A stretch of DNA of 64,000 nt from positions 1 through 64,000 of IMG/VR virus record IMGVR_UViG_3300017971_000201. One strand, given 5' to 3'. The stretch comes from a virus. Positions 1 through 64,000 of the stretch are shown here, in pieces. Both the position numbers and the translations under genes were made by a program. Within the stretch, counting starts at the first letter, position 1. Each line of letters begins with the position of its first letter. The notes below the pieces were generated by a model, which saw only the letters and a program-made list of their open reading frames with translations, did no database searches and was not told the DNA's origin.

Positions 1-629
1 CGCAGTGGCTTGTGTTTCGGCTCGGAGCGGTTTCCCCATCGCCAGACGTTGCAGATCCTCTCGGCCGCCGCGCGCCCGTCTGAACTGCTTCGCACCAGGC
101 GCAGCTCGGGCACCAGCTGGGCGATCTCCTCGAGCATCGGCCGGATGTCCTCACCGAGCCGAGCACACGCGATCGAGACGTCCTCGCCCAGGACGAGGAA
201 CTGTAGCGCGGAGATAGCCCGCGTCCTCCTGCACGCGCGCGAGCCGGTCGCCTTCTCTCGCAGGTCTGCGCTGACCAGGTCGTTCGAACGGCGCAGGTTC
301 TCGCCCACGCCGAGCCACATGGACGCCCCCCAGAACTCGACGAAGCCGTCCTCGATCGCGTTGTGCACCAGCTTGAGCATCGGCCGATCGATCGCGTCGA
401 GCACCTTTGGATCGGATCGCGCGAGGTGGCACATCTCGTGATCGCAATCGGCGCGGAGATGCAGAAGCGCCGTGTCATCGACCTCCTCCGGCAGCGGACG
501 GACGTGCATCACGCGAGAGTGGAGATCGGCGTACGGGGTCTCGGCATCGTAGACGACCGTCACCCCTTCGCTCAGCAGCCCGGTGACGACAGACTGCTGC
601 GCGTCCATCAGCGCGCGGCGGTCTACCAC
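1..629 (-). CDS. CobT-like protein, N-terminal part (truncated by window edge)
   Basis: My own translation (not in the ORF track): MVDRRALMDAQQSVVTGLLSEGVTVVYD...DHEMCHL...VHNAIEDGFVE; HExxH plus NAIED motif; start overlaps the stop of the upstream AAA ATPase. Confidence 0.65.
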   Translation of the reverse strand, partial: MVDRRALMDAQQSVVTGLLSEGVTVVYDAETPYADLHSRVMHVRPLPEEVDDTALLHLRADCDHEMCHLARSDPKVLDAIDRPMLKLVHNAIEDGFVEFWGASMWLGVGENLRRSNDLVSADLREKATGSRACRRTRAISALQFLVLGEDVSIACARLGEDIRPMLEEIAQLVPELRLVRSSSDGRAAAERICNVWRWGNRSEPKHKPL

Positions 630-1825
630 TTCGTGCCGTAGATCCGGTTGAGCGTCTCGGGCATCTTGGCCGCGTCCTCGGGGATCGCTCGGTTGAGGAC
701 CGCGAACTCCCAGGCGCGCCTGGGCGTGTGACCGCGCGCGAGGTTGCGAGCCACCGCCAGCGTGCGCCGCAGTGTGCACGTGAACATGATCTCGTCGCCC
801 TCACGGAGCGAGGCCCGGAACGCGTTGGCCGCCGCCACGATCCGCTTCGCCTGGACCTCGCTGATCCCGGTCCGGCCGCAGAGGATGGTCACCTCGTCAT
901 CGGGCTCGGGGTAGGTCACCCGGATCGTGACCTCCCACCGGTCAAGGAACGCCTCGTCCTGGTGAGACCGGCCGTGGTAGAGCCCACGGTCGTCGCCGCG
1001 TCCCTCGGTGTTCTGCGTGCCGACGATCCGCAGCTCGGGATGACGCTGCACGATCGCGTCCTTCCCCTTGCGCACGATGTGCATCTCCTCGCCGTCGAGG
1101 AGGCGGTAGACCGAGTACATGGCCTCGGCCGGCGCGGCGTCCACTTCATCAAACAAGAGCCCGTCCCCGTGCTGACTGGCCAGCACCGGGTTAGTCGGCG
1201 AGAACTTGGTGGCCTGCTTGCCGTTCTCCACGATCAGATCGAAGTCGCCCTCCAGATCGTTCGCGTTGAGCCTGGGCGTACAGGAGACGACGCGGAGGAG
1301 CTGGCCGCGCTCCTTGAAGATCTCCTTCACCGCTCGGCTCTTGCCGGAGCCAGCCGGTCCGATCAAGAGCACGGTCGCCCCCTCGTCCACGAACGCCTTG
1401 AGATCGGCGTACCACGCGGGCTTGAGGTAGAAGTCCGGGTCAGCCTTGCCGTTCTTCTTCGGCAGCGCTGGCCGCGCCGGCCTCATCGCGAGCACCTTGT
1501 TCACCATCCCGTCCTGTCCGACGAAGAACGAGACACCACGGGAGGCGGCCTCCTTGACGAACGCCGGGTGCGCGATGATCTCGGCTCCAGATAGCGGCAG
1601 TCGCTCGGTGACCAACAACTTCTCCTCGAAGCCATCTCCTAGCCCGCTCGCCATGGTGACCAACTCGGAGGCAAGATCCGGCGCGATAACGGTTCGCGCA
1701 TTCCTGGCCAGCATGTTGTCCAGAGGACCGTTGGTGGGAGGCGGTTCTGGAGGAGGATCCAGCGGCGTGAGACCTCCCCGGCTCTTCAGCGCCCTGATCA
1801 CCTCTGAGGCTTTGGATCGCGACAT
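623..1825 (-). CDS. CobS/MoxR-family AAA+ ATPase
   Basis: Walker A GPAGSGKS, Walker B LLFDEVD, GTQNT, DEAFLDRW; start taken at MSRSKAS. Confidence 0.85.
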   Translation of the reverse strand: MSRSKASEVIRALKSRGGLTPLDPPPEPPPTNGPLDNMLARNARTVIAPDLASELVTMASGLGDGFEEKLLVTERLPLSGAEIIAHPAFVKEAASRGVSFFVGQDGMVNKVLAMRPARPALPKKNGKADPDFYLKPAWYADLKAFVDEGATVLLIGPAGSGKSRAVKEIFKERGQLLRVVSCTPRLNANDLEGDFDLIVENGKQATKFSPTNPVLASQHGDGLLFDEVDAAPAEAMYSVYRLLDGEEMHIVRKGKDAIVQRHPELRIVGTQNTEGRGDDRGLYHGRSHQDEAFLDRWEVTIRVTYPEPDDEVTILCGRTGISEVQAKRIVAAANAFRASLREGDEIMFTCTLRRTLAVARNLARGHTPRRAWEFAVLNRAIPEDAAKMPETLNRIYGTKW

Positions 1826-1835
1826 CTTGTCTCTC

Positions 1836-2936
1836 CTACCACTTGATCTCGCCCAGGATGATCTCCGCCGTCTCGAAGGCGTAGACGATCTCCTCGTCGG
1901 ACATGCTTCCCGGGTCAGAGAACTCCCTGTACTCCTCACCGGTCTCCTCGTCCTCCCAGACGCGCACCGGGCACCGCATCAGCTTTAGCATGAGCGCGTC
2001 GTCGAGCAGGTAGTGGATCTTCTCAGCCATCCGGCGCCCTGCCGAGTCGCCGTCCGCGAAGATGTAGACGACCGGCGGCCAGGCGCCGCGCACGATGCGC
2101 CGGTGGTCCGACGAGAAGCCCTCGCCCATGGTCGCGGCCACGTTGACGCCGCGATCGTGCAGGGCCATCCAGGTGCGCACCGCATCCAGCGGCCCCTCGA
2201 CCAGCACGACCGGTAGCTGCTTCACCTTCCAAGTGTGGACGCCATAGAGATAGCGGGTCTTGTTGAGGCCCAAGTAGTTGTGGTACTTGGTGACCTCGAT
2301 CCCACGGTTCGCGGCCCGGCACTGCGCCGCCGGCGTGATCCTGCCGGTCATGCCCACCAGCGCACCGTCGCTCCGCCGAACCGGGAAGACGAGCCGTCCC
2401 TGCTGCTCGTCGTAGCCAAGGTCCCAGACGGCGGCGGCCTCTGTGTCGACCCCTCGCTCGATCGCGTACCTCGGGATCCTCCTGGCGAACGGCGCGAACA
2501 CGGACTCCTCGAGCACGTCACGTTCGACCTCGCGCGGCGGCAGCGGCGTCGGATTGCGCTCCTCGCTCTGTTGGATCTCGAGCTGCTCCCTCATCCGCCG
2601 GGCACGCGCCTCCGGGTTGTCCTGCTCGGTCTTGGCGATCTCCTCCAGCAACGCGAGCAGGTGCTCGGGAGGGCTCGGTGACGAGAGGATCGCCTTCTGG
2701 AGCAGCCCGAAAAAGGTGCCGTTGTAGCCGCAGTTCCCGCTGAAGCACTTGGCGTAGCTCAAGCCGTCCGGGTCAACCGATACCGAGCAGCCCTTGTTGC
2801 GGTCGTCGGGATCGCCGTGCGTGATGGGAGCAAGTGGGCAGGCTATCGAGATGTTCGGACCGCGCTTGGTGTTGCGGACACGGCCGTGGCGCAGGCCAAG
2901 TGCGTGGCAGACGTTGGCGATACCATCAGCGTCCAC
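1836..2936 (-). CDS. DNA primase (Zn finger + TOPRIM)
   Basis: CPLAPITH...CFSGNC Zn-binding region; LVFPVR, VLVEGPLDA, FADGDSAG motifs. Confidence 0.85.
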   Translation of the reverse strand: MDADGIANVCHALGLRHGRVRNTKRGPNISIACPLAPITHGDPDDRNKGCSVSVDPDGLSYAKCFSGNCGYNGTFFGLLQKAILSSPSPPEHLLALLEEIAKTEQDNPEARARRMREQLEIQQSEERNPTPLPPREVERDVLEESVFAPFARRIPRYAIERGVDTEAAAVWDLGYDEQQGRLVFPVRRSDGALVGMTGRITPAAQCRAANRGIEVTKYHNYLGLNKTRYLYGVHTWKVKQLPVVLVEGPLDAVRTWMALHDRGVNVAATMGEGFSSDHRRIVRGAWPPVVYIFADGDSAGRRMAEKIHYLLDDALMLKLMRCPVRVWEDEETGEEYREFSDPGSMSDEEIVYAFETAEIILGEIKW

Positions 2937-5680
2937 TAGAAGGGAATCCCTCCCTCCTCTGGCGACGGCGGCGCCTCACCGCCGGGTCCAAGGGGCTCAT
3001 CGGTGTCAGCGCCCTCGTTATCTGCTTCGAGTGTTTCTGGCGCGGACGCCACTTGCGCCTCCGGCACCGAACCATCCGGCAGTCCGCTGACAATCGGCGT
3101 CGGCTCGGCATCTGGGTCAGGCGCAGCACCTACGCCGCCGCCCCCTTCCCCATTAGCACCAGCAGCCGACTTGTTGTCGTCCATGATCTTGATCTGGCTG
3201 AAGTCCATCGTGGCTAGGTTGAACGCGATCTGGATGTCCACACCACGGAACTCGCGCGACTCCATGGCCCGGAACACTCGCTTGCCGATGCGCTCGTGGT
3301 CCTCATCCATGAAGATCCCGCGCATCGCGTCGGCCCAGTCGCCGATCGCCTTCGCGTAGGCCGCATCGTCGGCGTCGGCCTCCAGCGCGTGCTTGGACTT
3401 GGTCCCACGGAACTGGGTAGTCGCCAGGACAGGCACGTTCATCTCGGAGCAGAGGTCGAGTTTGATCTCGGCGCAGTTCTGGATCGTGCGCTCCCACATT
3501 CCCATCCGGCGGTCACGGCCGAGGATATACATCCCGTCGATCGCGACGGCCTTGGGGTTCAACTCGGCGACCTTGTCGCAGATGTCGGACACATCGCGAA
3601 CGACATCGGCGCAGGCGATGTGGATGTCCTTCCGCGTCGGGTCGGGAGTCATGATCGACTTGACGTGGTCCTGGAGCCGGCGCTCCTCCTCGCTGGTGAG
3701 CTTCCCGGATCGGAACCCCTGGTAGTTCAGCAGCAGGTCGATCGCTGCCAGCCGGCGGTAGATCTGCTTCTTGGGCATCTCCATCGACACGACCAGGAGA
3801 CACTTGCCGGGCTTCAGGTCTTTCTTCGACCGTAGAATGTGCATGAACCAGACGAGCATCAGCCAGGTGTTGTGCGTGATGATGTCGCCGGCGAGGAAGC
3901 ACTCGGTTCCGGGCACGGCGATGTCGAGGCACGGGCGCGGCCCAATCTCCTCGATCTTCACGATCTCGTCCCACTGGATGTTCTCGTCCAGCACCCACAC
4001 CAGCGGCGAGTCGTAGACCTCGCAGAAGGCGGAGAACACGCGCCGGCGAATCCGCCCGCTCTTGCTGTCGAACACATGCCCCTTCTGGAACTTGAACCCG
4101 TAGCCCAGCTCCTCACCGACCTCCGGCAGCAGGTCGGGTCGGGCGTCCATCTCGGCGCAGATCTCGTCGCGCAGCTCCTCGTTGCGAATCCAGCCGATGC
4201 GCGAACGGCCCTGGAACTTGACCTGCTCCAGCGCCTCAGCCTTCGGTCCGACCAGCTGGACGTGCCGCTTGAACCGCTCGATCCGCTCACGGTGGACGAT
4301 GACCTCGTAGTAGTCGCGAGGCCCGTCCTCGGTCTCGCGCGGCATGGTGCGCAGGTGGCTGGTAACCCCAAAGCGCAGCAGAAGGTGCTGGATCTGCTCG
4401 GCCATCTTCTGCGAACCGGTCGAGTAGCTGACCTGCCCGCGCTTGCCCACGCAGCCGTCGCACGACCAGAGGCGCCCGATGAACAAGCCGAGCTGCGCGG
4501 TCGGGAGCGAGAAGATGCCAGGTGGAATCGTCTTGTCGATGTCCTTCTTACCGAGCAGGTTGTTGTTCCGCAGCAGCTCGACGATGCCGTTACGGCCGCC
4601 GTGCTCGGTCGTGACGTAGTAGTCACCATCTCCGCGCGGCGAGAGCTTGTGCCCGCTCCGCGCCAGCGTCTCCGACATCTCGGCGACGATCTCTGGCACC
4701 GAGCTGGTGAAGCTGGGCGTCGAGGGCTTCGTGCAACCGCCTTCGGCGATCATGTAGGCCAGAACGATCAGCGTCTCCGGTGCCGCCGGAGCCGCCTCTG
4801 TCGGCTCCGGGATGACGGCCGCCGCGCCAGTGTGCTGCCCGACCTCCAGCTCCACGGCCGGAACCCAGCCACGCGGCGCCAGGAACGGATGGTCCTTGGA
4901 CGTGTCGAGCGTGCGCCCGGAGCGCCAGGTCAGGCGCAGGCAGTCCTTGGTCCCGGAGTCCAGGTAGTCGGACGGCCGAGCCACCGCAATGGGACCGCGC
5001 TTCTCCCACGTCAGCACGAACGCGCGGTCTGCGACGACCTCGCGCAGCGTCGTCTCCATGCCGGTGCGCGGATCGTACATCGGCGTGTAGTCCGGGATGC
5101 TTTTCCCGACCTTGCGCTTGGCCAACAGAACCGTCAGCTCGCCGGGCTGGAGACCGAGGCTGTACTTGTCCACGTCCAGCCAGGGGGACGACAGCCCGAG
5201 CAGCTCGCCGGCGTTGTCGCGTGCCCTCTCGTAGTCGCCGAGAGTCTCTTGCGCTAGCGCCGGGTCGGCATACGACGCGACCTTGCCCAAGCTCCAGGCG
5301 GTCTCGCGAACCAGCTGAGACATCTTCTTCCTGGCCTCGAACGGGTCGGTCACGATCAGCGTGGCGATCTCCCCGAACGGATCCTTCATCGCGTTCTGGA
5401 GAGCGCGCCTCTGGATCTGGCCGGCGAAGACGTCAACGTCGAACGGCTCAATCGAAGAGTCCGGTACGATCAGCGAGACACCGGTCTTGGCCTTGATCTC
5501 GATCACGGTCGGCAGACGGCCGCTGCGGACGAACTGGCCCATGAACGCGAAGACCTTTTGGTCCTCGTCCAGTACGTGCTCCGGTTCGACACCGTGCTCG
5601 CGCGCACGAAAGTAGGCGGCGGTGTCGTTGGCCTGGAGAATGCCGTAGAGCATCGCTCGGTCGAGCGTGATCTCGTCCAT
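2936..5680 (-). CDS. dnaB: Replicative DnaB-like helicase with intein
   Basis: GLQPGELTVLLAKRKVGK|intein|TW, VSMEM, AIDGMY, PVLATTQ motifs. Confidence 0.9.
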   Translation of the reverse strand: MDEITLDRAMLYGILQANDTAAYFRAREHGVEPEHVLDEDQKVFAFMGQFVRSGRLPTVIEIKAKTGVSLIVPDSSIEPFDVDVFAGQIQRRALQNAMKDPFGEIATLIVTDPFEARKKMSQLVRETAWSLGKVASYADPALAQETLGDYERARDNAGELLGLSSPWLDVDKYSLGLQPGELTVLLAKRKVGKSIPDYTPMYDPRTGMETTLREVVADRAFVLTWEKRGPIAVARPSDYLDSGTKDCLRLTWRSGRTLDTSKDHPFLAPRGWVPAVELEVGQHTGAAAVIPEPTEAAPAAPETLIVLAYMIAEGGCTKPSTPSFTSSVPEIVAEMSETLARSGHKLSPRGDGDYYVTTEHGGRNGIVELLRNNNLLGKKDIDKTIPPGIFSLPTAQLGLFIGRLWSCDGCVGKRGQVSYSTGSQKMAEQIQHLLLRFGVTSHLRTMPRETEDGPRDYYEVIVHRERIERFKRHVQLVGPKAEALEQVKFQGRSRIGWIRNEELRDEICAEMDARPDLLPEVGEELGYGFKFQKGHVFDSKSGRIRRRVFSAFCEVYDSPLVWVLDENIQWDEIVKIEEIGPRPCLDIAVPGTECFLAGDIITHNTWLMLVWFMHILRSKKDLKPGKCLLVVSMEMPKKQIYRRLAAIDLLLNYQGFRSGKLTSEEERRLQDHVKSIMTPDPTRKDIHIACADVVRDVSDICDKVAELNPKAVAIDGMYILGRDRRMGMWERTIQNCAEIKLDLCSEMNVPVLATTQFRGTKSKHALEADADDAAYAKAIGDWADAMRGIFMDEDHERIGKRVFRAMESREFRGVDIQIAFNLATMDFSQIKIMDDNKSAAGANGEGGGGVGAAPDPDAEPTPIVSGLPDGSVPEAQVASAPETLEADNEGADTDEPLGPGGEAPPSPEEGGIPF
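3869..5101 (-). mobile_element. Intein with LAGLIDADG endonuclease in helicase P-loop
   Basis: Starts SIPDYTP after GK; TSKDHPFL block B; LAYMIAEG and GRLWSCDG motifs; ends IITHN followed by T. Confidence 0.9.
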
Positions 5681-6297
5681 CAGATCTCCACCTCTGGCCG
5701 CCAAGTGGGCTCAGACACCTCGATCGCCGTATAGTGACCTTTCATCAGCTTGGCCAGCGCCGGGACACGTACGATCAGCTCGGGCAACTCGAGATTTGCC
5801 GTGATCCAGGTGACCAGCTTCTCGTTCGACCGAGCACGCAAGATGTCTCGGAACGATCGGTCGTCCCAGAACGACGCCTTCTCACTCTCGCTCCCCAGGT
5901 CATCTATCACGACCAGCTGGGCCTGGCCGCGTAGAAGTGGAAGAATCGGCTCCCCGTCGTCAGTAGTCGGCCGGTCGATCGCGATCCTGGGAATATCGGA
6001 TGCGTCCACGAAGTAGCACCGGCACGCTCCGCGCGACATCGCCTCTTTGAGCAGTTGACCGGCGATGCAGGTCTTCCCGGTCCCGTGAGCACCATGCAGG
6101 ATCAGCCCGCGCCCGGCCGCCTCGTGCTTATGCAGGTTGACGACGTAGCGAAGGATGCGCTCCTTATACGGCGCCGAGTCCGGGATCAGCCGCAGCTCTG
6201 CCTCCCACGCTGTGAGCGGAACATTCGCCCGCTTCCTGGCGCCGGGCCAGTAGACGTTCTCGTACGGCTCGGCCTCCAGCGTGTCACGGAACGGCAT
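5680..6297 (-). CDS. DnaC/IstB-like helicase loader ATPase
   Basis: GLILHGAHGTGKT, LVVIDDLGSE, TWITANL. Confidence 0.85.
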   Translation of the reverse strand: MPFRDTLEAEPYENVYWPGARKRANVPLTAWEAELRLIPDSAPYKERILRYVVNLHKHEAAGRGLILHGAHGTGKTCIAGQLLKEAMSRGACRCYFVDASDIPRIAIDRPTTDDGEPILPLLRGQAQLVVIDDLGSESEKASFWDDRSFRDILRARSNEKLVTWITANLELPELIVRVPALAKLMKGHYTAIEVSEPTWRPEVEI

Positions 6298-7410
6298 CTA
6301 CTCGAACCTCGGGCTCAGCATGTAGCGGTTGAAGAACTCGTCGGTCGCCTCGCGAAACAGCACCGGCTCCTCCGGGCCTCCCACACCGAGGACGACGAAC
6401 TTCGCCGCCATGGCCTTGAGCGCTGGAATCATCAGACCAGGGTCGAGAGAGAGCGCGATGTCCTCCCAGGTCCAGGGGACCTCGAGCGCGGCTGTGATCT
6501 TCCCATCCACCCCGGACGCAGCGATCATCTCGAGCCGGTTCGTGGTCAACGTGAACTTGTAGCGCGTGAGCCCTACCACCTTGAGGAGCTTGCTCTGCTC
6601 GAGCATCTCGAGAAGCGGCTTGCGCTCGATGTCCATGCTCCTGGGTAGCTTCTCGGGGACGTGGTCCTCGTACTCCGGGAACTGGCCGGCCATCAGCCGA
6701 AACGACAGCTCGCCGCGCGGCCCGCGTAACCTCAGCTGGTTCACCACCAACTGGAACTCGACGACGTCTTCCTTCGCCGGAGCGATCCACTCGACGATCT
6801 TCGGCGGAACCGGCGGTAGGATCGCGCTCCGCTCGAGGCCGTCTGGGTTGCCCGCCTTGTGACGAACGACCGCGATCCCCATCCCATTCGTCGCGGCCAT
6901 CTCGATCTCGTCCTTGCGGATCTTCACGGATACGCCCGCGAGGGCTCGCGCGACGAAGTCCGACTGGACCGAAAACACCGCCCGTGACAGGAGCCCGGTC
7001 AGCGCCGACCCGGTTATCGTGACGGACGACGCCTTCTCCGAGAAGCGCGGGATGTTGGGCAGGTCTTCTGGCGGCTCGACCGGCAGGTTCACCAGGGTAT
7101 TGCCGAACCGGCAGACCGCCTTCTGGGTCTTGCCGTTCCAGGTGATGTCCAGGATGTCCTTCCCGGCCTCCCGGATCGTGCGCAGAAGGTTCACCGACGG
7201 CAGGAAGACCGCGCCGTCCTCGGTCTCGCACTCGTCGGAGAACTCCAGCCGGATCGTCTCGTTGAGGTTGGTCGCCGACAAGGTAACCACGCCGCGCTCG
7301 ACGTCGATGCGCGTGCACTCGAGCTGCGGACGCTTGTTGTTCTTCGGCACGATGCCGGCCGTCGCGTCCACGAACGGCTTGAGGTACGAAGCCTGCGTCT
7401 TGAGTCTCAC
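6298..7410 (-). CDS. dnaN: DNA polymerase III beta sliding clamp
   Basis: 370 aa; LSATNL, ATNG, RLMAGQFPEY, YMLSPR. Confidence 0.9.
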   Translation of the reverse strand: MRLKTQASYLKPFVDATAGIVPKNNKRPQLECTRIDVERGVVTLSATNLNETIRLEFSDECETEDGAVFLPSVNLLRTIREAGKDILDITWNGKTQKAVCRFGNTLVNLPVEPPEDLPNIPRFSEKASSVTITGSALTGLLSRAVFSVQSDFVARALAGVSVKIRKDEIEMAATNGMGIAVVRHKAGNPDGLERSAILPPVPPKIVEWIAPAKEDVVEFQLVVNQLRLRGPRGELSFRLMAGQFPEYEDHVPEKLPRSMDIERKPLLEMLEQSKLLKVVGLTRYKFTLTTNRLEMIAASGVDGKITAALEVPWTWEDIALSLDPGLMIPALKAMAAKFVVLGVGGPEEPVLFREATDEFFNRYMLSPRFE

Positions 7411-7490
7411 GAAGCTCGTTCTACCCGTCGCTCAGCTGGGGACGGGCTAGGAGACTCCGGTGCCACCACCATGAGGGCACCGGAGACGGT

Positions 7491-8675
7491 TCAGATCGGG
7501 ATGATCTCCTCTCCGCGCGCCACGGCAGCCTGCTGCGCCAGGGTGAGGCCGTTCTCGTCGATCGGGGCCGGCGGCAGCGGCACGACGAACTTGTCGTGGT
7601 AGGCCGATCGTGGGTACTTGCCCGTCACGTATCCGGTCTTGGTGTAGCCGGCGAGCTGCTCCGCGATCTTGTAGATCACCTCTGGAGTCGGAATCGGCTC
7701 GTCCTTCGTCTGCCACGCCTTCACGCTGCCCTGGAGCGCGCGCCAGTCCCAGATCGCGACGCGCATTACCCGCTCGAGCAGGCCGGGATCGGGAAACGCC
7801 TTCAGCAGGTTGAGCCCGGCCCCGGTCTTCTTGCCCGCGATCCCGGGGTCGATCGGCTCGAACTGGGAGTCGCGCTCCTGCATCAGCTCGTTCCACTTCA
7901 GGTAGACGTCGCGGCCGTCTTGTGGAGGCCAGACCATGGGATGGCCTCGACGCTTCGACTTCGGTGTCGCCGGCTCTGGCTCGGCCTTCTTGATGTCGGG
8001 GCGGCCATCGACCTCGCCCGGCGAGAGTCCAGCCTCCCGCTTCTTGGCGCGAGCGTTCTCCTTGGCCCTCTCGACGGAGTCATCAGGCAGCGGAGTCTTA
8101 ACTCCTTTGGTTTTCGTGTCCGATGTAACTCCTTTATTTACACCCCCAACCTCCGGCTTGGCCTCTTCCTCGGCCAAGGCCGGCTCTGCCGGCGGAAGCG
8201 CTCCCGAAGGGAGCGCCCCCTTCTCCGAAGGGGTTGTTCCTTTCTTCTGTTCCTTCTGGGGTGCCACATCTGGCCCCCCGGGGGGTGCCACATCTGGCAC
8301 CCCCTCCCCAGTGACAACTCTGTCATGCGGGGCCACTTCTGTCACCCCACGCTTGGTTCTGCGGAGCTGGAGGACGTACCTCGGGTAGGCGAACTGGCCC
8401 CCCGGCTGCTCGATCGAGCGGTCGATCCATCCGGCCTTCACCAGCCGGTTCAGCCTCCGCTTCAGCGTCCGCTTGCTGACCTTCAGCTCCTCGGCGAGTC
8501 GGGCGCGGTTCATCCAGACGCGGCCGTCCTTGCCCCCCCACAGCTGGAGCTTCCAGAAGATCCTTGCCTCGGTGTCGTTGACGTCATCGTCGAACGCTAT
8601 CGCGTTCGGCAGCCACGAGTTGGGCCACTTCTTGAGGCGCGCCTGGTAGGTGGCGGCGTCTGAGGGCTTGCTCAT
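7491..8675 (-). CDS. Phage replication initiator (N-terminal HTH)
   Basis: RARLAEELKVSKRTLKRRLNRLVKAGWI HTH, low-complexity linker with DNA repeats, upstream of clamp/loader/helicase. Confidence 0.7.
   Translation of the reverse strand: MSKPSDAATYQARLKKWPNSWLPNAIAFDDDVNDTEARIFWKLQLWGGKDGRVWMNRARLAEELKVSKRTLKRRLNRLVKAGWIDRSIEQPGGQFAYPRYVLQLRRTKRGVTEVAPHDRVVTGEGVPDVAPPGGPDVAPQKEQKKGTTPSEKGALPSGALPPAEPALAEEEAKPEVGGVNKGVTSDTKTKGVKTPLPDDSVERAKENARAKKREAGLSPGEVDGRPDIKKAEPEPATPKSKRRGHPMVWPPQDGRDVYLKWNELMQERDSQFEPIDPGIAGKKTGAGLNLLKAFPDPGLLERVMRVAIWDWRALQGSVKAWQTKDEPIPTPEVIYKIAEQLAGYTKTGYVTGKYPRSAYHDKFVVPLPPAPIDENGLTLAQQAAVARGEEIIPI
8261..8345. repeat. Four 16-bp imperfect palindromes (iteron-like, putative origin)
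   Basis: gtgccacatctggccc (8261), gtgccacatctggcac (8285), gtgacaactctgtcat (8311), gggccacttctgtcac (8330); AT-rich tract at about 8095-8140. Confidence 0.65.
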
Positions 8676-9181
8676 GCCCCTGCCTCCCCGCGCTCGTGCA
8701 GAATGAGGAGGGAGTAGCCGTTCTCGTCGTCGCCCTCGCGGACCAGCCACCCCGCCTCCTCGAGCGCGGCGATCCTCCGCTGGAGCGTGCGCTTGCTCAC
8801 GCCCCACATCTCGGCCAGTTCGCCGCGCGTCCTCGGGGGGTCGCCGACGATCGACTGGAGCAGGCAGTAAGCGACTACGTCGTTGTTACTTAGCTTCTCC
8901 GAGATCGCGTCGGCCAGCAGGCCCGCTGGCACGTGGGACCAGTCCCACTCGGGGAGCCGGATCGCGTACTCGGCGCTCTCGTCGTCATCGGCCACCGGGC
9001 ACCTCCTACTGGAGGTTCTACCGTCGTCCGGCCGATCGTCCTTGGTAGAACTGTGGCAGAGTCCTACAACATCAGCACTTGGCGTCTGATGCTCATCGTG
9101 GTACTCTGGAATAGGCACGGGGCCTCCGGGTCTTGTGCCGATCTCGGGGCGCGGCAGCTCCTCGGGTTGGTAGAGCGACAT
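8672..9181 (-). CDS. HTH DNA-binding protein
   Basis: TRGELAEMWGVSKRTLQRRIAALEEAGWL, similar to the HTH of the adjacent initiator. Confidence 0.7.
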   Translation of the reverse strand: MSLYQPEELPRPEIGTRPGGPVPIPEYHDEHQTPSADVVGLCHSSTKDDRPDDGRTSSRRCPVADDDESAEYAIRLPEWDWSHVPAGLLADAISEKLSNNDVVAYCLLQSIVGDPPRTRGELAEMWGVSKRTLQRRIAALEEAGWLVREGDDENGYSLLILHERGEAGA

Positions 9182-9352
9182 GCTAGGAGCCCGGTCGGCG
9201 GTCGGCCGGGCTTCGGCGCATCTATGGTAGCTCGCGGGTCCGTCACCCATCGAGCACGAAACCATATCTGCGATCGGCGCCACCATCGTGGTGGCACTCG
9301 CCTGGGAAACGTCAGACGCTACAGCTCTGTGCGTCCTATCAGGTTGCGGCTG

Positions 9353-10126
9353 CTACTCGTCCTGGTGCTGGACTTGTTCCTGGCGCTCGAGGTAGCGGTC
9401 GAACGCGGCCTCGGTCTTCTCCCGGACCTCGTCGTCGTCCCCGGGCCACTGCGCCTGGATCTGCTGCTGCGCCTGCTGCACGATCTTCTCGCGACGCTCG
9501 CGCAGCGATGTCAAGAGGGCGGCCTTGGTCGGCCCGCTTCTCATTCCAGAGTCGCCGGTGAACACCCGCGCCTCCTGGTAGTGGGACCTGGCCGCCTCGG
9601 AGACAGCCGTCTGCACGGCCATGACCTTCAGCGCGTCATGCAGCCTGGTGACGAGCACCCGCAGTGCGGTCAGCTCGGCGGCCCGCGCCTGGTCCATCTG
9701 CTGGATCCGCTCGTCGGCGCCCTTGAAGAGCTTGTCGAGCCGACCGACCAGCACGCCCAGCTGGTCCAGCTCCGCGACGGCCGCCTCGACCTCCTGGTTC
9801 GTCGCCTGCACCTGCCGGATGCCTTCCTCGGCCCGGTCGGTGAAGTAGTAGGTCGCGAGCGGTGTAGCGACGAGCAACGCGATCGGGATGAGGCCGCGCA
9901 TGATGATCCGATCGATCAGCGACGTGTGCGCCTTGTCGGCCTTCGTCTCTGAATCCCGCTCCTTCGCCTCCGCCTCCTTCAGCTTCGCCTGCGCGAGGAT
10001 CAGCTCGGCCTGCGCTCGGATGACGTCGGCGTTGGGCTCACCAACCGGCACAACCGGCATCTCACCCTTGTCCTTGTCTGGCTTGATGTTGACTGGCTGG
10101 TTCCCGTTTACGTCGGCATCGGACAT
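9353..10126 (-). CDS. Membrane-anchored coiled-coil protein
   Basis: One TM segment (IIMRGLIPIALLVATPLATYYF) between coiled coils. Confidence 0.6.
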   Translation of the reverse strand: MSDADVNGNQPVNIKPDKDKGEMPVVPVGEPNADVIRAQAELILAQAKLKEAEAKERDSETKADKAHTSLIDRIIMRGLIPIALLVATPLATYYFTDRAEEGIRQVQATNQEVEAAVAELDQLGVLVGRLDKLFKGADERIQQMDQARAAELTALRVLVTRLHDALKVMAVQTAVSEAARSHYQEARVFTGDSGMRSGPTKAALLTSLRERREKIVQQAQQQIQAQWPGDDDEVREKTEAAFDRYLERQEQVQHQDE

Positions 10127-10355
10127 GGTTTTCCTCGTCGTTTTTTGTCGAGATCCTGTATAACAGAAGTGTGAGCCGACTACGACCGTAGCCCCGCCAC
10201 CCACTACATCGTCGCGCGCGCCGACCTGCCGCGCGGCGTCCTCTGCGCCCAGGTCACGCACGCGGCCGGCGAGAGCGCAGATCCCCTTCCTCCCCGTGGT
10301 ACCCACGCCGTTGTTCTCGGCGTCCGCGACGAGGATGCGCTTCTCCGAGATCGAC

Positions 10356-10763
10356 ATGACGAAGCTGGACGTGAAGAAGATCAAGTCCGAGATCAACATG
10401 GTGGCCGCCGCGCTGCGCGAGTACCGTGCGCGGTTCAAGCAGTCGCAGCGCGAGAACGGCGGCGGCGCCGGCCGCATCTGCCCGAGCGAGGAGACGATCG
10501 CGAAGGACCCGGACTTCTGGAAGCACTATGACGGCGGGCGCGGCTGGTGGAGGTGGAGCTGGCTCGAGACCGACTACACCCGTTTGTGCGCGCTGCGGGC
10601 ACACATGCGAGGAAAACTCCACTTCTGTCCGCGCACGAAGGAGGAGACAGCCGGCGATCTGGGGATCCTGTGGCCCATCACACAGGAAGCCCAGGCCGAC
10701 TGGGTCGAGGAGATCGCCGAGGGCTACAAGCTGTCGGAGGAGCCGGGTAAAACGGCAGCATGA
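10356..10763 (+). CDS. Hypothetical protein
   Basis: Phage-like codon usage; TRLCALRAHMRGKLH. Confidence 0.6.
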   Translation: MTKLDVKKIKSEINMVAAALREYRARFKQSQRENGGGAGRICPSEETIAKDPDFWKHYDGGRGWWRWSWLETDYTRLCALRAHMRGKLHFCPRTKEETAGDLGILWPITQEAQADWVEEIAEGYKLSEEPGKTAA

Positions 10764-10839
10764 GGGACAAGCGGCTCCGACCCCGAGGAGAGGAGCTGCT
10801 ATACCACTGTCCCGCCCCTCGAGCGTTTCGGGGGGTCCT

Positions 10840-10912
10840 GCGCCCGTAGCTTAGTGGCCGAGCAGCACGACGGTAGACCGTGCGGACGGGGGTTCGAATC
10901 CCTCCGGGCGCG
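10840..10912 (+). tRNA. Isolated tRNA-like gene with non-canonical 9-nt anticodon loop
   Basis: Acceptor gcgcccg/cgggcgc, D arm, stem gcacg/cgtgc with loop acggtagac, T arm ggggg-ttcgaat-ccctc. Confidence 0.65.
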
Positions 10913-10913
10913 T

Positions 10914-11165
10914 ATGAGCGAGGAGCGACCTTTCGACATCTCCGAGCTGTCTTGGAGCAGGCTATCACCAATCATGCGGCGCCGGCTACGCGACGGCGAG
11001 CGCGGGCTCAACGCATCTCGGGAGAATGGGGACGTCGAGGTCATCGCTGACGGTGTTCGCGCGCTTCAGTCCACCGACTCGGTCGGTACGCCGGCCGAGA
11101 ACAAGAGCGTGATGCGCGCCCACGACGAGATGATGGACTACCTACGAGAGAGCGGGTACTGGTGA
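10914..11165 (+). CDS. Hypothetical protein
   Basis: ORF coupled to the next gene. Confidence 0.5.
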   Translation: MSEERPFDISELSWSRLSPIMRRRLRDGERGLNASRENGDVEVIADGVRALQSTDSVGTPAENKSVMRAHDEMMDYLRESGYW

Positions 11166-11869
11166 CGATCCTCTCGAGCCCATGGCCTCAGCTGGATGAT
11201 GTCTCTCTAGGATTCCACCCGGGCGAGCTGATCCTCCTGGCCGGCCAGACGAAGCGAGGCCGGACCTGGGTGCTTCTCACGATGGCGAACGCGGCAGCCC
11301 AGGCGTTGCAAGACGAGCGCGTGCTGATCTTCCCGACCACCACGCCGGCGCGAGATGTGCACATACGCCTCTACGCGCTCCGCACGAAGCAGTCCTACAA
11401 CATCGTCAGGCAGAGCGCTGTCGATCACCTGGCCGAGGTCGGGGAGAGGGATGACCGACTGCGCATCATGTCGTTCGATCCGTGCAAACACTCTCCTACG
11501 TTCGAGGAGCTGACCAAGCGGTCGGGCGACGGTTACGCGGGACTGTTCGTGGACGACATGATGTTCGCGTGCAGCCGTTACAAGGACTACAGGCGCAGGG
11601 AGATACGATACGCGGCTGAGCTGAAGGAGCTGGCGATCCGCCGCAGTATCCCGGTCATCGCGACGGTGCACTCCAGCAACAACGGCTATGCCGTCCCACA
11701 GGGCCTGTCAGATCACGCCGACGTCGTCCTTCGTCTGGATCCGTTCAACTCACTCTCGCAGAAGCCTGGGCCGCGCAAGGTCATCGTGGACGCAGCCCGT
11801 GGGTTTCGGAGCGGCTTCGACATCTCGATCAAGTTCGATCCGGCGGCCGGAGAGTACGGCGGGCCGTAG
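11162..11869 (+). CDS. Degenerate DnaB C-terminal domain paralog
   Basis: LSSPWPQLDDVSLGFHPGELILLAGQTKRGRTW aligns by eye with helicase LSSPWLDVDKYSLGLQPGELTVLLAKRKVGK/TW. Confidence 0.75.
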   Translation: MTILSSPWPQLDDVSLGFHPGELILLAGQTKRGRTWVLLTMANAAAQALQDERVLIFPTTTPARDVHIRLYALRTKQSYNIVRQSAVDHLAEVGERDDRLRIMSFDPCKHSPTFEELTKRSGDGYAGLFVDDMMFACSRYKDYRRREIRYAAELKELAIRRSIPVIATVHSSNNGYAVPQGLSDHADVVLRLDPFNSLSQKPGPRKVIVDAARGFRSGFDISIKFDPAAGEYGGP

Positions 11870-11894
11870 CGCGTCCATCTCGTAGAATCGCGGC

Positions 11895-12317
11895 ATGGAC
11901 TCGTCACGTCGAAAGGCGCTCGAAGACTACTGCCAGCGCAAGCCGTCCGTACCTCTTGAGAACAGGATGCACCTCACCATGGCGCACGCCTTGCGGTGCC
12001 GGTGCCAGAAGTGCAATCGGATCATCACCTGGGAAGACGCGGACTCGATTGGGATCATCACCGGCGAGTGCTGCAAGCTCGTCTACCGGCTATACCCGTT
12101 CTCGGTCATGGTCCGTGTCGAGGACAGCCGACCGGAGGCCCTGCTCCCGCCGACCCGGGAAGACAGTCTCTTTCCGGCGATCGACGCCGACATCATGAAG
12201 CTCGCGGAGCGCCCGCTCGATGCGGCACCGCCCCCGGCGTCGAGGGATCAGGCACCAGATCCAGCGTGTTCAGCTGGAGCGTATTCCGACGATCCCAGTC
12301 TTCCACGCGCTTCTTGA
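11895..12317 (+). CDS. Cys-rich hypothetical protein
   Basis: CRCQKC...ECC. Confidence 0.5.
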   Translation: MDSSRRKALEDYCQRKPSVPLENRMHLTMAHALRCRCQKCNRIITWEDADSIGIITGECCKLVYRLYPFSVMVRVEDSRPEALLPPTREDSLFPAIDADIMKLAERPLDAAPPPASRDQAPDPACSAGAYSDDPSLPRAS

Positions 12318-12534
12318 TCTCTGGGTCCTCGATTGCCGCGAGCCTCTCAACAGCGGACGGTTCAAGCCGCCGGCTCGCCTCGACAGCGACGCCAATCGCC
12401 GAACCTCCGCCGATCGAGTGACCAGCCACGGTCCCATCAACTCTCGCGAAGAGCATCTCGCCGGCGTCGATGCACCCGTTGGCCGGCAGCTCGACCTCGC
12501 CGCCGTCATTCAGTCGGATTCGGACGCTCTGCAT
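12193..12534 (-). CDS. Hypothetical protein with SAVDRL-type motif
   Basis: EPSAVERLAAIEDPEIKKRVEDW. Confidence 0.5.
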   Translation of the reverse strand: MQSVRIRLNDGGEVELPANGCIDAGEMLFARVDGTVAGHSIGGGSAIGVAVEASRRLEPSAVERLAAIEDPEIKKRVEDWDRRNTLQLNTLDLVPDPSTPGAVPHRAGAPRAS

Positions 12535-12832
12535 CCTTGTCCTTCCTCGGTTGAGCGAGCATCGTCTGGTGCGGGTCCTGCACCCGCGTCTGCCCGTCCC
12601 ACTCCGGGTTGTCCCGCTCCACCTTCCTGAGCAGGGCTCGGCCCATGATCGAGCGAGCGATGTCGCGAACCGCGTCGCCGGCCCCCTCGCCGAAGTGCTC
12701 CTCCATCTCCTCGATCGACTTGAGCAGCTCTTGAGCCTTCTCCGGCTTGCCGTCGGCCAGGTCACGCGCCCACTCCGGCTCGGGGAGCTGCTCGCCGAGC
12801 CTGAGCGGTCGCCGCTTCTTGGGCCTGCTCAC
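12506..12832 (-). CDS. Hypothetical protein
   Basis: Translationally coupled ORF. Confidence 0.55.
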   Translation of the reverse strand: MSRPKKRRPLRLGEQLPEPEWARDLADGKPEKAQELLKSIEEMEEHFGEGAGDAVRDIARSIMGRALLRKVERDNPEWDGQTRVQDPHQTMLAQPRKDKDAERPNPTE

Positions 12833-13104
12833 GCCTCATCATCCTTGTCTCGCACCAGGTCGGCCAGCTCTTCGACCGCGCTGGGGGGAAGAGGCTGCGG
12901 CCAGATGTGAACCGTGTTGCTCGCACCGCCGGATCCACCAGCTCCGCCGCTTCCGCCTCCTGCGGTGATGCTCGGAGTCGGCTTACCGTTACCGCCGATC
13001 CCCGTCGTGATGCTGCCGCTGAAGACGATGGCCGAACAGCCGCCTCTACCGCTCCATCCGCCGGAGCCGCCAGAGATGACCGTGTGGCTGTTAGTTCTCG
13101 TCAT
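12829..13104 (-). CDS. Gly-rich protein with SAVDRL-type motif
   Basis: PPSAVEELADLV at C-terminus. Confidence 0.55.
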   Translation of the reverse strand: MTRTNSHTVISGGSGGWSGRGGCSAIVFSGSITTGIGGNGKPTPSITAGGGSGGAGGSGGASNTVHIWPQPLPPSAVEELADLVRDKDDEA

Positions 13105-13110
13105 CGTCCG

Positions 13111-13362
13111 CTACTCCCACAGTGATCTCAGATCGGCCAGCATCTCGTCGAAACTGGCCCTCGCCTTGTCGTAGTCCTCCACCTTCTTCTTCGCGTCGGG
13201 ATCTACAACAGCCGCGAGCTTCTCGACGACGGACGGCTCGGCCGGCAGACCGGCGGTTCGGAGCTTCCTCGGCTTCGCGATCACCTCCTCAGAGCGGATG
13301 TTCAGCTCGATCGCAGGCAGATCGTCCCAGTCATCGGGCAGGCCGTCTGGTCTCATGGGCAT
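13111..13362 (-). CDS. Hypothetical protein with SAVDRL-type motif
   Basis: EPSVVEKLAAVVDPDAKKKVEDY. Confidence 0.6.
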   Translation of the reverse strand: MPMRPDGLPDDWDDLPAIELNIRSEEVIAKPRKLRTAGLPAEPSVVEKLAAVVDPDAKKKVEDYDKARASFDEMLADLRSLWE

Positions 13363-13637
13363 CCCTCGGAGAGGAAGCCCAGGCGGTCTACGGCGGACAT
13401 CTGGGCGCGCTTGATCTCCTTGTCGATCTCGGCCTTCATGAGGCCGGCCGCGCCCGCGATGATCTCTTCCTCGACCGACGACGCTGTCGGCCCCGGACCG
13501 GGATCGTCCTCGCCGCGCGAGATGGCAGCGAGCCGATCGACGGCCGAGCGCTCCATCGACGGGAAGATGCCGAAGTCTCGCAGGAAGTCTTGTTGAGCCT
13601 CGACCGAGTGCTTGGCCCGGAAGCTACGCCTGGTCAT
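13353..13637 (-). CDS. Hypothetical protein with two SAVDRL motifs
   Basis: RSAVDRLAAI and MSAVDRLGFL. Confidence 0.6.
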   Translation of the reverse strand: MTRRSFRAKHSVEAQQDFLRDFGIFPSMERSAVDRLAAISRGEDDPGPGPTASSVEEEIIAGAAGLMKAEIDKEIKRAQMSAVDRLGFLSEGCP

Positions 13638-14028
13638 GGCCCACTTGTTCGATCAGCGCTCTCAGCCTCTTCTTGTTCGTGGCTGTTGTGATGAACACCT
13701 CTGCGTGCATCCGCTCGATGCTCTCCTTGGTCTCCTCGGTCACGTACCGGAAGCAGTCGAGCAGTGTCCGCTGCTGTTCGTTCCCTTCGTCGTAGGTCTT
13801 GGAGATCTTCTCGACGTCGTCCTTCCGCTCTCCGGTGCCGCGCGAGCTGACGCCGACGCCGACTGACGTGTGCAGCCAGTGGTTGAAGCTGCGCTTCCGC
13901 CGGCGGAGGATCTGCTCCTCCGGCGTGCAGGACAGGTCGCCCAGCTCGGCGATGAGATCGCGGGCCTCTCCTTCTCCCCAGTCGTCGGCCGCGCTCATAT
14001 CGGCATCTCCCATACCGGCATCTCCCAT
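13624..14028 (-). CDS. Hypothetical protein
   Basis: ORF in coupled series. Confidence 0.5.
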   Translation of the reverse strand: MGDAGMGDADMSAADDWGEGEARDLIAELGDLSCTPEEQILRRRKRSFNHWLHTSVGVGVSSRGTGERKDDVEKISKTYDEGNEQQRTLLDCFRYVTEETKESIERMHAEVFITTATNKKRLRALIEQVGHDQA

Positions 14029-14372
14029 ACCTTGTTCAGGGATGCCTTTGTCATAGCGTGATCGTCGTACTTCTTGATCTTCTTCGCCAGTTCGCCTTCG
14101 GGCTCTGCCAGCGCGGCGAGTCGATCGACGGCCGATGGCTCCCACATACCGTAGCGCGGCCGGTAGAAGGCGACGCCACCGATCGGCGGCGTCATCGGCT
14201 GGACCGACACGATCGGCTCGTACAGCGGATCGTGTATCCGGGACCGCCGGATCATCGCCAGCCCAGCCTTCACCCACGGTGGCGGGTCACCGCCCTGGAC
14301 TCGGATCTCCTTCGCGAGCTGCCGCTCGAAGCTCTCGATGATCTCGCGTGTCGCCTCCATCACGGCGCTCAT
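13995..14372 (-). CDS. Hypothetical protein with SAVDRL motif
   Basis: IVSVQPMTPPIGGVAFYRPRY followed by EPSAVDRLAAL. Confidence 0.6.
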   Translation of the reverse strand: MSAVMEATREIIESFERQLAKEIRVQGGDPPPWVKAGLAMIRRSRIHDPLYEPIVSVQPMTPPIGGVAFYRPRYGMWEPSAVDRLAALAEPEGELAKKIKKYDDHAMTKASLNKVWEMPVWEMPI

Positions 14373-14788
14373 CGGACCACATCTCCGAGTAGATCGATGA
14401 CCGCTGGTCCGTCCGGTATCGCGCCGATGTTCAGGTCAACGGTGATGATCTCCATGCCGCGAACCAGCTGACCGTGGCGTGTTCCGAAGGCTCGAATAAC
14501 ACCGTGCACCGGGTAAGTGCGCCCAATCTCCACGAACGTCCTGGCCATCCGTCCTTGCTCGTTGTCCACGAACTCCAGGTCGGTTTCAAGCTGCCCGTCC
14601 GCCTTCACACGCAGGCCGGTGACGATATGCGAGGCGGTGGTCAGCCGCATCCGGCCCGTCGCCTCTGGGCTGCTCAGCTCGCCGATCATGCGTCGACCTT
14701 CGATCTTCTCCTGCACGCGCGCGATGGCCGCCCTCAGCTCGCTGGCCGTGGTGTGAATCGGGGCTACGGGCAGAGTGTAGATGGTCAT
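14369..14788 (-). CDS. Protein resembling a T4 gp21-type prohead protease fragment
   Basis: MIGELSSP...ASHIVTGL...DNEQGRMA...IRAFG...IITVDL pattern; expected catalytic H/S appear replaced. Confidence 0.45.
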   Translation of the reverse strand: MTIYTLPVAPIHTTASELRAAIARVQEKIEGRRMIGELSSPEATGRMRLTTASHIVTGLRVKADGQLETDLEFVDNEQGRMARTFVEIGRTYPVHGVIRAFGTRHGQLVRGMEIITVDLNIGAIPDGPAVIDLLGDVVR

Positions 14789-14824
14789 TCCTCTCCAGAC
14801 GTTCTACCCCGGCCCCGGTGTCTA

Positions 14825-15370
14825 CTACTCGATGGGCGGCGGCTCCCAGGTTCCGGCCTTCACCTCGTTCACCCACGCCAGCGCATCTTCGTAGGAGACC
14901 ATGCGGCCGAGGAGGTTCTTGTAACCCTTCAGGACGAGAGCGATCTCCTCGGACCGTCGCCACGGCATCCCGATGATCTCGTAGTACCATCCCAGCTGTT
15001 CCTCGGCCCACATGAACGACTTGTCGGTGCCATAGCGCGCGATCCACAGCAGGACGCCCATCGCGAACTGCCGCTTTGAGTGCTCCTGCTCATGGCGCAG
15101 CCTGGCGCGATAGGAGGCGCTGCCGGGCGGGTTCTTCGTGAGCCACTTCTCGATCGATTCGACGTACACGTGGTTGCCGACCGTGGTGATCTGGTTCTCG
15201 CCGCCGAGCATGTCCGGCCGCTCGGCCATCACGACGAGCGGCTTCCATTCCTCGTCGAGGTCCATGGTCTCGTAGCCCATGGCGTCAGCCGCCTTGTCCA
15301 CCATGACGCATCCGCTGGGTAGAACGAGGACCAGCGCCAGAAGCACGAGCTGGGAAATTCGAGTCATCAT
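14825..15370 (-). CDS. Lipoprotein with HExxH motif
   Basis: Signal peptide ending LPSGC; LRHEQEH. Confidence 0.6.
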   Translation of the reverse strand: MMTRISQLVLLALVLVLPSGCVMVDKAADAMGYETMDLDEEWKPLVVMAERPDMLGGENQITTVGNHVYVESIEKWLTKNPPGSASYRARLRHEQEHSKRQFAMGVLLWIARYGTDKSFMWAEEQLGWYYEIIGMPWRRSEEIALVLKGYKNLLGRMVSYEDALAWVNEVKAGTWEPPPIE

Positions 15371-15417
15371 CGTCCCTCCATTCGTGTATTCTGCCGCCCA
15401 CAAGGAGGAAACACCAG

Positions 15418-15837
15418 ATGGCAGAGCTTGAGTTGCCCCCAGGGGCGAAGGTCGAGGAGACGAAGCCCGCGCCGGCCGAGGAGAAGCAGGAGACGGACTG
15501 GACGGAGACGCCGTTCCCGATCGAGCTGTTCAGCAACAACATCGTGATCAAGCGCGACGACGTGGACGAGATGACCGAGGGCGGGATCATCCTCCCCGAG
15601 ACCGCGCGCCAGGGCCAGTACCGCACGATGGTCGGCACCGTGATCGCGGTCGGCCCGGGGTTCATGAAGGGCGACGGGTCGTGCATCCCGATGCGTGTCG
15701 CGGTCGGCGACCGGGTCGTCTTCCGCAAGTTCCAGGCGATGGTCGAGCTGACGGTCGACGGATTCGACTACCACCTCCTCGACGAGAACGGCCTGCTCGG
15801 CAAGGTTCGCGAGGGCGGCGTCACGAAGGTCCGCTGA
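15418..15837 (+). CDS. groES: Co-chaperonin GroES
   Basis: TEGGIILPE, GTVIAVGPG, VAVGDRVVF. Confidence 0.9.
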   Translation: MAELELPPGAKVEETKPAPAEEKQETDWTETPFPIELFSNNIVIKRDDVDEMTEGGIILPETARQGQYRTMVGTVIAVGPGFMKGDGSCIPMRVAVGDRVVFRKFQAMVELTVDGFDYHLLDENGLLGKVREGGVTKVR

Positions 15838-16616
15838 TGGGCCGTGTCCTATACGACTCGAGCGACCAGCATCTTTGGCCGGCCGAGGTGTCGGACGCGC
15901 TCAATGAGCCGCTCACCCTGACGTGCGAGCGGTGCGGAGACCACTGGGTACTCGAGCGCTACATCGACGAGAGCGGCTTCATGCGCGTCCGTCATCTGGC
16001 GGTTCCCGGGAAGACGTGCCACCCGACGATCGAGATCGAGCCTGTCGTCTTCCTCGACGTGGACGGTGTCTACGCCGACTTCGTGAGCGCCGGACTGCGC
16101 GCACACGGGTCAGCGCTGACCCCCAACGACATCACGCGCTACGACATGGCCGGGATCATGGGGATCAGTGGGACGGAGTTCTGGGAGCCGCTCGATGCAG
16201 CCGGCCCGGAGTTCTGGCGAGACCTCGAGCTGTTCCCGTGGTCGGTGCGGCTCTACGCCGAGCTGAAAGCGCTCCCAGCTGACGTCGTCTTCCTCACGCA
16301 GCCAAGCTGGAGTTGGACGACGCTCGCCGGGAAGAAGATGTTCTTCGACAAGCACTTCGGCCGGAGCTTCATGAACTTCATCCCGACCGGCCGGAAGGAG
16401 CTGCTCGCACATCACCCGCGTTCGGTACTGATCGACGACTCGCCGGAGAACGTCGAGAAGTTCGAGGCGGCCGGCGGCAAGGCGATCCTGTTCCCTCAGC
16501 CGTGGAACGGGACGACGGTACCGGAGGACGAGGACATCGTAGGCTTCATCGTCGATCAAGCGAGGCGGGCGCTCGGACCGTGCGGGCGGCGAGGGTTGCG
16601 CTCACCGATGCCGTGA
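15837..16616 (+). CDS. HAD-family 5'(3')-deoxyribonucleotidase-like protein
   Basis: FLDVDGVYADF, VFLT, K, LIDDSPEN, FPQPWN. Confidence 0.8.
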   Translation: MGRVLYDSSDQHLWPAEVSDALNEPLTLTCERCGDHWVLERYIDESGFMRVRHLAVPGKTCHPTIEIEPVVFLDVDGVYADFVSAGLRAHGSALTPNDITRYDMAGIMGISGTEFWEPLDAAGPEFWRDLELFPWSVRLYAELKALPADVVFLTQPSWSWTTLAGKKMFFDKHFGRSFMNFIPTGRKELLAHHPRSVLIDDSPENVEKFEAAGGKAILFPQPWNGTTVPEDEDIVGFIVDQARRALGPCGRRGLRSPMP

Positions 16617-16721
16617 CGGAGATGGGCAGGATCGCGGAACCTGGAATCGGTTGACACCGAGTCCTGGTGGCCACGTCCTGGTCACTGGATCAAAGCACCT
16701 TGAACCACGAGGAGGGGTCAC

Positions 16722-18395
16722 GTGGCGAACAAGGCCATCTTCCAGGGCGCGACCGCAGGTCGCTCCGTTCCCGCAACCGACACCGTGAACAATGCCGGAG
16801 GCCGGGCATACGAGTTCGGCCCGAAGCACGCGCTCGCACAGCTGGCGTGCACCGGCACCTTCAACGAGACCTTCTACGGCACTGCCGTCGACCAGCTCGA
16901 GGGCATCCGCAAGGCGGCCGACCAGGTCGAGCCCACCTTCCTCGCCAAGTGCGCGGTCTACGCGCGCCAGAAGGGCGGGATGAAGGACATGCCGGCGGCA
17001 CTCATCGTCATGCTGTCGAAGGCCGACCCGGCCCTGTGCTCGCTCGTCTTTCCCCTGGTCATCGACAACGGGAAGATGGTCCGCAACCTGGTCCAGATGG
17101 TCCGCTCCGGCGCGCTCGGCCGGAAGTCGATGGGGTCTGGCCTCAAGCGGCTCGTCAACAAGTGGATCCAGCAGCGGTCGGCGCGCGCGCTCTTCCGCGC
17201 GACTGTGGGGAAGAGCCCCAGCCTGGCCGATGTGATCCAGCTCACTCACCCGAAGGCGAAGGACGAGGAGCAGAAGGCCCTCATCGGCTACATCCTCGGC
17301 CGAGAGCACGACGCGTCCAAGCTGCCTGGCATCGTCCAGCACTACGAGGCGTTCAAGCGCGGCGAGTCGGACGAGGTCCCCGACGTGGACTTCCGGCAGC
17401 TCACCTCGCTGCCGCTCAAGCCGCATCACTGGGCGCAGATCGTCCGCAACGGCGGATACCAGTTCACCATCAAGAACCTCAACACGGCGGCGCGCCACGG
17501 CGTGTTCGACGCGCCTGGGCTGTCCGAGCTGATCGCGGCCCGGATCGCCAACCGTGAGGAGCTGGAGAAGGCCAGGATCTTCCCCTACCAGCTGCTCGTG
17601 GCCTATCTGAACGCGGGCAGGCACCCGGACCCGACCTACCAGCGGTACATGGCCTACTTCCGTCGCCACAATGAGACGGCACGCTCTGAGATCGACCTGC
17701 CCGACTCGGTCAGGGACTCTCTCCAGGACGCGATGGAGGCGGCGACCGAGAACGTCCCCAGCTTCGGCGTGCCCACGGCGGTGATCGTGGACGTCAGCGG
17801 CTCGATGCAGTCCCCGGTCACGGGCGAGCGGAAGGGCTCGACGACCAAGGTCCGATGCGTGGACGTGGCCGGCCTCATGGCAGCCACCGTGCTTCGCCGG
17901 AACAAGGGTTCGATCGTGATCCCCGTGGACGCCGACGTCCACAGCACGCGGATCGTCAACCCGCGCGACACGGTCGTGACGAACGCCATCAAGCTGTCCC
18001 AGATGGGTGGCGGCGGGACCAACCTCTCGCTGGCCCTTTCCCACCTGAACAAGCTGAAGAGGTCGCACGAGTTCAAGCTCGTGATCATCGTCAGCGACAA
18101 CGAGTCGTGGGTCGACTCTCGCGGGTGCGCGGGCTACTACGGCCGTGGAACCCGGCTCATGGATGAGTTCCGCCAGCTCCAGCAGAAGGCCGGCGGCGCG
18201 CGGATGGTCTGCATCGACATCACGCCGAACAGGAGCACCCAGGCGCCGAGCGCGCCGGACGAGATCATGAACATCGGTGGGTTCTCGGACTCGATCTGGA
18301 GTACCATCAACCGCTTCGCGGCCGGCGACACGCACGACGTGGACGCCTGGGTCGCAGAGATTGAGGCGATCAGCCTCGAGCAGCCGGAGGTGTAA
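16722..18395 (+). CDS. rsr: Ro60/TROVE-domain RNA-binding protein (Rsr)
   Basis: NNAGGRAY, LAQLACTGTFNETFY, ARIFPYQL, C-terminal VWA VDVSGSM...GGGTN...SDNESW...IGGFSD. Confidence 0.92.
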   Translation: MANKAIFQGATAGRSVPATDTVNNAGGRAYEFGPKHALAQLACTGTFNETFYGTAVDQLEGIRKAADQVEPTFLAKCAVYARQKGGMKDMPAALIVMLSKADPALCSLVFPLVIDNGKMVRNLVQMVRSGALGRKSMGSGLKRLVNKWIQQRSARALFRATVGKSPSLADVIQLTHPKAKDEEQKALIGYILGREHDASKLPGIVQHYEAFKRGESDEVPDVDFRQLTSLPLKPHHWAQIVRNGGYQFTIKNLNTAARHGVFDAPGLSELIAARIANREELEKARIFPYQLLVAYLNAGRHPDPTYQRYMAYFRRHNETARSEIDLPDSVRDSLQDAMEAATENVPSFGVPTAVIVDVSGSMQSPVTGERKGSTTKVRCVDVAGLMAATVLRRNKGSIVIPVDADVHSTRIVNPRDTVVTNAIKLSQMGGGGTNLSLALSHLNKLKRSHEFKLVIIVSDNESWVDSRGCAGYYGRGTRLMDEFRQLQQKAGGARMVCIDITPNRSTQAPSAPDEIMNIGGFSDSIWSTINRFAAGDTHDVDAWVAEIEAISLEQPEV

Positions 18396-18396
18396 C

Positions 18397-18651
18397 GTGG
18401 GCGATCCGTTCTACTCGGTCCACTGCGTCGCCAAGATCGATGACGAGTTCGTCACCTACCGAGAGGTCTACCTCCTCGGACCGCAGTTCTGCGGAGGCGA
18501 GAAGCACGTGATCGCCAGGGTCTACCCGGAGGCCGAGCAGAATGCGCTGGCTGACGACAGTCGGCTGATGGGACTGCCGGAGGAGGTGAGGGAATTCCTC
18601 CGGTGGGCCGAGCGGAACGTCGTCTGTCCAGTCGTACGGCGGTCGGACTAG
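18397..18651 (+). CDS. Hypothetical protein
   Basis: ORF directly after rsr. Confidence 0.5.
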   Translation: MGDPFYSVHCVAKIDDEFVTYREVYLLGPQFCGGEKHVIARVYPEAEQNALADDSRLMGLPEEVREFLRWAERNVVCPVVRRSD

Positions 18652-19109
18652 GAACGTGGAGCCGACGCCGGACAGCCGCGAGTGGCGCGAGTACTGGCGC
18701 GAACGGGAGAAGAACCCCGAACAGCGCCGGGAGACGCGGCGCGAGAAGCGCGCGGCCCGGCGTCGGTTCCACAAGCGCTCGAGAAGTGCCGCAAGACGAT
18801 CTCTTCGAGAAACGTCTGGACAAACGGAAGACTCGATCTAGGATCAGCAGCGTGATCTGCATCCGCAGCACGAACGAGAACGATGAAGCGCCGCGAGCCC
18901 AAGACCGTGTGTCTGGCCCGCGTGAACGACGCGGGCGACATCCAGTGCGTCACCTCACCGATGACGCGCTCGGATGCGGAGGCTCTCCAGGAGCAGACGC
19001 GCTTCTCCACCCGGATAATCCCGAGAATACAAGCGGCGCGTAGGCGCGCCGGCCGAGATCTTCGGTCCCGCCTGCGCGCCTGAAGCCCGCCGGGAGCGAG
19101 CTTCACCCC

Positions 19110-19177
19110 GCCCCAGTCTGCGAGGCAGATCGCGATCTTGTACGTCGCGAGGCTCGGTGCGACTCCGAGCTGGGGCT
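19110..19177 (+). tRNA. Non-canonical tRNA-Thr(TGT)-like
   Basis: gccccag/ctggggc acceptor, minimal D arm, 7-bp anticodon stem with loop cttgtac. Confidence 0.6.
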
Positions 19178-19283
19178 TTTCTCAGAAACGATGACAGGTC
19201 TCCGGGCCTCAGTCGTAAGAGGGTCAGTCAAGACGAGGGCGCACCAACCGGCCTTGCTAGCCGGACCTGGGCGTCAACGCACA

Positions 19284-19296
19284 GCTGTTTGACAAC
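19284..19296 (+). promoter_or_regulatory. boxA-like antitermination site
   Basis: gctgtttgacaac just before the first canonical tRNA; repeated at 27312. Confidence 0.55.
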
Positions 19297-19307
19297 TCGC
19301 TGTCTTT

Positions 19308-19379
19308 GGGATCTTAGCTTAGGAAGTAGAGCGCCCGGCTGAAAACCGGAAGGCCCGAGTGCAACTCTCGGAGATCCCA
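19308..19379 (+). tRNA. tRNA-Phe(GAA)
   Basis: Cloverleaf; loop ctgaaaa. Confidence 0.9.
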
Positions 19380-19382
19380 TCT

Positions 19383-19457
19383 GGTCGCGTGGTGTAGCCA
19401 AGTCAACATGCCAGCCCGTCAAGCTGGAGATCGCGGGTGCGAATCCCGTCGCGACCG
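19383..19457 (+). tRNA. tRNA-Asp(GTC), C at position 33
   Basis: ccagc-ccgtcaa-gctgg. Confidence 0.85.
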
Positions 19458-19576
19458 TCATGGGAACCTGGCTGGTACCCAGAGGAGGAGCAGAGCGCTT
19501 CGCAAGAACAGGAGGTGACCTGGTGAGAGGTACGCTCACCGCAGAGGCGAATACCTAGGGTCGGAATCAACACCGA

Positions 19577-19648
19577 TCCTGGGATGCTCGATGGTCGAGT
19601 AGCCGCCTGTTAAGCGGAATGATGTGGGTTCGAGTCCCACCCCAGGAG
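19577..19648 (+). tRNA. tRNA-Asn(GTT)
   Basis: Loop ctgttaa; canonical TTC T loop. Confidence 0.85.
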
Positions 19649-19657
19649 TACAAACTC

Positions 19658-19695
19658 ACCGTCAGGTTCTCGGTGCGAATCCGAGGGGGTGAGCC
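19658..19695 (+). pseudogene. Orphan 3' half of a tRNA (Asn-like)
   Basis: accgtc-aggtt-ctcgg tgcgaat ccgag-ggggtga-g with no D arm upstream. Confidence 0.55.
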
Positions 19696-19697
19696 GC

Positions 19698-19769
19698 GCG
19701 TCGCAGGGAGATCAGTTCATCCGTCGGTCTGCAACACCGAAGAACCCGGTGCGACTCCGGGGCGGCGCT
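19698..19769 (+). tRNA. tRNA-Cys(GCA)
   Basis: tcggt-ctgcaac-accga; U73. Confidence 0.85.
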
Positions 19770-19772
19770 TCT

Positions 19773-19844
19773 AGGTCGCGCGCAAGGTACGCGGGCGGGT
19801 CTCCAAAACCTGCCGTCTGCTGGGTGCAAGTCCCAGGCGGCCTG
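19773..19844 (+). tRNA. tRNA-Trp(CCA)
   Basis: gcgggt-ctccaaa-acctgc; short D arm. Confidence 0.85.
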
Positions 19845-19846
19845 TC

Positions 19847-19914
19847 GTCCGAATGCCGTTCGAGTCTACATCTACCAACACGCTGTGACTCGGCAACAAC
19901 AACGTCGGACACCA
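19847..19914 (+). ncRNA. Short Y-RNA-like gene 1
   Basis: gtccgaatgcc...ctacatc...ggcaac...aacgtcggac-acca terminal stem. Confidence 0.7.
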
Positions 19915-19915
19915 T

Positions 19916-19988
19916 TGCCCCCTAGCTCAACTAGTAGAGTGCTTGGCTCTGAACCAAGAGGTTGTCGGTGCGAATCCGACGGGGGCTG
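19916..19988 (+). tRNA. tRNA-Gln(CTG)
   Basis: cttgg-ctctgaa-ccaag. Confidence 0.9.
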
Positions 19989-19992
19989 TCAT

Positions 19993-20068
19993 CGCGTGGT
20001 AGAGCAGTCAGGTTGTGCTCGCTGGGCTCATAACCCGGAGGTCGTAGGTTCGAATCCTACCCACGCTA
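19993..20068 (+). tRNA. tRNA-Met(CAT), initiator type
   Basis: 1:72 mismatch, GGG/CCC anticodon stem, loop ctcataa. Confidence 0.9.
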
Positions 20069-20072
20069 ACAA

Positions 20073-20146
20073 TGCGCGGTAGTCTAGTCAGGTACGACAC
20101 TGGGCTCATAACCCAGAGATTGCAGGTTCGAATCCTGTCCGCGCGA
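20073..20146 (+). tRNA. tRNA-Met(CAT), initiator type
   Basis: ctggg-ctcataa-cccag. Confidence 0.85.
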
Positions 20147-20151
20147 TCTGT

Positions 20152-20223
20152 TGCCCCCTAGCTCAAGAGTAGAGCGTCCGGCTTTGAACCGGAAGGTTGA
20201 GGGTGCGACTCCCTCGGGGGCTG
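20152..20223 (+). tRNA. tRNA-Gln(TTG)
   Basis: tccgg-ctttgaa-ccgga. Confidence 0.9.
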
Positions 20224-20275
20224 TCGGAACGCACGACCGGACGTTCCCTTTTCCCCTTTCGTCCCGTCGTGCTCT

Positions 20276-20346
20276 GGGGCATTGGTGAAACAGGATCACG
20301 CGGGCTTTGCAAGCCTGAATTGAGAGTGCGACTCTCTCATGCTCCA
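20276..20346 (+). tRNA. tRNA-Ala(TGC)
   Basis: G3:U70; loop tttgcaa. Confidence 0.9.
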
Positions 20347-20349
20347 TGC

Positions 20350-20420
20350 GGGCCATTCGTACAACAGCAGGACATCTCTCTTACAAGGAGAAGACGGGGG
20401 TGCGACTCCCTCATGGCCCA
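20350..20420 (+). tRNA. tRNA-Val(TAC)
   Basis: Loop cttacaa. Confidence 0.9.
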
Positions 20421-20429
20421 AAGGAACAC

Positions 20430-20501
20430 GCGGCCTTAGTTCCAGCAGCAGAACACCGGCTTGCCATGCCGGAGGCACGGGTGCAAATCCCGTAGGCCGC
20501 T
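20430..20501 (+). tRNA. tRNA-Gly(GCC)
   Basis: ccggc-ttgccat-gccgg. Confidence 0.9.
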
Positions 20502-20505
20502 TCAA

Positions 20506-20586
20506 CCGTCTGGGGTCCACCTAGTGGTGGTGCCGCGCTGTAAACGCGGTCCTTCGGGCAACGTGGTGCGAATCCACGCAGGCGGA
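20506..20586 (+). tRNA. tRNA-Tyr(GTA) with C1:G72
   Basis: ccgtctg/caggcgg acceptor; ccgcg-ctgtaaa-cgcgg; variable arm. Confidence 0.85.
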
Positions 20587-20651
20587 TCGGATCGCAAGCA
20601 GCACGGCAAGGTCCGGCTGGCCCGGTGAGCCCCACTGGGTATCCGGCGCAC

Positions 20652-20722
20652 GCGGCCTTGGCGTAGTAGTAACGCGTCAGCTTCCCAAGCTGACCGCACG
20701 GGTGCAACTCCCGTAGGCCGCT
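20652..20722 (+). tRNA. tRNA-Gly(CCC)
   Basis: tcagc-ttcccaa-gctga. Confidence 0.9.
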
Positions 20723-20726
20723 TCAA

Positions 20727-20801
20727 GCTCGGTTGGTGAAAGAGAATCACGCGAGGTTGTGGACCTCGAGTTCTACGGTGCGATTCCGAGACCGGGTACC
20801 A
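20727..20801 (+). tRNA. tRNA-His(GTG)
   Basis: cgagg-ttgtgga-cctcg; irregular T stem; encoded CCA. Confidence 0.8.
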
Positions 20802-20802
20802 A

Positions 20803-20874
20803 GCCCCCATGGCCTAACAGACAAGGCGCGTGGCTACGGACCATGAGATCCGGGTGCAACTCCTGGTGGGGGTA
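20803..20874 (+). tRNA. tRNA-Arg(ACG)
   Basis: cgtgg-ctacgga-ccatg. Confidence 0.9.
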
Positions 20875-20878
20875 TCGA

Positions 20879-20953
20879 CGGGCACGAGTCTCCAGATGAG
20901 CTGTCGCGCCTTATATGCGTAACGGCCGGGTGCAACTCCCGGGTGCCCTACCA
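20879..20953 (+). tRNA. tRNA with TAT anticodon (Ile-UAU-like)
   Basis: gggcac/gtgccc acceptor, gcgc-cttatat-gcgt, encoded CCA. Confidence 0.65.
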
Positions 20954-20984
20954 GCTCCGCTAGCCCAACAGCAGAGGCGCCGGT
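20954..20984 (+). pseudogene. 5' half of split short-arm tRNA-Leu
   Basis: gctccgc-ta-gcccaacagcagaggc-gccggt; D arm identical to tRNA-Leu(CAG) at 21771; acceptor pairs with gcggagc at 21681. Confidence 0.8.
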
Positions 20985-21012
20985 AGACAAAGCAGTAACG
21001 ACGCTGTAAAAC
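20984..21012 (+). promoter_or_regulatory. Sigma70-like promoter at left junction of HNH cassette
   Basis: TAGACA-17 nt-TAAAAC (preceded by TG), 6 nt before ATG. Confidence 0.5.
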
Positions 21013-21018
21013 AGAGGT

Positions 21019-21585
21019 ATGCGCAAAGAAATCTACCGTAGTCCCCCGCAGCAGATGCATGGTTATGTGGCCTACATCGTTCGCTACGACGACGGATTCA
21101 AGACCACGTTGTTCGAGCACCGGCTTGTGATGGAGCAACATCTAGGGAGGGCGCTACGGTCCGACGAAGTCGTTCATCACATAGATGGCGACAAGACAAA
21201 CAACGCGGCCGAGAACCTGGAACTTACTACTCCGTCGAAGCACGCGTCGAAGCACGCACGTCCGGCGCCGATAGTCGACCTGACCTGTCTGGTATGTGAG
21301 CGCTCGTTTGTCCGGCTAGCTCGGAAGGAACAGGAAAGGATCAGGCGTAGGAAGCGCGGCCCGTACTGCGGCAAGAAGTGCGCGGGGGTAGGTAGTCGCA
21401 AGCATCGTGGCAGGAAACGGGACAGCAAAGGCCGTATTCGATGTAGCGACTGCAAGCTCTTCCTACCAGAAGCAGAGTTTTGCAGGGAGCGCGGCAGGCC
21501 GGGTGGTCTGAGTTACAGGTGCAGATCCTGTAAGGCGGCCCAATTTCAATACAGGAAGAACAAGCAAGCCTCGGTGGCGGAATAG
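21019..21585 (+). CDS. HNH homing endonuclease with Zn fingers
   Basis: EHRLVMEQHLGRAL..EVVHHIDGDKTNNAAENLEL; CxxC pairs. Confidence 0.9.
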   Translation: MRKEIYRSPPQQMHGYVAYIVRYDDGFKTTLFEHRLVMEQHLGRALRSDEVVHHIDGDKTNNAAENLELTTPSKHASKHARPAPIVDLTCLVCERSFVRLARKEQERIRRRKRGPYCGKKCAGVGSRKHRGRKRDSKGRIRCSDCKLFLPEAEFCRERGRPGGLSYRCRSCKAAQFQYRKNKQASVAE

Positions 21586-21650
21586 CAGACGCGCTGGTCT
21601 CAAGAACCAGTGTCCGAAAGGACGTGTGGGTGCGAATCCCACCCGAGGCA
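21568..21650 (+). tRNA. tRNA-Leu(CAA), long variable arm, nested in split tRNA-Leu
   Basis: ctggt-ctcaaga-accag; overlaps the HNH stop codon. Confidence 0.9.
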
Positions 21651-21688
21651 AACACAGGAGGTTCCCAGTGCAAATCTGGGGCGGAGCA
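21651..21688 (+). pseudogene. 3' half of split tRNA-Leu
   Basis: acagg-aggtt-cccag tgcaaat ctggg-gcggagc-a. Confidence 0.8.
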
Positions 21689-21690
21689 AC

Positions 21691-21764
21691 GGTCCCGTAG
21701 CCCAATCAGCAGAGGTCCCGGCCTAAACCCAGGAACGGTCTCGGTGCAAATCCGAGGCGGAGCA
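21691..21764 (+). pseudogene. Chimeric/degenerate tRNA-Leu
   Basis: 5' ggtcccg does not pair with 3' gcggagc; D and T arms intact. Confidence 0.6.
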
Positions 21765-21770
21765 TCACAC

Positions 21771-21843
21771 GATCCTGTAGCCCAACAGCAGAGGCGCCGC
21801 ACTCAGGATGCGGAGGTTGTCGGTGCAAATCCGACCAGGATCA
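21771..21843 (+). tRNA. tRNA-Leu(CAG), short variable loop
   Basis: ccgca-ctcagga-tgcgg; 5-nt variable region. Confidence 0.9.
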
Positions 21844-21845
21844 TC

Positions 21846-21913
21846 GCTCGAATGCCGTCGTGGACTACATCCTGAACACATGACGTCTGCGGCAACACCA
21901 ACGTCGAGCACCA
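21846..21913 (+). ncRNA. Short Y-RNA-like gene 2
   Basis: gctcgaatgcc...gactacatc...ggcaac...aacgtcgagc-acca; co-varying stem relative to 19847. Confidence 0.7.
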
Positions 21914-21914
21914 C

Positions 21915-21997
21915 GCTGCCGTGGCGGAACAGCAGACGCGCCTGGTTGAGGGCCAGGTTCCCGAAAGGGAGTGGAGGTGCAACTCCTCTCGGCAGCA
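21915..21997 (+). tRNA. tRNA-Leu(GAG)
   Basis: cctgg-ttgaggg-ccagg; long variable arm. Confidence 0.9.
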
Positions 21998-22001
21998 TCT
22001 T

Positions 22002-22074
22002 GGGGTCGTGGCCAAGCAGTAAGGCGCCGCTCTGATAAGGCGGAGACTCGTGAGTGCAAATCTCACCGGCCCCA
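22002..22074 (+). tRNA. tRNA-Ile(GAT)
   Basis: ccgct-ctgataa-ggcgg. Confidence 0.9.
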
Positions 22075-22092
22075 TGCGACGATGAAGATCGA

Positions 22093-22656
22093 GTGAACGT
22101 CTCGCACAAGCATCGGTTCGTCTTCCTCGCGAACATGCGCACGGGCACGCGCTGCGTGTTCCACGCGCTTCGCCGCTACTTCGCTTGCATCGGCGGTAGC
22201 CACGATGCCAGGACGCTGACACACAAGATCGGCATCCCGGCCGGCTGCGAGCGCTACCTCGTGATCGCCACGGTGCGAAACCCGTTCAGCAGGATGGTCT
22301 CCTGCTGGAACTGGGTGCGCGAGGTTCCCGGCTGGCCGAGCGGGATCGACAAGTTCGTGCGAGCGAATCCGCACGACTTCGCCGGCTTCGTCGAGCGCGC
22401 GATGTCGACCGGCTTCGACTCCCAGTCGAGGCGCCTGGGCGAGATCGAGCCGGACCAGCTGATCCGCTACGAGCGGCTCCAGGCGAGCTTCAGCGAGCTG
22501 CCGTTCGTCACCGACGAGCAGCTCCACATCGTTCCGCAGAGCCCGATCACGGCCAACTGGCAGAGCTGGTACAGGCCGGAGATCGAGAAGATGGTGGCCG
22601 AGAAGTGGGCCGATGACTTCGATCGCTTCGGCTACCCGAAGGTCATTGGAAGGTGA
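22093..22656 (+). CDS. Sulfotransferase family 2 protein
   Basis: SHKHRFVFLANMRTGT, VRNPFSRMVS, IRYERL, WADDFDRFGY. Confidence 0.8.
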   Translation: MNVSHKHRFVFLANMRTGTRCVFHALRRYFACIGGSHDARTLTHKIGIPAGCERYLVIATVRNPFSRMVSCWNWVREVPGWPSGIDKFVRANPHDFAGFVERAMSTGFDSQSRRLGEIEPDQLIRYERLQASFSELPFVTDEQLHIVPQSPITANWQSWYRPEIEKMVAEKWADDFDRFGYPKVIGR

Positions 22657-22734
22657 ACCGGACAAGCGAACCGGAGCGGCCTGCTAAGTCGTCTGTCCCC
22701 TTCGGGGGATGTGGTGCAAGTCCACCTCCTTCCG
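22648..22734 (+). tRNA. tRNA-Ser(GCT), 8/4 fold
   Basis: cggc-ctgctaa-gtcg; ggaaggtg/ctccttcc acceptor; 4-bp T stem. Confidence 0.85.
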
Positions 22735-22887
22735 TTCGAGCAAGCACTGCCCTCTGTGGCCCGGTGCTCGTCGCGTCGAGCTGTTCGCTAGATCGGTCGT
22801 TCCCGGATGGTGCTGCTACGGCAGCGAGATCGGATCAATGATAGTTCCTCGTGGCGTCAGGAAGATCAGCTAAGAGAGGAGGAGGCT

Positions 22888-23463
22888 ATGGGCCTTCTAG
22901 TGGACGACCCTTGCCTCGTCCTCAACAGATCCTGGCAGGTAGTGGGGTTTCTCCCGATCGGGACCTGCATCGCCACTGTCATGCGCGATATGGCCTCGAT
23001 CATGTGCCCGACGTCGTACTTCCTCATGGACCTGGACGAGTGGATCGACAGAGCTGAGACTGACAGGTTCATCAAGACAGCCAGCACTCCGATCCCGGCG
23101 CCCGAGGTGATCGTACTGAAGAAGTACGGCGAGAGGCCCCCGCGCAAGGTGAGCTTCAACCGCCCGAACCTCTACAGACGGGACGAGCACACCTGCCAGT
23201 ACTGTGGCGAGGAACTCCCGCCCAAGAACCTCACGATCGATCACGTGCTACCGAGATCGAAGGGAGGTCCCACGACCTGGGAGAACACGGTGGCAGCCTG
23301 CCGCTCGTGCAACCAGAGGAAGGCCGACAAGACCACTGACGAGGCGCGTATGAAGCCTCGGAAGAAGCCCGCCGCCCCACGCTGGACACCTGGAGTCAGG
23401 ATCCCGCGAGGCGAGGTCAGGGCTAGCTGGGAGCCATTCCTGGCGAAGGAGCGGGTCGCCTAG
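22888..23463 (+). CDS. HNH endonuclease (McrA-like, tRNA-array associated)
   Basis: LVLNRSW, RDEHTCQYCG, TIDHVLPRSKGG, WENTVAACRSCNQRK; ggagg RBS. Confidence 0.9.
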   Translation: MGLLVDDPCLVLNRSWQVVGFLPIGTCIATVMRDMASIMCPTSYFLMDLDEWIDRAETDRFIKTASTPIPAPEVIVLKKYGERPPRKVSFNRPNLYRRDEHTCQYCGEELPPKNLTIDHVLPRSKGGPTTWENTVAACRSCNQRKADKTTDEARMKPRKKPAAPRWTPGVRIPRGEVRASWEPFLAKERVA

Positions 23464-23481
23464 GAGGCCCGTCTCCGCCCC

Positions 23482-23565
23482 GGAGCCGAGAACCTGGGGT
23501 AGTCCTGGGGCTCGCTTGGAAAGCGATGCGTTCTTCGGATTGGAGTGCGACTCTCCCCGGCTCCG
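23482..23565 (+). tRNA. tRNA-Ser(GGA)
   Basis: tcgc-ttggaaa-gcga; 4-bp T stem. Confidence 0.8.
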
Positions 23566-23573
23566 TGCTTGCT

Positions 23574-23783
23574 ATGATCGGCGCTGTGAAAAGCAAGATC
23601 GAAGTAGGCGAAACGGTACTTAGAGCGACGCTTGGATCCAGCGGTGATCTAGTTGTCGTCTCGGGTATCGAATCAGACAACGGCGTGGTCACCCGCTACC
23701 TGGTTAAGCCTGTAGCTCAACCAGACAGCGAGCCTGAACTAGTTCCTGCTGATCTGATTCACAGCCTACGCAAACGCCCCTGA
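23574..23783 (+). CDS. Small hypothetical protein
   Basis: Lower-GC ORF between tRNAs. Confidence 0.45.
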   Translation: MIGAVKSKIEVGETVLRATLGSSGDLVVVSGIESDNGVVTRYLVKPVAQPDSEPELVPADLIHSLRKRP

Positions 23784-23811
23784 AGCAGAAGCAGTGCTGC
23801 GCCTGCCTCGT
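23776..23811 (+). pseudogene. 5' half of split tRNA-Thr(CGT)
   Basis: gcccctg-aa-gcag..ctgc-g-cctgc-ct-cgt. Confidence 0.75.
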
Positions 23812-23892
23812 CGCTCTGGGTGGGCGCAGAGACGAGAATTGTCAGACGTCTTTATCGCACCATGTTCTGTGCTCAGGTAAAGCCCGGAACAA

Positions 23893-23963
23893 GCTCCTGT
23901 AGTTCAACAGCAGAATGCCTCTCTCGTAAGGAGGAGACGCGGGTGCAATTCCCGCCGGGAGCT
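23893..23963 (+). tRNA. tRNA-Thr(CGT), nested in split tRNA-Thr(CGT)
   Basis: cctct-ctcgtaa-ggagg. Confidence 0.9.
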
Positions 23964-23976
23964 TCAGCCTCAGATC

Positions 23977-24015
23977 CGTAAGCAGGAGAACCCGGTGCGA
24001 CTCCGGGCGGGAGTA
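23977..24015 (+). pseudogene. 3' half of split tRNA-Thr(CGT)
   Basis: cgt-aa-gcagg-agaa-cccgg tgcgact ccggg-cgggagt-a. Confidence 0.75.
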
Positions 24016-24019
24016 TCAA

Positions 24020-24091
24020 GCTCGCGTCGTCCAACAGATAGGATACGAGCCTCCGAAGCTCGAGATCTGGGTGCGACTCCCAGCGCGGGTA
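24020..24091 (+). tRNA. tRNA-Arg(CCG)
   Basis: cgagc-ctccgaa-gctcg. Confidence 0.9.
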
Positions 24092-24166
24092 TACAGGATG
24101 GACCCAGCTCCGGCTGGGGTAAATAGCGGCTGGCTGCACACCATCCTCATCAGTCAGTCGCGCCAA

Positions 24167-24240
24167 CAGGGCGTGGCGCAGTCTAGCAGCGCGTTGGTCT
24201 GGGGGACCAAAGGTCGTGGGTGCGAATCCCACCGCCCTGA
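24167..24240 (+). tRNA. tRNA-Pro(GGG)
   Basis: ttggt-ctggggg-accaa. Confidence 0.9.
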
Positions 24241-24267
24241 TCAGGAACGGGCAGACCCGTTCCGCTT

Positions 24268-24338
24268 GCCCTGATAGCTTAGTAGCAGAGCACTCGCTTG
24301 GTACGCGAGAGATCCCGGTGCGACTCCGGGTCAGGGCT
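24268..24338 (+). tRNA. tRNA-Thr(GGT)
   Basis: ctcgc-ttggtac-gcgag. Confidence 0.9.
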
Positions 24339-24343
24339 TAGAC

Positions 24344-24631
24344 ATGGCGAAGCTACGACGAGAGAAGCTGCCGGACGGAACCGACGCCGGCCTGCTGTCG
24401 TTCCAGTGTCCAGGCTGTGGCGCGCGCCACGCCTTCCGCATCATGTTCGACCCGGACCTGCCCGAAGAGCAGGTATGGTCGTGGAACGGCGACATGGACG
24501 GGCCGACGTTCGACCCAGCGCTGAAGGCCCCAGGCTGCCACCTCCGGTGCGTCGAGGGCAAGCTGCACTTCTTCGTCGACTCGGGGCACAAGCTCGCCGG
24601 CCGGCTCGTGGACCTGCCCGACGAGCTGTGA
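24344..24631 (+). CDS. DUF6527-like Zn-binding protein
   Basis: FQCPGCGARH, WSWNGDMDGPTFDP, CH, DSGHKLAG. Confidence 0.7.
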   Translation: MAKLRREKLPDGTDAGLLSFQCPGCGARHAFRIMFDPDLPEEQVWSWNGDMDGPTFDPALKAPGCHLRCVEGKLHFFVDSGHKLAGRLVDLPDEL

Positions 24632-24632
24632 C

Positions 24633-24818
24633 GTGGCCGATTGCGATCACGAGTGGGAGGAGATCCACCACTACGGCGAGGATCTCGAGGGCCGGCTGAT
24701 CCACTACTGCCCGACCGGCTTCAAGTGGTGCAGGCTCTGCCGCAGGGTCGAAGACGAAGACAACCCCCAGTGCCATCTCTGGGGCGAACCAGATCCGATA
24801 CAACCCGCAGACACGTAG
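24633..24818 (+). CDS. Small Cys/His protein
   Basis: CDHEW...WCRLC. Confidence 0.45.
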   Translation: MADCDHEWEEIHHYGEDLEGRLIHYCPTGFKWCRLCRRVEDEDNPQCHLWGEPDPIQPADT

Positions 24819-24872
24819 AGTGGGCTCGCTCTCATAAGGCGATGCAAGACGGTGCAAGCCCGTCCTGCGGGA
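24804..24872 (+). tRNA. tRNA-Met/Ile2(CAT), elongator type with reduced D arm
   Basis: cccgcag/ctgcggg; tcgct-ctcataa-ggcga. Confidence 0.7.
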
Positions 24873-24876
24873 TCAT

Positions 24877-24913
24877 GGAACGTGAACCGGACAAGCGTGC
24901 CGGGCCGGTCTCG
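24877..24913 (+). pseudogene. 5' half of split tRNA-Ser(CGA)
   Basis: ggaacgtg-aa-ccggacaagcgtgccgg-gc-cggt-ct-cg; near-identical to the 5' end of Ser(GCT) at 22648. Confidence 0.85.
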
Positions 24914-24944
24914 CGCTACGATCCCGTCAATTACGGGGTGCATC

Positions 24945-25559
24945 ATGCCGGGCAAACGGCGACCGGACCTGAGAGAACGGGCCATCAACCTGCGGTGCAA
25001 GCAGAAGCTCGGCAGGAACGAGATTGCGCGTTGCCTTGGAGGGCTGGTGAGCCCTGTAACTGTTGGCCGGTGGTTGCGGAACCACCCGCTCCGTAAGAAC
25101 GAGGAGCGGCGGGTTCGCGAGACTGCCATCAAGAAAAGGCGCCCACGGCAACCGAAGCAGCCGAGAGTTCACTGCGAGGTCTGCGGAAAGAAGTGCAGTC
25201 GCGGGGCGAAGCGTTTTTGCTCTGATTGCGCGGTCGGACGAGTACGAAGTCCCAGACGAGAACCGACACAGCGTTACCTCGTCGAAGACAGGCTGGTCAA
25301 CTCGACGCGCCTCAAGACAAGACTCATCGAGGAGGGTTATCTAGAGGATCGTTGCGGCAAGTGCGGTTCGTTGCCGGAGTGGAACGGTGAGCCGCTCAAC
25401 CTCCAGCTGGATCACATCGACGGAAACCGTAGGAACAATCTTCTCAGCAACCTTCGGATTGTTTGTCCCAATTGCCACTCGCAGACGCCGACCTACGCTG
25501 CCAGGAATCGCAGGAATCCGAAGAGGTCGAGAAGGAAGCCGCGTTACGCGCACGAATGA
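24945..25559 (+). CDS. HNH homing endonuclease with N-terminal HTH
   Basis: CGKCG..EWNGEPLNLQLDHIDGNRRNNLLSNLRIVCPNCHSQT. Confidence 0.9.
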   Translation: MPGKRRPDLRERAINLRCKQKLGRNEIARCLGGLVSPVTVGRWLRNHPLRKNEERRVRETAIKKRRPRQPKQPRVHCEVCGKKCSRGAKRFCSDCAVGRVRSPRREPTQRYLVEDRLVNSTRLKTRLIEEGYLEDRCGKCGSLPEWNGEPLNLQLDHIDGNRRNNLLSNLRIVCPNCHSQTPTYAARNRRNPKRSRRKPRYAHE

Positions 25560-25563
25560 AATT

Positions 25564-25653
25564 GGAGAGCGTCCGGCTAGACGAGGAGCACGTCTCGAAA
25601 ACGTGTAGGGCGTACGTAAGTGCGTCTTCAGGGTGCGAGTCCCTGGCTCTCCG
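25564..25653 (+). tRNA. tRNA-Ser(CGA), canonical 7/5 fold, nested
   Basis: cacgt-ctcgaaa-acgtg; ggagagc/gctctcc. Confidence 0.9.
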
Positions 25654-25667
25654 TAGGAGCGGGAAGA

Positions 25668-25715
25668 CGAAAACCGTGCGTCCTTCGGGTTGGGGTGCAA
25701 CTCCTCCGCGTTCCG
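25668..25715 (+). pseudogene. 3' half of split tRNA-Ser(CGA)
   Basis: cga-aa-accg-variable arm-gggg tgcaact cctc-cgcgttcc-g. Confidence 0.85.
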
Positions 25716-25718
25716 TCA

Positions 25719-25791
25719 CAGGGTGTAGCTTAGGAGCAAAAGCGCCGCGTTCGGGACGCGGAGAGCGTGGGTGCGAGTCCCACCACCCTGA
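25719..25791 (+). tRNA. tRNA-Pro(CGG)
   Basis: ccgcg-ttcggga-cgcgg. Confidence 0.9.
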
Positions 25792-25815
25792 TCAACCATG
25801 AGGTAGAACATCTGC

Positions 25816-26262
25816 ATGAACGAACCCGAATGGTGCGCTCTCTGCGCGGACGCTCCGGCCGTCGGCCGGCTCTTTCCAGTGGTCTACCTCACGCAGGATG
25901 AGGTGAAGTCGGAGCGCCCGCTGCCGAGACACGAGACTCGCTGCTGCGCGCGGTGCGGGAACCAGGCGTCCGACAGCTTCGTTGACGAGAACTTCGAGAC
26001 CGGCCGGATGGCTGTACTCCAGTTCGAGCACGACGACTTCGCGAAGGTCTCCGAGAAGCGGATCCTCGAGCTGGTCGGTCAGCTCGAGAACGCGCAGTGC
26101 TCGCTGTGCGGTAAGAAGATGGAGAACGACCCGGATGCCATGCCGGCGCGTCCGCTGGCCGAGAAGCTGCTCCGGGAGCATCCGAACATGAAGTACGTGA
26201 CAGCAGTGTGCGCCGACTGCGCGCCGAGCTGCCCGTGCTGCGACGAAGAAGAGAACAACTAG
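25816..26262 (+). CDS. Multi-CxxC Zn-finger protein
   Basis: Four CxxC pairs plus CPCC. Confidence 0.65.
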   Translation: MNEPEWCALCADAPAVGRLFPVVYLTQDEVKSERPLPRHETRCCARCGNQASDSFVDENFETGRMAVLQFEHDDFAKVSEKRILELVGQLENAQCSLCGKKMENDPDAMPARPLAEKLLREHPNMKYVTAVCADCAPSCPCCDEEENN

Positions 26263-26333
26263 GGGCAGTAGCTCAATAGGAGAGCGCCTCGTTCGCAACG
26301 AGGAGGTTGTCGGTGCGACTCCGATCTGCTCCA
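26262..26333 (+). tRNA. tRNA-Ala(CGC)
   Basis: cctcg-ttcgcaa-cgagg. Confidence 0.9.
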
Positions 26334-26334
26334 T

Positions 26335-26422
26335 GAAGGCGTGACGAATCAGCGTCGTGGCTCGCGAGTGCGTTACGGAACTTGGGATCGTCGGGCTCCG
26401 GGTGCAACTCCCGGCGTCTTCA
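26335..26422 (+). ncRNA. tRNA-like RNA without a canonical anticodon arm
   Basis: gaaggcg/cgtcttc acceptor, D hairpin gacg/cgtc, T arm ccggg-tgcaact-cccgg. Confidence 0.55.
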
Positions 26423-26426
26423 TCAA

Positions 26427-26499
26427 GGGGCCTTAGCTCAGTTAGGAGAGCGCCGATCTGGCAGGTCGGAGGTCACGAGTGCGAATCTCGTAGGCTCCA
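26427..26499 (+). tRNA. tRNA-Ala(GGC)
   Basis: ccgat-ctggcag-gtcgg. Confidence 0.9.
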
Positions 26500-26500
26500 T

Positions 26501-26583
26501 GGAAGGTGATCTCGGCCAGCTGCCGAGCGCGGTTTTGAAAACCGATGGAGCTTCGGCTTGGGGTGCAACTCCTCCGCCTTCCG
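26501..26583 (+). tRNA. tRNA-Ser(TGA), 8/4 fold
   Basis: cggt-tttgaaa-accg; ggaaggtg/cgccttcc. Confidence 0.85.
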
Positions 26584-26584
26584 T

Positions 26585-26668
26585 GGGCTTCTACCGGAGA
26601 CCCAGTTCATGAGCGTGGTGGCCGGGCTCGCTAGCAGGGCGGGGTTCGATTCCCTCTGGAGGCTCCCA
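26585..26668 (+). ncRNA. tRNA-like element (T arm plus terminal stem)
   Basis: gggcttcta/tggaggctc stem, gggg-ttcgatt-ccct, ends cca. Confidence 0.4.
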
Positions 26669-26670
26669 AA

Positions 26671-26744
26671 GGGCGCGTAGCTCAGTTAGTCAGAGTGCCT
26701 CGGTGACATCGAGGAAGTCCTGGGTGCGAATCCCAGCGTGCCCA
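26671..26744 (+). tRNA. tRNA-Val(GAC)
   Basis: cctcg-gtgacat-cgagg. Confidence 0.9.
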
Positions 26745-26832
26745 TCGCAACTCGCGCGAGCGAGTCTGTGATGGTGGAGTGCGTCCGGTCTTCCGGTCGC
26801 CCCCGGCCGAGCCCCTCCCGGCTCGGCCACCT

Positions 26833-26903
26833 GGCCCCACGGTCTAGTAGCAAGATGCGAGTCTTTCACGCTCGAGAGGAGGGTGCGATTCCCTCTGGGG
26901 TCA
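26833..26903 (+). tRNA. tRNA-Glu(TTC)
   Basis: cgagt-ctttcac-gctcg. Confidence 0.9.
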
Positions 26904-26964
26904 TCGGCGATCCGCGCGACCGGCGGATGTAAGCGAGGCCACGCGCGGCCCCGCCCCAGCTCAC

Positions 26965-27035
26965 GCGGACGTACGTCAACAGCAGACTGTCGGGCTTCCA
27001 ACCCGTCGATGCCGGTGCAAATCCGGTCGTCCGCT
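26965..27035 (+). tRNA. tRNA-Gly(TCC)
   Basis: cggg-cttccaa-cccg. Confidence 0.85.
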
Positions 27036-27039
27036 TCCT

Positions 27040-27109
27040 GCCCCCGGCAGAGAGGCAGCCGGCTCTTCTAAAGCTGGCCTTCCCGGTGCGACTCCGGGCG
27101 GGGGTACCA
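27040..27109 (+). tRNA. Non-canonical tRNA-Arg(TCT)-like
   Basis: gcccccg/cgggggt, no clear D stem, 7-bp stem gccggct-cttctaa-agctggc, encoded CCA. Confidence 0.65.
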
Positions 27110-27110
27110 C

Positions 27111-27182
27111 GGGTCTGTGGTGTAACAGGAGCACACTCGGCTTTTACCCGAGGCGGTCAGGGTGCGAATCCCTGCGGACCCA
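27111..27182 (+). tRNA. tRNA-Lys(TTT)
   Basis: ctcgg-cttttac-ccgag. Confidence 0.9.
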
Positions 27183-27241
27183 TGAAACTTCCTTGCGGTT
27201 GTCGGCCGCAGGGTATAACCAAGACAGCGAGTGAAGGAGTC

Positions 27242-27306
27242 GTGCCGGTCCGAAGCCGATCCGTTTTCCCCACTTTCCCCCTTTAGGAAAAGCAACTGGC
27301 CGGCGC
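27242..27306 (+). ncRNA. Y-RNA-like gene, animal-Y-like architecture
   Basis: gtgccggtc-cgaag ... polypyrimidine loop ... ctggccggcgc. Confidence 0.7.
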
Positions 27307-27311
27307 GCTCC

Positions 27312-27324
27312 GCTCTTTGACAAC
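27312..27324 (+). promoter_or_regulatory. boxA-like antitermination site
   Basis: gctctttgacaac upstream of tmRNA. Confidence 0.6.
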
Positions 27325-27340
27325 TCGGGCACGAACACAC

Positions 27341-27689
27341 GGGGCTGACATGGCATCGACCGGGTCAGTGAATCTCGTGCTGCGTGTAGAGGTCCCCGGT
27401 TGGCCTCTCTAAACAACCGGGAAACTGAACAATTGCCAACGCACCTGTTCGCCTGGCAGCCTAAAAAGGCCGCCCCCAGCTGGATCCCCCGCCCATGGGG
27501 TGAAAGATCTGGGCCATAAGATGGGCTGGTCCCGCGCTGGAGTCTCAGCGGCAACGGACGAGAAACTACTGCGACGCCCCACGACCAGCATCCTGCTCTC
27601 GGTCTGGTCGCGGGTAAGCTCGAGAGCTACGCACGTAGACGCACGAAGGGATCGACTACGGGACCGGGGTTCGATTCCCCGCAGCTCCA
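27341..27689 (+). ncRNA. ssrA: tmRNA
   Basis: 5' ggggctga..gg.atcgac; tag ORF 27435-27464 = ANAPVRLAA*; 3' gaccggggttcgattccccgcagctcca. Confidence 0.95.
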
Positions 27690-27699
27690 GGTATCTCCA

Positions 27700-27728
27700 T
27701 TGAGCATCTCTCCTCCGCTCCATACAAT
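27700..27728 (+). promoter_or_regulatory. Sigma70-like promoter
   Basis: TTGAGC-17 nt-TACAAT followed by ggagg RBS. Confidence 0.6.
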
Positions 27729-27746
27729 CGGATCGGAGGTGCCGAG

Positions 27747-28352
27747 ATGCCCACAATGGAGACGATCGAGTGCGCCAGCTGCGGCCAGTCGGTTGAGAAG
27801 CCGCTCGGCGAGGTCACTCGATCGAAGAAGCTCGGCAGACCGATGTTCTGCGGTCTGTCGTGCTCGGCAACGCACAGGAACGCGACCAGAAAGGCGCGCG
27901 AGTTCGAGATGACCTGCGAGTGCGGTGAGGTGTTCACCACCACGACGCGCAACAAGGCCAAGCGTCACTGTTCGCGCTCATGTGCGAGCAGATTCTCGAT
28001 GACCAGAAGACGCCGGTCAGCGCAGCGCGCGGCCGGCAAGAAGCACAAGCAGAACCTCGACACAGCCAAGGCTATGAGGTCGCGAGAGGCTTGGAAGTAC
28101 TCGCTGCTGCGAGAAGAGTTGGGAGACCGGCCACATGAGTTCGAGTTCGAGCTTGGCGGTCGCATTTTCGACCTAGCCCTTCTCGACACCAAGATGCTGG
28201 TCGAGTTCGACGGTCCTAGTCATCGTGAAGGCCGACAACGGATGGAAGACGGAGCGAAAGACAAGCTCGCCGCCAAACTAGGATGGCGAGTCGTTCGACG
28301 GGAGGTGAAGCGGGCGACCGTGATCCACCCCTCGACGATCGAGGACTTGTAG
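27747..28352 (+). CDS. Zn-finger + DUF559/Vsr-like endonuclease
   Basis: Two CxxC..FC/HC.xxC repeats; FDLAL..LVEFDGPSH..D..KD..GWRVVR. Confidence 0.8.
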   Translation: MPTMETIECASCGQSVEKPLGEVTRSKKLGRPMFCGLSCSATHRNATRKAREFEMTCECGEVFTTTTRNKAKRHCSRSCASRFSMTRRRRSAQRAAGKKHKQNLDTAKAMRSREAWKYSLLREELGDRPHEFEFELGGRIFDLALLDTKMLVEFDGPSHREGRQRMEDGAKDKLAAKLGWRVVRREVKRATVIHPSTIEDL

Positions 28353-28375
28353 GGGTTCGATTCCCGCCAGCTCCA
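28352..28375 (+). repeat. Displaced duplicate of tmRNA 3' end
   Basis: ggggttcgattcccgccagctcca vs ggggttcgattccccgcagctcca at 27666-27689. Confidence 0.85.
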
Positions 28376-28379
28376 TCGA

Positions 28380-28453
28380 CGCGCGGTGGGCTAATCCGGT
28401 ACGCCGCCGGGCTCATAACCCGGAGACTGGGGGTTCGAATCCCTCCCGCGCTA
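28380..28453 (+). tRNA. tRNA-Met(CAT), initiator type
   Basis: ccggg-ctcataa-cccgg; 1:72 mismatch. Confidence 0.85.
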
Positions 28454-28480
28454 TCCCCTCTCGTCGATCACGATGTCGGC

Positions 28481-28603
28481 CGGCGGCCGAATGAACTGAC
28501 GGGAGTACATCAGTGAGCGCAGGCTCCTCTAGGTAACCTGGACTCGGCAGGGCTAGGAGGAGCCGACAACCCGGCGGCGTGACCGCAAGCTCTCACGTCG
28601 CCG
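28481..28603 (+). ncRNA. Y-RNA-like gene (longer, non-tRNA effector domain)
   Basis: cggcggccgaatg..ggagtacatc ... cacgtcgccg. Confidence 0.55.
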
Positions 28604-28641
28604 ACCAGGCGGTCGTGGGTGAGATCCCCGCGACCGTCATA

Positions 28642-28715
28642 GGACCGAATGCTCCGGCGGGACTACATCTTGAGGAGACGTTTCGTCTCGCTGACCCCAC
28701 AACGTCGGTCCACTA
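28642..28715 (+). ncRNA. Short Y-RNA-like gene 3
   Basis: ggaccgaatgc..gggactacatc ... caacgtcggtcc. Confidence 0.7.
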
Positions 28716-28721
28716 GAACAA

Positions 28722-28876
28722 CCCACGAATGCCTTGGGAGACTACATCCTGCAAGCCGGTGTCCGAATGGACGTGCGGGTTCGAGTCCCGCCCGGCCGCC
28801 TCGACGGCCGGTGGCGGAATGGTAGACGCGCCGGAGGTGGAGACACCATGAAGTCCCCCGCCCCTTACGTCGTGGG
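28722..28876 (+). ncRNA. yrlA: YrlA-type Y RNA (permuted tRNA mimic)
   Basis: cccacgaatgcc..gactacatc; then variable arm, T arm gcggg-ttcgagt-cccgc, loop-closed acceptor ccggccg/cggccgg, D arm tggcggaatggtagacgc; 3' acgtcgtggg closes the terminal stem. Confidence 0.85.
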
Positions 28877-28898
28877 CTCCACACAACACGTGCTAGGG

Positions 28899-29375
28899 AT
28901 GTACCTGTTCGGCTTCATCGTCGAAGACGACAAGACGCTGACCCCTGGTCTGATGGAGCGGATCGTGTCCGAGGAGAATCGCAGCGTGGTGGACATCCTC
29001 GCGGACATCGGCAAGACGCCGAAGGAGATCCGCCAGCTGATGCGCGAGACCGCCGAAGACATGGCGAGATGGTGCCTGCGCACGCACGTGCGTCCGGTCG
29101 ATGCCCGACACCGGATCCACGCCGCTGCGATGTCCGTCTTGAAGGGCCGGCGCTTCTCGGGAGCCTCCCCGAAGAGGTCGGCCGACAAGATGGTCTCGAG
29201 GATCATGTGCGACTACGAGCGCGACTACGGTAACTGGCTCGCCAGGGTGCGGCGCGAGCGAGCCCGGCAGGAGCGCGACGGCGAAGCCTACGTCCCCTGG
29301 CAGCAGCGTCATGCCAAGCAGCGTGCCGACGAACTCAAGAAGCGGTGGAAGGGCCGGCGGCGCGGGAAGCGATGA
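28899..29375 (+). CDS. Hypothetical protein
   Basis: ORF starting MYLFGFIV. Confidence 0.55.
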   Translation: MYLFGFIVEDDKTLTPGLMERIVSEENRSVVDILADIGKTPKEIRQLMRETAEDMARWCLRTHVRPVDARHRIHAAAMSVLKGRRFSGASPKRSADKMVSRIMCDYERDYGNWLARVRRERARQERDGEAYVPWQQRHAKQRADELKKRWKGRRRGKR

Positions 29376-29656
29376 GGAACCGCATCCAGAAGAACGATCG
29401 CGTCATCCTGGTGGACAACAGGATCCACCCGGAGATTCCGAACGGCACGCGCGGATGGGCCTACCACATCGCTACGATGATGGGCGGTGACGTATACGTG
29501 CGGTGGACCGATCGCTCGCCAGATGGCAGTTGCATCGATGACTGCTACTTCCCGCAGAGCTGCCTGGACCATCTGAGTGCTGTCGATCGGCTGGCAGAGC
29601 TGGTCAGCGCTGACCTGGGGTCGGGGAACACAGGTCCCCCAAGTGTTCTCCCATAA
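29372..29656 (+). CDS. Small SH3-like protein with SAVDRL motif
   Basis: DRVILV..GTRG..VYVRW..LDHLSAVDRLAELV. Confidence 0.6.
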   Translation: MRNRIQKNDRVILVDNRIHPEIPNGTRGWAYHIATMMGGDVYVRWTDRSPDGSCIDDCYFPQSCLDHLSAVDRLAELVSADLGSGNTGPPSVLP

Positions 29657-29706
29657 ACCTAGATTTTTCCGACAGGAGGAGCTAGGCTCTCGGTAGAGCT
29701 TGACCC

Positions 29707-29925
29707 ATGAGCCGCTCCGATGTAGTTGCTGCGAGCCTCGCTGCCACGTGCTCCGTCTGTGGGGAGACCCACCCGGAGGAATTCGAGGAGCGGTTCCGCG
29801 CGATTCTGGCCCAGGACCCGGCGCTCGCGTCTGATCCTGATGTCCAGTGGATCTTCACGTGCGGATCCTGCTCCGCCAAGGGTTTATGCCCGTGCTGCCA
29901 GGGCTCCCAGCAGGGAGCCGCCTAA
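29707..29925 (+). CDS. Small Zn-finger protein
   Basis: CSVC..CGSC..CPCC, like the C-terminus of 25816-26262. Confidence 0.55.
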   Translation: MSRSDVVAASLAATCSVCGETHPEEFEERFRAILAQDPALASDPDVQWIFTCGSCSAKGLCPCCQGSQQGAA

Positions 29926-29929
29926 GCAC

Positions 29930-30004
29930 GGACGCGTGGCCCAACGGCAGGAGGCTAACCACTTAAAATGGTTGAAGTTGTGGGTTCGACTCCCACCGCG
30001 TCCA
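29930..30004 (+). tRNA. tRNA-Leu(TAA), short variable region
   Basis: aacca-cttaaaa-tggtt; canonical GG/TTC elbow. Confidence 0.85.
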
Positions 30005-30332
30005 TTCCGGCCCTCTGAGGCCCTCTACGACGGGCAGGTATCAGGAGCCACGACCCCTACCGATCGTCCCGCCACGGGCCTCCACGGGCCGTACGATGGC
30101 GATCTGCTCCGCCTCGAGCATCATGCTCACTGCGTCACGGTGCTGTGGGGCAAGGCCGTCGGTCAGGTGGCGCCAGCGCTCCACGACCCTGGCGGTCCAG
30201 CCATCCGGGTCATCGTACCTGAGCACTCGATCGGCCGCCGGACCGTCCGGGTCGGCTATGGCCGCCAGACGATTGCCGACGCGGTTTGACCGAAGCGCAG
30301 GCCGAAGCCGGCGATCTTGGCGGTCGCGTAGT

Positions 30333-30680
30333 TCATTCTCCGCCGGCCAGGGCCGCCGCCTCCATGACGGCCGCTATGGCCATGACCGAGAGTGCCGCCG
30401 TCTCTTCTGTCTCTTCCTCCTCGATGATGCCGTCGGCGGCGGCGAGCCTGTCGGCCACCTCGCGCGCCGAGTGTAGATCGCCGGACACGACAGCCGATTC
30501 GAGGAGCAGACGCAGCCGATCCATCCCGCGATTGGCGATCTTGCGCTCGGTCAGCACGGTCGGATGATCATCGCTGAGCCCGGCGGCCAGCTGTGTCTCG
30601 AGCCGCAGACGAGACCGGGCGATCCTCTTGGCGAAGTAGGCGATGTCGTCGATGGCGCTGGCGCTGGGGATCTCGCTCAT
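30333..30680 (-). CDS. Hypothetical protein
   Basis: ORF with ggagg RBS. Confidence 0.55.
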   Translation of the reverse strand: MSEIPSASAIDDIAYFAKRIARSRLRLETQLAAGLSDDHPTVLTERKIANRGMDRLRLLLESAVVSGDLHSAREVADRLAAADGIIEEEETEETAALSVMAIAAVMEAAALAGGE

Positions 30681-30706
30681 GGAAGACCTCCAAGAGGGAT
30701 CCTACC

Positions 30707-31135
30707 TTAGCTCGACCAGACCCGCGTCTTCTTCTCCTCGACCGCCGCCATGAAGGCTTCGCGCTCCTCCTGGCCGACGGTGTTGATGTTCGACTTGAGC
30801 GCGACGAGGAACTCGCTGACCTGCTCATCGTCCCTCGAGTTTGTAGCGACATCCACCAGCGCGGCGACGAACCCCTCGACCTGGTTCTCGCTCTGGAGGT
30901 AGTTGATCAGTGAGCACGAGAGATGCAGGTCGTGCTTCGCGAGGGCCGCAGACGCGCGCAGCAGGGAGAGGATGTGCTCGCCCCGCTGGTCCCCGGTCGG
31001 GTTCTCCAGCTCGAGCTTACAGATGCGGCGCGCGAGGCCGACCGCGAGGTTGTGAAGCTGGTCAGCGCTGGCGCCTTCCAGATCAGCGGGATCGGGCTTC
31101 TTCATGAACTTGGCCGGGGTGGGTACGTCGGTCAC
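30707..31135 (-). CDS. Hypothetical protein
   Basis: Helical ORF. Confidence 0.55.
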   Translation of the reverse strand: MTDVPTPAKFMKKPDPADLEGASADQLHNLAVGLARRICKLELENPTGDQRGEHILSLLRASAALAKHDLHLSCSLINYLQSENQVEGFVAALVDVATNSRDDEQVSEFLVALKSNINTVGQEEREAFMAAVEEKKTRVWSS

Positions 31136-31907
31136 GGCTTCTCTGCCTCCTCGATGACGAGCTTGATTGAGTCCGAACCTTCTTGCTGTCGATCAGCGGA
31201 TTCGCCTCGAACCGGTCGACCATCGCGAGGATCTTCTCGTCGGTGATCTCGGCCTCGAGCGCGGTCACGGTCGCGTCGTCCACGTCGGGGCAGCGCATCC
31301 TGATGTGATTCATCTTGCCGATCCAGATGGTCTCGGTGACCCACTGCTGGACAGCGAGCACCAGAACGTCGATGTTCTTCGGATCGAGCATCGGCTCGAT
31401 CGAGACGCTGGTGGCCCAGCGACGAGTGCGGGCAAACGCGAGGCTGTCCATGCGTTCCTCGAACGTCGGCGCATTCGGCTCCCAGAACGAGAGCACCTCG
31501 TCGTCGGTGGCGCCGATCGTGAAGCGGAAGAGCACCTGGTCCTGCCACTCCTCCAGATCTGCGCAGAGCCGCTGGACGCACTCCAGATGCGGCTTGGTGA
31601 CGATGAGCACCTGGTTGCCGGCCGCGAGCACCTTCTTCAGGACGGTAACGCAGTCGTCGAGGATCGCGGGCGTGATGTCGTGCGCGGTGGGGAACATGAT
31701 CGTCTTCCCCTCGCGCAGGCCGTAGCGCTTGGTCACCCGAGCCTGGTCCACCACCTCGGTTGGCCAGCTGTCAGCCTCGACGCGCTTGAACCGGGTGACC
31801 GCGTTGTGCCGGGCGTAGCAGTACCGGCAGCCGTGTGAGCAGCCCTGGGCGATGTTGAGGTTCACCTCGGCCCATTCGGCGGTACCGGTCTTGCGCTTCT
31901 CGGTCAC
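31083..31907 (-). CDS. Radical SAM protein (SplB/DUF5131-like)
   Basis: GCSHGCRYCYA, FWEPNAP, SVSIEPML. Confidence 0.8.
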   Translation of the reverse strand: MTEKRKTGTAEWAEVNLNIAQGCSHGCRYCYARHNAVTRFKRVEADSWPTEVVDQARVTKRYGLREGKTIMFPTAHDITPAILDDCVTVLKKVLAAGNQVLIVTKPHLECVQRLCADLEEWQDQVLFRFTIGATDDEVLSFWEPNAPTFEERMDSLAFARTRRWATSVSIEPMLDPKNIDVLVLAVQQWVTETIWIGKMNHIRMRCPDVDDATVTALEAEITDEKILAMVDRFEANPLIDSKKVRTQSSSSSRRQRSRDRRTHPGQVHEEARSR

Positions 31908-32101
31908 ATCGTCTCCTGCGGGACCAACTCGGCGAGCTTCGCGGTCGCCGCCTCGCCTACCTCGCGAGCATCGCTCCTGAGCCAGTGCTCGTCCTGTCCT
32001 GTGGTGTGACAGTCGGCTGCGCCCTCGCGCCACGCGCTGTACAACTCCTCGATGAGGTGCTTCACCAGAGCCACAAGTTGCCTCTCGCGCTCGGCGGTCA
32101 C
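31904..32101 (-). CDS. Hypothetical protein
   Basis: Coupled ORF. Confidence 0.45.
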   Translation of the reverse strand: MTAERERQLVALVKHLIEELYSAWREGAADCHTTGQDEHWLRSDAREVGEAATAKLAELVPQETM

Positions 32102-32709
32102 GCCTCCTCCTCCTCCTCCTCCTCGCGCTCCCGAGACCGAACACGCAGCTTCGCGAGGAACGGGCCGATGATCGGATCGGTCTTGTTCTCGGCGGCGGCC
32201 CTCAAGAGCAGCTCGACCATGCCGCCGGCGTCCTGAAAGGCGCGGACCGACGCCTCGGCCTCTTCGATCGATGCTCGCTGCGCGCACGAGGTGAGGAAGC
32301 CGGACAGCCCGTTGCGGTATCGCTCGAAGGCCGCCTTGATAGCGTCTTCGCGGTCCTGGTCGGCGGCCTCAACATCGGTCCTGTTGACCATGCTGGTCTC
32401 CAGGATCGACAGGAACTCGCGGATGAGGTTCATCCGCTCCTCCCCCGGAGGAACCGTCCACTCCTTCGGGAGGGTCTCCGCCTCCGGGTGGGGTTCCTTC
32501 CAGATGAGACGGCCCTCGCGCATCGTGGCGTCGGCATCGGCGTTGAGCTTCTCGCACACCGACGAGATACCGGCCCGAGCCTCGTCGTCGAACTCGTAGA
32601 TCGGCATCGGGCCGACCGCCAGATCGATGTTGGCAACCGAGTCGGCGACCAGCTGACCAGCCGCGTCGGGTGGGAGTGCGAGCAACTGTTCAGTCGTGTA
32701 TGCGGCCAT
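32098..32709 (-). CDS. Hypothetical protein
   Basis: Coupled ORF with acidic tail. Confidence 0.55.
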   Translation of the reverse strand: MAAYTTEQLLALPPDAAGQLVADSVANIDLAVGPMPIYEFDDEARAGISSVCEKLNADADATMREGRLIWKEPHPEAETLPKEWTVPPGEERMNLIREFLSILETSMVNRTDVEAADQDREDAIKAAFERYRNGLSGFLTSCAQRASIEEAEASVRAFQDAGGMVELLLRAAAENKTDPIIGPFLAKLRVRSREREEEEEEEA

Positions 32710-32710
32710 C

Positions 32711-33982
32711 CTAGTACTCCTCATCCTCGTCGCCCTTGTCGTCGGGAATCGAGATGTGGTCACCCCAGGTCGTGGTCGGCGGCTTGTAGTCGCCCGTGGT
32801 GACCCAGAGGCACCCCTGCATGTTGACGGGCATCCCGTTGGGCACGTCGATCATGCCGTCGGTGAACGCGATCACCGCACCGTCGAACCCGTCTTCGTCG
32901 AGCAGCTCGAAGGCCGGGCAGAAGTTCGACCCGCCGCCGCCCTTCACCTCGATCTCGCACGCCTCCTCGACGGTCATGTCCGTGTGGACCGCCGCGTCGC
33001 AGACGATCGCGCGTATCTCGCAGCCCATCTCGTCCATGATCCCCTGGGCCTCGGACATCCCGCGCCGGATCTCGCGCTGGCTCATGGAGCCGGAGCTGTC
33101 GAGCAGGAAGACCACGTCGGCGTAGCCGCCCGCGCACTGCGAGGGGAGGATCGTCCCCAGGGAGTAGGACCGGCGGTTCGGCCGCAGGAACGAGTAGTCT
33201 TCGCGACGCCCGTTCTCGCCGCACCACTTCCTGAGCAGCTCGGTCCAGTCGAGCTTCGGGTGAAGCAGCTCGTCGATGTAGCGGCGCAGGCCGGCCGGAA
33301 GCGTGCCCTTGCTCTTCGAGCGCTGCTCGTGGTGAGCCGCCGCCTCGGCGAGCGTCATCTTCCACTCGTTCTCGAGCTTCTTCTGCGCCGAGCGGTCGCC
33401 GCGCGCCGCCTTCTTGCCGTTGGGCGTGCCGGCCAGGTCGTCTCGGCAGTCGCCCCAGCCCTCTCCACCCGCGCCGTTCGTGTCGACGGTGATGGAGCCG
33501 CCACCCTTGCACTTGATCTCCGTCTTCCCGGAGCCGTTGTCGCCCTTCATGAGGTAGGCGTAGATCTCCTCCATCGACATCCCGTGGAACTTGGGGTCGA
33601 GGAGCGCCCCCTTGGGCAGCTCGATCTCGCCGCACGCCATCTCCTCGATCCAGAAGTTGAAGGAGAGGTCGTGGGCGATGTTGGCGAGCAGGTGGTGCCG
33701 AGTGCCCTTCCGCGCCCAGAACAGGAGGGCCGGGTGGAGCGCCTCGTGGGCGACCACGCCGGCGATCTCCTTGTCGGAGAGCGTGGCAAGGTACTCGACG
33801 CTGAAGATGGCCGTGCCGTCCCGGGAGATCCCGGCCGTCTTGATCCCGTCTTCGGGCCGCGCGGCGCGGGGAGCCATGTTCATGGCGATCCGACCCAGGA
33901 AGGGGAGGCGCGCGACGAGCCTCGTGCGCGCCTTCCCGATCACGTAGGTGACATCGATCGCTGGGGCTTCGGAGCCGCTCAC
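32711..33982 (-). CDS. DUF2201-type metallopeptidase + VWA protein
   Basis: VAHEALH, ANIAHDL, RPNRR, LDSSGSM, GGGGSNF, FTDG. Confidence 0.85.
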   Translation of the reverse strand: MSGSEAPAIDVTYVIGKARTRLVARLPFLGRIAMNMAPRAARPEDGIKTAGISRDGTAIFSVEYLATLSDKEIAGVVAHEALHPALLFWARKGTRHHLLANIAHDLSFNFWIEEMACGEIELPKGALLDPKFHGMSMEEIYAYLMKGDNGSGKTEIKCKGGGSITVDTNGAGGEGWGDCRDDLAGTPNGKKAARGDRSAQKKLENEWKMTLAEAAAHHEQRSKSKGTLPAGLRRYIDELLHPKLDWTELLRKWCGENGRREDYSFLRPNRRSYSLGTILPSQCAGGYADVVFLLDSSGSMSQREIRRGMSEAQGIMDEMGCEIRAIVCDAAVHTDMTVEEACEIEVKGGGGSNFCPAFELLDEDGFDGAVIAFTDGMIDVPNGMPVNMQGCLWVTTGDYKPPTTTWGDHISIPDDKGDEDEEY

Positions 33983-35121
33983 TTGGTCGACTCCGCGAAG
34001 AACTTGAGGACCGCGAGAACCCTCGGATCCTTCTTGTTCTTGTCGGCGGCGTCCACCAGCTTCGAGACGTCGCCACCGTTGGCCTGGAAGACCGAAACAC
34101 CAGCCGCCACGCACTCACGGCTCTTCTGGGAGACGTGCGCCAGGGCGAGGAGGAGCTTGATGTAGATCTTCTTGTCCTTGTCCTGGTTCATGGCGGCGAA
34201 CTCGCCGAGCGCCGTGACGAGCGCGGCCAGCCGGTCGGGCTCCTCGGGCGGGTGAGGCATCGCCTTCTCGGGATCGTCGAGCACTGCCTTCGGGTTCGGC
34301 AGCTCCTTCTGGAGCTTCACGAAAGAGACGAACTCGGTCCCGACGCCGGACCCGACCAGCCCCTCGGCCACGGCGCGGAGCGGACCGAAGTCGCCCTTCC
34401 CGAACTTGAGCGCATCCTCGTAGAGGAGACCGAGGTTGTGCCAGCTCCGGGGGGTGGCGAACTGACCGTTCTCCTTGTCCGCCTGGTTCGGGAGCTGGGA
34501 GAAGAACGCGGGCTTCCACGTGAGGAAGCCGCCGACCACCGGGGGGAGGCTCTGGCTCGCGGCCCAGTACATCCACTCCTCCAGCTCGGGCTCCAGGCTG
34601 ACCAGGCAGACCCGGTTGCGGAGCGGGGAGGGCAGCTCGCGGGCGCCCGCCTTGTCGCTGGCCCGGTTGCCGGTGAGGATGATCCGCACGTTGGGGCTCA
34701 GCTCGAGGTCACCCATGCTGCGCTCCTGGACGAGCTGGAAGCAGGCCGTCTGGACGGCGCGCTGCGCCTGGGTGATGTCCTCGAGCACGAGGACCCCGTA
34801 GGGATCGGAGCCGTCCGGCCCAGCCCCTTTGGCGAGCTGGCCGAGGAACTTGGGCGGGCAGAAGTCGGTGAACCGCTGCTCGGTCTTGTCGAACGTGACC
34901 GTGACCATGAACGGGACACCGCTCATGTCTTCCGGGAGGTGGCCCGTCAGCTCCCGTCTGACGGTCAGACCAGTCGTGCCCACCTTGGCGGCGCGCGCCT
35001 GCTCGGCCGCCCCGATCGCCTGGGCGAGCGCCGACTTTCCGATGCCGGGCCGGCCCAGGAAGAACAGCGGCACGCTGGGTGGTAGAACGGCCGCTAAGTT
35101 GAGGATCTCGTTGAAGTTCAT
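33979..35121 (-). CDS. MoxR-family AAA ATPase
   Basis: GRPGIGKS, GNRASDKAG, PLRNR, FATPRSW. Confidence 0.85.
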   Translation of the reverse strand: MNFNEILNLAAVLPPSVPLFFLGRPGIGKSALAQAIGAAEQARAAKVGTTGLTVRRELTGHLPEDMSGVPFMVTVTFDKTEQRFTDFCPPKFLGQLAKGAGPDGSDPYGVLVLEDITQAQRAVQTACFQLVQERSMGDLELSPNVRIILTGNRASDKAGARELPSPLRNRVCLVSLEPELEEWMYWAASQSLPPVVGGFLTWKPAFFSQLPNQADKENGQFATPRSWHNLGLLYEDALKFGKGDFGPLRAVAEGLVGSGVGTEFVSFVKLQKELPNPKAVLDDPEKAMPHPPEEPDRLAALVTALGEFAAMNQDKDKKIYIKLLLALAHVSQKSRECVAAGVSVFQANGGDVSKLVDAADKNKKDPRVLAVLKFFAESTK

Positions 35122-35216
35122 ATCGCTGGTTGTCTCTCCTCTGCACTGGTTCTACCCGGGTCTCGGGCGCGCCTGTGCCAGATTCCGAAAGAGCTGAGGA
35201 GGCGATCCGTTTCGTC

Positions 35217-35254
35217 TCCTCACCCCTCCCAACAACTCAGCGATTCATTCTCAC
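35217..35254 (-). promoter_or_regulatory. Repeated motif GTGAGAA-N11-GTTGTTGRGAG (copy 1 of 4)
   Basis: Same motif and spacing at 44415, 46011 and 46131. Confidence 0.7.
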
Positions 35255-35268
35255 GAGATTTCTGGAAA

Positions 35269-35886
35269 TCAGGTTCCGGCGCCCACCGTAGGGGCCTCCC
35301 GGGCCTCCCGGGTCCAGCAGACCGGGCAGCCGGCCGCGTACTCCGAGACCCCGCCCACCTTGATCTGGCCGACCTTGGGCTCCTTGCCGATGTAGACCGA
35401 CCGGGTGGCGGTGTTGAAGGATGCGCAGAACTGGCAGTCGGCCTTGCAGTCGATCCGATGGTCGGCGCAGGCCACGATCTTGGGCATCGAGTCGCCGAAC
35501 GGCTCGCCCTCGGAGGTGGCGGGACACCCGGAAACGACTACGTCCGCCCACTGGCGGATGCGCTGGATCGACGGCCAGAGCAGATCTTCGTCGTCCCAGA
35601 GAGATGGCTCGTCGATCCAGACGACGTCCGCGCCACAGCTGGAGGCGATGCTCTCGACATCGTCGGCCGACTCGGTATCGAGGCTGGGGAACTCGTCACC
35701 GTGCTTCGTGACGAGCGTCCCCAGGCGGTCGCCCTTCTCGGGGTTCTCGGGATCTGGCCGGATGGACCGCACCGGACGGATGAGGATGACCGTCTTTCCG
35801 AGACCCTGTAGACGCTGGCAGGTCAGGAGCGCCTTGGTGCTTTTCTCGGCGTGGGTCGGGCCGACGTAGGCGATGAGCAGCTTCAT
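35269..35886 (-). CDS. tdk: Thymidine kinase
   Basis: YVGPTHAEKST, VVWIDEP, GEPF, CQFC, VGG..Y..CPVC. Confidence 0.85.
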   Translation of the reverse strand: MKLLIAYVGPTHAEKSTKALLTCQRLQGLGKTVILIRPVRSIRPDPENPEKGDRLGTLVTKHGDEFPSLDTESADDVESIASSCGADVVWIDEPSLWDDEDLLWPSIQRIRQWADVVVSGCPATSEGEPFGDSMPKIVACADHRIDCKADCQFCASFNTATRSVYIGKEPKVGQIKVGGVSEYAAGCPVCWTREAREAPTVGAGT

Positions 35887-36110
35887 TCCTCGATCCTCAC
35901 GTCAATGCCCCACACGCCCTTCTCCTCGTAGGGCTCGGAGAGGGCCTCGAACACCTGCCGTGACCCGTACAGGTGGTCCTCGGGGTCGTCCGTCTCGACC
36001 CGGAAGAGGTCGCCCATCGCCAGGTCGCGCATCCGCATCCGGCGCTCTTCCCGCTGGCCGTGCTCGTCATCGGCCACGAGGATGATCTGCCGCTTGGTCC
36101 GCGTCATCAC
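35883..36110 (-). CDS. Hypothetical protein
   Basis: Coupled ORF. Confidence 0.5.
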   Translation of the reverse strand: MMTRTKRQIILVADDEHGQREERRMRMRDLAMGDLFRVETDDPEDHLYGSRQVFEALSEPYEEKGVWGIDVRIEE

Positions 36111-36589
36111 GCGGCTTCCTCCTCAGTCTGCTCCTCTTCCTCGAGCCGGGCCTCTCGGGCGAGCATCTCGCGCATCCGGCGCCTGGCCGCCGCGTGGTTG
36201 ATCGGCCTGGAAGCGATCTTCTCCTCCGTCCCGTTGCCGTGGTCAGCTGGACGGCCCATGTTCTCGTCGATCGTGATGATCTCGAAGTTTGCTCCGCAGG
36301 CCGGCTTGTCCGGCACTCGCGTCACGACCAGCTCGCCCTCGTTGTCGTTGCTCCAGGGATCGGCGACCTGCAAGGCCCAGTGGACGACCTCGGTCTTGCC
36401 GCACTCGAGCACCTCATGATCGGTCTCGTAGGCGATCTCCTGCACGAAGTCGATGGCCTTCTCGGCCAAGTTGCGAGCGACCTGGCGGAAACCGACGAAG
36501 CGCTTGATCCGGCGCAGCTTCGGCCTCCTCGAAACACGGCGGTACGACAGCACGATGGGCACTGTCCCGCCTTGCACGACGTTCTCCAT
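36107..36589 (-). CDS. Hypothetical protein
   Basis: ORF with ggagg RBS. Confidence 0.55.
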   Translation of the reverse strand: MENVVQGGTVPIVLSYRRVSRRPKLRRIKRFVGFRQVARNLAEKAIDFVQEIAYETDHEVLECGKTEVVHWALQVADPWSNDNEGELVVTRVPDKPACGANFEIITIDENMGRPADHGNGTEEKIASRPINHAAARRRMREMLAREARLEEEEQTEEEAA

Positions 36590-36597
36590 GTCGCCTC

Positions 36598-38376
36598 CTA
36601 CAGGCCGTTCCAGTCCTTGAGAAAGAGCCGCTCTTCGGCGGCGATCTTGTTGATCTCCTCGTTGAGGTTCTCCACGTCGCCGAACTCATTCCAGTCTACG
36701 CGGAGGACGCGAGTGTAGCGCGACATCACGTCGGCGAGCATCTCGTGCTTGTCATGGATGCGGCGGAGGTAGTCGAGGGGCACGCCGGCCTCCTCGGTGC
36801 GGGCGCGGCGTTTCATGCGGTCGTGGCAGGTCTTGGGGTCAGTCCGCAGGTAGACGATCACGTCAGGGTAGCGGACAAAGCGCTTCAGCGTCCCGAACGT
36901 ATCCTCGTAGATTCCCCACTCGGCCGACGTCATGTTGCCGTCCTCGAAGACGGTCCGGCCGAAGCAGCCATCGGCGAAGATCGTGCGGTCCTGCACGACA
37001 TCGACGCCGTTGTTCGTCAGCTCAGCCGCCAGGGTGTGCTGACGGAACCGAGCCTGGAGCGCGTGCATCTGGAACGTGAACCCCCAGCGCTTGGGGTCGG
37101 CGTAGTAGAGGCCGAGCAGCTCCTTGAAGCGTCCCTTGAGCGGCTCGAACAGGACGTGGGTCGGGCCATCGTAGCCGGTACGGAGTCGCGCGAGCATGTT
37201 GGCACACTCGGTGTTGTGCGTCACCTGGAAGTTCCCGAGCAGGAACCGGCCGTCCCCGTCGAGTGTGAAGCCGGCGTAATCGCCTCGACCCAACGGCTCG
37301 ACCGTGAAGCCGAATCGCAGCGGATTCTTCTTCTGCTTGCGTGGTTGGGGCTTCTTACGCTCGACGCGCATAGGCAGGAACGTCATGTCGCCAGAGATGG
37401 ACATTCGGTAGTAGGAGCGGTCGTAGCCCGGTACGGTCTTGATCGAACGCACAACCCGCAGTCCCAGAGAGCGCGCGACGAAGGTGATGTCGTCGGCGAG
37501 ATGCTCACCCCGCTGGATGATCTCGAAGGAGCCCTTGCACAGGTGCCCGTCCGTGTCGAGAAGCCCGGCCAGCAGCCTTGCTCTGATCTCGCGCGAACCG
37601 TACTTGCAGCGCGCGGGAATGCTGTAGCCGTAGTCCCGCTGCTCCGGCGCCATCAGATGCCGCAGCTTCTCCAGCAGCGGGTTGCCTTTCCCGTCGCGCA
37701 CGAGCCCGAACGTCGGGCAGCGGTCGGGATAGTCGTAGCGGCTCAGGCGGCACCCCTCGGTTGGAGCGAAGTCGCGCAGGTAGTCAATCAGCTCCTCGTC
37801 CGGGAACGTCAGCTGGACACCCTGGCTGAGATCCTTGCGACCATCCCCCAGCCAGAGGCCGATGAAGTAGGGGTCGATCTCCGGCTCGATCACCGGCGGG
37901 AAATCGACCGGAACGGTGAACAGCTTTTGTCTCTCACGCCACGTCTTGTCACGTGTCAGGAACTCGTTGAGTGGAATGTCGATGACCTCGTCCGTCAGCG
38001 TATCCACGACGGTCAGCACGTGTACGTCGTTGCAGATCCACGACGGCGCGCGTTTCGGCTTGATCTCGAACATGGGGCCGGTGCCGCGAGTCGTCGAGCG
38101 CACCTCGCGCGGCTGGCTGTCCGGCCCCATGAGCCGCTGGCCAACCTCGAGTCCACCGGCCTTGACGGTGTGACCATCGTAGAGCAGCACCGGCGTTTCC
38201 GGGTCCAGGCACTTCCCTGTACCGATGTTGGCCTCGATCCCAACGAAGAGACCGCGCCGCTCGCGAAGGTGGGGAAGGGCCTGCATGATCGCGTTCGTGT
38301 CGATCTCCTGAATCGCCTGCATCTGGGCCTGCACGTCGGCCTCCTCGTGTTCGTCGTCTTTGGGTTGGTTGGACAT
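36598..38376 (-). CDS. Deoxynucleoside kinase with intein
   Basis: IEANIGTGK|intein|T; YYADPKRWGFTFQ, QDRTIFAD, PDVIVYL, RARTEE. Confidence 0.9.
   Translation of the reverse strand: MSNQPKDDEHEEADVQAQMQAIQEIDTNAIMQALPHLRERRGLFVGIEANIGTGKCLDPETPVLLYDGHTVKAGGLEVGQRLMGPDSQPREVRSTTRGTGPMFEIKPKRAPSWICNDVHVLTVVDTLTDEVIDIPLNEFLTRDKTWRERQKLFTVPVDFPPVIEPEIDPYFIGLWLGDGRKDLSQGVQLTFPDEELIDYLRDFAPTEGCRLSRYDYPDRCPTFGLVRDGKGNPLLEKLRHLMAPEQRDYGYSIPARCKYGSREIRARLLAGLLDTDGHLCKGSFEIIQRGEHLADDITFVARSLGLRVVRSIKTVPGYDRSYYRMSISGDMTFLPMRVERKKPQPRKQKKNPLRFGFTVEPLGRGDYAGFTLDGDGRFLLGNFQVTHNTECANMLARLRTGYDGPTHVLFEPLKGRFKELLGLYYADPKRWGFTFQMHALQARFRQHTLAAELTNNGVDVVQDRTIFADGCFGRTVFEDGNMTSAEWGIYEDTFGTLKRFVRYPDVIVYLRTDPKTCHDRMKRRARTEEAGVPLDYLRRIHDKHEMLADVMSRYTRVLRVDWNEFGDVENLNEEINKIAAEERLFLKDWNGL
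37213..38211 (-). mobile_element. Intein with LAGLIDADG endonuclease
   Basis: CLDPETP ... IGLWLGDG, LAGLLDTDG ... VTHN followed by T. Confidence 0.92.
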
Positions 38377-38418
38377 GCTGTTTCCGTCCGATCCGCCGGT
38401 CATATACCATCCGCGTCT

Positions 38419-41004
38419 TTAGGCGTTGTCACCCCCGAGTAGCTCCGCAGCTGTGAAGCGCCGCAGGCACTTCATGCAGGTGGTCTTCTTGCCGCTCTCC
38501 TTCATCCGATCGACCACCTTGCGCGAGATGAGCTTGATCTCGCCCTTCTCCTTGCAGCCTGGACAGAAGTAGGCGCCCGAGGTCAGCGCTGACGGCTCTC
38601 GCGCGTCCAGGCGGGCGAGCCTCGCGCGCGCGATCTGGGCGTAGTCCTCATCCTTGTCGCAGGTCACGAACTGGAAGCCGAGCCTCTTCGCGGCCACTGG
38701 CGTCGAGCCCGTCCCGCAGAACGGATCAAGCACGACTCCGCCCTCCTGCGTGACGAGCCGGATGAGGTACTCCATTAACGCAAGCGGCTTCTGGGTCGGG
38801 TGGCTGATCACCTCGTCCTTGTGCTCGTCGTGCTCCTCGAAGCTGTCACCCTCATGGTTGAAGACCAGCTGACAGCGGCGGCAGTAGGACCAACGCTCCT
38901 TCGTCGCTGCCTTGGGCGTATAGAAGAAGCGGCAGCTAGCAGCGAGCTTTTCTTCTACGGTAAGCCCGCATGTAGGCGTTGTGTTCGGATGACGCGGATG
39001 GATCGTCAGAAAGAAGCGGCTTGCGCCTCCTGCGTCATCGAATCCGGTTCTTGGCTGTAAGGATCCCACGCGACCTTTACCGCTATCCGCGATAGCCGGA
39101 CTGGCCGAACGCCGGATGGCAATAGGATTGGTGGGTACGGTGCTCTGGCTGCGCCCACTCTGCCGATCAAGCTCGGCGACCGGACAGCCAGGCGCGCACT
39201 CGTACTCCTGGACCTCTTCCTTGCCATCGTCGTCGGCGTAGGTCTGATCTTCGCCGCGCTGAGTGCGAGCCTTCAGGTTGATCCGCTGGTCTGCACCATC
39301 CTCCGGCAGGTTGCGCTTCACCGCCGTTCCGGTGCGTACCCGCTTCGATCCGACCAGCTGGCACTCGTCAGTAGCACAATGAACGAACCATTTGCGCCAT
39401 CCAGCCGGAATCAGTTCACGGATAACTTCAAGGCGCGCACTTGGGCGCGTAGCCGTTTGTTCTCCGCCCGAATTCTTACAAGTTCTCGTTCCACCTTCCG
39501 GTGGTCCTTGCTGTGGTCTCTCCGATCCGTGACTTCCAGGTTCCTCGGCCGGTTGTCGTCCTTGATCCCGTTCCGGTGGTGAACGATCTCCGTACGCGCC
39601 AGCGGTCTGCCCAGCGTCATCGCGGCAACCGCCCTGTGCTCCAACACGTACTTGCCCTTCACCATCTTCCGAGCGAACGGTCGCAGCGGTTCTGGGAGCA
39701 CTTCGATCATCACGTGCAGGTAGCCGTTGCGGTCCTTGTATCTGCCGCCCTTCCACTGCGACGAATTCTCCCGCAGGAACTTGCCCGTCGCCGCGTCCGC
39801 CATCTTCTTGCGAGACGCTTTCGTGTGGCGTTTCCCTAGTCGGCTGAGGTTGGCCTTCGCATGGCACGCCCGCGAGCAGTACTTCCTTCGCCCGTTCCTC
39901 GCCCATGCCGGTGTGACCTCGAAACTCCGCCGGCAGTGCTTGCAGGTGATCTTCACCCACTGCACCTTGCGCTTCTTGCGGCGCGCTTGTCCAGCGCACG
40001 CCTGAGTACAGAAGCGTCGTTTCGCGAGCCGCGCCGGCATCCCGCGCATCAGCTCTCCGCAGTGCTCGCACGGCTTCGTCAACGCGGTAGTAGGCATAGA
40101 TCGTGGCACGCTGCTCCTCCGTCGCATCGGGTACGAGCGTGTACCAATCATACTCGATATGTGAGAGGATCACGTTCGATGGCCACCGTCCGTCCTTCGA
40201 CTCGCACGCGATGTTCTTGAAGCCGCCTTTGTGGCAGGGAGAGCCTCCCTTGCCCTTCGGGTAGCTCCAGCCTGGGTTCGGGCCGACGCGTGCCGCGTCG
40301 ATGTTCAGCGCGCCTGTTCCGTGTTCCAGAACGTGGTCGGCGTACCGGCCGTTGAACGGCTTGCGGGCCAGCACGATCGGCTCGTGCGCCGGCTTGAGAG
40401 CTGTTCCCCAGCCCTTCCATGCCGCACCTTCCTCGGTCGCCGGCTCATCCCGGATCGTCCGGCCGCCGCGCCTGTCCTTGCTCGAGATCCCCCTGTTGGT
40501 CGTGTGCTCACGCCGCCGGCCCTCGCCAGTGCGGACCTCGTCGTTCGCGAACTTGATCGCGTGCGAGTCCGAGCGGCCGGTCGTCAGCAGCGCGTCGATG
40601 CCCTTCGAGATGTTGTGCGACTTCGGGAAGCCGGTGCCTGTGAGCCAGTCGATCTGGTCGTAGACCTCGAAGCCGGCGAACCGGATCGCCATCACGCCCC
40701 AGTCGAATGTGCGCGTCCCGAAGAATGACATCAGCCAGGCGCCGGGCTTCAGGACACGGTAGACCTCGCGCCAGAGCGTCGGGCCGGGGACGAACCTGTC
40801 CCACTCGTTCTCCATGAAGCCGCCGCCGGCCGGCGCGAAATCCTCACCGGCGAGCCAGGCGCGCATGACCTCAGCTGGATCAGGCTGGTGGACGCCCAGG
40901 CCGTACGGGCTGTCGGTCACACAGGAGTCGATGCACTCGTCGGGGAGCTGCCGCAGGTACTCCGCAGCATCGCCAACCCCGACTGCATTCAGGTAAGACA
41001 CCAA
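38419..41004 (-). CDS. DNA N6-adenine/N4-cytosine methyltransferase (beta class) with large insertion
   Basis: VTDSPYG, GFPKS, GWGTALKPAHEPI, HPTQKP, LDPFCGTGST. Confidence 0.88.
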   Translation of the reverse strand: MVSYLNAVGVGDAAEYLRQLPDECIDSCVTDSPYGLGVHQPDPAEVMRAWLAGEDFAPAGGGFMENEWDRFVPGPTLWREVYRVLKPGAWLMSFFGTRTFDWGVMAIRFAGFEVYDQIDWLTGTGFPKSHNISKGIDALLTTGRSDSHAIKFANDEVRTGEGRRREHTTNRGISSKDRRGGRTIRDEPATEEGAAWKGWGTALKPAHEPIVLARKPFNGRYADHVLEHGTGALNIDAARVGPNPGWSYPKGKGGSPCHKGGFKNIACESKDGRWPSNVILSHIEYDWYTLVPDATEEQRATIYAYYRVDEAVRALRRADARDAGAARETTLLYSGVRWTSAPQEAQGAVGEDHLQALPAEFRGHTGMGEERAKEVLLAGVPCEGQPQPTRETPHESVSQEDGGRGDGQVPAGEFVAVEGRQIQGPQRLPARDDRSAPRTAATVRSEDGEGQVRVGAQGGCRDDAGQTAGAYGDRSPPERDQGRQPAEEPGSHGSERPQQGPPEGGTRTCKNSGGEQTATRPSARLEVIRELIPAGWRKWFVHCATDECQLVGSKRVRTGTAVKRNLPEDGADQRINLKARTQRGEDQTYADDDGKEEVQEYECAPGCPVAELDRQSGRSQSTVPTNPIAIRRSASPAIADSGKGRVGSLQPRTGFDDAGGASRFFLTIHPRHPNTTPTCGLTVEEKLAASCRFFYTPKAATKERWSYCRRCQLVFNHEGDSFEEHDEHKDEVISHPTQKPLALMEYLIRLVTQEGGVVLDPFCGTGSTPVAAKRLGFQFVTCDKDEDYAQIARARLARLDAREPSALTSGAYFCPGCKEKGEIKLISRKVVDRMKESGKKTTCMKCLRRFTAAELLGGDNA
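39411..40097 (-). CDS. HNH endonuclease nested out of frame within the methyltransferase
   Basis: Zn fingers, WKGG, YVLEHRAV..LGRPL..EIVHHRNGIKDDNRPRNLE. Confidence 0.88.
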   Translation of the reverse strand: MPTTALTKPCEHCGELMRGMPARLAKRRFCTQACAGQARRKKRKVQWVKITCKHCRRSFEVTPAWARNGRRKYCSRACHAKANLSRLGKRHTKASRKKMADAATGKFLRENSSQWKGGRYKDRNGYLHVMIEVLPEPLRPFARKMVKGKYVLEHRAVAAMTLGRPLARTEIVHHRNGIKDDNRPRNLEVTDRRDHSKDHRKVERELVRIRAENKRLRAQVRALKLSVN

Positions 41005-41021
41005 TGCCCCCGGCCCGTCGC

Positions 41022-41759
41022 TTACTCGCCGTCATCCCCCGGGCCAGAGTCTACCTCGTCCTTCAGACGTTGGGCGATTTCTTCGAGCTTCTCGCGCATC
41101 GAAGCGCAAGCCGCGTCAAACTCGTCGATTACACCATCGACGATCTCAGCCGCCTCGCCGATGACCGGAGCGCGCATCTCGCGGCGCAGCTCGGCCGCTC
41201 GCTGTCGGATCTCCTGGAGGACGCGCTCCTGAGCGCCGGACCGCAGCCGGTTGTAGGCTTCCTCGACCTTGTTGAGCTTCGTCTCGAGTTTCGCCATGCG
41301 CTTGATGGCGGCATCGGCCTTCTCGCGCTCGCCCTCGGCTAACGCCTTCCAGGCGTTGTCAACCGTCTCGAGAGCCTCCTGGGCGCGCGGAGGGTTCTTC
41401 GCCACCAGGGCCTCGCCCGACATCTGTACGGCGTCCACGAACCAGTCGGCCCTGACCCGGGCCGCGTCCTGGACGGCCGATGACCATCCATCACGCGCCT
41501 TGAGCACTGGAACGCCCCACACACGGCCCATCTCGTGCGCCTGCTTCGAGAAGTTGTGGGAGACGGCTATCGTACAGACGACGATCGCGTCGGCCGGCTG
41601 TGTGTCGAGCCGGCCCTTGCCTCCCTGTGTCTGCTGGTCGATCAGCTCGATGTCGAACGCGTTGCGTGCCCAGACGGGGATGTTCTTCTCCTTACCACCG
41701 ATCACGAGCACGCGGCGGCGTAACGGACCAGACGGCTGATCGCCGTTCCTGTTGGACAT
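41022..41759 (-). CDS. DUF2325-like domain + coiled-coil protein
   Basis: VLVIGG, ADAIVV..VSH. Confidence 0.55.
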   Translation of the reverse strand: MSNRNGDQPSGPLRRRVLVIGGKEKNIPVWARNAFDIELIDQQTQGGKGRLDTQPADAIVVCTIAVSHNFSKQAHEMGRVWGVPVLKARDGWSSAVQDAARVRADWFVDAVQMSGEALVAKNPPRAQEALETVDNAWKALAEGEREKADAAIKRMAKLETKLNKVEEAYNRLRSGAQERVLQEIRQRAAELRREMRAPVIGEAAEIVDGVIDEFDAACASMREKLEEIAQRLKDEVDSGPGDDGE

Positions 41760-41779
41760 GGTGTCCTCCAAGGACCGTT

Positions 41780-42169
41780 CTACCCGGCGTCGGCCACATC
41801 TCGGCCAAGATCGGCCAGGGCCTCGACAGCATCAGCTGGCCAGCGCGGCTTGGTCTCGCGCGTCTTGAGCGTCGTATCGGTGACCTCGACGACCTCGGCT
41901 TCCCAGCCGTCCGAGACCAGGTGCTTGAACCTGTTGACGATCTTGGAGAACCGCCGCGCCCAGGGAACGCTGTCGAACTCCCACGCGTCGTCGATGTTGC
42001 ACGTCGTGTACCACGACCTGTCGGGCGTTATCCGACCATTCTTCCAAGAGCGCCCCGTCTCGGTGGCCGCAGCCCATACGCAGTTCAGGTCCCCGTCGTC
42101 GTCCATGCGCTGGAAGCGCAGGAGAATCCTGGTCGTTGCGCTGTCCTGGATGGTCTCGCGCTCGATCAT
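41780..42169 (-). CDS. Hypothetical protein with terminal motif
   Basis: WPADAVEALADLGR. Confidence 0.55.
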   Translation of the reverse strand: MIERETIQDSATTRILLRFQRMDDDGDLNCVWAAATETGRSWKNGRITPDRSWYTTCNIDDAWEFDSVPWARRFSKIVNRFKHLVSDGWEAEVVEVTDTTLKTRETKPRWPADAVEALADLGRDVADAG

Positions 42170-42663
42170 GCGACCTCCGCTTCCTCCGCCTCCTTCATCT
42201 CCTCGGTCAGCACTGACAGGCCGACCTCGGCGAGAGCTGAGATCACGTCGAGCGGGTAGACGCGCCGGGCCGTGCGCCTGATCGTGCAGACGACCTCCAG
42301 CACCTCCAGCTTGTAGCACCACTTGAGGAGCTGCTTGGACCGGCCGACGATCTTCGAGTACTTGAGCGCTTCGCCAACGCTCTCGAACCGATGGGCAAGC
42401 AGGATGTTCTTCGTGTCGCCCCACTTCCGTCGCGGCCGATACTCGCCGCTGCGGGCGTCCCACCGCTCACCGTCGCTCTCGCTTTCCAGATAGACCATCT
42501 TGTTGATCCACTTGTAGAGAGGCTGGCCGGTCGTCTTCGACTTCAGGCGAACTCTGACGGTCCTGCCGTTCTTCTGCTTCTTCCGCGTCCTGCTGATTCT
42601 CGCCCGCTTGGTGTAACGCAGCACGAAGTACGACTCTCGCGCGTCGGTGATGACCTCAGCCAC
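42166..42663 (-). CDS. Basic hypothetical protein with terminal motif
   Basis: YPLDVISALAEVG. Confidence 0.55.
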   Translation of the reverse strand: MAEVITDARESYFVLRYTKRARISRTRKKQKNGRTVRVRLKSKTTGQPLYKWINKMVYLESESDGERWDARSGEYRPRRKWGDTKNILLAHRFESVGEALKYSKIVGRSKQLLKWCYKLEVLEVVCTIRRTARRVYPLDVISALAEVGLSVLTEEMKEAEEAEVA

Positions 42664-43045
42664 GCTTCTTCCCCTTCTCCGTTTCCGCGAGACGCTTGAC
42701 GATCCACTGGCAGACGTCACCGTTGTGGCGGTAGCAGTCGCCCGACTCGTGACGAAGGAGCAGATCGGCATCGCGCACGATCCCACCGTTCAGGTGCTCG
42801 CGCTTCGGATCGCGGATCTCTAGCAGCTTGCCCTTCCGGCCCTTGCCGGGCCATCGGAGCCGCGACCCCTGGACCTTTCGATCCGTGCTCGTAGTCCAGT
42901 TGCGCAGAGTCACGCGCAGGTCAGGCCGGGTCTTTCGGATGAACTTGACGAGCGTGGTGAGACGGGGCGGGATCGGTTTCTCATTGAACCCCGGCATCCA
43001 CTTGGCGCCGGCCTCGATCCGCTTGCGCAGATCCTCGTCGCTCAT
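42656..43045 (-). CDS. Hypothetical protein
   Basis: Coupled ORF. Confidence 0.5.
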   Translation of the reverse strand: MSDEDLRKRIEAGAKWMPGFNEKPIPPRLTTLVKFIRKTRPDLRVTLRNWTTSTDRKVQGSRLRWPGKGRKGKLLEIRDPKREHLNGGIVRDADLLLRHESGDCYRHNGDVCQWIVKRLAETEKGKKRG

Positions 43046-43320
43046 GACGCCCTCCCTACGGTCGTCTCGAACAGGAACGGGAGCCCGTCGCAGCCAGCAT
43101 CCCAGACGTCCTGGGCAGTGAACGTCGCGGCCCACGCGTCCACGTAGACCGACCACGGGCCGAGGTGGTTGCCATCATCGGCCGCCACGTGCTCGGGCAC
43201 GAAGCGGACCGTCTGATCCTCCTCGACGAACACCAGGAATCCGTCGCCCCACTGCGGGTGCGTCGCGGTCATCAGGCCCCAGTCTTCGACGTGTCCCAGC
43301 TTCACGAGTAGCGCTCCCAC
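43042..43320 (-). CDS. Hypothetical protein
   Basis: Coupled ORF. Confidence 0.45.
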   Translation of the reverse strand: MGALLVKLGHVEDWGLMTATHPQWGDGFLVFVEEDQTVRFVPEHVAADDGNHLGPWSVYVDAWAATFTAQDVWDAGCDGLPFLFETTVGRAS

Positions 43321-44132
43321 GGCTCGAGCTGCCTGGCGTAGCGCCCGCGATTCCGCCCTCGACGCTCGCGCCGGAACAGCCGGCCCAGCTCGTCGTGGAA
43401 GCGGCGCGGATCGAAGGTCGTGTCCGAGTCGCGGGCCTGGTCGCCGTACGGGACCGTGATCGGCTCGAGCTGCTCGTCATCCTTCTCGTTGCTCACGATG
43501 ACCGCGTGGATCCGGCGGAAGCCTTCGCCGTCGATCCCGATCGCGTGCTCGTAGCGTGCGATCTCCCGGTGGCTCTCGTGCCCGAACACGATCGTGCCCC
43601 AGCGACCGTCGTAGACCTCGGCCCAGAACACGTCGCTCATCATGGTGCCAGGCAGCTCGTAGTAGCGGTCGTCGAGATAGCGCGTGCGGAGCATGTAGTC
43701 GCCGCCGATCTCGGGCGTCGCCATGTGCGGCGTGACCCCACCGTGGACGCAGAACAGGTCCAGCTCGTGGACCACGATGTATCGCGGGAGCGTCTCCATC
43801 CAGTCCAGCTCGGCTCGGGTGAGCTGCTGGTAGAGGCGGCGATCCTCGGGTGTCGGGATACGGTCGCGGCCCGGCTTGGGCACCCGCCGGCGGATCCGCA
43901 CGTAGGCATCCTCGTGGTTGCCGCTGATCACCTCGAGCGAGTGAAGCTCGCCGGACCTGGCTCGGAACTGCCAGGTCATCGCAATGCGGAGGCACGCCTT
44001 GGATTCAGGACCACGGTCGACCAGGTCGCCGAGCAGGATGATGCGGTCGACGCCTCGCTCTTCCAGCTCGCCGATCATCTCGGCCAGCTCGCGGGCGTGT
44101 CCGTGAACATCTCCTATGATCCCTACTCGCAC
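43302..44132 (-). CDS. Metallophosphoesterase (PPP/ApaH-like)
   Basis: GDVHG, GDLVDRG, GNHE, VHGG, FGH. Confidence 0.9.
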   Translation of the reverse strand: MRVGIIGDVHGHARELAEMIGELEERGVDRIILLGDLVDRGPESKACLRIAMTWQFRARSGELHSLEVISGNHEDAYVRIRRRVPKPGRDRIPTPEDRRLYQQLTRAELDWMETLPRYIVVHELDLFCVHGGVTPHMATPEIGGDYMLRTRYLDDRYYELPGTMMSDVFWAEVYDGRWGTIVFGHESHREIARYEHAIGIDGEGFRRIHAVIVSNEKDDEQLEPITVPYGDQARDSDTTFDPRRFHDELGRLFRRERRGRNRGRYARQLEPWERYS

Positions 44133-44410
44133 TAGTCAGCCTCCTTCGCCATTGCGGCCAGCTCCTCGTCGGTCTTCCGCCGCCACGTCCGCTTCTCACG
44201 GATGTCGAGTCCCAGGTGCCGCCTCATGATGTAGAGGGCGCGCGTGGTGAGCTGGCTGGGGGTGTTGAGCACCGCGCTCCGGTCGGCCGGGAAGTACACG
44301 ATCGACCGCTCGCTGTTCGTGACGTAGACCTTGCGCTCGTCGATCTGGACGGTGTAGCCGGCCAGCTCGGCATCGCGCAGTAGCCGTTGGAACGGCTTGG
44401 TTAAGGTCAT
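44132..44410 (-). CDS. Hypothetical protein
   Basis: ggagg RBS; follows the repeated motif. Confidence 0.55.
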   Translation of the reverse strand: MTLTKPFQRLLRDAELAGYTVQIDERKVYVTNSERSIVYFPADRSAVLNTPSQLTTRALYIMRRHLGLDIREKRTWRRKTDEELAAMAKEAD

Positions 44411-44414
44411 CTGT

Positions 44415-44454
44415 CCTCCTCATCTCTCTCAACAACCTCGCCGGCTGTTCTCAC
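44415..44454 (-). promoter_or_regulatory. Repeated motif copy 2
   Basis: gtgagaa-N11-gttgttgagagagatgaggagg. Confidence 0.7.
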
Positions 44455-44714
44455 ACGCCAATCCTCGCTCCTCCGGCAAGTGCGGCGAGTCGCTCGATGG
44501 CGCTCACCTCGGTGATCTCGTCGGGCTGCGCCCAGTCGCGGAAGCCGTACTCGCCGCGCCAGCGCACGAGCACCGCCTCGCCCGGCCACGACGTGCGCAG
44601 CACCTTACCCCGCATCTTCCGCTGATCGTCGCTGAGGCTGTTGCCGAGGTCGTTCTCGAGCCACCGGACGATCGTGCCCTTCTCGAAGACGATCTCGTCC
44701 ATCGGGTCGCTCAC
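44451..44714 (-). CDS. Small SH3-like protein with SAVDRL-type motif
   Basis: GTIVRW..RGKVL..VLVRW..EVSAIERLAALAG. Confidence 0.6.
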   Translation of the reverse strand: MSDPMDEIVFEKGTIVRWLENDLGNSLSDDQRKMRGKVLRTSWPGEAVLVRWRGEYGFRDWAQPDEITEVSAIERLAALAGGARIGV

Positions 44715-45739
44715 GCGCTCACCTCGTGAAGCCGCTCGGCCAGGTTGGCGAGGTAGGAGCTGTCTTCGACCCGCTCGATCCAGTCGGCCGGCACGCCGCG
44801 CTCCTCGTCGAGACCCCACCAGGCCCCTGCGAGAGCGCCGGCGATGCAGCCGATCGAGTCGGAGTCGCCGACCGTGTTGGCGCCGTAGCGCACGGTCTCG
44901 ACGTACCCCTCGCCGCGCTCGTGGGCGAGCAGGAAGCAGTAGAGCGAGCTGGCCAGGGCCTCGTCGCCGTGCCAGCTCTCGCCGAGGCCGCCCTCGAACG
45001 TCTGGACATCCCAGGGCTCGACCTCGCCGTTCACCGTCGCCTCGACGGCCGCCGGCACGCGGTCGAGGAGCTGCCGCAGGTTCTCGTCCAGGTCGTCGCC
45101 CGCGAAGTGCGCCAGCGTGATCATGAGGTTCTCGGGCTCGACCTGGCCAGTCGCCAGAAGGTGGACGGCGAGCGCACCCAGCTGCGCGGCCTGCCACGCC
45201 GACGGGTGCCCGTGCGTGCAGATCGCCTGGGCCTTCGCGATCTCGAGGATCGTCTCGGGCTTGTCGTAGACCAGGCCGACCGGCGCGGTTCGCATCACGC
45301 CGCCGCAGCCCTTCGAGCGCTTGATGCCGCTCTCGAGCCAGTGAGCACCGCTCTCGAGGTTCCGGCAGCCGCCCATGCACGTGCTCCCGGGCGCGCGGCC
45401 AGACTGGTCGGAGCGCAGCCACATGATGAGGTGCCTCACCACGACCGGCATCACGAAGTGAGGATCGGACATGTCGGCCGTGCAGACCGGGTGCCCCAGC
45501 AGGCGCGCCTCAGCTCGCGCGCGCTTGACCTCGCCCGCCGCGTCGATCAGCCCCTCGGCGATGGCGATCGTCATGCACGTGTCGTCCGTGAAGTGGCCAT
45601 CAGTCTGGACCAGGTTGCGGATCCCCGCCTGACCGAACCGACGGCGGATCCCCTCCATCCCCATGAACTCGGTCGGCGCGCCGAGGGCGTCGCCGCACGC
45701 GAGTCCGTAGAGCACGGCCTTGATGGTGTTGAGGTGCAT
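44711..45739 (-). CDS. ADP-ribosylglycohydrolase
   Basis: GDALGAPTEF, FTDDT, GCGGVMR, THGHP, GDSDSIGCIAGAL. Confidence 0.92.
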   Translation of the reverse strand: MHLNTIKAVLYGLACGDALGAPTEFMGMEGIRRRFGQAGIRNLVQTDGHFTDDTCMTIAIAEGLIDAAGEVKRARAEARLLGHPVCTADMSDPHFVMPVVVRHLIMWLRSDQSGRAPGSTCMGGCRNLESGAHWLESGIKRSKGCGGVMRTAPVGLVYDKPETILEIAKAQAICTHGHPSAWQAAQLGALAVHLLATGQVEPENLMITLAHFAGDDLDENLRQLLDRVPAAVEATVNGEVEPWDVQTFEGGLGESWHGDEALASSLYCFLLAHERGEGYVETVRYGANTVGDSDSIGCIAGALAGAWWGLDEERGVPADWIERVEDSSYLANLAERLHEVSA

Positions 45740-46005
45740 CAGATCTCTCCGTTCCAGGCGAGGCAGTTCTCGCTGCCATCGCACGCTTCGAGTCCTTCGT
45801 TCATGCGCTCTCGCAGGTCCCGCCAGACCTCGACTGAGCACTCATCAGGGGCCTGTGAGGAGACCAGCTCGTGCACGCCGCTGTAGGCGAAGTGGAAGCC
45901 GTCGGGGGCGGTGACCGTGACCTCGATACCGTCCAGGTGACGGCCCTGATCGACCACGGCCCCGAGATCGGCGGCCATCTTCAGCACTCGCTGCTTGGGT
46001 GTCAC
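45739..46005 (-). CDS. Hypothetical protein
   Basis: Follows motif copy 3. Confidence 0.55.
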   Translation of the reverse strand: MTPKQRVLKMAADLGAVVDQGRHLDGIEVTVTAPDGFHFAYSGVHELVSSQAPDECSVEVWRDLRERMNEGLEACDGSENCLAWNGEI

Positions 46006-46010
46006 GCGAT

Positions 46011-46170
46011 CCTCCTTCATCCCTCTCAACAACCTCACCTCCTGTTCTCACGGTTCTACCCAGGACCGGTCCGGCGCGGCCCGGAAGCCTGGGTATAACC
46101 CCTGATAGCCCAGCAACATCGGATTTCCGTGTGAGAACCGAGAGCGGAGTTGTTGGGAGGGGTGAAGGAG
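46011..46170. promoter_or_regulatory. Divergent regulatory region with motif copies 3 (-) and 4 (+)
   Basis: 46011-46051 on minus and 46131-46170 on plus, plus GGGTAGAAC (46053) and GGGTATAAC (46091). Confidence 0.7.
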
Positions 46171-46177
46171 GAGTCAA

Positions 46178-47026
46178 GTGGGACTCAAGAAGGTCAGCAA
46201 GAAGACGCTCGCGAAGAAGACGCTCACGGACGGGATCCAGGTCCCCTGGAACCTGTGCCTCGACTACCTGCTCGCCGGGCGGGCGGTCGTCACGCTCGTT
46301 GACGTTGCCACCACCAAGCGGCACACCTACTTCGTCTCCCGCGCCGTGGACGAGGTGAAACAGGACGACGGGACGACCAAGGAGATCGAGAAGGACCGCT
46401 GGTTCGTCCACGTGCTCCACGGCTCCGGCGTCAGCCGGCGCTACTCCTACATCGGCGTGATCGACGACGTGCACGGCGTCCGCCGGTTCCGCACCACGAA
46501 TGGGACCAAGACGGCCGCGACCGCCGAGAACATCAACCTGATCGGCGACACGACCAAGTGGCTCGTGGACGGCACCGACGCGTCCCACAAGATCAAGTTC
46601 TGGCACCGTGGCTTCTGCGCTCGCTGCTGCGCGGAGCTGACCGTGCCCGAGTCGATCGCGACCGGCTTCGGCCCGGTCTGCGCCGCCACGATGGGGATCG
46701 AGATGAAGAAGGTCGCGCCGAGCGCGATCGAGAAGCTCGCCGCGCTCTCGCCGGTCGAGGGCGAGGGCGAGCCGGCGCCGGTCGAGGAGGCGCCCAAGCC
46801 GATGGCCCAGGTGGTCAAGGACGCCTTCGACGCACTCGAGGTCGAGACGGACTGCGGACACGAGCCCGAGGCGCCCAAGGAGAAGGCCGCCAAGGTCGTC
46901 GAGCTGCCGGCCGCCGATCCGCTGCGGCCCGTGGCCGAGGCACTGGCCAGCATGAGCGTGGACGAGATCCACGCGTGGCTGAAGCAGCTCATGCCCGCCG
47001 CGCCGGCCAAGAAGGAGACGGCGTGA
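46178..47026 (+). CDS. DUF6011 Zn-finger protein
   Basis: CARCCAELTVPESIATGFGPVCA; APSAIEKLAAL. Confidence 0.75.
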   Translation: MGLKKVSKKTLAKKTLTDGIQVPWNLCLDYLLAGRAVVTLVDVATTKRHTYFVSRAVDEVKQDDGTTKEIEKDRWFVHVLHGSGVSRRYSYIGVIDDVHGVRRFRTTNGTKTAATAENINLIGDTTKWLVDGTDASHKIKFWHRGFCARCCAELTVPESIATGFGPVCAATMGIEMKKVAPSAIEKLAALSPVEGEGEPAPVEEAPKPMAQVVKDAFDALEVETDCGHEPEAPKEKAAKVVELPAADPLRPVAEALASMSVDEIHAWLKQLMPAAPAKKETA

Positions 47027-47143
47027 GCGCCGCTACAGGAACCACGCTGGGGCTCGTCCGCAAGGGAGGCGAGTCCCGGCCCGGAAGTCACCGCTACCAA
47101 CCTGAGAAGGCGGGGTAGAACCTACCCCAGGAGAGGATGTCCA

Positions 47144-47857
47144 GTGCCCAAGCTGCTCTTGACCAGCTACAAGTTCTACGACGCGATCGTGGGGCGGGTC
47201 AGCGCCGACCTGGCCGAATGGCTGCACGATCATGAGAAGAAGTGGAAGACCCAGGTTCGCTGGGATCTCCCCGACGACGACGCGAGCCGCGCCGAGGAAC
47301 TCGTGAGCGTCCTGTCGTCGCTCGCGGCCGATCCGAAGACGACCGGCAAGCGCGGGAAGGCCATCGACCGCCTGATCAGCGAGATCCGGGACGTGTACCC
47401 GGAGCCTGCGCCCGCTGCGGCGGCTGAGCCCGAGCTGGGCGAGGTGATCGAGGAGATCCTGAGCGGCAAGCGGGACGCCGGGATCCTGAGCGGCGATGGG
47501 GTCGACCCTGTCGCGCTCGATCCCGAGTCTCAGGCCCTCCTCGACGCCTCGATCGAGAACCTCCAGGCGGCCGGAATCGGCGTCGACTCGATCGAGATCC
47601 AGGCCGAGGATGGGACGACCATCCTCAAGGCCGAGGTTCCGAGCACGGCCGGCGACCAGGCGGCCTCCCAGGAGCCCGTGGAGGCGCCCCAGGCGCCCGA
47701 AGAGGTCGCGCAGGACTCGAAGGTCGAGCCGGCCGAGAAGGTCGCTCAGAAGGCCCCGCAGGCCGCTCCCGAGCCGGTCGCCCCCGCCGCGCCCCCGCCC
47801 CAGAAGCGGGCCGGCTACCTCCTCGCCGAGCTGTTCAACTCGCTCAACGGGGGTTAG
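47144..47857 (+). CDS. Acidic hypothetical protein
   Basis: ORF with RBS. Confidence 0.6.
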   Translation: MPKLLLTSYKFYDAIVGRVSADLAEWLHDHEKKWKTQVRWDLPDDDASRAEELVSVLSSLAADPKTTGKRGKAIDRLISEIRDVYPEPAPAAAAEPELGEVIEEILSGKRDAGILSGDGVDPVALDPESQALLDASIENLQAAGIGVDSIEIQAEDGTTILKAEVPSTAGDQAASQEPVEAPQAPEEVAQDSKVEPAEKVAQKAPQAAPEPVAPAAPPPQKRAGYLLAELFNSLNGG

Positions 47858-47867
47858 GCGTAAACCA

Positions 47868-48443
47868 TTGATCTTCGAGAACTTGACGAGCTGGAACACC
47901 GAGGATCTGCGCCAGGTCTTGGACCTGGCGCTCTCCGTTGCCAACGACCGGGGCAAGAAGATCGTCCTCCGGGTGGACACCCCGATCGTGGCCCGCCACT
48001 ACACGGCCCGGAAGGGGCTGGTCGCGGCTACCTTCCACCGCGAGACCCGGTCGTGCATCCTCCGGCTCCGCCGGCCCGGCCGGGTGGAGGTCGAGGCCGT
48101 AGACGCGCTCGCGAGCATCGCGGACGGAGGGATCGGCCGGATGCCCCGCGCCATGGTCGAGTACATCTTCCTGGCCGGGGTTGCGCTGGCGACGGGCCGG
48201 TCCTACCGAGACGGCTGGCTCCAGTTCGCCGACCGGATCGGGCCGCCGCCTCCCGAGCTGGCCCACCTCCGGGTCCGCGCCTCGCGCACCAGACACCGGC
48301 GAGCGCCCGCGTGGCTCGGTCGCCAGCTGGAAGCGGCCGAGCGCGAGATGGCCCGCATCCACGATCGCTGGAAGAGCGAGGTCGGGTTCCAGCAGCAGAA
48401 GATCGACGCGATCAAGAAGAAGCTCGCCAGCGCCCAGGACTAA
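47868..48443 (+). CDS. Hypothetical protein
   Basis: FENLTSWNTEDLR; EAVDALASIAD. Confidence 0.55.
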   Translation: MIFENLTSWNTEDLRQVLDLALSVANDRGKKIVLRVDTPIVARHYTARKGLVAATFHRETRSCILRLRRPGRVEVEAVDALASIADGGIGRMPRAMVEYIFLAGVALATGRSYRDGWLQFADRIGPPPPELAHLRVRASRTRHRRAPAWLGRQLEAAEREMARIHDRWKSEVGFQQQKIDAIKKKLASAQD

Positions 48444-48581
48444 GAGAGAACGCGAGCGCCCTCTCGAGCGCCCGCGTCCTCTGTGGGGTAAAGGTAGGTC
48501 AGTAGCCAAACGAGGGCGCCCCGCATACACGGGAACGCCCTCGTGAAAGGAGGTTCATAAAGCCGACTAGGAGGGCCGCCC

Positions 48582-49040
48582 CTAGTAGATGCCCTGGACC
48601 TTGGCGTTGGCGTTGGCTGCCGACGTGGCCGGGTGGCTGTGACGCCGGGCGGTGAGCCAGCCGTTCCAGGTCGCGCCCTCGACGGTGATGTTGCCCGCCG
48701 GGGACTTCATGTGGAGCTGGATCTGGTGCTCGCCCTGGATGAGGCGGACGGTACGCTCGAGGACGAGCGCGTCCTCCTGGTCGGCGACCGAGGGCATCGA
48801 CTTCCGCACCAGCCCATCGGTGAGCGGGGCCATGTCGATTCCGTCCACGAAGAAGGTGGCGTCGACCATGCCGTCTCCCGCGCTGTGGGACAGCGTGAGG
48901 AACGCCTTGAGGTCGATGAGCATCTCCTCTTCCTCGACGGTGAACTTGAGCGACGAGATGAGGCTCGCGCCCGTGGTGTAGTTGAACGCGGTGATGCCGG
49001 TAAGGACGACATCGGCAGTGATCGGAGCTTCGCCGAGCAT
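48582..49040 (-). CDS. Putative virion protein
   Basis: Beta-rich; end of structural operon. Confidence 0.5.
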   Translation of the reverse strand: MLGEAPITADVVLTGITAFNYTTGASLISSLKFTVEEEEMLIDLKAFLTLSHSAGDGMVDATFFVDGIDMAPLTDGLVRKSMPSVADQEDALVLERTVRLIQGEHQIQLHMKSPAGNITVEGATWNGWLTARRHSHPATSAANANAKVQGIY

Positions 49041-49111
49041 GATTCTCTCCCTGTCTTCCTGTGTGCTTCTACGCTGTCGCGCGGAGGTTCAGTTCAGCTG
49101 GCCGGCCAGCC

Positions 49112-49684
49112 TTACGGCTTGCCGGTGTCGCCCTGGTTGAGGCCGAGCTTGTAGTTGGCCGTGATGACCTGGTCGTTGAGCGCGCCGCCGGAGTTGTTGT
49201 AGAGGGTCATGCGGATGAACTCGCCCTCGCGGAGTGTGATTCCGGGGAAGCTCCGCACGGAGGTCGCGACCACCGCGTGCGGCTCGCCCATCAGGTCGAG
49301 GAACGCGTCGCTCGCGGTCGGAAGCACGTCGGTGTCGAAGTTGACGATGTAGCGGATGTGCGCGATGTTCGTCGGTGCTCCCGTGGGGAACAGCGCGGTC
49401 TCCGCGCTTGCCACGGCCTTCTGGGCCGGCGGCAGCATCTTCATGATCTCGATCGTCCGGCAGTAGACGTTCGCGAGCTTCAGCGTGGCGGGCAGCTCGA
49501 CGGTGCAGTGCCCAGCGCTGTACTCGTCGCGAGCCGGCGGCGCGATCACGTGATCCGCGTTCTCCGCGTAGGGAACCGGCGCCGGATCGGTGGTCTGCGG
49601 ACGGGGAATGTCGAAGGTCGTCGCGGCAGTGTTCGGGAAGCTCGCCGTGACGGCCGTAGTCGCCTGAATCCTGGTAACGGTCAT
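49112..49684 (-). CDS. Putative virion protein
   Basis: Thr/Ala-rich; ggag RBS. Confidence 0.5.
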   Translation of the reverse strand: MTVTRIQATTAVTASFPNTAATTFDIPRPQTTDPAPVPYAENADHVIAPPARDEYSAGHCTVELPATLKLANVYCRTIEIMKMLPPAQKAVASAETALFPTGAPTNIAHIRYIVNFDTDVLPTASDAFLDLMGEPHAVVATSVRSFPGITLREGEFIRMTLYNNSGGALNDQVITANYKLGLNQGDTGKP

Positions 49685-49802
49685 CTCTTGCTCCTTGCGA
49701 GACGGAACCTCTACGTCAGGGTGACATTCTAGGCCCGTCGAGTTGGGGGGTCAAGCCGATTAGAACGTGTCCTTCTGTGCCTTCTGCGGGTTCTCTGCTG
49801 GT

Positions 49803-50915
49803 CTACACGGTGTACTCGAAAGCCGCAACCAGCTGACCGGCGAAGATGCTCGAGTAGGCTGCGGTCGCCCCGGAGGTACCTCCGGTAAGCGTCTCAGCAG
49901 CAGTGAACTGGCCGGATACGTCGACCACTCTCAAGAAACCGTCCTTCACAGCAGCAACAACAGCTGTCGCACCCGAGGTTTCTCCTGTGATCGTCTCCTG
50001 CTCTTGGAACGGGCCGTCGGTCACCTCACCATGATTGATCCTGGTACCGCGCCGGCCGTTGCTGTTCTCCACCGTCACAGCTACTGCGCCGTCCATGCCC
50101 GGAGTACCTAGAGTCGCCCTTGCCGCAGACGTACCGCCGAGGATTTCCTCCCCGTCCGACATATCACCTGAGAACGTGTCGCACCTGAGCGGGGCCGTCT
50201 CCTTCACGACAGCGGTCGACGACGAGGTCTGCCCGGTGACCGTCTCGTACTCCGAGAACGCTGGGATGGTCGGGTCGGCGTCGAGGTCGGCCGAAGCGCT
50301 CGACGTGCCGCCTGTGATTGTCTCCCCATCCTCGAAAGCGCCAGAGACGGCCTTCACCATGAGATAGCCCGACTCAACCTGCGTCACCTCGCCGGTGGCT
50401 GCGCTGGTGCCGCCCGTGATGTCCTCGCCGACCTGGAAGGGGCCGTCGGTGACGGTACCGTGAGACAGCTTCGTATGCTGGTCGACCACGTCCAGCTTGA
50501 TCTTCCCTGCTGGCGTGTCGACGGTGAGCTGGGTACCGCTGTCGACGCCCACGCCGGTCCCTGGAACGCCGTCGAACTTCACCACAGGGTCTTCTACGTC
50601 GAAGGCGTGCCCGTGGACGGTCACCTCGGTACCGCCAGCAGTACCGCCGCTCACGCTACCGCTGATCGAGTCGATCCTCGGCTTGGACTTGTTCTCGAAC
50701 TCGACGTTGCCGTCCTCCGAAGCCGGCATCCCGTCATCGCTCACGACGACCTCTCCGCCGCACACGTCGCACGGGAGCTTGATCGGGCTCGAGCTATTCG
50801 CGTTGTTCTTCCAGCTCTGGCAGAACCTCTCGCTGGTCAGATGCGGAGGCCGGGTCGCAGTGAGGAGCACCTTGCACCCGTAGAGACACGACAACTGGAT
50901 CTGGTCGACCGACAT
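49803..50915 (-). CDS. IPT/TIG-domain virion protein with internal repeats
   Basis: PRIDSI..GGTAGGTEVTVHG..F; repeated F..GE.ITGGTS.ATA. Confidence 0.7.
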   Translation of the reverse strand: MSVDQIQLSCLYGCKVLLTATRPPHLTSERFCQSWKNNANSSSPIKLPCDVCGGEVVVSDDGMPASEDGNVEFENKSKPRIDSISGSVSGGTAGGTEVTVHGHAFDVEDPVVKFDGVPGTGVGVDSGTQLTVDTPAGKIKLDVVDQHTKLSHGTVTDGPFQVGEDITGGTSAATGEVTQVESGYLMVKAVSGAFEDGETITGGTSSASADLDADPTIPAFSEYETVTGQTSSSTAVVKETAPLRCDTFSGDMSDGEEILGGTSAARATLGTPGMDGAVAVTVENSNGRRGTRINHGEVTDGPFQEQETITGETSGATAVVAAVKDGFLRVVDVSGQFTAAETLTGGTSGATAAYSSIFAGQLVAAFEYTV

Positions 50916-50924
50916 CGCTACCTC

Positions 50925-52121
50925 CTAGACAGCCCGCCAAGTAGCGAGGCCGTTGACCCCAACTCTACCGGCCGCGCCAGCAGCGCCCGGGACCGCAGTC
51001 CCGCCAGACGTCCAAGCTGTGCCTCCGGCTCCACCGGTCCCGGCTGATCCTCCATTGGCGTGAACAAAGGATCCGTTCACATTCGTCGGCGTGCCCCTGT
51101 AGTAGACGTCCACCTTGCCGCCGCTCCCGCCGTTTCCACCGCCACCGCCACCGCCACCGACAGCATTGGCCGAGTCTGGACGTTGACCGGAGCCTCCTTG
51201 CGCGCCACCACCGGCGGCACCGCCGTCTGCCGAGACCCTGCCCGACCCCCCGATCGTAAGATCGCCGCCAACCCAGAGTTCAAGGAGTCCCCCGCCGGCT
51301 CCGCCAGAGCCTCCGCCTCCGCCCGAACCTGCGTTGAGCGAGGTGGGCGGCGTCGTACCGTTCGCGCCATTGCCGACGTTTGTTCCCGTCTGTTCGCTCG
51401 GGTTGAAAGTCCCGCCTGCCCCGCCGACGTAGTACCCGGCCGAGGGAAAGCCGCCTCCACCTCCACCACCTCCGGGACCGCCGGGACCGCCCTCCAAAAA
51501 CACGGCCGCCAACTTAGCAGACGCGAGATCGTCCAGCATATTGGCAAGGGCAGTGGGCAGCGTCGTGCCGACAGTGCCCTGCGAGCCCGGATTTGAGCCA
51601 TTCGATGTTGGCGGCTCAACGCCACCAGCACCGCCTGTCCCGGCGCCGGCCCCGTCCAACATGGAAGACCGACTAGAGCCATTTCCACCGGCACCGCCGT
51701 CACCGATATTCGTTACCGGCGTGCCGAAGTAGATGCTGCCACCACTACCGCCACCACTGCCGCCACTAGAGGCCGTTATTCTGTGGTAAGCGCCGCTTGA
51801 GTTCGCGCCGGGGAGGCCGTTATTACCGGGATGCGCCTGCGTGGCATCGCCACCAGTACCGCCATTGGCTCCCGGCCCGCCTCTCCCGTCAGCGTGGATC
51901 GCGCCGTTGATGGTGCAGTTCTCGCGGACACGCACCACCAGACGACGTCCAACCGCTGCGGTAATGGCGTAGGAGCCGGTCGACAGCGAATTGAAGTTCA
52001 GCTCGCCGTACTGGTCGACCATGTCCGTAACAAGCGTGACGTCCCCCAGCGAGCCGTCGCCAAAGTCGATCGGCGGGCTGATGTCAGCCTGGGTCGCAAG
52101 ATCGCCAATCCTAACTACCAT
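50925..52121 (-). CDS. Glycine-rich tail/virion protein
   Basis: FGDGSLGD and GGGGG repeats. Confidence 0.7.
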   Translation of the reverse strand: MVVRIGDLATQADISPPIDFGDGSLGDVTLVTDMVDQYGELNFNSLSTGSYAITAAVGRRLVVRVRENCTINGAIHADGRGGPGANGGTGGDATQAHPGNNGLPGANSSGAYHRITASSGGSGGGSGGSIYFGTPVTNIGDGGAGGNGSSRSSMLDGAGAGTGGAGGVEPPTSNGSNPGSQGTVGTTLPTALANMLDDLASAKLAAVFLEGGPGGPGGGGGGGGFPSAGYYVGGAGGTFNPSEQTGTNVGNGANGTTPPTSLNAGSGGGGGSGGAGGGLLELWVGGDLTIGGSGRVSADGGAAGGGAQGGSGQRPDSANAVGGGGGGGGNGGSGGKVDVYYRGTPTNVNGSFVHANGGSAGTGGAGGTAWTSGGTAVPGAAGAAGRVGVNGLATWRAV

Positions 52122-52142
52122 CTACCGCCCTCCAAGGGCTCG

Positions 52143-52733
52143 CTAGGCGTTGTACTCGTAACCGAAGTGCAGGACGTCCAGGTATTGACCGAGCAGATCA
52201 TTCACATGCCCGCCGAGCCTCTGGAATCCGAACTGGATGCGATCCCCCGCGCCGAAGGTGCCGGCAGTCAACTGCCTGATCGTCACCTTGGCGGGGCCAG
52301 TCGTGTTGTCGGCCACTGAGATGTCTGCGTCCGTCTGCGAGATCGCATTGACGGTCTTCGCCGAGACGTCGAAGACCTCGCCATCTGTTCGCAGCCTGAC
52401 CACGTTGTTCGGAGACGCAACCGCAGCTCCCGTGCGACAGAGCATGTAGATCGTGAGGTTGCCACCAACGTAGTTCCCTGGAACATCGAATTCGAAGAAC
52501 TGGCCGCTAGTAGAACCGTCTGGATAGCGCTGGGATCTGGTCCGGGTGCCCGACGTCACGGTCTGAGGCGCAGCGATTCCGCCGATGTCGTCGGTGAACT
52601 CGATCAGCCTGGAGTCCGTCGCCGTCCCACCGGACACAGAGTTCCCGGACTCGTCGGTCAGTACGTCAGCGTTCGTCAAGGGGACGGGTTCTCCGGTAAC
52701 CCGGTTCTTTCCGTAAGCAACAACGTCTGCCAT
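52143..52733 (-). CDS. Putative virion protein
   Basis: Beta-sandwich-like; structural context. Confidence 0.55.
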   Translation of the reverse strand: MADVVAYGKNRVTGEPVPLTNADVLTDESGNSVSGGTATDSRLIEFTDDIGGIAAPQTVTSGTRTRSQRYPDGSTSGQFFEFDVPGNYVGGNLTIYMLCRTGAAVASPNNVVRLRTDGEVFDVSAKTVNAISQTDADISVADNTTGPAKVTIRQLTAGTFGAGDRIQFGFQRLGGHVNDLLGQYLDVLHFGYEYNA

Positions 52734-52735
52734 GG

Positions 52736-54202
52736 CTAGAACACCAATCCGATGACGTGAGCGTCGAGCGTCAGGGTCGTTCCTGTCGCTCCTGTGTCGA
52801 TGCCGAGCTTGACGATCTGGCCGGCGGTGGCGATCTGGAACTTGCCTCCCGACGGGAATCGCCAAGCGTTCCCGACAGCCAGAAGGCCGGTGAGGATCTG
52901 CGAGGCGAAGATGTCATCCTCACCCGCAGCGATGCCAACGCCGGCCGTGGGCGGCGCAGTGATCGCGGTTGCTGTGGTCGGAACGAGAACGACATCGAAG
53001 ATGATCGCGGTCTTCCCTGCGGGAACGGTATACAGGCTCGTGACCGCCACTGCCTTGCCGTCGACCCCAGACACCAGCGCCAGGCGGCCGACCTGGTGAA
53101 GCGTGGCCAGGTTCCCGCTGGGATCGTGGGTCATCGTGACCCCGTCCACCTTGGTAGCGTGGCCGGTCGCGTTGACGGCCATGCCCTTGGTGCCGTCGAC
53201 CCTGGTCTTGATCCCGGCAGCCGCCACATCGATGCCGTTCGCGGTGTCCGGCTTGACCTTGAGGCCGCTCGCGTCGACATCCATGCCGAGGCTGGTGTTG
53301 ACCTTGACCTCGCCTACGCCCGCCGCGATGGCGAGGCCCTTGTCGGAGTCGGCGGTCCACTTGCCGATGGTGCCACCGCCCGAGGCTGAAGTGGCGATCG
53401 GGACCACGATGCCGATCTGGTTCCACTGGGTCGCGTCCGCGTCCCAGGCGTACTGCTCGTCCTCTGCCAGGACAAGATGCTGCTCGCCTGGCTCGAGGGT
53501 CGCGGTCGCCCGGCTGATCCCGAAGTTCCGGCTCCCAGGATCGCTCGAGGGAAGCGCGACCAGGGTCGTATTGCGGTAGTCCAGGTCGTTGGGAACCGTC
53601 CCGAAGTCGACGATCTGGCCGGCCGTCGTCGTTCCGTAGAGCCTGTCGTTGTCGCCGTCATCGGGAATGAGCTTGCGGATCAGCACCACGTCAGTGGCGA
53701 TGGCAGCCAGGTCCGTGTGAACGGCTGCCGCCCAGTACGAGGAGTCGGTCGTGATCTGCGAGGCGAGGTTCGCCAGAGAGGCGGCGGCGGAGCCGCCGAT
53801 CTGGACCTCGAACGGGAGCGTGGCCGTGGTCTTCCAGGTGAACGTCTCGGCCCCGTCTGTGTCGTTCTCGATGACGACCGTCTCGTTGTTGATCGGCAGG
53901 CCGGTGAGATAGAAGATGACGGCCGACTGGATCCCATCGTTGGCGCTGTCCAGCTGGCTCGAGCTGAGCAGGGCCTCCTTCCAGATACCGGTCGCGACAT
54001 CGTGCTTGTAGGCGACCTCCGCATCGCGGCCCGGATCGGGGAACTTGACGATCCTGTCCGCAGTGGCCGGCTCGTCCCAGTCCATGATGATCTTGCGAAC
54101 CGCCGCTGCATCTTGCAGATCGACGCTGGTCTGGAGCCTGGCGTTAGTGAGAGTCCGGTCGCTCTGGATGTCGAGGACTTGCTCAGTGGGGAAGGGCGGC
54201 AT
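52736..54202 (-). CDS. Fiber-like virion protein
   Basis: Shaft-like repeats G(L/M/I)xV...G.KVK. Confidence 0.65.
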   Translation of the reverse strand: MPPFPTEQVLDIQSDRTLTNARLQTSVDLQDAAAVRKIIMDWDEPATADRIVKFPDPGRDAEVAYKHDVATGIWKEALLSSSQLDSANDGIQSAVIFYLTGLPINNETVVIENDTDGAETFTWKTTATLPFEVQIGGSAAASLANLASQITTDSSYWAAAVHTDLAAIATDVVLIRKLIPDDGDNDRLYGTTTAGQIVDFGTVPNDLDYRNTTLVALPSSDPGSRNFGISRATATLEPGEQHLVLAEDEQYAWDADATQWNQIGIVVPIATSASGGGTIGKWTADSDKGLAIAAGVGEVKVNTSLGMDVDASGLKVKPDTANGIDVAAAGIKTRVDGTKGMAVNATGHATKVDGVTMTHDPSGNLATLHQVGRLALVSGVDGKAVAVTSLYTVPAGKTAIIFDVVLVPTTATAITAPPTAGVGIAAGEDDIFASQILTGLLAVGNAWRFPSGGKFQIATAGQIVKLGIDTGATGTTLTLDAHVIGLVF

Positions 54203-54273
54203 CGCGTCTCCTCTTCCTACGAACCGGCATTATACAAAGCCGTCTGCCGAGCGCCTTTCCGTCAACCGAAGAG

Positions 54274-55158
54274 CTACAGCCAGTGCTCGTCCACCCAGTC
54301 GAGCGTCGGCCTCAGATCGAGATCATCGGCCTCCGCCAGCAGCTCGTCGATCTTCCCGGTCTCGTCCAGGTCCACCGGCTTCTGGAGCTGGGGTTGGATC
54401 CGGCGGAACCTGTCCCCCAGGATCCGCTCGGCCGACGTCGTGGCGGCCATGACCGGCGCGTCGAACACAGCCGGCATCAGGAGCCCAGGATCGAGCGCCC
54501 ACTGGTAGATCCCCCAGTCCATCCCGTCGGCTGCTTGGATCGCCGGCCTGAAGGCCCCGGTGCCCAGCGAGAGCATCACGACACTGTCGAGCCGGAGGCC
54601 CTTGATCTGGGTCTCCGTGATCGCGAACGGGGCTGGGTTGTTCGCGAACAGACCCCCATCGGCGTAGCAGCAGCCGTCGGGGCCGGTGAAGCCTGGGAGG
54701 TAGGTCGGGGCCGCCGCCGAAGCGAGCCCGACCTCCCATAGGGTCCAGCTGTCGTCATCCTTGTTGAAGAACTTGGGCCGCCACCTGGAGATGTTCAGCG
54801 CCGGAACGAGGATGTCCGCGCCGAGATCGCCGACGAGGGTGTCCCCGTATGAGCCCTTGAGCGCCCTCTTCAGCGGCTCAGCGGCGTAGTCGGCCCGCCG
54901 CAGCTCGTCGAGCGCGAACCGGTCCCAGAAGTCACGGTGCGAGAAGATGTGAGGCCCAGTGTCCTCGTACAGCTCGACGATGTCGTGAGCCGACAGGCCC
55001 TTTGCGAGCGCGAGCGCGAGGATCGAGCCTGTGGACGTGCCCGCGAACATGTCGGTCTTGGCAGCGAAGCCGGGACGAGCTTCGCCCAACCGCTCCACGA
55101 TCCGAGCGGAGAGGATGCCGCGAATGCCGCCACCATCGAAGCTGAGGATCCTATACAT
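54274..55158 (-). CDS. Patatin-like phospholipase
   Basis: SFDGGGIRG, GTSTG, ASAAAPTY, DGGLFANNP, LSLGTG. Confidence 0.92.
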   Translation of the reverse strand: MYRILSFDGGGIRGILSARIVERLGEARPGFAAKTDMFAGTSTGSILALALAKGLSAHDIVELYEDTGPHIFSHRDFWDRFALDELRRADYAAEPLKRALKGSYGDTLVGDLGADILVPALNISRWRPKFFNKDDDSWTLWEVGLASAAAPTYLPGFTGPDGCCYADGGLFANNPAPFAITETQIKGLRLDSVVMLSLGTGAFRPAIQAADGMDWGIYQWALDPGLLMPAVFDAPVMAATTSAERILGDRFRRIQPQLQKPVDLDETGKIDELLAEADDLDLRPTLDWVDEHWL

Positions 55159-55165
55159 CTGACTC

Positions 55166-56509
55166 CTACAAGGTGATGTTGTGGGCGACATCGTTGCCTG
55201 TACCGACGCTAATCTCAGTCGTGTGACCGGAGACTACGTTACCGACGCACGTGCAGTTGGTGGCCCCGGAGAGATCGATCCCCTTACCCGCTGCGCTGTT
55301 GTTCTTCACCTTGTTGTTGCTCACGACAGACCGATCGTCGGCAACGATCCCGTGCCCTCCGTTGTTCTCGACGCGATTGCCCTCGATCACGCAGTCGGGG
55401 TCATTGCCACACTGGATCCCAACACCCGTGTTCCCGATCACCTGGTTGTTCGCGAGCACGCCATCGTCGCCGCCCTGGATCCCGACACCTCCGTTCTCGC
55501 CGATCAGGCAGCCCTCGACGAGGTTGTACTGGCCGTCGTAGTCGATGCCGTCGCCACCGTTACGGCAGATCATCCCGGAAGCGATCAGGGTGGCCTTCGT
55601 GCCCGGCTCTGTGTTCGCCCCCTTGCCGTTGTTGTCACAGAACTGGCTGTCGGTGACGTTCGTCGCCTCGGTGGCCCCGTCGACCATCAGGCCGTCGCCA
55701 CCGTTCTGGACCGCGACACACTCGGCGAAGATGCACTTCTCACAGCCCGTGAGCTGGAACCCGTGGGACACACTGTTCTGCGCGTATCCCGCCTGAAGCT
55801 CGATCATCGTGCACGAGGTCAGCTTGACGCCGACACCGCCGACGTCCTCAGCACCACCGCCCAGCAGGAACGCGGCAGTGCAGTCGACCAGCTCTAACCC
55901 GTGCGACCCGTGCTTCTTGCTGACGATCTTCTCCAGCACAGCGTGCTGAATACCCCGCAGGTAGATGCCGACGCCGAGACCACCGACGACGATCAGGCTG
56001 CTGATCGTGAGACCGGCAAACATACCGCGAGCCTCGTAGGCGATCCCAGAGATTGCCCTGCCTCTGAAGGTCGACTGGAGTTCGAGGTGCGTGTCGTCGG
56101 TGATCGAGGCCACCAGATGGTACGCGGCGTGTAGCCGGATGAAGACGTAGTTCGTGCTGGGATCCGGGAGACTGGTGAAGCTCGTCCCGACACCGGTCAC
56201 CGTGGTCGATCCATTCGGGACCGAGACAGTGCCCGCCGTCTCCTTCGCCGCTCCGGCGTCGGCCTTGATCTGCGACGCGGTGCCGGCGAAGTAGATCAGC
56301 GTCTCGCCAGCCGTCTCCCCCTGGAGCACACCGCCTGAAGGCATGACGATGTCCGACGTCTCGACGTACGTGCCATTCTTGACGAAGACCGTTCGATTCC
56401 CCTCGGCGAACGCCTCGGCGATGCTCTCGTAGTCTCCCCTTCCATCCTTGGCAACAGTTGCATCGAACTGCCTGGTGGCCGGATGGTCCTTAACTGCTAC
56501 GCCGGTCAT
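55166..56509 (-). CDS. Right-handed beta-helix protein (tailspike/depolymerase-like)
   Basis: GRGDYESIAEA, VFVKNGTY, repeated N.G.GI units. Confidence 0.8.
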   Translation of the reverse strand: MTGVAVKDHPATRQFDATVAKDGRGDYESIAEAFAEGNRTVFVKNGTYVETSDIVMPSGGVLQGETAGETLIYFAGTASQIKADAGAAKETAGTVSVPNGSTTVTGVGTSFTSLPDPSTNYVFIRLHAAYHLVASITDDTHLELQSTFRGRAISGIAYEARGMFAGLTISSLIVVGGLGVGIYLRGIQHAVLEKIVSKKHGSHGLELVDCTAAFLLGGGAEDVGGVGVKLTSCTMIELQAGYAQNSVSHGFQLTGCEKCIFAECVAVQNGGDGLMVDGATEATNVTDSQFCDNNGKGANTEPGTKATLIASGMICRNGGDGIDYDGQYNLVEGCLIGENGGVGIQGGDDGVLANNQVIGNTGVGIQCGNDPDCVIEGNRVENNGGHGIVADDRSVVSNNKVKNNSAAGKGIDLSGATNCTCVGNVVSGHTTEISVGTGNDVAHNITL

Positions 56510-56513
56510 GAAA

Positions 56514-57686
56514 CTACTCCACAGCCGCCGCCCAGATAGCGGCGCTTGTCGGCTGGGTCAGGGTACCAGCCGTCGCTGGCAGTGTCGTCCCAGCGGACGC
56601 CTCAAAGTAAAGCGGCCAGAACCCGCCAGAGCCGCTGCCGGTCGCCCTGAACGACGGCTGACTCGCATCGCAGATGAACGCGACCCAGTAGTAGCCACTC
56701 GTTGGCACGAGATAGGACGCAGTCAGCGGAACCGTGTTGGTCCCCGGCGTGTTCGTGTTCACCTGCGCCGTCTCAGCGACCTTCGTGTTCGGCGTCCCGG
56801 TTGGGCTCGTCGGGGTCGCCTGAGAGTAGAGACCAAGCCTGATGTACCTGGTCGTCGACCCGCCACCGACGACGTTGCACTTCATGTTGTTGATCGTGAT
56901 CCCGGCTGGGAGCCACACCCTGGCGTACTGGACAGTCGAGGTCGAGATCGAGCCGGCGGTCTGCACCACGCCACGACTGAACGTCGCCCATTCACCAGGC
57001 TGATCGACTGGGGACGGATTGAGCCAGTACCGGGAGAGTCTGGCGTCAGCCCGCGCCTTGGGAATCGCATTGGCTGCTGGAGTGGCAGTCGCAACTTCGT
57101 CAACGCCGTTGTGCTGGTGCGATGTCGCGTGCCCCGTCGGGGTCCTCGCGTCGCTCAGACGACTGTCGTTGCCAGCACACGATTGCTGCGCCCCAGTACC
57201 GAGGGTTCTGAGCGATCCCGTGGCGGCAGCAGCATCCACTGCCATAGCGTCTGTTCCACCAGGCTGATGGCGAGCTGCGTGCAGGGCGGCCGGAAACGTC
57301 CCTGTATTTGGCGCGAGATCGACATTCTGATCAGGCATAGCCAGCACACGCGTTGCGCCAGCGGCTACCGATCCAGCGTCCAGCCGGACGCGCTTTGTGG
57401 TAGTAACCGGATCCCGGACCAACTCGGTCGTGTCATCGACCGGGAAGGTCACGGGGGACTGAGCCGCTAGGCTCTGCTCCTTTGTCTGATCGTCCCCGTC
57501 GATGTTGAGGAGCAGGTCGTCGGCCGCTATGTACGACGCCACCTCCCGGTCGTTCTGTATTTCGGACACGCTCGCGTAGTCAGTGAGTGTGACCTGCCCA
57601 CTGGCCGGGATCTCCTGGTTCGGAACCGGGAGCTGTGTCAGCGCGAGCGCCCCAGCTGTCTGGTTCTTGCCGATGATCACACTCAT
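56514..57686 (-). CDS. Tail fiber-like protein
   Basis: HAARHQPGGTD, GNDSRLSDAR, HATSH motifs. Confidence 0.7.
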   Translation of the reverse strand: MSVIIGKNQTAGALALTQLPVPNQEIPASGQVTLTDYASVSEIQNDREVASYIAADDLLLNIDGDDQTKEQSLAAQSPVTFPVDDTTELVRDPVTTTKRVRLDAGSVAAGATRVLAMPDQNVDLAPNTGTFPAALHAARHQPGGTDAMAVDAAAATGSLRTLGTGAQQSCAGNDSRLSDARTPTGHATSHQHNGVDEVATATPAANAIPKARADARLSRYWLNPSPVDQPGEWATFSRGVVQTAGSISTSTVQYARVWLPAGITINNMKCNVVGGGSTTRYIRLGLYSQATPTSPTGTPNTKVAETAQVNTNTPGTNTVPLTASYLVPTSGYYWVAFICDASQPSFRATGSGSGGFWPLYFEASAGTTLPATAGTLTQPTSAAIWAAAVE

Positions 57687-58525
57687 GCGCGCCACCTCAC
57701 CCGGACCCAGCCGTGTCCGTTAGTGGTCGTGTTGCCTCCGGCCTTGTTCCGCACGGCCAGAACTACGCCTTGATTGAAGTTCGAGTTCAGATTGCTGACA
57801 TGACCCGATAAGGCAGTCGAAATCAGCTCCGCACCCGTTGCCGCACCTCCGGCGACGACTTCGAAAGTCGCGCTGTCGGTATCCGCCCTGGTATAGCCCA
57901 GCGCGACGACGGTCCCGTTGAAGTAGGCCGGAAAGCCGTCTGTAGCGGAGAACGCCAATCCGTCGATTCCACGGTAGTAAGCGCCTGGCCCGACGTTGCC
58001 GTTTCTTCCGAAGTAGATGAGCCCTTCGACAGCGGACAGCCACTTCGCGCGAGTCGCGTCGTAGCGCATCTCCATGTCGAGAACCGTGTTGTAGTACTTC
58101 GCTCCGTTCGGCGGAGTACCGATACCGGTCGGGTCGGCCGTGAGCGCGCCGTAGTCTGGACGCGTGTCGTTGTCGGCCTTCTGCCAGACTGTTCCGTTGA
58201 AGATGGCCCAATCCCCGACGGTCCAGTTGTTGATCCCGTCTAGGTTCGTGGACCCGGCTACCGAGACGATGTAGTAGTCGCCCTGCGTGCCGACACCCGA
58301 CGCCAGAGCCGGCATGTTCGTGGCCGCATCCCATGTACCCTTGAAGACGATGCCGGACCATGAGGGCTGACCGACGGTCCATCCGCCGAGTCCGTTGCCC
58401 TTGATCACGTCGTCCAGGTTCGGGGCGTATCCGATCTCGGTGAACGGGTCGATCAGGATACCTGACGGGCTGGCCGGATCGACCGGCGTCCCGAAGACGC
58501 CTCCGGGCTTGTTGAGGGCGCTCAT
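57683..58525 (-). CDS. Tail fiber-like protein
   Basis: FKGTWDA.TN.P.L.SG.G..GDYY.V...GDW..FNG..WQK. Confidence 0.7.
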   Translation of the reverse strand: MSALNKPGGVFGTPVDPASPSGILIDPFTEIGYAPNLDDVIKGNGLGGWTVGQPSWSGIVFKGTWDAATNMPALASGVGTQGDYYIVSVAGSTNLDGINNWTVGDWAIFNGTVWQKADNDTRPDYGALTADPTGIGTPPNGAKYYNTVLDMEMRYDATRAKWLSAVEGLIYFGRNGNVGPGAYYRGIDGLAFSATDGFPAYFNGTVVALGYTRADTDSATFEVVAGGAATGAELISTALSGHVSNLNSNFNQGVVLAVRNKAGGNTTTNGHGWVRVRWRA

Positions 58526-59058
58526 GCGAAGTTGACTCCCAGCTCGTACAGAAACCAGCGCCCAACCAAGGTATCCGAGGCCGAGGCCGGGTTTCTGCTC
58601 AGGAGGAACTGAGCAGAATCGCCGGGGCTCAGGCTGAGCGCGGCCAGCGTTGTCGAGAACGACCAGCTCTGGGCCAGGTCGTTTGGAACATCGAGAAGAC
58701 CGAGGGCGCTCGGCCCGGCCCACGCGCCGGCTCCGACCCTCGCGTGCAGGCGCAGGACCACCTGGCCGCCGACCGCCGGGCTGTCCCCAGCTCGTCCCGG
58801 CATACGGAACACCGCTGTCGTCACTCCGGCCGGAATCTTGAGGCTCAGGCCGACACCGGACTCCCCGGAATCCGCGTAGGCGCGACCCAGCCCGGTGACC
58901 GAGTACGTGTCCGACACCACCGGAGCGGTGGCCGTGATCGGCCAGCTCCCCTCCGGTACCTGGAGCATGTCGGCGACGAAGATGCGCTCATTGCCCCATA
59001 CGCCCTGAAGGGGTCCGACCGTGAAACCACCGGGTCCTCGTTTTCCGAAGCCGCTCAC
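58522..59058 (-). CDS. Putative virion protein
   Basis: Resembles 52143-52733 fold pattern. Confidence 0.5.
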   Translation of the reverse strand: MSGFGKRGPGGFTVGPLQGVWGNERIFVADMLQVPEGSWPITATAPVVSDTYSVTGLGRAYADSGESGVGLSLKIPAGVTTAVFRMPGRAGDSPAVGGQVVLRLHARVGAGAWAGPSALGLLDVPNDLAQSWSFSTTLAALSLSPGDSAQFLLSRNPASASDTLVGRWFLYELGVNFA

Positions 59059-59067
59059 TGGCTACCT

Positions 59068-59388
59068 CTACCAGGCCCAGAAACGGAAGGCCGCCCCGGG
59101 AGTGCCCTTCAGCCAGATCGCCTTGAGGCGCCTGAAGTCCTGGGTCAAGACCTCGCCGGTCTTGATGCGACCGTGGTCTGCGCCGCCGCCAGGATCGGCG
59201 GCGATTCGGAAGTAGATGTCGGATCCGGCGTCGTTCGCCAGCATGATCGAGTGGCTCGTGAACGGGTTGGACGTGTCGAGATCCTCGAACACCAGCTCGT
59301 TGTCGGCGTAGGCGCCAGCGCCCTGGATCGTGGTGTCCACGAAGTAGTTGTAGGAGCGAATGCTCGTCTCGCCTGTGCCTGCCATCAC
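59068..59388 (-). CDS. Putative virion protein
   Basis: Structural context. Confidence 0.5.
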   Translation of the reverse strand: MMAGTGETSIRSYNYFVDTTIQGAGAYADNELVFEDLDTSNPFTSHSIMLANDAGSDIYFRIAADPGGGADHGRIKTGEVLTQDFRRLKAIWLKGTPGAAFRFWAW

Positions 59389-59400
59389 GCCCCCCGGGAG

Positions 59401-60147
59401 CTATTGCCCCAGCACCCTGTCGACGGTGCCTCTGTACCTGTAGTTGCGGCCGTCCTGCTCGAACGGCGTCCGGCCAATGTACTTGATCGACGACTGGCCC
59501 TTCCCCGCCGAGGAGTGCTGCACGATCTCATCGAAGGTGCATGAGACCTGGACCATGCGCGGATGGCCGTTCGGGAACCAGGACTCGTAGGTGATCGGCG
59601 CGCTCCGCAGGACCACCAGGATCGCGTCGTCGGTGCCGCCCAGCAGAGAGCCCTCGAGCACGAGCCAGAGCTTCTTGGGCGGGCTGGCTAACGAGTTGAG
59701 CCCGCTCGCCTGTGTGCCGTAGTCCGCCATCATGAACGAGCGCAGCCGCGAGAGCGCAGCTCGGATGTCCACCGTGTAGCGGTCCGATGGCATTAGCCCG
59801 ACGGCGGCCAAGTTCTGATTGATGTTGGCCTGACGGCTCAGGCCACCGCGCTCCTCTCCCATGTCCAGCTCAGCTGTGAACTGCGCCGTGAAAGTGATCT
59901 GCCGGCCGCTGCCGCCGATCCACTGAAGCAGCGGATGGCTCGCGCCCGGAACCTGCTTCTGCGCGTACTCGACGTTGTAGCTGTCGTCCAGAGACTCGGG
60001 CCAGTACTGGAAGACGAAGATCTCGTCGCCCGCACCGGCCGCGCCTGCCTTCTTGCTGCTCACCATCTCCGGGAACATGTAGGCCGCGCGCGGTGTCCGG
60101 TCACGGAAGATGCTCTGCGACTGGCTCAGACCCAGGTTGATCGACAT
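59401..60147 (-). CDS. Contractile-tail tube-like/initiator protein
   Basis: FQYWPESL..YAQKQVPG.SHPLLQW.GG.GR.I.F; NGHPR..V.CTF.E. Confidence 0.7.
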   Translation of the reverse strand: MSINLGLSQSQSIFRDRTPRAAYMFPEMVSSKKAGAAGAGDEIFVFQYWPESLDDSYNVEYAQKQVPGASHPLLQWIGGSGRQITFTAQFTAELDMGEERGGLSRQANINQNLAAVGLMPSDRYTVDIRAALSRLRSFMMADYGTQASGLNSLASPPKKLWLVLEGSLLGGTDDAILVVLRSAPITYESWFPNGHPRMVQVSCTFDEIVQHSSAGKGQSSIKYIGRTPFEQDGRNYRYRGTVDRVLGQ

Positions 60148-60269
60148 AAGCCGAAGCTCCGTGTCCCATTATGCGGCCAGGGGCGGGAGAGCACCAGGAC
60201 GCACCCAAACAGCGAGGGACGACCCGGTACCCTGCGAGCCGCCCCAAGCTGTCCCAGATGGGATGTGTG

Positions 60270-60638
60270 CTACTCGGCCGCGCCGCCGGTCTCGGGGTCT
60301 CGAGCCAGGTCACCCAGCTTCGTGACCGCGTTGTTGATCTTGTACTCGCCCTTCGTGGCCTTCACGATCATCGGGATCATGAAGCGGACGCCCTTCTTGA
60401 GGATCGGGTCGACGAGGCTGTCCGGCAGCCACGGGATGTCGGTCTCGTCGATGACGTGGTCGAGGATCTTCTCGGCCGCCGCCGACTTCTCGGGGCCGGT
60501 CATGCCCCGCACTTCTTCGACGATCTCCATGACCTTCGGGACGATCTCGAAGATGTCCGTCCACTGCCAGCCGTCCTCGAACAGCTCGAGGACGTCCGCC
60601 GCGTGCTTCTGCACCTGCTCGATGGTGAACTCTGCCAT
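60270..60638 (-). CDS. Hypothetical protein
   Basis: TGPEK, DIPWLPD. Confidence 0.55.
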   Translation of the reverse strand: MAEFTIEQVQKHAADVLELFEDGWQWTDIFEIVPKVMEIVEEVRGMTGPEKSAAAEKILDHVIDETDIPWLPDSLVDPILKKGVRFMIPMIVKATKGEYKINNAVTKLGDLARDPETGGAAE

Positions 60639-60657
60639 GATCCTGTCCTTGAGCCCG

Positions 60658-61182
60658 TCAGCTCTCAGAGGGTCCGTCGTCGTCGTCTCCGACGGCGCTG
60701 TCGAGAAAGGAGCCAGCTGCGCTGGCAAGACTCCCTCCTATGGCGCCCGCCGCGCCACCTGTGAGGGCATTGATCGCACCGGACACGAGCCCGGCCGTGA
60801 CGCCCTTGATGATGCTCATCGCGATGTCGCCGAGCGTGTCGAGGACGAGGTGCACGGTCTCCATCAGGAAGCTCGCGGCCTTCGCGTCCGCGACGACCTT
60901 CGATCCCAGGCCCAGCGTCTCCATCGCGCGGACCTTGGACTCGTAGACCTGTGCCCACTGACGGGCCAGGTTGGTGTCTGTCTGCATGAGGCACTTGATC
61001 TTGGCGTCGGCCGCGTCCTTGAACAGCTCCTCGAGCTTGTCCTTGTGGGACGACTCGACGAACTCACCGAACTTCGTCATGAAGTTCCCGCGAATCCGCT
61101 CGGCCGCCTCGACGAGCTTCGGCTCGGCGATGGCGATGATCTGCTCGTTCAGATCAGGGGTCGGCGCTGACTCGCCGCTCAC
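60658..61182 (-). CDS. Hypothetical protein with hydrophobic Gly/Ala-rich C-terminal region
   Basis: GLVSGAINALTGGAAGAIGG. Confidence 0.55.
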   Translation of the reverse strand: MSGESAPTPDLNEQIIAIAEPKLVEAAERIRGNFMTKFGEFVESSHKDKLEELFKDAADAKIKCLMQTDTNLARQWAQVYESKVRAMETLGLGSKVVADAKAASFLMETVHLVLDTLGDIAMSIIKGVTAGLVSGAINALTGGAAGAIGGSLASAAGSFLDSAVGDDDDGPSES

Positions 61183-61496
61183 TGGTCACCTCCGCCGTCG
61201 TCCGTCTTCTTCTCCTCGACGGCTCCCGTCAGGCAGTCGTCGCAGAGGGAGATCGTGGCGTCCACGACGTCCAGCCGGCCCTCCTTCAGCTCGGGGATGA
61301 TCGCCTCGGCTTCGACGGCCGCATCGAGCGCCTCCTCGTAGCCCGGCCGGATGTCCTTCTCCAGGTTGTCCTTGATCTTCTCGATCGACGCCACGTAGCT
61401 GTCGATGCTCACCTTCGTCACGGGGTGACGGTTGCACGCGCAGGCGCTCAGGAACAGAACGCCCACCATCACCGTCGCAGCGAGAACGCGTCTCAC
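61179..61496 (-). CDS. Lipoprotein
   Basis: MRRVLAATVMVGVLFLSAC lipobox. Confidence 0.65.
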   Translation of the reverse strand: MRRVLAATVMVGVLFLSACACNRHPVTKVSIDSYVASIEKIKDNLEKDIRPGYEEALDAAVEAEAIIPELKEGRLDVVDATISLCDDCLTGAVEEKKTDDGGGDQ

Positions 61497-61539
61497 GTCT
61501 TCCTCCTCCCACAGCGGGCCGATTGTTGGGCCACGCGGC

Positions 61540-62142
61540 TTACGACACCGCCCAGCCGAGAACCTTGAAACGGATACCACGCGCCAGAGAGCCGGCGGCC
61601 GTGACGATTCCCAGAGCGCCTTGAGCTGGCACGATCAGAGTCTTCGTCGGGGTCTGGCCGTCTGTGAAGACCATCTCCCACTCGGGCTCTGGCGCGACCC
61701 ACGTAGCTGTACCCTGAAAGCAGATGACCTTGGTGCCATCCGGGATACCAGGCGCCGCGATCATGTACTCCAACTCCGTGCCCGGCGGTCTCGAGAGCAC
61801 CTGGTCGGCCTCGATCGGCTCGCCGTTGATGTAGTGCGTCGTCATCGGCTTGTCGACCAGCTCGCCGTCCACCACCATGCTCGCGCCGTAGACCACGCTA
61901 ACGTGGCTGTCGCACTGTCCCATCTCCGGCGGGCACGGACAGTCGTAGAGAACGTAGCCGACGATGTCTGGCCGACTAACGGCACGGCTCTTCCGCAGCG
62001 ACGTGGAGAGGCTGTTCTTGCAGTCTGGGTTGGAGAGACCGGGGCAACCTGGCGAGCAGTCACAGATCGGCCAGCCGCCAGGATTGTAAGTCTCCATGGA
62101 AGTCAGAGCACCGTCCGACAGGTATCCGAAGAAGTGCCTCAT
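61540..62142 (-). CDS. Cys-rich putative virion protein
   Basis: Coupled to the fiber gene. Confidence 0.5.
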   Translation of the reverse strand: MRHFFGYLSDGALTSMETYNPGGWPICDCSPGCPGLSNPDCKNSLSTSLRKSRAVSRPDIVGYVLYDCPCPPEMGQCDSHVSVVYGASMVVDGELVDKPMTTHYINGEPIEADQVLSRPPGTELEYMIAAPGIPDGTKVICFQGTATWVAPEPEWEMVFTDGQTPTKTLIVPAQGALGIVTAAGSLARGIRFKVLGWAVS

Positions 62143-63983
62143 TCGCAGGCCCCCAACCACAGTTTGAAGTAGAGATTGCTGGCGGAGCCGATCAGCTGCC
62201 CGTCGATCCTGCCAGTACTAGATCCGACGCCGCTGAGATGGTCGATCCTGATCTCCCTACCGGGCTGCATTCCGCGTAGCCCCGCCAAACCGCCCCATAC
62301 GTGACGGATGGTGGAGATCGCCGGGGACACGAGACTGAAGTCGACCGTGTAGGACTTGGAGATCGTAGGCCCGGGGCCGACCCAGACGGAGTCCTTCTCG
62401 AATTCGTTGCAGGCTGTGAACCCGAGCCCGGCGTCCCCCTTCGGCCCGGTCGGGCCTGGGTTCGAGTCGGCGCCGCTCGGCCCCTTGGCGCCGAGCACAG
62501 AGACCTCGGCCACGCCCAGACCAGAGTCCGACGCCCCTCCGTAGACGAAGTTGAGCGTATGGAAGTCGTTACCGATCGATGTCCCATTGTTCTCCACCGA
62601 ACGGAGGGACCCGACCTTGCCGCCTGGAGCTGCGAGCAGCGCCTTGCCGGGGGTAGTCTCGGTCGCATCAGGGACAGGTGGCAGCTCGCCATTTCGCTTG
62701 AGGAACAGCCACCCATCGAAGATCGACTTGTCGGCGCGATAGAAGGCCGGAAAGAGGAACCTGATCGTACTATCGGCTGGCATCGAGTAGGCGCCGCCGG
62801 CGACCGTGAAGAAGGCCAGATTGAACCGGCGGTAGGGCGGATTGAGGACCGGAACAGCCGGCCCGCCCGGCGTGCCCCCCTGAAAGGCGGCCCCCAGGGT
62901 AGCGTTGTTCGCGTCGGCGATCTCAGCGACCTCGTACCATCTGTCGTCACCAGGCGGGCTCGTCGCCTTCACCAGGTCGCCCTCCTGGATGGAGGCGAAT
63001 GGGCTCCCAGTACCATCGACGGTCGTCGTGCCGTTGTAGAAGTTGATCGTGCCGGAGACGGCCCCAGAGGAGAACGAGAGCTTTCCGTACACCGGCTCTT
63101 GGGTAGTCGGGCTAACGACCCGCTGTCCGGTCGCGCCGTCCACGACGAAGCACAGGTTCCGTAGTGTGTCGGTGGGATCGGTGAGCGCCCCCTCGACCGA
63201 CTCCGTCCCTCCGGGCTCGATGTCGAGCAGCGGCGCCAGCTCGCGATTCGTGGCTGCGAACGAGCCGGACACGTTCGTCGAGGTCCCGACCACGCCGGCC
63301 ACGAGATTCCCGACAATGAGACTGAGCCGGTAGCCGAGCCGGTCGGCCATCGACGAGCCGATCAGGTCAGCCTCGATACGATCGGCCAGGCTCGCGTGGG
63401 GCGCGGGCGTCGTGTGTGTCGACAGCCGCGCATCCGTCACCTCGGCCCTCGTCGAGTTGCCGATCTCCAGGTCGGTGATCGCATCATCAGGCATGAACCC
63501 GGCCACCTGGCCTTCGAAGGCGATCGGAGGTTGGCGCGTGTCCGGGAAGTCGTAGGTGACCACGAGGTCGTCGCCGACCTTGTCCACCTTGCAGATCAGA
63601 ACCTCTTGCGGGCCGGAGGCGGTTGTAGATCTCGTCAGGATCTTGGCCTGAGTCGCGATCTTGTCCCGATAATCCGCTCGGGCGATCACGTAGACCGGGA
63701 ACGCGGTGTGGCCGTTGAAGTTCAGGTCCACGTCAGCTGCCGTGAACAGGTCGACGTTCATCTTCCTGGTTTGAGAGCCGACCGACAGCTTGGAGAAGTT
63801 GTGATTCGGGTCGACCGCCAGCACCAGGATGTCGGACCCGGGCGTCGTCTGGGGGATGAATCCCAGGTACACGCCGCGCGGCAGGGCGAGAGCGCGAGCA
63901 TTGACTGCCTCGCCGACGAGCGGCTCCTGGAAGCGAGCCTTCACGAACTCTTCGGTAAAGGCGTATGTCGGGAAGCTCGTCAT
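62139..63983 (-). CDS. Tail fiber/baseplate protein with short collagen-like segment
   Basis: GAKGPSGAD..PGPTGPKGD; TTTVDGTG. Confidence 0.65.
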   Translation of the reverse strand: MTSFPTYAFTEEFVKARFQEPLVGEAVNARALALPRGVYLGFIPQTTPGSDILVLAVDPNHNFSKLSVGSQTRKMNVDLFTAADVDLNFNGHTAFPVYVIARADYRDKIATQAKILTRSTTASGPQEVLICKVDKVGDDLVVTYDFPDTRQPPIAFEGQVAGFMPDDAITDLEIGNSTRAEVTDARLSTHTTPAPHASLADRIEADLIGSSMADRLGYRLSLIVGNLVAGVVGTSTNVSGSFAATNRELAPLLDIEPGGTESVEGALTDPTDTLRNLCFVVDGATGQRVVSPTTQEPVYGKLSFSSGAVSGTINFYNGTTTVDGTGSPFASIQEGDLVKATSPPGDDRWYEVAEIADANNATLGAAFQGGTPGGPAVPVLNPPYRRFNLAFFTVAGGAYSMPADSTIRFLFPAFYRADKSIFDGWLFLKRNGELPPVPDATETTPGKALLAAPGGKVGSLRSVENNGTSIGNDFHTLNFVYGGASDSGLGVAEVSVLGAKGPSGADSNPGPTGPKGDAGLGFTACNEFEKDSVWVGPGPTISKSYTVDFSLVSPAISTIRHVWGGLAGLRGMQPGREIRIDHLSGVGSSTGRIDGQLIGSASNLYFKLWLGACE

Positions 63984-64000
63984 TACGCACCAGCCGAGGA

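Follow-up and report, generated by a model that had tools for sequence, protein, structure and literature searches.

A phage tRNA-Ser(CGA) gene split at its anticodon around an HNH endonuclease gene and a second tRNA-Ser(CGA)

The virus record comprises 159,664 bp (65% G+C; CheckV completeness 58%), and the window, that is, the whole stretch of DNA analyzed herein, is its first 64 kb. A tRNA array extends over 19.1-30.0 kb, with approximately 40 tRNA genes and a tmRNA gene, all on the + strand, and is interrupted by several endonuclease ORFs. Three intact resident serine tRNA genes in this array are of the 8/4 kind, a form already described by Mukai et al. (PMC5389517), phage tRNA clusters included. 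These are tRNA-Ser(GCT) (22648-22734), tRNA-Ser(TGA) (26501-26583), and an 8/4-type tRNA-Ser(GGA) (at about 23482-23566), each on the + strand. The first two were called by ARAGORN at 80% thresholds only, and the best Rfam score of Ser(TGA) was to a tRNA-Sec-like model (36.8 bits). A second metagenome contig (L035) matched the record at 99.99% identity across 20.7 kb. Against GenBank phages, megablast of 24300-26300 returned zero matches, and a distant blastn search with 25560-27700 matched single tRNAs and tmRNA only; in IMG/VR, neither the exact T-arm 20-mer nor the D-arm pattern of the nested tRNA described below had a match.

Within the array, an 8/4 tRNA-Ser(CGA) gene lies in two halves. 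The 5′ half (24877-24913, + strand) encodes the acceptor strand, D arm, and anticodon stem as far as C34 and G35. The 3′ half (25668-25715, + strand) resumes at C34, G35, and A36 and continues through the anticodon stem, variable arm, 4-bp T arm, 8-nt acceptor strand, and G73. An nhmmer profile built from the intact 8/4 serine tRNAs, searched against the whole 159.7-kb genome, matched, in order, the three resident genes, the 3′ half (model positions 36-85, E=3.9e-9), and the 5′ half (model positions 1-37, E=0.004), and no others. The model ranges of the two halves thus overlap by exactly two bases, CG, as expected from the first-pass annotation, which had located the CG of the anticodon on both sides of the break. 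The boundaries it had given were also recovered: the 5′ half, read there as ending cggt-ct-cg at 24913, ends ccggt-ct-cg in the sequence, and the 3′ half begins cga-aa-accg at 25668 and closes with the discriminator G at 25715. The 5′ half could be aligned to two of the resident genes, Ser(GCT) and Ser(TGA), as well as to an intact gene on L037, a fragment of a related genome considered below, and the T arm and acceptor strand of the 3′ half were 96% identical to the same L037 gene.

The acceptor strands of the two halves, GGAACGTG and CGCGTTCC, form 8 pairs, one of them T.G. When rejoined (24877-24911 plus 25668-25715), the halves are drawn by ARAGORN as an 83-nt tRNA-Ser(cga) whose acceptor stem has 8 bp and whose T stem has 4 bp, and the unconstrained minimum free energy (MFE) fold likewise had the 8-bp acceptor stem, in line with the earlier proposal that the strands pair in the 8/4 manner of the resident serine tRNAs. 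ARAGORN missed the rejoined gene at default settings and called it at 80% thresholds, exactly as for the intact resident Ser(GCT) and Ser(TGA) genes. With its 8-bp acceptor, 4-bp T stem, long variable arm, G73, and serine anticodon, the rejoined gene has the full set of features that mark an (8/4) tRNA-Ser. At acceptor position 5:68, the halves have C-G where the Ser(GCT) and Ser(TGA) paralogues have G-C, a two-sided change across 750 nt. The variable arm was weaker than those of its relatives, one pair being lost in the MFE fold. In a multiple alignment, the nearest relatives of the split gene were the resident Ser(TGA) (73.5%), the Ser(CGA) of the related genome G001 (71.8%), and the resident Ser(GCT) (70.1%). 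ARAGORN's intron mode was abandoned, as it produced chimeras of paralogous tRNAs in the dense array.

The element inserted between the halves is 756 bp long (24912-25669, + strand), its ends being ambiguous by the 2-nt CG. Its parts, all on the + strand, are a leader of 31 nt (24914-24944), an ORF of 204 aa (24945-25559), a complete tRNA-Ser(CGA) of 90 nt (25564-25653), hereafter the cargo, and a trailer of 14 nt (25654-25667) between the cargo 3′ end and the 3′ half. The ORF and the cargo take up all but 51 nt (31+4+16) of the insert, leaving no space for a ribozyme, and no group I or group II intron family was detected by Rfam in 18000-31000 at E<=1. The leader contains a hairpin (CCCGT at 24923-24927 with ACGGG at 24933-24937) that, in the MFE fold, covers a Shine-Dalgarno-like GGGGTG (24935-24940) upstream of the ATG. 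Hairpins covering the Shine-Dalgarno motif were predicted at an equal position in two related cassettes, L034 and L162, the sequences of all three being different, and we infer from these folds that the leader hairpin may have a regulatory role.

The ORF encodes an endonuclease with an N-terminal helix-turn-helix (HTH), a CxxC...CxxC ribbon, and an HNH domain, so that the HTH-HNH ORF reported inside the split gene is confirmed. It matched PHROG 10822 (HNH endonuclease) at E=1e-29 and the Pfam HNH_3/HNH families, the match to HNH_3 (E=2.4e-5) scoring 24.3 bits, slightly below the 24.8 cut-off. The catalytic motif D-H...N...N/H and the flanking CxxC...CxxC zinc site are present and intact, and C137, C140, D156, H157, N169, C174, C177, and H178 were invariant across 34 homologues. 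An AF2 model had a mean pLDDT of 85.7, with residues 111-180 at 96-98. On the question of the beta-beta-alpha-metal fold, Foldseek against the PDB yielded weak matches to HNH enzymes (McrA, Cap5, Gme HNH, and I-HmuI; best E=0.066) and nothing at E<=0.001, and phmmer against the PDB gave only I-HmuI (E=0.54) and the zinc-ribbon protein L37e. The annotated GTG start at 24852 is an over-extension, since the N-terminus aligns from M1 with the homologue on L034.

The cargo begins at 25564, 4 nt past the TGA stop of the ORF, as the first-pass annotation had it for a canonical 7/5 tRNA-Ser(CGA). ARAGORN called it at default settings, with a start at 25566 that is 2 nt short. It has a 7-bp acceptor, a 5-bp T stem, a 3-bp D stem, a long variable arm, and G73, and in the MFE fold (-41.5 kcal/mol, z=-3.0) it forms a perfect 7/5 class-II cloverleaf.

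With a degenerate T-arm pattern we recovered L037, which belongs to G001, a complete IMG/VR genome of 275 kb. This genome is collinear with the array of the window at 70-90% identity, many indels separating the two. G001 carries an intact 85-nt 8/4 tRNA-Ser(CGA) with the same neighbors (L037 c[11531-11615]). The order Thr(ggt), an odd tRNA(CAT), Ser(cga), then further along Pro(cgg), Ala, Ala, and Ser(tga) is kept, and it continues with Val, Glu, Gly, Arg, Lys, and the tmRNA, whose tag peptide is identical. At E<=0.001, no homologue of the window HNH was detected in G001, nor was a relative of the nested tRNA found there. An HTH ORF adjoins the intact Ser(CGA) in G001 and is unrelated to the DUF559 ORF of the window.

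The stretch in question was also present in two public DNA runs, one of which, X2, is a seawater metagenome. In X2, a 96-nt contig covers 24845-24911 and passes straight on to 25668, so that 756 nt are missing; the joint is ambiguous by 2 nt, again the CG. This empty contig had a depth of 3.7, compared with 8.5 for an 853-nt contig bearing the insert, and its length fits a k=31 bubble (30+36+30). The evidence for the empty allele consists of assembled contigs in which the right side of the junction spans only 30 nt, and the contig could come from a close strain rather than from the same population. Since insert-bearing and skipping contigs occur together in X2, filled and empty alleles coexist in nature. 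Another joint in X2, from 24907 to 25675 with 11 other letters including the anticodon GCT, was assigned to the paralogous Ser(GCT) and not to an allele of the split gene. The earlier claim that the gene was split by an insertion is thus matched by empty sites in the syntenic G001/L037 and in the X2 contig, and the element is present or absent at one precise site among close relatives, the polymorphism by which homing genes are recognized. With the gene unbroken both in a relative and in the same sample, the element appears to replace the gene that it destroys, and not to splice itself out.

The only close full-length homologue of the HNH among 5.8 billion proteins was P0002 (56% identity), which is encoded on L034. 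This contig has the 5′ half, the left end (TCG|YGCTAC), and the 3′ half as in the window. Its cargo tRNA ends after the variable arm and runs directly into the 3′ half, the T arm and the trailer having been deleted. All 8 acceptor pairs of the L034 halves are Watson-Crick, and one that is G-C in the window is A-T in L034, both strands having changed. The break point common to the two cassettes fits either a single ancestral insertion or one element spread by homing.

The next full-length homologues, P0012 (39% identity) and P0005 (37%), lie on short contigs with matching anatomy. On L163/L164, an 8/4 tRNA-Ser(GCT) is broken after G34 (5′ half 392-427, 3′ half 1213-1263), and the end of the HNH ORF overlaps an intact 8/4 tRNA-Ser(GCT) of different sequence (1108-1194). 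On L162, an 8/4 tRNA-Ser(GGA) is broken in its anticodon (5′ half 250-283, 3′ half 1061-1109), and the HNH ORF again overlaps at its end an intact 8/4 tRNA-Ser(GGA) cargo (966-1051). The 3′ halves of L162 and L163 matched the profile at model positions 37-85 (E about 1e-7), and the rejoined halves of both adopted 8/4 cloverleaves in unconstrained folds, the anticodons being as expected. All sister cassettes are compatible with a break between positions 34 and 35 of the anticodon. In each of the three types (CGA, GCT, and GGA), the break fits 34|35 and the anticodon of the cargo is that of the broken gene, and this double agreement speaks more strongly than any other observation for the cargo being a replacement.

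More broadly, at least six tRNAs were located within 3 kb at 24 of 33 IMG/VR loci bearing the HNH domain, and a tRNA started between -27 and +31 nt from the ORF stop at 10 of 22 distinct loci. On L007, from an A+T-rich phage, a 5′ tRNA half is accompanied by an HNH ORF, a tRNA-Tyr as cargo, and a 3′ remnant with an acceptor strand that pairs 7/7 with that of the 5′ half, and on L011 a tRNA-Leu 5′ half ending inside the anticodon adjoins a tRNA-Leu(TAA) cargo; at both loci, the tRNA fragments next to the ORF match the cargo in type. A scan for joinable halves at 13 other HNH loci under default thresholds returned L007 as the sole clear case, with L014 doubtful.

We also considered where the cargo came from. 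A metagenome search with a pattern of 16 fixed bases located L090, an unrelated and visibly A+T-richer phage tRNA array, which holds the closest relatives of the cargo among the matches listed, most of which look like chance. In one multiple alignment, the cargo was 58-70% identical to the four 7/5 serine tRNAs of L090, compared with 43% for the split gene (61% when the two were optimally aligned as a pair), and its acceptor, D, and T arms almost match those of the L090 Ser(GGA). The nested tRNA is therefore not the closest relative of the split one; the opposite result was what the first-pass annotation had named as fatal to its reading. The proposal made there that the replacement came from another lineage is supported, though less firmly, by the affinity with L090 and by G001, which has neither a tRNA of the nested type nor the HNH. 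As to the difference in fold that had been taken as the sign of this origin, the foreign affinity stood, but the difference is not essential to the design, given that two sister cassettes carry 8/4 cargo. The unusual T-G-C T loop of the array is also found in the cargo, and the source was therefore probably a phage lineage with the same habit. A core of the anticodon arm is identical in cargo and split gene, over 11 nt in the window, 13 nt in L034, and 16 nt in L162. An enzyme reading this core alone would cut its own cargo, and recognition must therefore extend into the D or variable arm; alternatively, the common core could result from gene conversion or short-patch homogenization of the two copies.

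Taken as a whole, these observations make it probable that a free-standing HNH homing gene and a tRNA-Ser(CGA) form one traveling unit, inserted at or near anticodon positions 34/35 of the phage's 8/4 tRNA-Ser(CGA). The target of the HNH would be the intact gene at or near the insertion site, to judge from the position of the element and from the 34/35 break of the three sister cassettes. In a mixed infection, the enzyme would cut the intact gene of a phage without the element. The break would then be repaired from the invaded allele, with the two tRNA halves and their flanks as homology, and the 756-bp insert would be copied in, so that the element would spread by double-strand-break repair. 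The insert would destroy the recognition site and so make the invaded allele immune. The cargo isoacceptor, placed right after the ORF stop and presumably expressed and charged, would maintain the decoding capacity of the array. The spare gene would thereby take the role that splicing has for intron- and intein-borne endonucleases, and the halves would remain as relics.

The alternative that fares best, although we judge it unlikely, is that the HNH is a passenger, its real target lying elsewhere, and that the block of HNH and tRNA entered the anticodon by some other recombination in a shuffling array. Many free-standing phage endonucleases cut at a distance from their own gene, the array holds several endonuclease ORFs besides this one and differs from G001 by many indels, and the anticodon-arm core common to cargo and split gene is awkward for a recognition site exactly there. 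Against this, three sister enzymes sit in the anticodons of three serine isoacceptors, at the same 34/35 position and each with a cognate cargo, and the precise ends are accompanied by a clean empty allele; such regularity is hard to obtain without site-specific cutting.

Considerably less credit is due to the idea that the split tRNA is still in use, its halves being joined or paired at the RNA level with the insert as a giant intervening sequence. The acceptor pairing is complete both in the window, with 8 pairs, and in L034, where all 8 are Watson-Crick and one shows the two-sided G-C to A-T change. With the L034 cargo broken, the halves would be the only Ser(CGA) at that locus. Broken cargo and paired halves are not predicted by a simple relic model, unless the change predates the invasion. 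Yet the searched interval (Rfam, 18000-31000, E<=1) contained no group I or II intron, 51 nt are too few for a ribozyme, the gene is interrupted within the anticodon rather than at 37/38, the variable arm in the window lacks one pair relative to its relatives, and an intact DNA allele exists, as insertion predicts. Searches for RtcB and the RNA_ligase family in this genome, of which 58% is estimated to be present, gave no hit, a result of little weight. That the nested tRNA is instead a diverged local copy of the split gene, with the HNH arriving later, is the least credible explanation of all: the L162 and L163 cargos are, it is true, also 8/4 and 66-72% identical to the split gene, but the window cargo differs in architecture (7/5, with a 3-bp D stem), is nearer to the L090 serine tRNAs than to the split gene (58-70% versus 43%), and is absent from the uninvaded relative, and we saw no relative in which the nested tRNA adjoins an intact 8/4 Ser(CGA) without an HNH.

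Returning to a traveling unit of HNH and replacement tRNA, free-standing homing endonucleases are known from phage tRNA clusters, with cutting of tRNA genes established for SegB, and the endonuclease of the window is probably a variant of this kind. SegB of T4 is a free-standing GIY-YIG homing endonuclease of the T4 tRNA cluster (PMC2330249; also PMC13096335), which cuts the tRNA genes of related phages that lack it, is inherited preferentially with the flanking tRNA genes, and recognizes the conserved T-loop sequence GGTTCRANTCC in many tRNA genes (PMC2330249). Like SegB, the HNH of the window is encoded within a phage tRNA array, on the strand of the tRNAs and outside any intron. Unlike SegB, to which it is not related, it matches HNH families, and it sits at one anticodon, whereas the T-loop target of SegB recurs in many genes; SegB itself lies between genes, with neither a split tRNA nor a dedicated replacement isoacceptor.

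A second comparison is offered by the T5 tRNA region, for which HNH endonucleases (hegA/C/D, the F-Tfl enzymes) were described by Akulenko 2004, as cited in PMC2330249. The HNH domain of the window was 36.7% identical to T5 hegA (E=4e-13), and where the hegA record notes HTH-type InterPro domains, the window protein has an HTH and a zinc ribbon in its N-terminal part. In the T5 record (NC_005859), hegC, hegD, and T5.069 each extend with their stop into the start of a tRNA gene (tRNA-Ser2, tRNA-Gln2, which carries a pseudogene flag, and tRNA-Asn, respectively), an ORF-then-tRNA unit like that of the window cassette. Unlike the window, the T5 record lists, as far as its annotation goes, no flanking halves of a broken target.

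Group I introns in the anticodon loops of bacterial tRNA genes also bear endonucleases, such as the tRNA-fMet intron with I-Ssp6803I; insertion destroys the element's own target, and RNA self-splicing removes the cost. The window shares with this intron an endonuclease gene in a tRNA anticodon loop, but there is no ribozyme in its insert, and the loss is made good by a complete additional tRNA gene. In the 'genes in pieces' nrdA/mobE of phage Aeh1, a gene is split by endonuclease insertion and its pieces are functional, and endonuclease ORFs of fungal mitochondria bring a replacement 3′ gene segment, for example in Allomyces atp6. These cases resemble the cassette in that a free-standing endonuclease gene occupies another gene, whose function is preserved with no splicing step and of which a relic persists. 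They differ in that they concern protein genes and replacement of a part, whereas here an RNA gene is broken and a whole substitute is carried. To our knowledge, homing endonucleases have been thought to persist in genes only by way of intron or intein removal, and otherwise to lie between genes.

The split gene and the three resident serine genes agree with the (8/4) tRNA-Ser of Mukai et al. in the 8-bp acceptor, the 4-bp T stem, the long variable arm, and G73, and in lying in a phage tRNA cluster, and the parts of that paper covered here (PMC5389517) do not describe (8/4) serine genes split by endonuclease cassettes. HNH genes beside tRNA arrays have been noted repeatedly (PMC8421152, PMC5966550, and PMC6409571), and two of these papers (PMC5966550 and PMC6409571) refer to Pope et al. 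2014 (J Virol 88:2461) when crediting HNH enzymes with the generation of tRNA diversity. In the literature, we found no description of a tRNA split at its anticodon by an endonuclease with a cognate replacement; the work of Pope et al. 2014 on the arrays of cluster M mycobacteriophages, known to us through these citations, is possible partial prior art.

A more far-reaching proposal, to which we would give about an even chance, is that the combination of HTH, zinc ribbon, HNH, and cognate cargo is a retargetable cut-and-replace gene drive of tRNA genes. Each sister would be directed at one serine isoacceptor (CGA, GCT, or GGA) and would supply a cleavage-resistant substitute, swapping 8/4 and 7/5 architectures between lineages through co-infection. 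Such elements would then be a main driver of array turnover, and would represent a third way, besides introns and inteins, of entering an essential gene. An element of this kind would pay for the broken gene with a spare copy, needing no splicing and working for RNA genes. This would account for the frequent attachment of HNH genes to the 5′ side of tRNAs in phage arrays, for the presence there of half-tRNAs and tRNA-like relics missed by gene finders, and for the entry of isoacceptors with a foreign shape. The locus is open to testing, with target, immune copy, and enzyme defined to the base and with natural filled, empty, and decayed alleles, and enzymes able to tell one anticodon region from those of dozens of similar tRNA genes would be of interest as specific nucleases.

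A second cassette lies at window positions 20954-21764 and is composed of a 5′ tRNA half (GCTCCGC..., ~20955-20985), an HNH_3 ORF (21019-21585), a cargo tRNA(caa) (21568-21650), and 3′ tRNA remnants with the end GCGGAGCA, located at 21651-21688 and repeated at 21764. At the equivalent site, G001, the complete 275-kb syntenic relative from IMG/VR, retains the 5′ half and a tRNA(caa), but of the HNH protein only part of the C-terminus (CPNCNSQTPTF...) is left; this looks like a degenerating stage.

At 22648-23566, an HNH_5 ORF (22807-23463) sits between an 8/4 Ser(GCT) gene and an 8/4 Ser(GGA) gene (~23482-23566), the latter starting 18 nt past the HNH_5 stop and missed by both ARAGORN, at default settings, and the Rfam tRNA model. 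A DUF559/Vsr-like ORF (27747-28352) is located 3′ of the tmRNA (27341-27690) and is directly followed by a 23-nt copy of a tmRNA 3′ end (...GCCAGCTCCA, 28353-28375). This copy is closer to the tmRNA end of G001 than is the end of the window's own tmRNA, and G001 lacks the ORF, having a 64-nt gap there. The DUF559/Vsr-like ORF looks like an endonuclease whose insertion supplied its target, the tmRNA, with a substitute 3′ end.

Directly after an intact tRNA-Thr(cgt) (23892-23965) is a 3′ tRNA fragment (...CGTAAG...CGGGAGTA, 23966-24015). The 5′ fragment proposed in the first-pass annotation pairs poorly with this 3′ fragment, showing one mismatch and two wobbles in seven positions, and there was no endonuclease at this site (23776-24015). 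An unannotated tRNA-like gene at 24801-24873, called by neither ARAGORN nor Rfam, is 87% conserved in G001 (759-835 of the reverse complement of its locus L037). Its anticodon loop reads CTCATAA, its acceptor strands are CCCGCAG/CTGCGGG, and its D arm is unusual.

Upstream of the array, a TROVE/Ro60 ORF was present at 16722-18395, based on a Pfam match to the corresponding region of L035, a metagenome contig 99.99% identical over 20.7 kb. Additionally, in the region 28700-28830, a weak Rfam match to YrlA, a Y RNA-like family, was located at 28774-28829, with a tRNA-like module close by.

Across the array (19110-29000), 29 of the 35 tRNAs called by ARAGORN had the T loop T-G-C-R-A-N-T, with G where the near-universal U55 is expected, and in most array tRNAs the D-loop G18G19 pair was missing (e.g., CAACAGCAGA). 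The exceptions to this habit were the Met, Asn, Leu(taa), and Tyr(10839) genes. The G001 array (loci L037 and L160) was similar, with 33 TGC versus 2 TTC. Such an altered elbow also does not match GGTTCRANTCC, the site recognised by SegB, the homing endonuclease of the T4 tRNA cluster.

The inserts seem to differ from one phage's array to the next. Downstream of its intact Ser(CGA), G001 carries a 206-aa ORF (L037:10838-11458, minus strand) along with a tRNA-like 5′ fragment. The ORF encodes an N-terminal HTH, has no recognised nuclease domain, and is not present in the window. In the T5 tRNA region (L161, 26000-42000), the annotation lists several RNAs as 'stable RNAs of unknown function' or 'tRNA-like RNAs'; these adjoin HNH ORFs with stops that overlap the starts of tRNAs, and they could be relics of split tRNAs. 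Finally, the cargo tRNAs of the sister cassettes that split Ser(GGA) (L162:966-1051) and Ser(GCT) (L163:1108-1194) have a common acceptor, GGAACGTA/TGCGTTCC, which is close to GGAACGTG/CGCGTTCC, the acceptor of the split Ser(CGA) gene in the window (24877-25715). This resemblance suggests that a target backbone may serve elsewhere as cargo, such that one tRNA backbone may be the target in one lineage and the cargo in another.

Follow-up and report, generated by a model that had tools for sequence, protein, structure and literature searches.

A DNA methylase gene enclosing a second gene in another frame

The window analyzed here is a 64,000-nucleotide stretch of DNA from a marine phage (positions 1 to 64,000 of IMG/VR record IMGVR_UViG_3300017971_000201), and the phage collection that we searched contains no DNA nearly identical to the locus described below, the features of which are collected in Table 1. 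At this locus lies a DNA methylase gene, adjoined on its downstream side by a dNK gene. The methylase matches PF01555 in two stretches that flank a long insert (Pfam search of the ORF, E 2.1e-27), with motif IV in the N-terminal half (DSPYG at aa 31) and AdoMet motif I in the C-terminal half (FCGTGS at aa 762), the arrangement that defines beta-class N6/N4 DNA methyltransferases. Motif IV has the variant form DSPY instead of DPPY, and reads DAPY in relatives that lack the insert. The catalytic and AdoMet motifs flanking the insert are all intact, the C-terminus forms a Zn-ribbon tail, and CcrM (6PBD) is among the sequence relatives with a solved structure.

Table 1. Features of the methylase locus, in window coordinates.
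Feature	Position	Strand	Description
PF01555 beta-class N6/N4 DNA methyltransferase	38419-41004	minus	861 aa, one uninterrupted ORF
Insertion element	39367-40158	minus	792 nt; host-frame aa 283-546; junction from DNA alignment
5' edge of insert, host-frame peptide	40087-40158	minus	IEYDWYTLVPDATEEQRATIYAYY; conserved pattern xVLxLxDxxPxxxxxxIxEY[FY]
Centre of insert, host frame	39433-40086	minus	about 218 codons, rich in G, R, E, P, Q and S
3' edge of insert, host-frame peptide	39385-39432	minus	LEVIRELIPAGWRKWF; conserved pattern LEVLAxD[IV]PxxWxxYF
HNH homing-type endonuclease ORF	39411-40109	minus	frame +1 relative to host; 232 aa from GTG at 40109
Shine-Dalgarno-like GGAGGAG	40114-40120	minus	4 nt upstream of proposed HNH start; T-E-E in host frame
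In-frame scar	38923-39009	minus	29 aa, LTIHPRHPNTTPTCGLTVEEKLAASCRFF; host motif ASRFF repeated on both sides

The initial annotation reported a complete zinc-finger HNH ORF running through the insert on the same strand and in another frame, and a match to HNH_3 in frame +1 (Pfam, E 1.3e-8) bears this out. The predicted protein has two CxxC...CxxxC zinc fingers, a weak NUMOD3 match, the catalytic motif EHR / VHHxNGxKxDNxxxNL / HxxxH, and a C-terminal helix. Across an alignment of seven such hidden HNH proteins, the zinc-finger cysteines and the EHR / HH-N-DN-NL-H motif are invariant, as is VHHRNGIKDDNRPRNL...H...H, and the tail is poorly conserved. An AF2 model of the protein (pLDDT 82.6) finds I-HmuI (1U3E) as its best PDB match, at a modest level (VIA-align: Z 5.0, rmsd 4.3, 75 residues); I-HmuI is also the top Foldseek match, a weak one (E 0.23), and a sequence search against the PDB returned nothing at E<=0.01. 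On the basis of its motifs and its model, we assign the ORF to the HNH_3 / I-HmuI-like endonucleases, and it is predicted to encode a nuclease.

The proposed GTG start is preceded by a Shine-Dalgarno-like sequence, and both occur at the homologous position in the window element and in two related elements (L006 and L021); a clear Shine-Dalgarno sequence is absent before the HNH start in 4 of the 7 elements examined on DNA. The alternative start, an ATG at 40151 that would give a protein of 246 aa (ORF 39411-40151), has no Shine-Dalgarno sequence. Within the methylase gene we found no sigma-70-type promoter, and the sole terminator-like site is on the opposite strand.

Boundaries of the insert and alleles that lack it

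Insert-free homologues allow the boundaries of the insert to be resolved by alignment, as the initial annotation had proposed. Two of them, P0002 (76% identical) and P0003 (74% identical), place the insertion between H282 of NVILSH and ECQLVG, and DNA alignment shows that 792 nt stand in place of the 6 nt CTG CCC, or two codons, of the insert-free allele. The insertion that had been annotated after NVILSH at 39376-40158 is thereby confirmed at 39367-40158, a difference that falls within the ambiguity of the junction. P0002 (locus L015) is a syntenic relative, and an insert-free allele is also present on a contig from environmental run X3, in which GTGGCCCATCTGCC joins the two sides. At the same time, many methylases that are only distant relatives have homologous inserts at this site.

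The host frame is kept open across the insert

The absence of stops from the methylase frame across the insert, recorded in the initial annotation, could have been a chance result of high GC. Over 252 codons of the insert, however, the host frame contains 0 stops and the third sense frame contains 12, and when synonymous codons are shuffled such that the HNH protein is preserved, only 0.1% of the shuffles leave the host frame open (P 0.001 for the window). For related elements, the corresponding values are <1/3000 in L004, which has 35% GC, and 0.0027, 0.06, and 0.10 in the others; applied to the elements in frame +2 that occupy the two other sites, the test is uninformative (P 0.2-0.9). Four homologous inserts at the site of the window element, spanning GC 35-71%, contain 0 host-frame stops, compared with 8-31 third-frame stops, and the host frame is stop-free in 9 of 9 same-site genes examined on DNA, including genes at 35% and 43% GC. 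Free-standing HNH homologues, for their part, have 10-32 stops in the frame that corresponds to the host frame. Together, the third-frame stops, the rarity of open shuffles, the open same-site homologues, and the stops in free-standing HNH genes indicate that selection, rather than high GC, keeps the host frame free of stops.

Conserved edges and a disordered centre

The host-frame translation of the insert consists of two short edges (only about 25 and 17 residues) around a long centre. The edges had been described as protein-like from this sequence, with the suggestion that they be sought in other genes; in about 50-70 methylases we find both of them, read in the host frame, conserved as peptides, with their amino acids maintained despite widely differing nucleotide compositions. 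Across 68 profile matches, the P and F of the 3' edge are invariant and the W is nearly so. The edges are better conserved in the host frame than in the HNH frame. IPAGWRKWF of the 3' edge falls past the HNH stop, and in two elements (L004 and L007) the HNH frame contains stops within the 5' edge. Toward its 3' end, the 5' edge also contains the start codon and ribosome-binding site from which the HNH protein would be translated. Sequence identity in the centre is higher when read in the HNH frame (58%) than in the host frame (36%), and this part of the insert is constrained mainly by the HNH frame, with stop avoidance the only constraint in the host frame.

Structure prediction of the full methylase follows the same division. 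In the AF2 model, the 5' edge forms a strand (residues 286-289) and a helix (295-316) at pLDDT of about 70-82, and the 3' edge likewise a strand (524-527) and a helix (533-538) at pLDDT 78-86. The centre, described initially as low in complexity, falls below pLDDT 50 over most of its length, with residues 341-519 below 35, and disorder is predicted for the larger part of it. The earlier suggestion of a looped-out insert with folded flanks agrees with the model, and the two edges may touch each other. A complex prediction from alignments of the two edge peptides (score 0.12, mark 0.32) speaks neither for nor against binding.

Conserved terminal blocks around a degenerating nuclease, together with the mini forms described below, parallel the life cycle of inteins, and a disordered loop of 200 residues would be protease-sensitive. 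One might thus suppose that the insert is translated and then removed or cut as protein, either by edge chemistry of a non-Hint kind or by proteolysis of the loop, the latter giving a two-chain methylase whose chains are joined through the edges. We consider this unlikely: Pfam detects no Hint or intein domain in the methylase ORF, the junctions of 47 elements vary in their residues and have neither a conserved Cys, Ser, or Thr nor a terminal His-Asn, and the edges are far too short for a splicing domain. An intein proper is rejected on the same grounds, as the insert begins with Ile and ends ...KWFVHCATD|E; the absence of intein termini had been noted from the outset. True inteins do occur elsewhere in this methylase family and in the neighbouring dNK gene.

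A widespread family with decayed members and a second site

At E<=1e-3, a host-frame profile of the insert matches 72 protein clusters (50% identity); of 68 new matches that were scanned, 60 are PF01555 methylases. Members of the family come from metagenomic phages, marine and otherwise, and span 35% to 71% GC, and we conclude that the element at the NVILSH site represents a separate, widespread family of hidden HNH insertion at a new site. In two mini elements (P0187/L020 and P0177) the nuclease is gone, whereas both edges and an open host frame remain; decayed elements shorten by in-frame deletions, not by frameshifts. The in-frame scar listed in Table 1 is the remnant of a second hidden HNH element at another site of the same methylase gene, the full version of which is present in P0004. 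Yet another gene, in L021, contains both an element of the ShiLan type (see below) and one of the NVILSH-site type.

Phage orphan methylases are often dispensable (discussed in PMC11855218), and the invaded methylase could itself be non-functional, with the frame held open for some other purpose, for instance to prevent transcriptional polarity from affecting the dNK gene downstream, or to supply ribosome traffic that aids HNH expression. We regard this as quite improbable. The dN/dS of the methylase, taken over the entire divergence from the insert-free relative and so including time before the insertion, is 0.18 downstream of the insert versus 0.26 upstream, which suggests that the downstream half is under purifying selection. 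Intact catalytic and AdoMet motifs, this low dN/dS, edges conserved as protein, and decay by in-frame deletion together point to selection on the full-length methylase product.

Phage group I introns commonly carry HNH genes as cargo (PMC11855218), and the insert might leave the mRNA as an unrecognised self-splicing or host-assisted intron, the open host frame being incidental. Some 50 nt at the 5' end of the insert and 45 nt at its 3' end fall outside the annotated HNH ORF (GTG 40109 to stop 39411) and would be available to such an intron, and more if the poorly conserved HNH tail were non-coding. The group I intron core that would have overturned the initial reading was not found: an Rfam search of 38400-41100 at E<=10 gave only three chance-level matches, none related to introns, with the caveat that divergent cores can escape covariance models. 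RNA folding of the edges is no better than that of shuffled sequences (z -1.3 and -0.3), and the mini elements, in retaining the host frame, count against an intron, which we consider very improbable. RNA splicing and ribosomal bypass had both been listed as alternatives, and our results brought nothing in favour of either; splicing would require neither a stop-free host frame nor edges conserved as amino acids. Ribosomal bypass and a split gene are rejected likewise, as neither would call for, or lead one to expect, a frame kept open by selection or host-frame peptides that are conserved. The MobE-type split ("genes in pieces") is further incompatible with the single continuous ORF of 861 codons.

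A probable homing element tolerated by reading through

We conclude that the insert is probably a homing element with a hidden, out-of-frame HNH gene, which the phage methylase tolerates as a loop that is read through. The central proposal of the initial annotation, a mobile endonuclease tolerated because the host frame stays open, is upheld by the syntenic insert-free relative, the distant inserts at the same site, the purging of stops, and the conservation of the HNH residues. We infer that the insert-bearing gene is translated by read-through and that its product is active as a methylase.

Under this model, the methylase would be translated straight through to a protein of about 95 kDa, in which the edge peptides, each contributing a strand and a helix, would pack at the base of the insert while the roughly 200 codons overprinted by the HNH gene would form a disordered surface loop that leaves the methylase fold preserved. 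The HNH protein would be produced separately, by internal initiation at GTG 40109, downstream of the GGAGGAG that lies within the 5' edge. When infections are mixed, insert-free alleles would be cut by the endonuclease near ...CAT CTG CCC GAG TGC..., and the element would be copied in as the break is repaired by recombination. After fixation, the nuclease would decay through in-frame deletions, leaving mini elements or scars.

A further reading, which we put forward tentatively and hold to be somewhat doubtful, is that the edge peptides form a portable "clasp" of protein, carried along with the endonuclease gene and able to close the base of the insert for any host loop. Such a clasp may allow about 200 overprinted, disordered residues to be tolerated and may outlive the nuclease as mini elements, and its 5' half may at the same time provide the nuclease gene with its ribosome-binding site and start codon. 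If true, it would constitute a third route to harmless homing endonucleases besides introns and inteins, one that operates at the protein level and is free of splicing.

To our knowledge, homing endonucleases in essential or conserved genes have been thought to persist only on self-splicing introns or inteins. The report on the ShiLan domain (2025) proposed a third way, in which the insert is read through in another frame (PMC11855218), on the evidence of about ten GC-rich mycobacteriophage genes, for which an open frame is weak evidence. The NVILSH-site family firms up this idea with an independent site and frame, at least 72 clusters, a host frame open at 35% GC, conserved flanking peptides, and decayed mini forms. 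It also offers a natural case of long dual coding born of invasion and not of de novo overprinting, and a warning for annotation, as long "linker" regions of phage methylases can conceal nuclease genes.

Comparison with known systems

Several endonuclease genes are known to lie in or beside conserved genes with neither an intron nor an intein, among them the free-standing MobE and Seg endonucleases of T-even phages ("intronless homing"), the split nrdA of Aeromonas phage Aeh1, and the in-frame LAGLIDADG insertions of fungal mitochondrial rps3, where the host ORF remains continuous. The window element resembles all of these in this position and in the proposed copying by repair of a cut allele. 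MobE-type insertions, however, divide the host into two polypeptides, whereas the window host reads through the nuclease gene, and the rps3 insertions share the reading frame of the host to which they are fused, whereas the window nuclease is in a different one.

With inteins, the window element has in common an in-frame insertion in a conserved region of the host protein, conserved terminal blocks, a decaying nuclease, mini forms, and homing. In contrast to them, it has no Hint fold, junction nucleophiles, or His-Asn, its nuclease is in another frame than the host, and the insert presumably stays in the mature protein. The HNH protein itself is like I-HmuI in its catalytic HNH motif and in a modular architecture with added DNA-binding elements (NUMOD3-type modules), but I-HmuI resides in a group I intron, whereas the window HNH bears a pair of zinc fingers at its N-terminus and has the host frame overprinted on it.

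The closest known system is the ShiLan domain of mycobacteriophage DNA methylases, in which an HNH insertion likewise lies out of frame (Arsenault, Gosselin & Gogarten 2025, Genes 16:178, PMC11855218); a hidden HNH of this kind has also been noted for phage Applejack gp54/55 (PMC12613952). Both the ShiLan and the window elements have a PF01555 host with a stop-free host frame, a same-strand zinc-finger HNH in another frame (about 33% identical between the two), no intron or intein signatures, a disjunct distribution suggesting homing, and a host-frame product predicted to be looped out and mostly disordered. They differ in that the ShiLan insertion follows ALKPxxEP, uses the third frame, starts at a GTG 18 bp into the insert, and carries an 11-aa repeat of downstream host sequence (PMC11855218), whereas the window element follows NVILSH in a variable region, uses frame +1, has no such duplication, and has different, strongly conserved edges. 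The hosts also differ, ShiLan belonging to actinophages and the window family to phages of marine and other metagenomes, at 35% to 71% GC. With site, frame, and flank repeat all different, and the ShiLan-type site empty in the window gene, a ShiLan domain in the strict sense is rejected. The insert is nonetheless absent from close homologues, open in the host frame beyond chance, occupied by a same-strand HNH, and free of detected splicing machinery, the set of features that defines the hidden out-of-frame HNH kind first published in 2025 (PMC11855218), to which the window element belongs; that paper came to the same conclusion for the related ShiLan domain, namely that the insert is read through in another frame.

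The insert and its host gene

In the window, which is part of a 159.7-kb IMG/VR viral record, a PF01555 methylase is encoded by a single ORF (see table), and its Pfam match falls into two stretches, one on each side of an insert. In the protein alignment, NVI..H-LP-ECQL.G is unbroken in P0002 (76% identical) and P0003, the closest relatives, and the window protein reads NVILSH-[IEYDW...KWFVHCATD]-ECQLVG; at the DNA level, 792 nt (39367-40158) stand in place of CTG CCC, in agreement with the insertion after NVILSH proposed in the initial annotation. P0002 is encoded on a syntenic phage contig (L015), where the intein-bearing deoxynucleoside kinase (dNK) gene, with its intein, is also present. 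In addition, one contig of the environmental sequencing run X3 joins 40168 to 39367 through GTGGCCCATCTGCC, which encodes VAHLP, the empty-site sequence. The joint in this sediment metagenome belongs to a diverged insert-free methylase allele (85-90% alike), from a different study than the runs with the invaded allele.

A dead methylase is disfavored: neither motif IV (DSPYG at aa 31) nor the AdoMet motif (FCGTGS at aa 762) is damaged, comparison with the insert-free relative gives a dN/dS of 0.26 for the part upstream of the insert and 0.18 for the downstream part, and the decay of the elements is in-frame. The methylase ends in a conserved, Zn ribbon-like tail of about 50 aa; its closest relatives have this tail too, and the structure prediction for it has a pLDDT around 90. 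True inteins are found in the methylase relatives P0006 and P0109 at two further sites, after FFG and after GFMGK (one with LAGLIDADG_3); the methylase family thus gathers inteins besides hidden HNH elements.

Features of the methylase, its insert and related elements (window positions unless stated otherwise)
Feature	Position	Strand	Details
N6/N4 DNA methyltransferase, PF01555	38419-41004	minus	single ORF, 861 codons
HNH endonuclease ORF	39411-40151	minus	frame +1; HNH_3 E 1.3e-8, NUMOD3 weak
In-frame scar in methylase	38923-39009	minus	29 aa; repeated ASRFF / SCRFF flanks; GGASRFF site
Methylase C-terminal tail	38419-38560	minus	CPGC...CxxC
Deoxynucleoside kinase with LAGLIDADG intein	36598-38403	minus	Hom_end_hint, Hom_end, LAGLIDADG_3; GKC...VTHN|T; directly downstream of methylase
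5' edge, AlphaFold2 full protein	strand 286-289, helix 295-316 (residues)		pLDDT 70-86
3' edge, AlphaFold2 full protein	strand 524-527, helix 533-538 (residues)		pLDDT 70-86
Centre, AlphaFold2 full protein	residues 341-519		pLDDT below 35
HNH paralogue	21109-21261	plus	
HNH paralogue	27747-28109	plus	
HNH paralogue	G000:C1:84251-84505	plus	

The open host frame is not due to chance

Across the 252 codons of the HNH frame, the methylase (host) frame holds no stops, against 12 in the third sense frame, bearing out the uninterrupted frame noted initially. Under synonymous-codon shuffles that leave the HNH protein and codon set unchanged, the host frame is open in just 0.1% of cases. Four metagenomic phages (L004-L007) with GC contents from 35% to 71% have homologous same-site inserts, confirmed on DNA; in every one the HNH lies in frame +1 and the host frame is open. 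In shuffles of the 35%-GC element, 13.6 stops are expected, and 0/3000 are open. The corresponding frame of free-standing homologues (Jabbawokkie gp30, IEBH, Javan616 and an uncultured podovirus) contains 10-32 stops. The shuffles, the 35%-GC element and the free-standing homologues remove an open frame arising by chance from high GC, the refutation foreseen in the initial annotation.

Conserved edges in the host frame

In the centre of the insert, the HNH frame has the higher pairwise identity (58% vs 36% in the host frame for the closest pair, 34% vs 18% for the most distant). The ends show the reverse: both are kept as host-frame amino acids despite very different base compositions, with the pattern xVLxLxDxxPxxxxxxIxEY[FY] over the first ~25 codons and LEVLAxD[IV]PxxWxxYF over the last ~17. 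In an unselected alignment of 68 hits, where the supposedly protein-like edges prove to be conserved host-frame peptides, the 3' edge has P and F without exception and W almost without exception. In L004 and L007, stops interrupt the HNH frame within the 5' edge, and HNH terminates ahead of IPAGW in the window and L007. This host-frame conservation, together with the HNH-frame stops, marks the edges as host-frame coding sequence and argues for translation of the insert in the host frame. We infer that the two edges touch each other.

In seven hidden HNHs, the zinc-finger cysteines and the EHR / VHH-NG-K-DN-NL / H...H motif are invariant. No Shine-Dalgarno sequence precedes the ATG at 40151; GGAGGAG sits 4 nt before a GTG at 40109, which aligns exactly with an L006 ATG preceded by AAGGAG and corresponds in position to an ATG that follows CAGGAG in the metagenomic relative L021. 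Because these start signals fall inside the conserved 5' edge (host-frame reading T-E-E-Q-R in the window, I-Q-E-Y-F-H-D in L021), the 3' part of this edge is dual-use. The start codon is uncertain in general, since a clear Shine-Dalgarno sequence is absent from four other elements. The phage genome contains three further distant paralogues of this HNH, two of which lie in the window, within a tRNA/tmRNA region.

An intein is excluded, as the insert has neither a Hint domain nor a junction nucleophile, consistent with the absence of intein termini noted from the sequence. The data lend no support to an intron: the stretches outside the ORF provide too little RNA, RNA folding of the insert edges is no better than that of shuffles, and the purged frame and conserved peptides would be left unexplained. 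Nor did the methylase/insert region give any Rfam intron match at E<=10, including the group I core that the initial annotation had named as a refutation. Ribosomal bypass and a split gene were also rejected, as neither needs an open frame.

Spread and decay of hidden HNH elements

A profile of the insert in host-frame translation, searched against 1.84 billion representatives, matched 72 clusters at E<=1e-3 and 39 at E<=1e-10, with PF01555 present in 60/68 new hits. Members of this methylase family also carry out-of-frame HNH genes at two other positions: the ShiLan site, which follows ALKPxxEP (Pollywog, MISSy, cyanophage Cr-LKS3, P0011, P0014, P0105 and P0112), and the GGASRFF site (P0004 and P0112). 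Three metagenomic relatives (L013, L021 and L022) carry two such elements at different sites of one methylase gene, with the ShiLan-site HNH of L021 in frame +2 and its NVxLxH-site HNH in frame +1. The 29-aa scar in the window methylase has both ends in common with the full out-of-frame HNH element of P0004 (L012), and is what remains of a second element that invaded this gene.

Same-site inserts of only ~90-105 aa in P0187 (locus L020) and P0177 retain the edges at both ends, and their host frame is open, so the element shrinks via in-frame deletions. Frame +1 of L020 still encodes just the C-terminal helix and a first zinc finger that is broken, and has lost the catalytic core. These short inserts are the degeneration stage expected of a homing element.

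Comparison with known systems

The ShiLan domain has been described in mycobacteriophage methylases, together with a second case in Pacc40, in a study that arrived at the same working model by computation alone (Arsenault, Gosselin and Gogarten, Genes 2025, PMC11855218); the same kind was noted in the genome announcement of phage Applejack (PMC12613952). Unlike the ShiLan domain, the window element lies at another site and in another frame, shows no flank duplication, and is bordered by edges that are of another kind and strongly conserved, and its family spans phages of very different GC content. By these features it is not a ShiLan domain. The hidden out-of-frame HNH kind is thus already published, and the window element is a distinct variant of that kind.
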